The position numbers were made by a program, and so were the translations under genes. DNA of 22,784 nt, filler included, from an uncultured delta proteobacterium (GTDB taxonomy: Bacteria > Desulfobacterota > Desulfobacteria > Desulfobacterales > SG8-13), in the NCBI GenBank assembly GCA_963848135.1. It is 2 parts of 2 records of this genome, joined end to end, with 100 filler letters (N's around TTAATTAATTAA, not from the genome) between each part and the next. Parts side by side here need not be neighbours in the genome. Positions count along the whole stretch, not along the records: positions 9,848 to 22,784 come from CAWKCK010000018.1; 1 more part is not named here. One strand, given 5' to 3'. The notes below the pieces were generated by a model. That model did no database searches and was not told where the DNA came from. It was given only the letters and a program-made list of their open reading frames with translations. This document shows, piece after piece, positions 1 to 22,784 of the stretch (the first letter of the stretch is position 1; every line of letters begins with the position of its first letter).

Positions 1-79
1 AGATATTCTGGGCGATCATAGCAACCCGGCCATCGTAAAAAAAGACCCATTACAGGTCAACACTAATTAGAGAAAGTCT

Positions 80-1381
80 ATGGCAGACATCGACAAAGAT
101 CTACAGAAAACAATCGACGATCATCTCAAGCGGATTCAGGACCGTTACAAGGCCAACATCAAGGTCTTCAATGCGACCCATATTGGCCACATATCCCTGG
201 CGATCATTTTTCTATTATCGATTCTTTTCCCCTTTCTTTATCTTCAGATCGACAAGACCAGAACCAATGCTGAGGTGGTAAGGCTGACACAGGAGATGAG
301 TCAGAACGAGCAGCGCATCGCGACATACACCCAGGCGAAAAATGGACTCGATGAGCTGTTCACTGCGATCGAAAACACCCCCCGGCCATTGAAAAAATAT
401 ATCGTAGCCCTGGAGAAAGAGGCCACCGGTGGTTCAGTGGCCCCTATGCCCGACGGTCTCACGGGTGATCCCTCGGCCTGTGGTTCTCCCGCCGATAAGG
501 ATTCCTGGATGGCGTGCCGTATCGACCAATACATGCGCCTGAGATACAATCAGTACAGGGAGGTATTGGAAAAAGAAATTACCGCCCCTCTTGAAGCCCT
601 CAAGGTCAGTGATTTCGACCAGTGGAAGAACGACCTAAAAATGGGGACGGAGAGGCTGGTCGCGATTTTTAGAAAAGGGATGACTGCCGATCCGGAATTC
701 TGGAAAAATTTCAATGAAACCTCTCCCCTGTATAAAAGAATGGTCGACGGGGTGCACAGATTTTGGAGCGATAACCGGTTCGAAGAAATCGGGAACAAAA
801 TGGCACAGGCCGCGACTGAGAAGCGAGAAACCGTACAAAAACTGAGCCAAAGACAGGAGCAGATCAAAAAACGCGAAGATGAACTTAACAGTACCTTTAA
901 AAACATCAAGACGCGATTTGGTAAATTCGGACTTGATGTGAGCGATGCCATCCTGATTGCCCCCATTGTCTTTGCCGCCCTTTTCCTCGTTGCGGTAATA
1001 AACCTCGGCGAATCCATACGGTTGCGCAAAACCTTTCACAGGCTGTTTCAGGCCAAGGATCCAAACAAAATCGTCATCACCGATGATCAAATTGCCCTGG
1101 CAATGCCGCTTTGGGTCGATCCGTTGGACCCCCGGCCGAAACAGAAACTGCGACTGGCCGCGTTGATGATACCTGCTCTAGTTTCGATTCTGGCGCTGCT
1201 GGTCATTATGCTCTGCTGGCCGATACAGGATGCTTTTCCCGGTCTGACCACAGTGGCTTACTGGAAATACCTATTTTACTATCTTGTCGCGGCCGGTTTT
1301 TTTATCCACGGATACCGACGAATTCGTTCGGAGATTGTAAAGTACAGTGATCATCTGAAAGAGAGTGAAGAAGAAAACTGA
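80..1381 (+). CDS. Hypothetical membrane protein: N-terminal TM, large coiled-coil extracytoplasmic region, 3 C-terminal TMs
   Basis: 433-aa ORF. Hydrophobic runs ISLAIIFLLSILFPFLYL, AILIAPIVFAALFLVAVI, LAALMIPALVSILALLVIMLCW and YLFYYLVAAGFFI. Heptad-like charged segments follow TM1 and precede TM2. No family recognised. Confidence 0.8.
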   Translation: MADIDKDLQKTIDDHLKRIQDRYKANIKVFNATHIGHISLAIIFLLSILFPFLYLQIDKTRTNAEVVRLTQEMSQNEQRIATYTQAKNGLDELFTAIENTPRPLKKYIVALEKEATGGSVAPMPDGLTGDPSACGSPADKDSWMACRIDQYMRLRYNQYREVLEKEITAPLEALKVSDFDQWKNDLKMGTERLVAIFRKGMTADPEFWKNFNETSPLYKRMVDGVHRFWSDNRFEEIGNKMAQAATEKRETVQKLSQRQEQIKKREDELNSTFKNIKTRFGKFGLDVSDAILIAPIVFAALFLVAVINLGESIRLRKTFHRLFQAKDPNKIVITDDQIALAMPLWVDPLDPRPKQKLRLAALMIPALVSILALLVIMLCWPIQDAFPGLTTVAYWKYLFYYLVAAGFFIHGYRRIRSEIVKYSDHLKESEEEN

Positions 1382-1416
1382 GTTTACGTCAGTGCATCGT
1401 TTGATGGGTAAATATT

Positions 1417-2553
1417 TTGGCTGATTTCATCGTGAAGAAGTACAGGCAAATTTCGTTTTCGATATGCTTGGCGGTTTTGATTGCGGTTCTTTGCGGCTGT
1501 TCTAACATCGAGGAACAGTCATTCTCAGTCGTAAATTCTATACAAACCGAGACATGGGAAGAGGCTGATAGTTTATTCAGAAGTGACCCGCATTGGCTGG
1601 GGGCTGATGACGCCTACTCTATCGACTTGAAAGACGGCCGTATTCTGTGGCTTTTTGGTGATAGTTTCATCGCAAAAAATAACAAACGCCTCAGAAGTGA
1701 ATCTACCTTCGTGAGAAATACCATCGGAATTCAAAGCGGTTATGATCCGTCGAAAGCGACCATTGAATTTTATTGGAAGGGCTCGCAGTTACATCCAGAG
1801 TCCTTTTTCCCGGAGAACGGTAGCTCCTGGTATTGGCCCGGGCACGGCATCAGCCTCGATTCAAAGCTCTTGGTATTTTTAATGGTTATACAAAACGCCG
1901 ACAACGCGCTTGGGTTTGATGCCGTCGGATGGCGTGGCATCATGATATCGAATATCGACTCCCGGCCATCAAACTGGCAATTGACACGGCTGGAAGAACC
2001 GTCGCAAAGTTTTGGGGTGCTCGTGGGGTCCGGCAGCGTTCTACGTCGAAATAATTATATTTACGCCTTTGGTTATCAGCCAGCGACACGGGATATTCAT
2101 GCGGTGCGTTGGCACATATCGGACGTTGTTATCGGAAAACTCGATCGACCGCAGTGGTGGACGGGTCCGGATAGCGGCTGGAAAGCCGCGCCACAAATGG
2201 ATGGTCAACCGGTACCTGTATTCGCCGATGGCCAAAGTGAGTTTACCATTCATTACGAACCGGAAATTGATCGATTTGTTGAGATTCAATCGGTCGGATT
2301 CGGGCCAGCGTGGATTGGGATGAGAGCGGCCGGAGGCCTGACAGGGCCATGGAGCCCGCTTATTCGTTTCTATTTGCCTGACGAACATCGCATAGCAGAT
2401 ATCATGATATATGCCGCTAAAGCGCATCCCCACCTGAATGGCGATGGGTTGGTGCTGACCTATGTGACGAACTCGGTTAAGTTCGATAACGTTGTTCAGA
2501 ACGATCGGATATACTATCCACGATTTCTAACGATGAAATTCAGCCGAAACTGA
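1417..2553 (+). CDS. DUF4185/DUF5005-like beta-propeller lipoprotein (possible glycoside hydrolase)
   Basis: Basic N-terminus, hydrophobic stretch and lipobox-like VLCG-C. Motifs WLGADDAYSIDL, GRILWLFGDSF, VRNTIG, WYWPG, YAAKAHP and YYPRF. Start is uncertain (TTG 1417 or GTG 1432). Confidence 0.7.
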   Translation: MADFIVKKYRQISFSICLAVLIAVLCGCSNIEEQSFSVVNSIQTETWEEADSLFRSDPHWLGADDAYSIDLKDGRILWLFGDSFIAKNNKRLRSESTFVRNTIGIQSGYDPSKATIEFYWKGSQLHPESFFPENGSSWYWPGHGISLDSKLLVFLMVIQNADNALGFDAVGWRGIMISNIDSRPSNWQLTRLEEPSQSFGVLVGSGSVLRRNNYIYAFGYQPATRDIHAVRWHISDVVIGKLDRPQWWTGPDSGWKAAPQMDGQPVPVFADGQSEFTIHYEPEIDRFVEIQSVGFGPAWIGMRAAGGLTGPWSPLIRFYLPDEHRIADIMIYAAKAHPHLNGDGLVLTYVTNSVKFDNVVQNDRIYYPRFLTMKFSRN

Positions 2554-2607
2554 CCGCTTATGATTGAATATGCTTCCAACTTTCTTAAATTCGGGCGGCT
2601 GTTCCCT

Positions 2608-3750
2608 ATGAGAAAATCCAGGTCAATTTTATTTTTTAGCATATCGGTATTTACGCTAACCGTTTTTCTATCAGGCACCATGGTGTCCGCCAGTGGTGAA
2701 ACGGGCGCCACACTGACGCTTGAATCCGTGCCGGGTCGATACGAGGGACATATCCCCTGCGCCGATTGCCCCGGCATCGTGTACGAACTGCTGTTGAGCG
2801 AGGACGGCTCCTACGCTGAATCGTTATTCTACACGGATAGATCCGAACAGCCGGTTGTTCAAACGGGTACGTATACGATCGAGGGTGACGCCGTCGTTCT
2901 CGATAAAAGCGACAACGGGCTGAAGTATTTCGAAATGCACCCGCGAGGATTACTGTTGCGCGACATTCATGGGAAACCTGTTGCCGGTGACCTCAGTGAG
3001 CTGTACATTTTAACGCGCAAAAAAGAATCCAGTGACATTACGTTAAGTAACGCAACATTCATGCTCATGCAAAAGAAGCTGGCCCAGGGAACAGGCTTTT
3101 ATGCGGTCGGAAACGAGCCGTTTTGGTCCTTGGATATAGGCTTCGACACGGGCATGCGGTTCACCTCGCTGACCGAACTGTCGGAGATGAATACGCCGCC
3201 GGGCAGGGAAGACAAAGCCCAGGATGCCGATGTGACCCGGTATTTCGCGCAGGCTGAAGGCGGCACGCTGATCGTGACGGTCTCGAGAGCAGAGTGCAGC
3301 GACACGATGTCAGATGAACGGTTTCCCTTCAAGGTCAGGGTCGATGTAAAGCGCATCGTGGACAGCGATTACACCAGTTTCGAGGGCTGCGGACGATATG
3401 TCATGGACTCCCGTCTCAACGATATCTGGGTGCTGACAAATTTTGACGACCGCGCGATAGAATCAGATGATTTCGCAAAAGATCTGCCGGTCCTCGAGTT
3501 TCACTTCAGTGACAACCGGGTCATCGGAAGCACCGGCTGTAATCAAATTAGCGGCCAATTCGAAGCCCGGGCGGATAAAATCACCATGCGATATATCCGT
3601 TCCACCCGTATGGCCTGCCCGGATATGGCCTTCGAGCAGGAATTTTTGTCCACCATTACGGACAAAACGATGCGGTATACGATAAACAAAGGCCGCCTGG
3701 TATTGAGTGATGACAATGGGATGGTGATGGAATTCAAAAAAGTAGACTAA
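2608..3750 (+). CDS. Exported three-domain protein: NlpE N-terminal domain + COG3650-like domain + META (HslJ) domain
   Basis: YEGHIPCADCPGI (NlpE-N), GNEPFW...CSDTMSD...GC (COG3650-like), GSTGCN...STRMACP (META). Signal peptide runs from ATG 2608; the ORF track start at 2560 is also possible. Confidence 0.8.
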   Translation: MRKSRSILFFSISVFTLTVFLSGTMVSASGETGATLTLESVPGRYEGHIPCADCPGIVYELLLSEDGSYAESLFYTDRSEQPVVQTGTYTIEGDAVVLDKSDNGLKYFEMHPRGLLLRDIHGKPVAGDLSELYILTRKKESSDITLSNATFMLMQKKLAQGTGFYAVGNEPFWSLDIGFDTGMRFTSLTELSEMNTPPGREDKAQDADVTRYFAQAEGGTLIVTVSRAECSDTMSDERFPFKVRVDVKRIVDSDYTSFEGCGRYVMDSRLNDIWVLTNFDDRAIESDDFAKDLPVLEFHFSDNRVIGSTGCNQISGQFEARADKITMRYIRSTRMACPDMAFEQEFLSTITDKTMRYTINKGRLVLSDDNGMVMEFKKVD

Positions 3751-3974
3751 TTTAACGATCTCAACATCATTCGGTTAAAAGTTGCATCATTTTCTATTGT
3801 AATTATTATTTAAAGCCGCATGCGGTACGCTATTTCTATTTTATTGAAAACCAGTAATCCTAGTCCTATCAGCGATTTTCTAAGTAACCACTAATATCTA
3901 CCCATATCTTAGACAGCAATTCAGTAATGCAGAATGGATTCTTTACCCAAGCTTTAGGCGAAAGGAGCTATATT

Positions 3975-5945
3975 ATGAAAGTACACGTGCGATATACAAC
4001 GAGAAGGCATAAGGCAATACTGGCCCTCCTGTGCGCCTTAACAATATTCGGCTTCACGTGGCCGGTATTTGCCGGGGATACAGTAGGATTGCCGGCGCCG
4101 ACATCGGACGCTGAAGGGGCCTTTCCCGGGCAGAAGTATTACTCGCCCTATGCCGGACGCAACTTCCCAACGCAGGTTTTCTGGGGTGACACCCACCTGC
4201 ACACCGGCATGTCGATGGATGCCGGCGCTTTCGGTGCGCGGCTGGTGCCTGAAGACGCGTATCGTTTTGCGCGCGGCGAAGAGCTCACCTCCTCGACAGG
4301 CCAAAGAGTGAAGCTCGACCGGCCGCTCGACTTTCTCGTGGTGGCCGATCACTCCGATAATATGGGTTTTTTCCCGCGTCTATATGCGGGCGATCCGGAG
4401 ATGCTGGCCGATCCGACAGGCAAGAAGTGGTACGAGATGGTGCAGGCCGGCGGGCAGGAGGGCGTCAAGGCTGCCGTTGAAATCATTCAGGCCTTTTCTC
4501 AGAATACCTTTCCCGAGAAACTCAAGTCGCTCCCCGGCAGCCCTGCTTATCGTTCCGCCTGGGAAGAAGCTCTCAACGCGGCCGAGGAGTACAATGATCC
4601 TGGTCAATTTACCGCCTTTATCGGCTACGAGTGGACGTCCAACACCGGTGGCGATAACCTGCACCGGGTGGTGATTTTTCGTGACGACGCCGACAAGGCC
4701 GGGCGCGTGGAGCCGTATACGACCCTCAAACCATTAGGAAGCGACAACCCACGCGATCTCTGGAAATGGTTGCACGGCTATCAGGACAAGACCGGCGGCC
4801 GGGTGCTCGCCATTGCCCACAACGGCAACCTGAGCAACGGGATCATGTTCCCCATCGTGGAGTCGTTTACCGGCAAACCGGTGGATCTGGAGTACGCCAA
4901 GACCCGGGCCAAATGGGAGCCGCTCTACGAGGCCACCCAGATCAAAGGCGACGGCGAAACCCATCCGTTTTTGTCACCCAATGACGAGTTCGCCGACTAT
5001 GAAACATGGGATCAGGGCAACCTGGATCTTAGCGTTGCCAAGGAGCAGGACATGCTCCAATACGAGTATGCTCGCAGTGCCCTGCAAATCGGTTTGGAGC
5101 TCGATAAGAAACTCGGTGTCAATCCATACAAGTTCGGGATGATCGGTTCCACGGACAGCCACACGGCGCTGGCCACGGCCGGTGAGGACAACTTCTTCGG
5201 CAAGCACTCGGGTGCGGAACCGGGACCCAAACGCTGGGAGCACCCCATGGCCCAGGTCGGTGACAAGAAATACGAGGGCTGGGCCATGGTGGCATCCGGC
5301 TACGCGGCCGTGTGGGCCAAGGAGAACACCCGCGCCGCGATCTTCGATGCGATGATGCGCAAGGAGACCTATGCCACCACCGGACCGAGAATGATCGTGC
5401 GCTTTTTCGGGGGTTGGGACTTCACCGAAAAGGACGCGCAAAGTCGCCTGCCGGCCTTTGCAGGCTACACGAAGGGCGTGCCCATGGGCGGCGATATGCC
5501 GCCGGTTTCCGATGGCAAAGTTCCGACTTTCCTCGTTGCGGCTCTCAAGGATCCGCTGAGCGGCAACCTCGATCGCATCCAGATCGTCAAGGGGTGGCTG
5601 GATGCCGGCGGTAAGCGCCAGGAGAAAGTATACGACGTGGTCTGGGGCGGCGATCGCCAGCCGGATGAAAAAGGAAAGTTGCCGCCGGTGGGCAACACGG
5701 TGGACGTCGCAAACGCCACTTGGTCAAACACGATCGGCGCGTCCGAACTGATCACCGTTTGGAAAGACCCGGACTTCGATCCGTCGCTGCGCGCCTTCTA
5801 TTACGCACGCGTGATCGAGATTCCGACACCGCGATGGACCGCATACGATGCGAATCGGTATGACATAAAGATGCCTCCTGAGGTTCCCATGACGACTCAG
5901 GAGCGTGCCTACACATCGCCGATCTGGTATACACCGCAAGGATAG
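3975..5945 (+). CDS. DUF3604 domain protein (PHP-like metal-dependent hydrolase, exported)
   Basis: AGGAG RBS before ATG 3975 and a signal peptide ending VFA. Motifs FWGDTHLHT, LDFLVVADH, GYEWT, LHRVVIF, IAHN, QIKGDGE, GSTDSH, FYYARVIEIPTPRW and QERAYTSPIWY. Confidence 0.9.
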   Translation: MKVHVRYTTRRHKAILALLCALTIFGFTWPVFAGDTVGLPAPTSDAEGAFPGQKYYSPYAGRNFPTQVFWGDTHLHTGMSMDAGAFGARLVPEDAYRFARGEELTSSTGQRVKLDRPLDFLVVADHSDNMGFFPRLYAGDPEMLADPTGKKWYEMVQAGGQEGVKAAVEIIQAFSQNTFPEKLKSLPGSPAYRSAWEEALNAAEEYNDPGQFTAFIGYEWTSNTGGDNLHRVVIFRDDADKAGRVEPYTTLKPLGSDNPRDLWKWLHGYQDKTGGRVLAIAHNGNLSNGIMFPIVESFTGKPVDLEYAKTRAKWEPLYEATQIKGDGETHPFLSPNDEFADYETWDQGNLDLSVAKEQDMLQYEYARSALQIGLELDKKLGVNPYKFGMIGSTDSHTALATAGEDNFFGKHSGAEPGPKRWEHPMAQVGDKKYEGWAMVASGYAAVWAKENTRAAIFDAMMRKETYATTGPRMIVRFFGGWDFTEKDAQSRLPAFAGYTKGVPMGGDMPPVSDGKVPTFLVAALKDPLSGNLDRIQIVKGWLDAGGKRQEKVYDVVWGGDRQPDEKGKLPPVGNTVDVANATWSNTIGASELITVWKDPDFDPSLRAFYYARVIEIPTPRWTAYDANRYDIKMPPEVPMTTQERAYTSPIWYTPQG

Positions 5946-6084
5946 GGCGGGGAATTCGATTCTCAGCGATCGAAGAAGAAACTAAGAATGGCTGGACAGG
6001 TCTGTTTGAAATCATCGGCATCTGCCGGTATTTATATTGGGGAACTGGATTCAGCAAATCAATTGTTCGTTATGAGGGGGAATC

Positions 6085-6561
6085 ATGGGTACGGTGTTTT
6101 CAATCGCAGTCTTCTCGTTTTTTAGTGCAGTAATATCTGCCCAAGCAACGGACAACATGAAAGCATTTCCCCCGGCCGAGGAGGGAATGGTTCGGTACGT
6201 CTTGCAGCTTCCGAAGCAGGATGATGAGTCTGTTTTCAAGGTGGAGCTAATCGTCGGCAAAGCCGTTCAGGTTGACGAAGTGAATAAGTACTTTTTCGGC
6301 GGACATATTGACAAGGAAACGATCACGGGTTGGGGGTATCCGCGCTACACGGTCAAAAAACTTGGTCCGATGGGTGGCACGCTTATGGCGGTAGATCCAA
6401 ACGCGCCCAAAGTAGAACGGTTTATCACGCTCGGCGGCGAACCATATTTCATCCGCTATAACAGCCGCTTGCCCATCGTGGTATATGTTCCTGAAGGCGT
6501 CGAAGTTCACTATCGGACATGGCAGGCCGGGGAGAAAATGAGGACGATGGAAAAGGGATGA
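6085..6561 (+). CDS. eco: Ecotin family serine protease inhibitor
   Basis: Signal peptide; motifs AFPPAEEGMVRYVLQLP, KVELIVGK, GWGY, TLMA and RYNSRLPIVVYVPEGVEVHYRTW. GAGGGGG RBS. Confidence 0.93.
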   Translation: MGTVFSIAVFSFFSAVISAQATDNMKAFPPAEEGMVRYVLQLPKQDDESVFKVELIVGKAVQVDEVNKYFFGGHIDKETITGWGYPRYTVKKLGPMGGTLMAVDPNAPKVERFITLGGEPYFIRYNSRLPIVVYVPEGVEVHYRTWQAGEKMRTMEKG

Positions 6562-6585
6562 CTCAGGGCCTCTTCGGTTGGCGAC

Positions 6586-6632
6586 AGCCCCAGAGTGCCT
6601 TCAGATAGAGTGGGCGGGTTTCACTCTGGGCT
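6586..6632 (+). terminator. Stem-loop downstream of ecotin (possible terminator)
   Basis: CCCAGAGTG (6589-6597) is the reverse complement of CACTCTGGG (6622-6630). The loop is long and there is no immediate U-tract. Confidence 0.3.
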
Positions 6633-6656
6633 CAAAAGCTATTTTATTGGTGATCA

Positions 6657-7265
6657 ATGCCTCCAATGCTTGAAGCAATTCGTACTTATGTATTTGTGGG
6701 ACTCATCGAGCAGTATGGGGTCTATGAATCATCATTGATATTCACCGGTTTAGCCTATTTGACTTGTTATCCTTTCTTTCTGGCCCTGAAGGGCATTTTC
6801 CCTTCAAGGAGCAGTTTTTTTCTCGCGATTTATTGCCTCGTTGCCACTGGTATTGGTTCTTTGCCCTTCTGGGCAGGCCCGGAACTCGGCTTTTCATTCC
6901 GTATTATCTCAACCATTCCCCTATTGCTCTTGCCGTTTGGGGTTTACTATCTTTTTATTATCTTGGACAAAATTGGATTCCTCAGGTTTGATAGACATTC
7001 GCCATCCAATTTACAAGCAACGATATTCTTAATCGCTCTATTCTCCCTGCCTGTTGCAACTGCAGTTGACTGGGCGTTATTTAAGGGCCAATCCATCTGT
7101 GCGAAAACCGGAGAGTTTTCCATACTGCTCATAGCGTTCGGGTTACCCGCCATTGGCGCTTTTATCGTCATATTTCTACTGCTCATTCCGATTGTCGGGC
7201 TGGTGTCAATCGTGTCGGCAGCCGTCAGGTGGTTAACGAAAGACAGGTCAACCCAACCTGAATAA
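6657..7265 (+). CDS. Hypothetical polytopic membrane protein
   Basis: 202-aa ORF with about 5-6 hydrophobic segments; T-rich DNA; no family recognised. Confidence 0.65.
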   Translation: MPPMLEAIRTYVFVGLIEQYGVYESSLIFTGLAYLTCYPFFLALKGIFPSRSSFFLAIYCLVATGIGSLPFWAGPELGFSFRIISTIPLLLLPFGVYYLFIILDKIGFLRFDRHSPSNLQATIFLIALFSLPVATAVDWALFKGQSICAKTGEFSILLIAFGLPAIGAFIVIFLLLIPIVGLVSIVSAAVRWLTKDRSTQPE

Positions 7266-7279
7266 TACCTAAAGAGAGC

Positions 7280-7356
7280 GTTTCAAATTTTATTTGGAGG
7301 GGGAAGCGCTTCATTTATAAGGAATTCTATCATCGTTTGATTTTAAAATTTGAAAC
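7280..7356. repeat. 77-bp segment bounded by a perfect 13-bp inverted repeat
   Basis: GTTTCAAATTTTA (7280-7292) and TAAAATTTGAAAC (7344-7356). Confidence 0.6.
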
Positions 7357-7367
7357 CCATTGGGATT

Positions 7368-7466
7368 GGCGATCTTGCCGCATCTACGGCGTCAAATGCC
7401 ATCCCGCATAGCTGGCTATAGCGGAACGACATCTTCCTTGTATCTGCGATAACCTCGGCAATCGCC
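7368..7466. repeat. Imperfect palindromic (REP-like) intergenic element
   Basis: Outer stem GGCGAT(CT)TGCCG pairs with CGGCAATCGCC; inner hairpin CCGC-ATAGC-TG-GCTAT-A-GCGG (7404-7424). Confidence 0.55.
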
Positions 7467-7644
7467 TAAATTAGGTAATATTATCCCCGGTGCTCCGGTT
7501 AAACGTGCCGCTGAGAGCAGCCCGAGTCGACCGGCAGCCGTCGACACTCAAAATAAGAAAGAAGGTGGAAGGAAGAGTCATGTTTTTGGAATTGCGTTTT
7601 TTTAAAAAAAGGGTGCTGATAAACGCGATAAAAAATATCGGCGA

Positions 7645-8496
7645 TTGTGGCGGGAGCCTCTGGTTCACTTTTTCGTTCTCGGACTGGCTGTTTTCGGGCT
7701 TCAAGCCGCACTGGACCGACAACCTAAGGCCGATGTCAACGATCCCCATCTTGTGGAAGTCTCCTCGGCCGATATCGAATGGATGCGGACCCTGTTCAAC
7801 AAACAGATGGGTCGGGAACCCACCGGCCAGGATTTGAGAGGGCTGGTCAATCAGCTTATTCGCGAACAGATACTCAGCCGTGAGGCCGTTGCGATGGGAC
7901 TCGATGAAGGTGATATCGTTGTTCGTCGCCGCCTGGCTCAGAAGGTGGAGTTTCTGTTCAATGATCTATCGGCCATGACCGATCCCTCGGAAGATAAATT
8001 GCGAAAATTCTATACGGAGAATCTTGCGAAATACGAGATTCCGCCACAGATGACCTTCACCCAGGTCTATTTCAACAGCGAGTCCCGCGGGGTGGATGGA
8101 GCCAAGCAGGCGGTGCAGGATCTCATCAAAGAAAACGTCGATCCTCGTATGGTGGAAACACTCGGAGACCCCTCTATTTTGTCCACTGGTTGCCTCAAGT
8201 GTCGTGCCAGGGAGATCAAGGAACGGTTCGGTAGTGAATTTGCCGGGACAATCGAAAGTCTCGAGCCGGGTGCGTGGTACGGACCCCTTGCGTCGGCTTA
8301 CGGATTCCACGCGGTGTACATTTATGATCGTCAGGACAGCCAATTACCCGCTTTCGATGATATCATCGACCAGGTCAGAAATGATTGGATGTTTGCCAAT
8401 CAGGAGAAAAGCTCCCGCAAGGTCTATGAAGAGTTACGCTCCCGCTACAAGGTCCTGGTTGAGGGATTGCCCTACGATTCCGATGTGAAGGGATGA
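7645..8496 (+). CDS. PpiC-type (parvulin-like) peptidyl-prolyl isomerase of the DUF3604-associated type, N-terminally anchored
   Basis: Motifs WREPLVHFFVLG, REQILSREAVAMGLDEGDIVVRRRLAQKVEFL, TFTQVYF and WYGPLASAYGFH. The true start may be ATG 7580 via a homopolymer indel. Confidence 0.85.
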   Translation: MWREPLVHFFVLGLAVFGLQAALDRQPKADVNDPHLVEVSSADIEWMRTLFNKQMGREPTGQDLRGLVNQLIREQILSREAVAMGLDEGDIVVRRRLAQKVEFLFNDLSAMTDPSEDKLRKFYTENLAKYEIPPQMTFTQVYFNSESRGVDGAKQAVQDLIKENVDPRMVETLGDPSILSTGCLKCRAREIKERFGSEFAGTIESLEPGAWYGPLASAYGFHAVYIYDRQDSQLPAFDDIIDQVRNDWMFANQEKSSRKVYEELRSRYKVLVEGLPYDSDVKG

Positions 8497-8510
8497 ATCA
8501 TTAGGTACAC

Positions 8511-9584
8511 ATGTTTGAGTTGAAGATAAATCACCGCAGTGTCATTCCAGGAATCATTTGGGGCCTGTTATTCTGGTCTGTCATCCCTTTTTCAGCACTG
8601 GCTGACAACGTCCGGCCGGTCTATCTGGAACTCGAGGAAGTCTCATCCGGTAAAATCCGGGTCGTCTGGAAAGTTCCTCTGGGGCAGGGAATACCGCAGG
8701 GTCTCAAACCGGACTTCCCGAAGCGATTTCGCATTGTCCCCCCTCAGAAGCGGGTGAAGACCAATGACGCCATTATTGAAACGTGGGATATGATCATCGG
8801 TGATGGCGGTTTGGTCGGGGCGAAAATTAGCATAGACGGTCTCAAACAAACGACGACAGATGGACTGGTGCGTGTCCGGCTGGCCGATGGCTCGATTCAC
8901 CGGGTGGTTTTGCGTCCCACCGAAACCACGACAACAATTCCCGATCCTCGAAAAGCAGGGGGCGAACCCCAAAAATCAACCTTCTCTCTACTTCAGTTCA
9001 TCGGCCATTGGCGTTACGTTCTCTTGCTATCGGCGGCTTTTTTGTTCAGTCTGATGCCCGGCGCCCGTCGCAGGGGAATTCTCCTGTGCACGCTCGCACT
9101 CATTGCCGGCGCTTTAAGTGGGCATGCTCTGGGTCGATTACCGGTTTATGACAAAGTTTTCACTCAAAGCATGCCGACCAAAGCAGAGGCCGCAAGAATT
9201 CTTCAAGGCTTGATGTTGAATACCTATCGGGCATTCATGCTTCAGAAAGATGAAGACGTTTACGACACCCTGGCCCGCAGTGTTGCCGGTGAATTCTTGA
9301 GCGATGTCTATCTTCAGAACCGCGAAAAACTGAGGCTGGGAGGCACTGACGGGGCGATGGCCGTTATCCACCAGCTGGACATCAAGTCGATCGATTCCAT
9401 GGACCGAAAGAAGGATGGCCGCATCGGTATCGTTGCCAACTGGGATGTTTACGGTTCGGTGCATCATCAAAATCATGTCCACTACCGCTGCAATACCTAT
9501 ACGGCCCAGGTCATCATCAAACCGTCCGAAAAGTACTGGAAACTTGTCAAAATTGAACTCCTCGATCAACAGCGTGTGTTATGA
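8511..9584 (+). CDS. Exported/membrane protein: HupE/UreJ-associated N-terminal domain + 2 TM + uncharacterised His-cluster C-terminal domain
   Basis: Signal peptide, then DNVRPVYLELEE...VVWKVP...IDGLKQTTTDGLVRVRLADG. C-terminal part NTYRAF...YDTLARSVAGE...WDVYGSVHHQNHVHYRCNTY. Starts 14 bp after the PpiC gene. Confidence 0.7.
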   Translation: MFELKINHRSVIPGIIWGLLFWSVIPFSALADNVRPVYLELEEVSSGKIRVVWKVPLGQGIPQGLKPDFPKRFRIVPPQKRVKTNDAIIETWDMIIGDGGLVGAKISIDGLKQTTTDGLVRVRLADGSIHRVVLRPTETTTTIPDPRKAGGEPQKSTFSLLQFIGHWRYVLLLSAAFLFSLMPGARRRGILLCTLALIAGALSGHALGRLPVYDKVFTQSMPTKAEAARILQGLMLNTYRAFMLQKDEDVYDTLARSVAGEFLSDVYLQNREKLRLGGTDGAMAVIHQLDIKSIDSMDRKKDGRIGIVANWDVYGSVHHQNHVHYRCNTYTAQVIIKPSEKYWKLVKIELLDQQRVL

Positions 9585-9747
9585 AAATGTGCAATGGCTC
9601 TGAGCGTAGAAGCTTCGACAGCGGATGGGTATTTTTAAATTTGATATTTTTGAAAAAAGCTGCCATATAATTAGGTTTTTCTTACGAAACAAACGTGTGA
9701 ATGGTCTGTTGCCCCTCTGGCAGGGTCCGTACCAAGTTTCAGGGACA

Positions 9748-9847
9748 NNNNNNNNNNNNNNNNNNNNNNNNNNNNNNNNNNNNNNNNNNNNTTAATTAAT
9801 TAANNNNNNNNNNNNNNNNNNNNNNNNNNNNNNNNNNNNNNNNNNNN
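9748..9847. other. Artificial contig linker (N44-TTAATTAATTAA-N44)
   Basis: Exactly 100 bp and symmetric, with a core giving stop codons in all six frames. Confidence 0.98.
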
Positions 9848-10003
9848 GCTCCGCCGCCTTGTAGCGCCGGAGCCTTGTCTTCTTGATTAACGCTTCACTG
9901 GTAAGCATATTGCCGGCGTCTCAATCGGTCCTGGGAACCGTTGCCTGTGGTCCACACAGCAGGTGACCTGGAATTTATCCGCCAGCAATAAGCCTGCGGC
10001 CAC

Positions 10004-10522
10004 TTAAAAATCCAAATTGGCCGGTTCGTAGAATTCGCTTGGGTGTTTGCAAATATGCACATTTCGGCGGTGGTTCGACACCCTCTACTATATAGCCGCA
10101 AATGCTGCATTTCCATTTGATCGCTTGTTCGCGCTTAAAAACAGTGCCAGCCTCGACCATCTGGAGCAATTTTCGGTACCTTTCTCTGTGATGCGCCTCG
10201 ATTTTGGCAACCTGCTTGAAGGCCATGGCCGCTTCCTTTTCGCCTTCTTCCTCAGCGTCTTTGGCAAAGCCGGGTACATGCTTTCGACTTCGTATCTTCC
10301 CCTCCAAAAGTTCCTTGAGGTTGGCCCCGTATCCCCTATTCCGTTCAGCAGTTTGAGATGATCCTTAGCATGCTGTTTTTCATTCTCAGCCGTTTCTTCA
10401 AATATTTTGGCAATGTAATGGTAGCCCTCTTTCCGGGCAACTTTGGCGAAAAACGTATACTTGTTTCTTGCCTGGGACTCACCTGCGAACGCAGCCTTCA
10501 AATTGTCGGTCGTCTTACTCAT
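10004..10522 (-). CDS. rbr: Rubrerythrin (frameshifted in this assembly; about 173 aa when repaired)
   Basis: NLKAAFAGESQARNKY...EETAENEKQHA, YEVESMYP, EAHHRERY, WKCSICGY and a repaired CAYCKHPSEFYEPANLDF*. About 5 single-base indels lie between about 10050 and 10330. Confidence 0.92.
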
Positions 10523-10578
10523 TCTTTTTCCTTTCTGTTGTTATTGTTATCAGATATGGCCTATCGTCATGGACGATC

Positions 10579-11013
10579 TTACTTACTGCACGCATTGCAA
10601 ATCCCTTTGAGAACTACCCTTTTGCGCTTCACCTGAAAATAGGTGTGAATATCCTCCGGAACGTCCAGGTTATCTAACCGACGTTAATGAAATCCTGGAT
10701 CTTTCCACATCGCATACAATGCAGATGGTGATGGTCGATTACGTTCGTATCAAATCGTTTGGCCCCGCCGTAGATCTCGACGACGTCCAGGATGCCGATT
10801 TCCGCAAATGTCAGCAAGGTGCGGTTGACCGTGTCGAACGAAATGTTCGGGTACTCTTTTTTGACAGCCTGATAGACGCATCGGCTGTGGGATGTTTGTC
10901 TGAAATTAACAACTCTCTATAAATAGCGACTCTCTGGGGTGTGATCTTGAGCAGATGACTTTGACAGATCTGAATGAACTCGTAGTATTTTCTTTTTCTG
11001 TCAGTTGTTGCAT
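10579..11013 (-). CDS. perR: Fur-family peroxide-responsive regulator PerR (frameshifted; about 145 aa when repaired)
   Basis: AGGAG RBS and ATG 11013. Motifs KITPQRVAIY, HPTAD, YPNISFDTVNRTL, RFDTNVIDHHHLHCMRCGKIQD and LKGICNAC are spread over frames by three 1-nt deletions. Directly upstream of rubrerythrin. Confidence 0.85.
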
Positions 11014-11020
11014 ATCTCCT

Positions 11021-11046
11021 AAATAATATTAAATCCAATTTGTCAA
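11021..11046 (-). promoter_or_regulatory. Candidate perR promoter/operator
   Basis: Minus strand TTGACA (11041-11046) is immediately followed by an AT-rich imperfect palindrome AAATTGGATT-T-AATATTATTT next to the RBS. The -10 is not clear. Confidence 0.35.
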
Positions 11047-11163
11047 GATAATTTGCCCGGCAGCATTCTGAGTGTTCAAATTTTTTAGTTCCATGAATAA
11101 CCCACAACGATCGCGAATACTCATGGCTTGGGCTCGTGAAGGAAGAACAAAAGGGTATTGAGA

Positions 11164-11442
11164 TCATCGGGTGTGATCAACACGCCCAGTGCAATATATC
11201 CAGGCCATTTGTAAACCCGGCTGTCCTCTCTGACTACTCTTCTTTATGTCATCAACCAGCTCCCTGACAATGGAAAGCACGTTGCGCCCCCTTTGGCGAG
11301 CGATACGATGTGCCTCGTCCACCAGAATGGTTGCCCGCTGCTTCAGCACACTCTGGGGGGGCAAATCGATTTCATGTCTTTGGTAATGCCAGGCCAGCAA
11401 TCGCGTGGCCACATTTTCTTCCTGTTGTCTAATAAAACCCAC
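11164..11442 (-). CDS. Small hypothetical helical protein
   Basis: AAGGAGG RBS before GTG 11442; GFIRQQEE...LVDEAHRIARQRGRNVLSIVRELV. The C-terminal tail may be an indel artefact. Confidence 0.65.
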   Translation of the reverse strand: MGFIRQQEENVATRLLAWHYQRHEIDLPPQSVLKQRATILVDEAHRIARQRGRNVLSIVRELVDDIKKSSQRGQPGLQMAWIYCTGRVDHTR

Positions 11443-11625
11443 GCTGCCATCCCTCCTTATTTGATAATTCAACTAATGCTTTCGACTTTCCCATGCGCAG
11501 CGCATTGTGTTTTCTGCGTCTTTGCACCGCGCGGGGAAGCTGCAAATGCGCATGCCGGCACCAGACCCCCTGAAAGACGAACTTAACCAGCTGAACGGCG
11601 TACGCATAGTTTTGCGTAGAAAAAC

Positions 11626-13135
11626 TTAGTCATTTTGCCGGCAAATCTTCAGTATCACTTCCTCAAGAATCAAGTGCTTGTTATCGCTACCGGATTTGAT
11701 GCGCAAGTCGGCCATCGAAAGGTATTCGTAAGCTTGGAGGAGTTCCTGTTTCGAAAAATTCTCCGCGTTGTTGAAAAGTTGATATATTGGGTAGGGATTA
11801 TGTGGAAATTTGGCAAGCAACAAATCCGTTTTCAATTGCTTTTTTTTTCCGCGGCTCCGCTTCTTCAGCGGCTTGACTTCGTCATTAACCGGTCCATCCA
11901 GATCATCCCGCCATTGCTGCAGTGTTTCGAGCAGCTTTGAATCGGATTTTTCTACCACTGGCAAGACGTTGGTTCTAAATGTATTATAGTGACAGCCTGA
12001 ACGCCAGATCTGTCCAAGAGGGCTGGAGACAAATTCTTTGATCAACAATAGTTTCCTGACCTGGTTCAAAAGGGCGACCAGTATCTGCTCAGCCCGCAGG
12101 GCGTCCTGTCCCGCAGACATCAGCGCATTCATAAAAAACAAAGCGTCTTCCCTGTTGCGGGACGTAAATGCCCCCGTAAAGGCGTAGACAGGATCCTTTT
12201 TCGTCCGTTTGAGCGTCGAGACGATGTCTTTCCGAGTGATAATATCTCTGCCACCAACGTAACTCACAAGCTTTTCTAAATTGTTAACAATAGCCCTGAG
12301 TTCAAAACCGGTTGTCTCGATCAGGGCCTTATAAGCGTCAGGTGCCAATGATTTACCGCTATCGCGTAGAACGGCATGTACCGTATCTGCCAACACCGCC
12401 TCCTGGGCGGTTTTATCTGCCTTGCGATCGCCCTTGGGAACGGAACAGTCGACGATAACGCCTTGTTCCCGAATGGTCTTATATAGTTTACGGCGTTTGT
12501 CGACCGTGTCAGTTGTTATCAGCAAGCGATGTCCAGCCGGGAATCCTTTTTCGATCGCACGGCAAAGTATGCTCTCATTGTCTATTATTTTTGGAACCTT
12601 GCGCCCCTTTTCCAGGCAAAACGCGATGATATCGTCCAAACACCGATCGTCATCCGGTAGTTCTATCCCAGCAGGAAGGCTCTCCCGCCGGTTCGGTAAA
12701 GACAGATCATCAAAGGAAAGATTCACCAGGGCCATAAATCGCAAAAGGTAGTCGGCCGCTCGATCAGGTTCTGATTTTCATCGCCTTCACGGCAGTGAGC
12801 AAAATATTTTCCGCATTTGTTTTCGAATCGAAAATCTGGGCTTCCAGCAAACCGACAACTTTCGGGCCGGACAGCAATGAAAACGTGTTTATTTTCTCGA
12901 TGGCCTCAGAGACACCGTCATCGTTCCCGTCAATGGGTTCGAAATTGAAGCTTTGATTGGATTCAGGTACCAATCTGTCTAACACCTTTTTAAAAGCCGC
13001 TTTGCAGAGCATTTCTTCGCCATAGATCAGGTATACAGCGAACGGCAAATTGCCACGGTCGTTAGCCTTGTTGTCGTTTACAGAATCGAGACCATTAAGA
13101 TGGTCATCCAAGGTTTTGTAGTTTAGCTCGGTCAT
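11626..13135 (-). CDS. holA: DNA polymerase III delta subunit (long form, about 503 aa; split by indels at about 12760-12790)
   Basis: N-part VYLIYGEE...FNFEPIDG...NTFSLLSGPKVV. C-part VDKRRKLYK, NNLEKLVSYVG and ADLRIKSG...LILEEVILKIC. Two 1-nt insertions join the ORFs. Confidence 0.88.
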
Positions 13136-13165
13136 GGTAAATTTATTGATGGGCGACAATGTCGT

Positions 13166-13942
13166 TCAGGGGCCCTCCGGGATGGGATGTCGGGATCGGT
13201 GCCACAGATATAACAACATGCTCAACCCAGTAACGGCAATGAAGGCACATATGATTTGCGAGTTCGAGATAATCGCTGGCGATGGTTTGGTATATCCTGG
13301 AAAATCGAGAGTATCTACCAGCAATTGAAGCGTGCTGTGAAGTATGACGAAAACCCAGAAGACCCTTCCATCGAAATTTCTGTGCCCTCGCAACATCAGA
13401 AGGATAATGAAAATGAGAAAACTGCCGCTGGCCAGATAAAAGGGTCTCGGATGCAGCATCGCCAACATACTGGTCAGGCCTTCCTCCGGCCAGGCAAGAT
13501 AACCCTCGATCATCGATTCTGTGCGCCTTCCGGGACAAAGGCCCGAAAAAAAGCAGCCAATCCACACAAAAAAATGACCGATTGCCAGGGTCGGTGCAAA
13601 CATGTCGGCGGTTTTCCATAACGGCAATCGCGCATGCCTGATAAATATCAGCCCGACGATGAGGGCGGCAGTCGCCCCGCCATAATAAAACGATCCACCG
13701 TTCCAAAGACGTAAAATTTCCAACGGATCGGCGAAAATGACCTCAGGATTGTAGTACAGGTCACTAAACCTTGCTCCGGCGATTGCCGCAAGCATCAACC
13801 AGAAACAGAGGTCTGCAATGCGGTTTTCGGCACCGCCGGAAGACCGGATCTCAGCCTTAATCATCTGGAGACCGGCGATAAGCGCCACAGAAACGAAGAC
13901 GCCGAAGACAATCGACGGTAGTATATCGGCATCGAAGATCAT
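13166..13942 (-). CDS. lgt: Prolipoprotein diacylglyceryl transferase (Lgt) homologue with degenerate active-site motifs
   Basis: Motifs AIAGARF, DPLEILRLWNGGSFYYGG, ADMFAPTLAIG..WIGCFFSG, LHP..FY, FDGRVF and ISNSQII. Located right after lspA. Confidence 0.85.
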   Translation of the reverse strand: MIFDADILPSIVFGVFVSVALIAGLQMIKAEIRSSGGAENRIADLCFWLMLAAIAGARFSDLYYNPEVIFADPLEILRLWNGGSFYYGGATAALIVGLIFIRHARLPLWKTADMFAPTLAIGHFFVWIGCFFSGLCPGRRTESMIEGYLAWPEEGLTSMLAMLHPRPFYLASGSFLIFIILLMLRGHRNFDGRVFWVFVILHSTLQLLVDTLDFPGYTKPSPAIISNSQIICAFIAVTGLSMLLYLWHRSRHPIPEGP

Positions 13943-14061
13943 CGCGTATTGTCATTGACCCGTGCGGCATTTGCTTGAATTTTGCACGCGTCTGAAAAAT
14001 GGTACACTGCTTCTTCGGTCGGAATGCTTTTCGGCAGAACCCTGGGTAAGGCCCTTCCGAT

Positions 14062-14559
14062 CTACTCTGGTAACTTCTTGAACAGCAGGTGGAGGATGAA
14101 AATTCCTATACCGATAGTTATGGCGCTATCGGCGACGTTAAATGCCGGCCAGTGAAAGTTCCCGATATAGAAATCGAGAAAATCGACAACCTTTCCCAAT
14201 CGAATCCGATCGATAAGATTACCGATGGCACCGCCGAAAATCAATGCAAAAGCGCTGCCCAGTAGAGGATACGACGCCGGTGTTTTCATGTAGTACCACA
14301 GGATCAACCCTACCGCCAGAAGGGAAACGAAGAGAAAAACCACTTTGCGCAGGATCGGGTCGGATTCCGCCAGGAAACCGAATGCTCCTCCAGGATTGTG
14401 AATATGGATAAGATTGAAAAAACCGGGAATCACAGCAATGGTATCGTAAAGCTTCAAGTAGTGCGCTATCAGCGTTTTGGTGACCTGGTCGAGAAGCACC
14501 ACCATGCCGCTGATGACCAGCAGCCTCGTTATCTTGTTTCCCTCTATTGTCACAATCAC
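14062..14559 (-). CDS. lspA: Lipoprotein signal peptidase II
   Basis: Motifs LDQVTK, NPGGAFG, GGAIGNLIDR, VVDFLD and WPAFNVADSAI, with both catalytic Asp present. Follows ileS. Confidence 0.97.
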   Translation of the reverse strand: MIVTIEGNKITRLLVISGMVVLLDQVTKTLIAHYLKLYDTIAVIPGFFNLIHIHNPGGAFGFLAESDPILRKVVFLFVSLLAVGLILWYYMKTPASYPLLGSAFALIFGGAIGNLIDRIRLGKVVDFLDFYIGNFHWPAFNVADSAITIGIGIFILHLLFKKLPE

Positions 14560-14801
14560 GCTCTTATTTAGTGTTGATCCATAGAAGGATTTTTTAACGC
14601 TGGGATCGCCATGGCGGGATTATCCGCAGGTTTAAAAGGCTGCGGCTCAAATACAGTGCCCCTCGCCGCAGACCTTTGTGCGGTCTTGCCCAGCATAAAA
14701 TTTCTCATTTATGAATTTGACACTCAAAATAGCCTTATCCAATTGTGGATGGCCGACTTAGAAATACGGCCTTCACAAACGCGCAGTCCATCGACTATTC
14801 G

Positions 14802-17603
14802 TCAGTCAGTCATTTCTTCCAGCGATGATTTGCAGCGGTTGCAGATCCTCGGATGATCGTCGAAAGTACCGACCGATGTATCATGAACCCAACAGCGTTC
14901 GCATTTTTCACCTGCCGCTCTTTCAACGAGTACCTGCAATCCCTCTATTTCCTCACTCTCGTATGCATTATCAAATTTTGCATCAATAACAAGCGCGGTC
15001 TGGGAGACGATAAAAATGGATCGTAACTCCCCGGCATACGGCGCCAATACAGCGTGTTGGGCTTTGGGAACCGAGATGGTGACGGCGGCATCCAGCGGGT
15101 GGCCAATAAGTTTTCGCGCCCTGGCGGCCTCGAGCGCTTTGGTAACCTCTGCCCTAACGGACAGCAGATTTTCCCAGTTCTTTTGCAGGTCTTCGTTCTT
15201 CCACTCGGCATGCACCTTCGGCAGGGTGGTCATGTGAATGCTCTCAGCTTTTCCCGGTCGATCGGGCATATGGGCCCAAATCTCCTCGGAGGAAAATACG
15301 AGAATGGGTGCCATCAAGCGGGCCATTGCATCCACAATGGTATACATCACCGTCTGGGCGCTTCTCCGCCCGCTCGAACCGGCCGGTGAGGTATAAAGAC
15401 GGTCTTTGAGAATATCCAGATAAAAAGCCGACAGATCAAGGGTACAGTAGTTGTATAGACGGTGATAAATCACGTGAAAATCGAATTTTTCGTAGGCTTT
15501 GTCGACAATTTCCGTTAGTTCTTGAAGCTTGTGCAGGGCAAACCGGTCGATTTGCGGCATTGCATCATAGGCAAGGCTGTCCGTCTCCGGGTTAAAGTCG
15601 TAGAGGTTACCCAACATGAATCGGGCGGTGTTGCGGATACGGCGATAGGCATCACTGAGCTGTTTGAGAATGTTTTCGGAAATCCGTACGTCTTCCCGAT
15701 AGTCGGAGGCCGTCACCCAAAGACGCAGGATTTCGGCACCGTATTTGTCGATAACTTCTTTGGGGGCAACGACATTGCCAATCGATTTTGACATCTTACG
15801 GCCATCGGCATCCACGACGAATCCATGGGTCAGAACCGATTTATATGGCGCACGATCACGTGTCCCCACGGCAGTCAGTAATGAGCTGTGAAACCATCCC
15901 CGGTGCTGGTCACTCCCCTCCAGGTATAGATCCGCCGGCCAGTTCAAATTTGATCGCTGTTCCAGAACGGCTGCGTGGCTGACGCCTGAATCGAACCAAA
16001 CATCCAGAATATCGTCTTCTTTTTTAACGGATTTGCTGCCGCATTCGGGGCATGCGGCGTCGGCCGGTAAAAAATACTCGGCCGGTTTTTCGAACCAAAT
16101 GTCGGCACCGTGGGTGGCAAACAGGTCACAAACGCGATTCATGATGACTTCGTCGCGTAAAAGCGTGCCGCAGTCTTCACAGTAAAACACCGCAATTGGA
16201 ACTCCCCAGGCCCGTTGCCGTGACACACACCAATCGGGTCGATTTTCGATCATCCCATATATGCGCTCGCGACCCCAGCCAGGAATCCACTTGACCCGAT
16301 CGATTTCTTCCAAGGTTCTTTGGCGCAACCCCGTCTTATCCATGGAAATAAACCACTGGGGCGTGGCCCGGAAAATGACGGGTTGTTTGCAGCGCCAACA
16401 GTGAGGGTAGGAATGCTCGAAATTCGCCTCAACGATCAAAGCCCCATGTTCCTTGAGTTTGGCATTTATGGCCTTGTTGGCGTCAAATACAAACTGCCCC
16501 TTGAAAAATTCGACATCTTCGGTAAACCGTCCGCGATCGTCGACGGGAGAATAAACTTCCAACCCGTATTGGAGACCGACCTCGTAATCCTCGCGCCCGT
16601 GCCCGGGAGCGGTGTGCACGCAACCGGTTCCGGCCTCAAGGGTTACATGATTTCCCAGGATGATAAGCGAATCCCGTTCGTAAAGGGGATGCCGACACGT
16701 CTTGCGTTCCAGGCGCTCGGCCCCGATTTCGGCCAAGATCCGGTAAGTGCCAATGCCAAAAGTGAGCATGCAGGCGTCTACCAAATCTTTCGCTATAATC
16801 AGAACCTCGTTCCGCCCCACATCCACGGCCGAATAAATAAAATCAGGGTGCAGGGCAACGGCCATATTCGCCGGAAGGGTCCACGGGGTGGTGGTCCAAA
16901 TGACCACAGAAACCTTCTTGCCAGCGAGATCTGGAAATTCCTGGCTCAAGTCATCCTTTAAGGGAAACTTTACGAATATGGAGGGCGACGCCTCGTCTGC
17001 GTATTCGATTTCTGCCTCAGCCAATGCGGTCTGGCAGTCGTTGCACCAGTAAATCGGTTTTTTGCTTCTAAACAAGCTGTTATTCAGCACAAATCTCCAG
17101 CACTCACGGGCGATCGTCGACTCGTAAAGATAATTCATTGTCAGATAGGGATTATCCCATTCGCCCATAACACCCAAGCGTTTGAATTCTTCCCGCTGAA
17201 TATCGATGAATTTTTCGGCATATGTCCGGCAGAGGCGGCGCACGTCGGTCAATGAAAGATCCTTCTTTTTCTGGCCGAGTTCCTTGTCGACGTTGTGTTC
17301 AATGGGGAGCCCGTGACAGTCCCAGCCGGGCACATAAACGGCATCATATCCGGACATCTGCCGCGACCGCACGATCATATCTTTAAGAATCTTATTCATC
17401 GCGGTCCCAATATGGATGTGGCCATTGGCATAGGGCGGTCCGTCGTGCAGGATAAATCGCTCGCAACCGTCTGAAGCCGTTCTGATTTTCGTGTGCAGCT
17501 GCATCTTTTCCCAGTCGCCCAATTGTGCGGGTTCGCGGTTGGCAAGATTCGCCTTCATCGGAAATTTCGTAGACGGCAGATTGAGCGTTTTCTTGTAGTC
17601 CAT
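14802..17603 (-). CDS. ileS: Isoleucyl-tRNA synthetase (type 1)
   Basis: Motifs [66 protein letters not shown] and C-terminal Zn finger CERCW...CNRC. GGAGG RBS. Confidence 0.99.
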
Positions 17604-17740
17604 TACGCCTCCAAATTCGGATGTTGATATATAGTGGCTGTCACAAATATGTTCCGCATCTCGAAAGTTTGTCCTACAACCACGTATACCACCCTTCCGT
17701 ATTTCGGATTATATTGTTGAAAAGCGGTATAAAGCGGAAA

Positions 17741-17769
17741 TTTGTACTCAACAAACGATTTGGTGTCAA
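17741..17769 (-). promoter_or_regulatory. Sigma70-type promoter for the ileS operon
   Basis: Minus strand TTGACA-17 bp-TACAAA, about 140 bp upstream of ileS. Confidence 0.55.
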
Positions 17770-18016
17770 GCAAATACGATATCCGCAAAGCAGTCGCCAC
17801 TTTATCAGCATGTGCCAGGAAAAATTTTTGTCGGAGGAAATAACGCGGTCGGCGGGTGCAAAAAGTGCCCTTGGCAATGTTGTCCAGGGGCACCAATGGT
17901 GCCATCCGGCGGCTGGATTCAACCGCCGAAACGGTTTCTATGGAGCGGCATCTGTGCCGAGATGTGAAATCAAAGCCCTATCTGACACCCAATTGCGGTG
18001 TTGTGGTCCTCCTTGG

Positions 18017-18047
18017 TCAGTGTCATGGGCCCTGCCCATGACACTGA
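18017..18047. terminator. Perfect 14-bp hairpin downstream of ugd (terminator or stabilising stem)
   Basis: TCAGTGTCATGGGC-CCT-GCCCATGACACTGA; no U-tract on the minus strand. Confidence 0.5.
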
Positions 18048-18144
18048 ATACATACGCCCATGTATGCTGCGTTTTTTCTTCGATCCACGTCTTGCACTTG
18101 GGCGTGAACTAAGGTTTTGAAACCACTTGGAAGATGATTGCAGT

Positions 18145-19566
18145 TCAAGCGGATTGCTTTAGCGGGATCACCTTCTCAGTCTCGCATGGGGTGGGTCCCA
18201 TCGCCATCGCGCCGACCGCAAGGTAGGTATAATTCCGGGATATCAAATCCTCGAAATCCGGTATCATCCGCCGGCCATCCATTACCAAGTAGGGGGGCTT
18301 TACCAGCGTTTCAACTGTGCGGGATAATCCCCGGAACTCTTCACAGTCGGATGATATGAACAGGGCATCGGAACCTTCGATGGCTTCCTTGGCACTGTCA
18401 AAATAGGCGATTTTTTCGAAAAGAATGTTCTTGGAGGGATCGAAAACCGCCTGGGCGGCATCGTTAGCCAATGGATCGTAGGCCTGTATTCGAGCAGCAC
18501 CTTTGCCGAGTAATGACTCAACCACCTTGATGGAAGAAGCATCGCGCATGTCGTTGGTGTGCTTTTTGAAGGCCAGCCCGAGAACCGTGATGGTTTTGTT
18601 GTTGAATTTGAACCCGGCTTCGGTGATGGCCCGGTCGACAAGATACACTTTCTGAAATTCGTTCACCTCGTATGACGCTTCCAGCATTTTGGTACTGACA
18701 TTCACCCTGCGAAGCTGATTTATCAACGAGGCGATGTCTTTACCGAAGCAGCTACCACCGGCCCCGTTGCTGACGAAAGACCCCCAGGTGCTGATGCGCT
18801 CATCGGAGGTCACGCCCAATCTCAAATCATCGATGACAATATTGGGAAATTTTTCCCCGATCTTTGCGCCCACTCCGTTCCAGAAGGAAATATAGGTCAG
18901 CAGCATGGTATTGGCCACATATTTAATGGCCTCGGCGGTTTCTGGTGTGGTTTCTATGTATTTAATGCGTACATGGTTAACGAATTGGGAGTAAACCCGG
19001 CTCAGAATATTAAAATCCTGTTGATCGTCGCAGCCGACTACAACCCGGTCCGGTCGGCGGGCCTGCATAACGGCTGTGCCCTCCGCCAGAAACTCCGGAT
19101 TCGATGACACACCAAAATTTTTAACCCGGTGGGAAACCATGATCTGTTCGAGGTGACGCGCGGTTCCAATCGGAACCGTACTTTTGTTGATGATGACCAC
19201 GCGACGTTTATCTTTGCGTTTTTCCAGGAGTTCGGCAAGGTGCTCGGCGGCAGCATCATAAAATGTGAGGTTGGTGGAACCGTCTAAGTTCGGCGGGGTT
19301 GGCAAGCACATGAAAACGGCATCCGTCCCCTCGATGATCGACGCCAGATCGGACGAAAAGAAAAGGTATCGGTCTATGGTTTCCCGAATGACGTTCACCA
19401 ACCCAGGCTCGTTGACAAACCGTTCTATTTCCTGTGGTTTTCCAGTTGCAAACGCGTTCAGTTTTTCCTGGTTGTTGTCGTAGGCATACACCTCGTGACC
19501 ATATTCAGAGCAAACGGCGGCATGCACGAGACCAACGTATCCGGTACCCAGAACAATAACTTTCAT
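18145..19566 (-). CDS. ugd: UDP-glucose/GDP-mannose dehydrogenase family, likely UDP-glucose 6-dehydrogenase
   Basis: Motifs GTGYVGL, CLPTP, KSTVPIGT, SNPEFLAEG, AEAIKYVAN, GGSCFGKD (catalytic Cys) and LGLAFKKHTNDMRDA. Confidence 0.93.
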   Translation of the reverse strand: MKVIVLGTGYVGLVHAAVCSEYGHEVYAYDNNQEKLNAFATGKPQEIERFVNEPGLVNVIRETIDRYLFFSSDLASIIEGTDAVFMCLPTPPNLDGSTNLTFYDAAAEHLAELLEKRKDKRRVVIINKSTVPIGTARHLEQIMVSHRVKNFGVSSNPEFLAEGTAVMQARRPDRVVVGCDDQQDFNILSRVYSQFVNHVRIKYIETTPETAEAIKYVANTMLLTYISFWNGVGAKIGEKFPNIVIDDLRLGVTSDERISTWGSFVSNGAGGSCFGKDIASLINQLRRVNVSTKMLEASYEVNEFQKVYLVDRAITEAGFKFNNKTITVLGLAFKKHTNDMRDASSIKVVESLLGKGAARIQAYDPLANDAAQAVFDPSKNILFEKIAYFDSAKEAIEGSDALFISSDCEEFRGLSRTVETLVKPPYLVMDGRRMIPDFEDLISRNYTYLAVGAMAMGPTPCETEKVIPLKQSA

Positions 19567-19592
19567 ATTTTCCCCTGTTCAAAAATTGGCAA

Positions 19593-20144
19593 TTAATAGA
19601 CATGGCGGGAATGTTCCCGCGGAATTTCTGGCCGAGATAGATATTCTATCATATCTTGCAGCATTTCTTCAATACCCAGCTGCTTTACCTTGCGCTGCAG
19701 GAATTCGGATATCGTGGGTTGATAGGCTTTTAATTGGGGGTACATCTTGGCTTCACTGGGCATCTGGTTGCCCTTTTTATGGTTGCATTCCCTGCATGCG
19801 GTCACGCAATTTTCAAACTCCGTCCGCCCCCCCCTGGATTTAGGGACAATGTGATCGATGGTCAACCGTCCATGAGGGCTCTGGCAGTAAGCACATTTAA
19901 ACCCGTCTCTGATCAGAACGTTTTTTTTACTGAAAGGAACCCGTGCCCGGTAAACCATTCGGATGAACTTGACAAGTTTGATTACGAGAGGCACCCTGAC
20001 AGACAGACCCTCACCGGTCATGACGGTTTTACTTGAATATCGCAGCACTTTGACCTTGTCTTTTACCAGTAGACAAACAGCCCGTTTCCAATCCACCACG
20101 TTTAGGAAAGAGTAGTCCGCGTTAAGCACGACACACTGGGCCAT
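19593..20144 (-). CDS. HNH endonuclease (McrA-like, HNH_5 type)
   Basis: AAGGAG RBS before ATG 20144. Motifs VLNADY, NVLIRDGFKCAYC, TIDHIVPKSRGG and ENCVTACRECNHKKGN. Confidence 0.92.
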   Translation of the reverse strand: MAQCVVLNADYSFLNVVDWKRAVCLLVKDKVKVLRYSSKTVMTGEGLSVRVPLVIKLVKFIRMVYRARVPFSKKNVLIRDGFKCAYCQSPHGRLTIDHIVPKSRGGRTEFENCVTACRECNHKKGNQMPSEAKMYPQLKAYQPTISEFLQRKVKQLGIEEMLQDMIEYLSRPEIPREHSRHVY

Positions 20145-20538
20145 GGCCAACTCCTTGGGTTGCTTGTAAACGATCGGGACAGCGAAAACCGCTCAGGATG
20201 CGTCATTCCGGCCGTCGAATCCGAATAGGAAATAATATAACGAATTGGAAAAATCAAACATTTTCAAAGTCAATCCGCGTCCAGCGTGGTTTTTGGCCCC
20301 GGCGAATCCCAGCATGTCTGTATAAAATCTTTTTGTGGGGTCATCTGAAAGGTTTTCATCAGGGAATCGGGTTGATCTTTTCAATTATAACCTTATGGTT
20401 TTTGAATAATTCGGGCCGTTTTTTTTAGCGATGTCTCGCCTCGACTCATATTAGATTTCTATCTGATTTAAAATTTAGATCATAGACCCCGATCGGCTTT
20501 GGTAACGTTAATCGAACCATATTCGAGGAGTGCAACTT

Positions 20539-20904
20539 ATGAAATCTATCGCGATTATGCTCATGATCCTATTCACAGCGACAGGATCTGTTTTGGCCGG
20601 TGAAGCCGACGTCCTGGAGGTTGAGGTTGTAAAAACCGGCGCAGAGTCATTCACTTTTTCAGTCACGGTGAAACACGATGATTCGGGTTGGGAACACTAT
20701 GCCGACAAATGGGAGATCATCGGGCCGGACAGGACCATTCTCGGCACCCGAACCCTCTTTCACCCCCATGTGGACGAGCAACCATTCACGCGCAGCCTGA
20801 CAAACGTATCGGTCGCTGCAACCGTAAGTCAGGTTTCTGCGAGAGGCCATTGTTCAGTTCATGGTTATGGCGGGAAAGAAACCACAGTAACACTGCCGCA
20901 TTGA
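20539..20904 (+). CDS. Secreted His-rich beta protein, hypothetical (possible desulfoferrodoxin/SOR-like fold)
   Basis: GAGGAG RBS before ATG 20539; signal peptide ending VLA. Motifs VTVKHDDSGWEHYADKW, LFHPHVDEQPFTRS and HCSVHG. Confidence 0.8.
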   Translation: MKSIAIMLMILFTATGSVLAGEADVLEVEVVKTGAESFTFSVTVKHDDSGWEHYADKWEIIGPDRTILGTRTLFHPHVDEQPFTRSLTNVSVAATVSQVSARGHCSVHGYGGKETTVTLPH

Positions 20905-20917
20905 AAGGAGCGATGAC

Positions 20918-21268
20918 ATGCTGAACCACCTGGTTTTAATGAAGTTCAAGCCCGGCGTTTCCGAATCTGATATCGACAACCTGGAAGTGGCCCTGGACGA
21001 TTTGCCCAATGTCATCGTCGAGATTCAAATGTACGAGTTCGGCCGTGATATTCTCCATACGACGCGATCTTATGATTTTGCAATTGTCTCACTTTTTGCC
21101 AACCAGGAGGCGCTGCAACGCTACCAGCAGCATCCGGCCCATTTGGCGGTGGGCAAGCGCTTGAAAGAACTCTGTGACCAGATCATTACAGTTGATTTCT
21201 TCGGAACTGATGCCGCGGATTTAAAACCCAAAACGCCGCTGGATGCGTTGCTTAAAGATGATAAATAA
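20918..21268 (+). CDS. Dabb family (stress-responsive alpha/beta barrel) protein
   Basis: MLNHLVLMKFKP...YDFAIVSLF...YQQHPAH...TVDF; AAGGAG RBS. Confidence 0.9.
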   Translation: MLNHLVLMKFKPGVSESDIDNLEVALDDLPNVIVEIQMYEFGRDILHTTRSYDFAIVSLFANQEALQRYQQHPAHLAVGKRLKELCDQIITVDFFGTDAADLKPKTPLDALLKDDK

Positions 21269-21282
21269 AAGGAGGCACAAAA

Positions 21283-22179
21283 ATGAAAGAACAGGCTGAA
21301 GCCATGGTCTTGGCATCTTTTGCGGCCGACGCGTTGGCCTTGGGGGCTCACTGGATATACGATACGGCGGTAATCGACAACGATATCGGTCGCGTGGATA
21401 ACCTGAGAAAACCACCCGAAAACTCATTCCATCGCACCAAGAAAGCCGGTGAACTCACGCACTATGGCGACCAGTCCCAAGTGCTGTTGGATTCCATTGC
21501 CGCCAACAAGGGGTTTCACATCGAGCATTTTGCCCGGAGTTGGCAGTCATTTATGGATGATTACTCAGGCTACCGTGATCACGCCACCAAGGATACATTG
21601 AAAAATATTGCGGCCGGAAAGGATCCGACAGCATCCGGATCCGGGTCGACCGAACTTGGCGGTGCGGTCAGAATTGCACCGTTGATCTTTACCCTTAGAA
21701 AAAATCGTGAACAACTATTATCCGATGCCAGAAAACAAACGGCCATGACACACAATGATCCCCTGGTTGTTGAAAGCGCCGAATACTTGGCCGATGTCGT
21801 TCTAAATGTACTCCAAGGCACAGCGCCTTCCGCGGCATTCAGGACGGCGGCCCCTACCAGACCTCGGCTGCAGAAATTAATCGATAAAGGACTGGCGACC
21901 AGCGGAAATCAGACCCGTGCAACGATCAAGGCTTTCGGTCAGACGTGCGACACTGCCGCTGCGCTGCCCGGTGTCATTCACCTATCAACGACTTACGAAA
22001 ACGACTTGAAATCAGCATTGATTGAAAATGTCATGGCGGGCGGAGATTCCGCTGCGCGGGGCATGGCGGTCGGCATGATCCTTGGGGCACACTTGGGCCG
22101 ACAGGCCATTCCTGACCAGTGGCTGAAAGATCTGAAGGCTTACAACCGAATCGTTGACCAGCTAACGGCCATTCCCTGA
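21283..22179 (+). CDS. ADP-ribosylglycohydrolase family protein (J1-crystallin/SelJ-like subgroup)
   Basis: Motifs ADALALGAHWIYD, GAVRIAPL, QTAMTHNDP, NVMAGGDSAARG and GAHLGRQAIPDQW; AAGGAGG RBS. Confidence 0.88.
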   Translation: MKEQAEAMVLASFAADALALGAHWIYDTAVIDNDIGRVDNLRKPPENSFHRTKKAGELTHYGDQSQVLLDSIAANKGFHIEHFARSWQSFMDDYSGYRDHATKDTLKNIAAGKDPTASGSGSTELGGAVRIAPLIFTLRKNREQLLSDARKQTAMTHNDPLVVESAEYLADVVLNVLQGTAPSAAFRTAAPTRPRLQKLIDKGLATSGNQTRATIKAFGQTCDTAAALPGVIHLSTTYENDLKSALIENVMAGGDSAARGMAVGMILGAHLGRQAIPDQWLKDLKAYNRIVDQLTAIP

Positions 22180-22239
22180 TCAGTACGCCGTTATGACCTT
22201 GTATAGATTGACTCAAGCCGCAGAAAAAAAACCTTCCGC

Positions 22240-22269
22240 TTGTGCATCAATGGGGCTTATTGGTACAAT
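22240..22269 (+). promoter_or_regulatory. Putative sigma70 promoter (extended -10) for the 67-aa ORF
   Basis: TTGTGC-18 bp-TACAAT with TG at the extended -10 position. Confidence 0.4.
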
Positions 22270-22325
22270 ACAGGGTAAAGGTACCTATTGTGATTACGGA
22301 TTACAATCAGCGATGAGGTGGTGAA

Positions 22326-22529
22326 ATGAAATTTGTCGTCAGGCATTTCGAAGGGGGATTTCAAGTAATGGAATCAGAAAACGGAACGAATACGCTGATC
22401 GCGTCTTTTCACAAAGAGCCCCACACACGAATCGGCAAAAAATCACTGGCGCAACGGCGGGCTGAAGAATACTGTGAATTCTTGAATCAACGTGATATAA
22501 GCGGCACGGAAGATTTCGATTTTGATTAA
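22326..22529 (+). CDS. Small hypothetical protein (67 aa)
   Basis: GAGGTG RBS, ATG start, candidate promoter upstream, natural-looking composition; fills the gap between two genes. Confidence 0.65.
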   Translation: MKFVVRHFEGGFQVMESENGTNTLIASFHKEPHTRIGKKSLAQRRAEEYCEFLNQRDISGTEDFDFD

Positions 22530-22608
22530 CATCTGGACCTTGTGCCTCTGACGCATATTTCGTCTTATTTTTCATGCACGGTTCAGATAATACTCTACCA
22601 CGATGCCA

Positions 22609-22784
22609 ATGTTGCTCAAACTCTTTCTCGCGTTTACCCTCATACCCGTCGCCGAAATCTACTTGCTGATAAAGGTCGGCAGTCAAATTGGGATCGCCAA
22701 GACTGTTGTGATTGTCATTGCCACCGGCTTTGCCGGTGCCTATTTGGCGCGCATGCAAGGATTGCAAACCATGCTGAAAGTCCG
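22609..22784 (+). CDS. fxsA: FxsA family membrane protein (5' part; runs off the window)
   Basis: Manual translation gives MLLKLFLAFTLIPVAEIYLLIKVGSQIGIAKTVVIVIATGFAGAYLARMQGLQTMLKV, matching the FxsA N-terminal pattern. Not in the ORF track because there is no stop. Confidence 0.88.
   Translation, partial: MLLKLFLAFTLIPVAEIYLLIKVGSQIGIAKTVVIVIATGFAGAYLARMQGLQTMLKV

Follow-up and report, generated by a model that had tools for sequence, protein, structure and literature searches.

The gene that lies between lspA and holA in the window (the whole stretch of DNA analysed, 22,784 nucleotides), here called LgtX, is by position the orthologue of an ancestral lspA-linked CC-type Lgt; displaced as an enzyme, it has been retained. 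As in a pseudoenzyme, its catalytic residues are lost while the predicted fold is kept, an active Lgt is present in the same genome, and the gene is under purifying selection rather than in neutral decay. On balance, we lean towards the view that LgtX is a non-catalytic protein that retains another property of its ancestor, one that is not enzymatic. In bacteria, the first step of lipoprotein maturation is regarded as universal, essential and invariant; this step belongs to Lgt, which is also considered a target for antibiotics.

Fold and active-site residues of LgtX

LgtX (13166..13942, minus strand) is an uninterrupted frame of 258 amino acids with an ATG start. The Pfam LGT profile (PF01790) matches its product at 126.2 bits, against a gathering cut-off of 24.9, and covers 13-240 of the 240 profile positions, in keeping with an earlier note on this DNA that had described a full-length frame colinear with Lgt. 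The protein also matches the sequence of E. coli Lgt (5azb; HMMER E 1.3e-13). A structure model built from a 127-row alignment (pLDDT 85.8), which supersedes one from a 15-row alignment (pLDDT 63.9), predicts seven transmembrane helices at residues 7-35, 39-64, 86-103, 108-133, 165-185, 193-211 and 227-251. With this model Foldseek returned 5azb as the sole PDB match at E <= 0.001 (E 2.2e-7, TMq 0.72), so that the Lgt fold and 7-TM architecture are predicted to be preserved, as the earlier note had supposed; the head domain is modelled at pLDDT below 50. A search of the ESM Atlas returned generic LGT clusters alone. The TIGR00544 score of LgtX, 88.8 bits, lies under the equivalog cut-off of 118.9, and the automatic name carried by the clade genes, 'prolipoprotein diacylglyceryl transferase', is probably wrong for this clade.

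All of the altered motifs listed in the earlier note were found in the translation: FG at residues 13-14, VWIGCF at 126-131, HPRPFYL at 164-170 and, in the Y-x-x-x-RFxxEFxR region, HSTLQLLVDTLD at 202-213. The codon at 13562..13564 reads cca on the plus strand and hence TGG on the minus strand, which confirms the proposed Arg to Trp change (W127) at the position of E. coli R143. In an alignment to the genome's own canonical Lgt, W127 stands opposite R143, Q206 opposite R239 and F13 opposite Y26, and in the HMMER pairwise alignment with 5azb the E. coli GRLG stretch falls in an insertion; in neither is an Arg of LgtX aligned to a catalytic Arg, so that both catalytic arginines (R143 and R239) are missing. 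The published Lgt signature, G142-R-x-G-(N/C)-x-x-x-G-(E/C/D)-x-x-G154 (PMC4728403, PMC13251419), is absent from LgtX, which reads V-W-I-G-C-F-F-S-G-L-C-P-G in this region, and the network positions Y26, Y235, E243 and R246 are occupied by F13, H202, D210 and D213. In E. coli numbering, the changes thus comprise Y26F, G142V, R143W, L at the E151 position, Y235H, R239Q and R246D.

Not every difference from the E. coli protein is a loss. LgtX has Y87 at the position of H103, where Y, W or F is accepted in some phyla according to PMC13251419, and it keeps D129 (as D113). The earlier list of lost motifs therefore stands for the catalytic positions, but Y at H103 and C at N146 are the norm for the CC type, being found in all 27 intact relatives. 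These 27 relatives, unlike LgtX, keep all 15 key positions invariant; about 11 of the 15 are changed in LgtX, and only D129 and Y201 survive. Compared with E. coli Lgt (5AZB/5AZC), with which it shares 24% identity in the Foldseek alignment, LgtX has the same family membership and 7-TM fold and keeps D129, P197, Y201 and the arm-2 GG..GG glycines, but it lacks Y26, G142, R143, N146, E151, E202, Y235, R239 and R246, and E243 is replaced by D. It differs also in its head domain, which is short, variable and of low confidence in the model, and in its sub-cut-off TIGR00544 score.

Among the E. coli Lgt variants described in PMC4728403, Y26F, G142V and R239Q are each inactive, as are R143A/E/K, E151A/Q, Y235F/L/S and R246A/E/H/K/Q; Y26F and the Y235, E243 and R246 variants fail to complement. 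Three of these exact substitutions (Y26F, G142V and R239Q) occur in LgtX. From this E. coli mutagenesis we infer that LgtX is without Lgt activity, in line with the earlier proposal that it could not carry out the canonical reaction.

The lspA–holA slot across the order

LgtX lies in a conserved block, 119 nt downstream of lspA on the same strand. The lspA gene (14062..14559, minus strand) encodes a canonical lipoprotein signal peptidase II, as previously described (PF01252, 149.2 bits; TIGR00077, 124.1 bits, cut-off 73.95). The block opens with an ORF (14802..17603, minus strand) whose 933-aa product is 60-94% identical to tblastn matches at the same place in related loci; following the earlier note, we take this gene to be ileS. 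The order ileS-lspA-X-holA was found at 13 of 13 clade loci and at all 20 loci picked across the order. LgtX is the fastest-changing protein of this block: at locus L008, for example, identity is 79% for IleS, 73% for LspA and 48% for LgtX. An Rfam scan of the window gave no match, and a promoter and terminator scan of 11400-14900 gave counts not above those of shuffled sequences, with none between lspA and LgtX. A predicted complex of LspA with LgtX scored 0.00, which informs neither way.

The earlier note had raised the possibility of a second lgt in the genome. Such a gene, of the E. coli type and fully canonical, is present on another contig (C3; PF01790, 241.4 bits; TIGR00544, 247.2 bits), and all 13 related genomes with LgtX likewise hold an E. 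coli-type Lgt. Across the 201 genomes of the order, a match to the LgtX/CC profile of at least 110 bits was found in 113 and an E. coli-type Lgt of at least 200 bits in 84. Where the CC type is the sole Lgt, the slot copy is intact in 47 of 48 sampled genomes; where both types occur together (13 of 201), it is degenerate in nine and intact in four; and where the E. coli type occurs alone, holA directly follows lspA with no lgt between them (5/5 sampled). Since all of the genomes in this survey are metagenome bins, the absence of a gene from any of them is never certain. For most of the order, an intact CC-type Lgt at the slot is the only one, and in a tree LgtX nests within the intact CC-type group. 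From the three states of the slot, LgtX is therefore identified by its position as an orthologue of the lspA-linked ancestral Lgt.

The kinship is also apparent in the proteins. LgtX resembles the intact CC-type Lgts (e.g. loci L067-L071 and L076-L085) in its slot and in a length of about 250-260 aa, and shares with them Y at H103, C at N146, KTAD..AP..A.GH in loop 2/TM4 and a DLCFW-like TM2. The intact CC-type protein, however, is the only Lgt found in its genomes, whereas LgtX always stands beside an E. coli-type Lgt. TIGR00544 scores fall stepwise across families, from 157-170 bits for intact CC-type proteins (4/4 pass) through 135 (f19) and 112 (f85) to 43-89 in the window's own family (f1), five other members of which score 42.6-70.3 bits. 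Two genomes qualify this picture. In one that is 91% complete (G019), the lone PF01790 match is a gene of the CC type that carries R143T, Y235D and E243D, so loss of R143 alone may be tolerated in the CC type. In another (G118) both types are present and the CC copy is nearly intact, so decay does not invariably follow where the two coexist.

Selection and the role of the retained protein

Eight LgtX pairs gave dN/dS values of 0.18-0.30 at dS up to about 1.2, and none of 1000 bootstraps reached 1, in agreement with the earlier suggestion that the gene is retained. The corresponding values are 0.13-0.23 for intact CC-type pairs and 0.09-0.11 for the genome's canonical E. coli-type Lgt. The frame is full-length at all 15 loci examined (250-258 aa aligned), and 52 columns are invariant across 15 LgtX sequences that reach down to 45% identity. 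Constraint is unevenly spread: pairwise identity in the head region is 0.39 in LgtX (overall 0.57) as against 0.73 in the intact CC type (overall 0.61), while in TM4 it is 0.79 as against 0.74. The TM3-TM5 core of LgtX is thus highly conserved and the periplasmic head has been released from constraint.

At the former active site, the G142 position is V in all 26 clade sequences, and the E/C151 position is L or Q/Y/R/F/H. At R143, subclade A has W (12/12) and subclade B has Y (14/14); at R239, subclade A has Q in seven sequences, R in three, K in one and F in one, and subclade B has Q in all 14, so that Q206 is common to both. Subclade A, to which the LgtX of the window belongs, also has a basic residue at 166, the position of S198 (11 R and one K of 12), and keeps D210 (11/12) and, in TM4, W127/C130/H123; these residues, R166 included, could form a reduced polar site.

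On the pseudoenzyme reading that we lean towards, the slot originally had a CC-type Lgt, a subtype with the signature GRxGCFxAGCCYG. Diacylglyceryl transfer in the window's family would be carried out by the E. coli-type Lgt encoded elsewhere and, with this second, normal enzyme doing the job, the lspA-linked copy has lost its periplasmic catalytic network (Y26, G142, R143, C151, G154, H196, Q199, Y235, R239, E243 and R246) together with the constraint on its head domain. Unlike in other lineages, the gene was spared deletion and persists as an intact 7-TM protein co-oriented between lspA and holA. The retained property may lie in binding, within the membrane, a lipid, the signal peptide of a prolipoprotein or a partner; the conserved TM2-TM6 core, together with arm-2 and the cytoplasmic loops, would mediate it. 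However, purifying selection like that on the intact enzyme would fit a working enzyme equally well. The basic residue 166, D210 and W127/C130/H123 of subclade A and the Q206 found in both subclades also speak against the pseudoenzyme reading, as do the lone Lgt of G019 without R143 and the nearly intact coexisting copy of G118.

A re-tooled transferase, still an enzyme, is in our view a possible but distinctly less probable account. The pocket would have been rebuilt from W/Y127, H123, S133, Y86/Y87, Y169 and Q206, with R166 and D210 in subclade A, and would use a donor other than phosphatidylglycerol or another mechanism, possibly acting on a subset of prolipoproteins that are passed to the adjacent LspA. 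In its favour, selection on LgtX is comparable to that on the intact CC type, TM4 and arm-2 are conserved above the level seen in the intact enzyme, and fixation within subclades is seen for several polar or aromatic residues in or around the former site. Against it, the residues at the former active site are not the same in the two subclades (W/Y, C/L/F/V, L/Q/Y/R/F/H, H/N/D/S, H/L/N and D/A), and those of the head, TM5 and TM6 vary even inside subclade A, with six states at H196 and four at R239. Furthermore, the head is the least conserved region and has a model pLDDT below 50, and no periplasm-facing basic residue is conserved clade-wide. A more specific version, in which LgtX has a largely uncharged pocket and adds a lipid other than phosphatidylglycerol-derived diacylglyceryl to a subset of prolipoproteins, seems to us unlikely. 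Neutral or ether lipids, which have been reported from sulfate reducers, would be a speculative example of such a lipid.

Lgt homologues without R143 and R239 are already in print for other taxa. PMC13251419 describes a subgroup lacking both in Deinococci, Acidimicrobiales, Anaerolineales and Acidobacteriales as well as Myxococcales, and takes its members to be enzymes whose substrate or mechanism differs, which favours a re-tooled LgtX over a non-catalytic one. Like that subgroup, LgtX is a PF01790 member without the two 'fully conserved' arginines; unlike it, LgtX comes from taxa for which the terms 'Desulfo' and 'Deltaproteobacteria' are absent from the main text of that paper. Section 13 and main-text term searches of the same source yielded no synteny, selection or displacement analysis. 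The paper also reports two lgt copies in about 1,300 genomes and, in M. smegmatis, a second Lgt homologue (MSMEG_5408) with Y26H and N146C and 'presumed low Lgt activity'. LgtX is likewise a second Lgt-family copy with changed catalytic positions beside a main Lgt, but it is changed at about 11 positions, as against the two named in the published description of MSMEG_5408. Literature searches on Lgt lipoprotein pseudoenzymes found nothing, on lgt and lspA in a Desulfobacter lipoprotein context nothing relevant, and on double or inactive lgt nothing on degenerate copies; a paper on the lipocone touches Lgt in passing only.

It is improbable that LgtX is a functionless relic nearing deletion, its frame held open by operon polarity or by translational coupling with lspA and the essential holA. 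The slot gene has indeed been deleted in other lineages (the five sampled genomes above), and the stepwise fall in TIGR00544 scores and the rapid divergence of LgtX within its block (as at L008) would fit such a course. Nevertheless, polarity would select against stop codons and not against amino-acid changes, and the low dN/dS, with bootstrap intervals that exclude 1, the invariant columns and the full-length frame at every locus examined argue against neutral decay. It is more improbable still that LgtX performs the ordinary phosphatidylglycerol:prolipoprotein reaction through residues placed elsewhere. The intact fold, the retained D129, Y201 and arm-2 glycines and the example of G019 are consistent with this, but they are set against the alteration of most key positions, three exact substitutions lethal to E. 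coli Lgt activity (PMC4728403), the TIGR00544 score and the canonical Lgt that accompanies every LgtX.

At one chromosomal slot, the order thus presents a natural series of intact enzyme, stripped yet conserved copy, and deletion, from which it follows that displacement of one Lgt subtype by another can occur and that the displaced protein, stripped of its active site, can persist long under selection. Should LgtX have kept a non-enzymatic role, the gene would be a natural separation-of-function allele that could reveal other membrane roles of Lgt, such as substrate hand-off to LspA. If it is enzymatic, LgtX would point to a second lipidation chemistry and, should it transfer another lipid, two parallel lipidation routes into one LspA.

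Sequence authenticity and the holA frame

Although the assembly has indel errors close by, in holA, it is next to inconceivable that the LgtX pattern arose as an artefact of assembly or sequencing, since its changes are in-frame substitutions, are common to 26 clade sequences from other, independent assemblies, and lie in a gene to parts of which contigs from other runs match with 0-5 differences and no gaps. The earlier note had drawn the same line between dispersed in-frame substitutions and nearby indels. One public-run contig (X3 record 26) spans the W127 codon, covering 13332-13592 gap-free. LgtX is incompletely covered in single runs, and we gave such coverage gaps no meaning. A contig from an RNA library matches 13341-13510 with no differences; as DNA carry-over is possible, we do not count this as proof of transcription.

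The indel errors themselves lie in holA, which starts about 7-30 nt past the LgtX stop and is split in the window. Its N-terminal part (12764..13159, minus strand; PF06144, 33.8 bits; TIGR01128, 41.5 bits) is ended by a frame error, and its C-terminal part (11626..12744, minus strand; TIGR01128, 115.4 bits; PF21694, 49.2 bits) lies in a different frame. The split is due to two single-base gaps of the window within 12761..12781: contigs of four public runs carry one extra base behind 12761 (X1, X2 and X20) or 12763 (X3), and another behind 12781 (all four). The copy of holA on C15 is a single continuous frame.

The LgtX locus and its lost residues

LgtX, a protein of 258 amino acids encoded at 13166-13942, is the third of four consecutive genes on the minus strand of contig C18, preceded by ileS (14802-17603) and lspA (14062-14559) and followed by holA, which is in two pieces (12764-13159 and 11626-12744). 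An earlier note, made from the sequence alone, had read it as an intact Lgt homologue with replaced catalytic motifs. All the motifs it quoted are present in the open reading frame, as is the Trp codon at 13562-13564. LgtX matches the Pfam LGT family at 126.2 bits, and scores 88.8 bits on NCBIfam TIGR00544, under the curated cut-off of 118.9. An AlphaFold2 model based on a 127-row alignment (pLDDT 85.8, pTM 0.84) shows seven long helices, with low confidence in the head (residues 140-158). Foldseek comparison of the model with the PDB gave a single entry at E <= 0.001, namely 5azb, E. coli Lgt (E 2.2e-7, TMq 0.72), with which LgtX would share its fold; the transmembrane scaffold is predicted to be kept, as the note had supposed.

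The note had also raised the possibility of a second lgt. A whole-genome search with PF01790 found three places. One, on contig C3, encodes a protein of 285 amino acids that scores 241.4 bits on PF01790 and 247.2 bits on TIGR00544 and contains the motifs GRLGNF, HPSQLYE and YGTVRFFIEYFR; judged by its sequence, it is a canonical, E. coli-type Lgt. The others are LgtX itself and, on contig C15 (46 kb; locus L002), a second copy with 84% identity. This contig is a version of the start of C18 with about 95% nucleotide identity and carries the whole ileS-lspA-LgtX-holA region. C15 is probably a co-binned related strain, perhaps with recombination. Its dS against the window is uneven by gene (IleS 0.13, LgtX 0.41, HolA 0.43).

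A word-indexed protein search returned 19 proteins at E <= 1e-5, 16 of them 46-97% identical to LgtX, followed by a drop to 26-30%. Scanning species-representative genomes gave 22 loci, 13 of which (L004-L016, all from Desulfobacterales or 'delta proteobacterium' MAGs) encode proteins 40-87% identical to LgtX. To the extent of the contigs, the order ileS-lspA-LgtX-holA is kept in 13/13. All 13 genomes also hold a canonical Lgt at 228.7-240.9 bits (LgtX there scores 62.2-124.5 bits), and two hold a third PF01790 gene. LgtX is therefore a conserved clade, not a sequencing error. Third PF01790 genes of some LgtX genomes (L039 on G003:C20, L042 on G009:C76, and one on G036:C126) have intact residues of the CC type, the lspA-linked subfamily with the signature GRxGCFxAGCCYG; one sits in an open frame of 664 aa.

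When 1.84 billion representatives were searched by profile, the matches formed a graded list, of which the best 150 were aligned for key columns. In a protein tree that left out proteins below 200 aa, P0001, P0002 and the duplicate loci L064 and L065, a 30-tip LgtX core without R143 (E. coli numbering; support 0.89) lies inside a wider degenerate clade, itself within the CC type. The closest intact relatives of LgtX are CC-type and not E. coli-type proteins; in the CC type the H103 position is Y and the N146 and E151 positions are C. The accessible part of PMC13251419 mentions this variant, and describes distant Lgts in which N146 is C and E151 is C or D.

Fifteen positions are invariant in 27/27 intact CC-type sequences from the order: Y26, D129, G142, R143, C146, A149, C151, G154, H196, Q199, Y201, Y235, R239, E243 and R246. 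Only D129 and Y201 survive throughout 26 LgtX sequences, 12 from subclade A (to which the window's LgtX belongs) and 14 from subclade B (the comparison left out L085, a fused 682-aa frame, and intact sequences were cut to their first 270 residues). Y26 is replaced by F or L, G142 by V (26/26), R143 by W in subclade A and Y in subclade B, R239 by Q (21/26), E243 by D or A, and R246 by D, A, G, V or E. At C146, subclade A retains C and subclade B has L, F or V; at C151, A has L and B has Q, Y, R, F or H. E. coli Lgt variants listed as non-complementing or inactive in the accessible part of PMC4728403 are Y26A/F/Q, G142A/I/V, R143A/E/K, E151A/Q, Y235F/L/S, R239A/E/H/K/Q, E243A/Q/R and R246A/E/H/K/Q. 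Three of the changes in LgtX, Y26F, G142V and R239Q, are thus the very substitutions that were found dead in E. coli.

The lspA-holA slot across the order

Each of 201 genomes of the order was searched with two queries, the LgtX profile and the canonical Lgt of the source genome itself. Among the matches listed, the profile found a place at >=110 bits in 113 genomes, the next scores being <=98 bits, and the canonical query found one at >=200 bits in 84; 13 genomes had both types. The gene in the slot between lspA and holA was fetched from all 13 both-type genomes and from 48 of the 100 profile-only genomes, chosen by score list without knowledge of residues: 28 had scored >=164 bits and 20 came from lower down the list. 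The 20 loci that were fetched together with their flanks were all syntenic, and by position LgtX is the orthologue of the CC-type Lgt that the order carries next to lspA.

Key positions were intact in 47/48 profile-only slot genes. The exception, G019, has R143T, Y235D and E243D in the only PF01790 match of a 91%-complete bin. This gene (L126, G019:C5:528600-529850) has an internal TAG flagged by one search and not by the other; from its sequence, it is possibly an Lgt active without R143. Among the both-type genomes, 9/13 have a degenerate slot gene: G000 (the source bin), G148 (the same genome as that of L014, at zero IleS distance), G086 and G193 (gene partial) in family f1; G036 and G207 in f19, both R143M and R239F; G103 (R143K, H196Q, Y235F, R246N) and G159 (R239Q, E243A, R246Y) in f85; and G039 (Y26S, R143S) in f22. 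The slot gene is intact or nearly so in the other four (G118, G090, G154 and G151). In all five E. coli-type-only genomes sampled, from five families, holA follows lspA without an lgt between them. G019 apart, every degenerate copy seen came from a genome with an E. coli-type Lgt as well.

In a single-gene IleS tree, whose deep nodes are weak and which left out L010, L073 and L081 (no IleS sequence), E. coli-type-only lineages are scattered. Families f1 and f85 share a clade (support 0.998) and f19 lies elsewhere, which implies that, on this phylogeny, the slot gene degenerated at least twice independently.

Two further loci had unusual frames. The intact CC-type lgt in the slot of L085 (G178:C1:655678-664394) lies in a 682-697-aa open frame extending towards holA, whether by fusion or through loss of the stop codon. 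In the single-contig genome G103, which has the R143K slot gene, the E. coli-type lgt (C1:487199-487983) matches in two frames (profile 1-40 and 21-238), through either a frameshift or an error.

Selection and the role of LgtX

The note's claim that the gene is retained is borne out by its substitution pattern. Nei-Gojobori dN/dS of LgtX was 0.18-0.28 in 10 close pairs, and 0.18-0.30 in eight pairs in which 0/1000 codon bootstraps reached 1. Values were 0.09-0.11 for the canonical Lgt of the same genomes, 0.095-0.145 for LspA, 0.06-0.10 for IleS, 0.13-0.18 for the C-terminal part of HolA, and 0.13 and 0.23 for intact CC-type pairs (for close pairs, sequences below 80% of the longest were left out, per gene). 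LgtX is kept by selection, and it is improbable that it is a relic.

Constraint has moved relative to intact CC-type proteins. Their head (residues 134-164) ranks with the best conserved regions (pairwise identity 0.73 versus 0.61 overall), and in LgtX no region is conserved less (0.39 versus 0.57). TM4 rises from 0.74 to 0.79, and to 0.93 within subclade A. Conservation specific to LgtX falls mostly on aromatic or small residues, in TM2-TM6, for example C46, F47, W48, F85, Y86, W109, H123, F124, V126, F132, S133, L170 and W196.

We lean, if only somewhat, towards a protein that no longer catalyses the canonical reaction, in which selection would preserve a non-catalytic property of the transmembrane core, arm-2 and the cytoplasmic loops. 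Several observations count against this reading: subclade A conserves R166 and D210; G019 lacks R143 yet has no other Lgt; G118 has both types with a nearly intact CC copy; and PMC13251419, in its accessible part, takes Lgts without R143 and R239 as enzymes with another substrate or mechanism. LgtX might be a re-tooled enzyme, which we regard as possible but rather doubtful. That it retains canonical activity, given the three dead substitutions, seems very unlikely indeed.

In the literature searched we found neither the label pseudoenzyme for an Lgt homologue nor anything on Desulfobacterales Lgt. Together with the accessible content of PMC13251419, this means that the kind of protein is already known; what is new is the LgtX clade, with the history of its slot and the data on selection. 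Fig. S8 and the supplements of that paper may hold related sequences.

Assembly of the window

The source bin comprises 6.03 Mb in 18 contigs. Contig C16 makes up positions 1-9747 in full, and 9848-22784 are the start of the 889-kb contig C18, with N spacers at 9748-9791 and 9804-9847. The window does not represent a single molecule, and the junction is no basis for inference across it. The indel errors that the note had mentioned near LgtX have a likely counterpart in holA, which is in two frames here and in a single continuous frame in the C15 copy. Compared with the window, contigs from four public runs (three studies) have an additional base in two places, the first at 12761 or 12763 and the second at 12781. 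An assembly indel error is the most likely cause of the split. No indels within LgtX were reported in these contigs. Between the stop of LgtX and the start of holA (window 13151-13157), contigs of other runs are also longer by 174-221 letters, and this gap is about 190-210 nt in L004 and L005 as well, versus <30 nt in the window.

Two minus-strand ORFs at 9975-10522, of 144 and 110 aa, overlap in different frames; they look like halves of a single rubrerythrin-like protein, and the break may be another assembly indel error. Finally, a stretch of about 210 nt at 7261-7486 on C16, without a match in Rfam, has at least 30 copies of 78-92% identity on 10 contigs of the genome, and candidates for it are a dispersed repeat, a miniature mobile element and an uncharacterized RNA.
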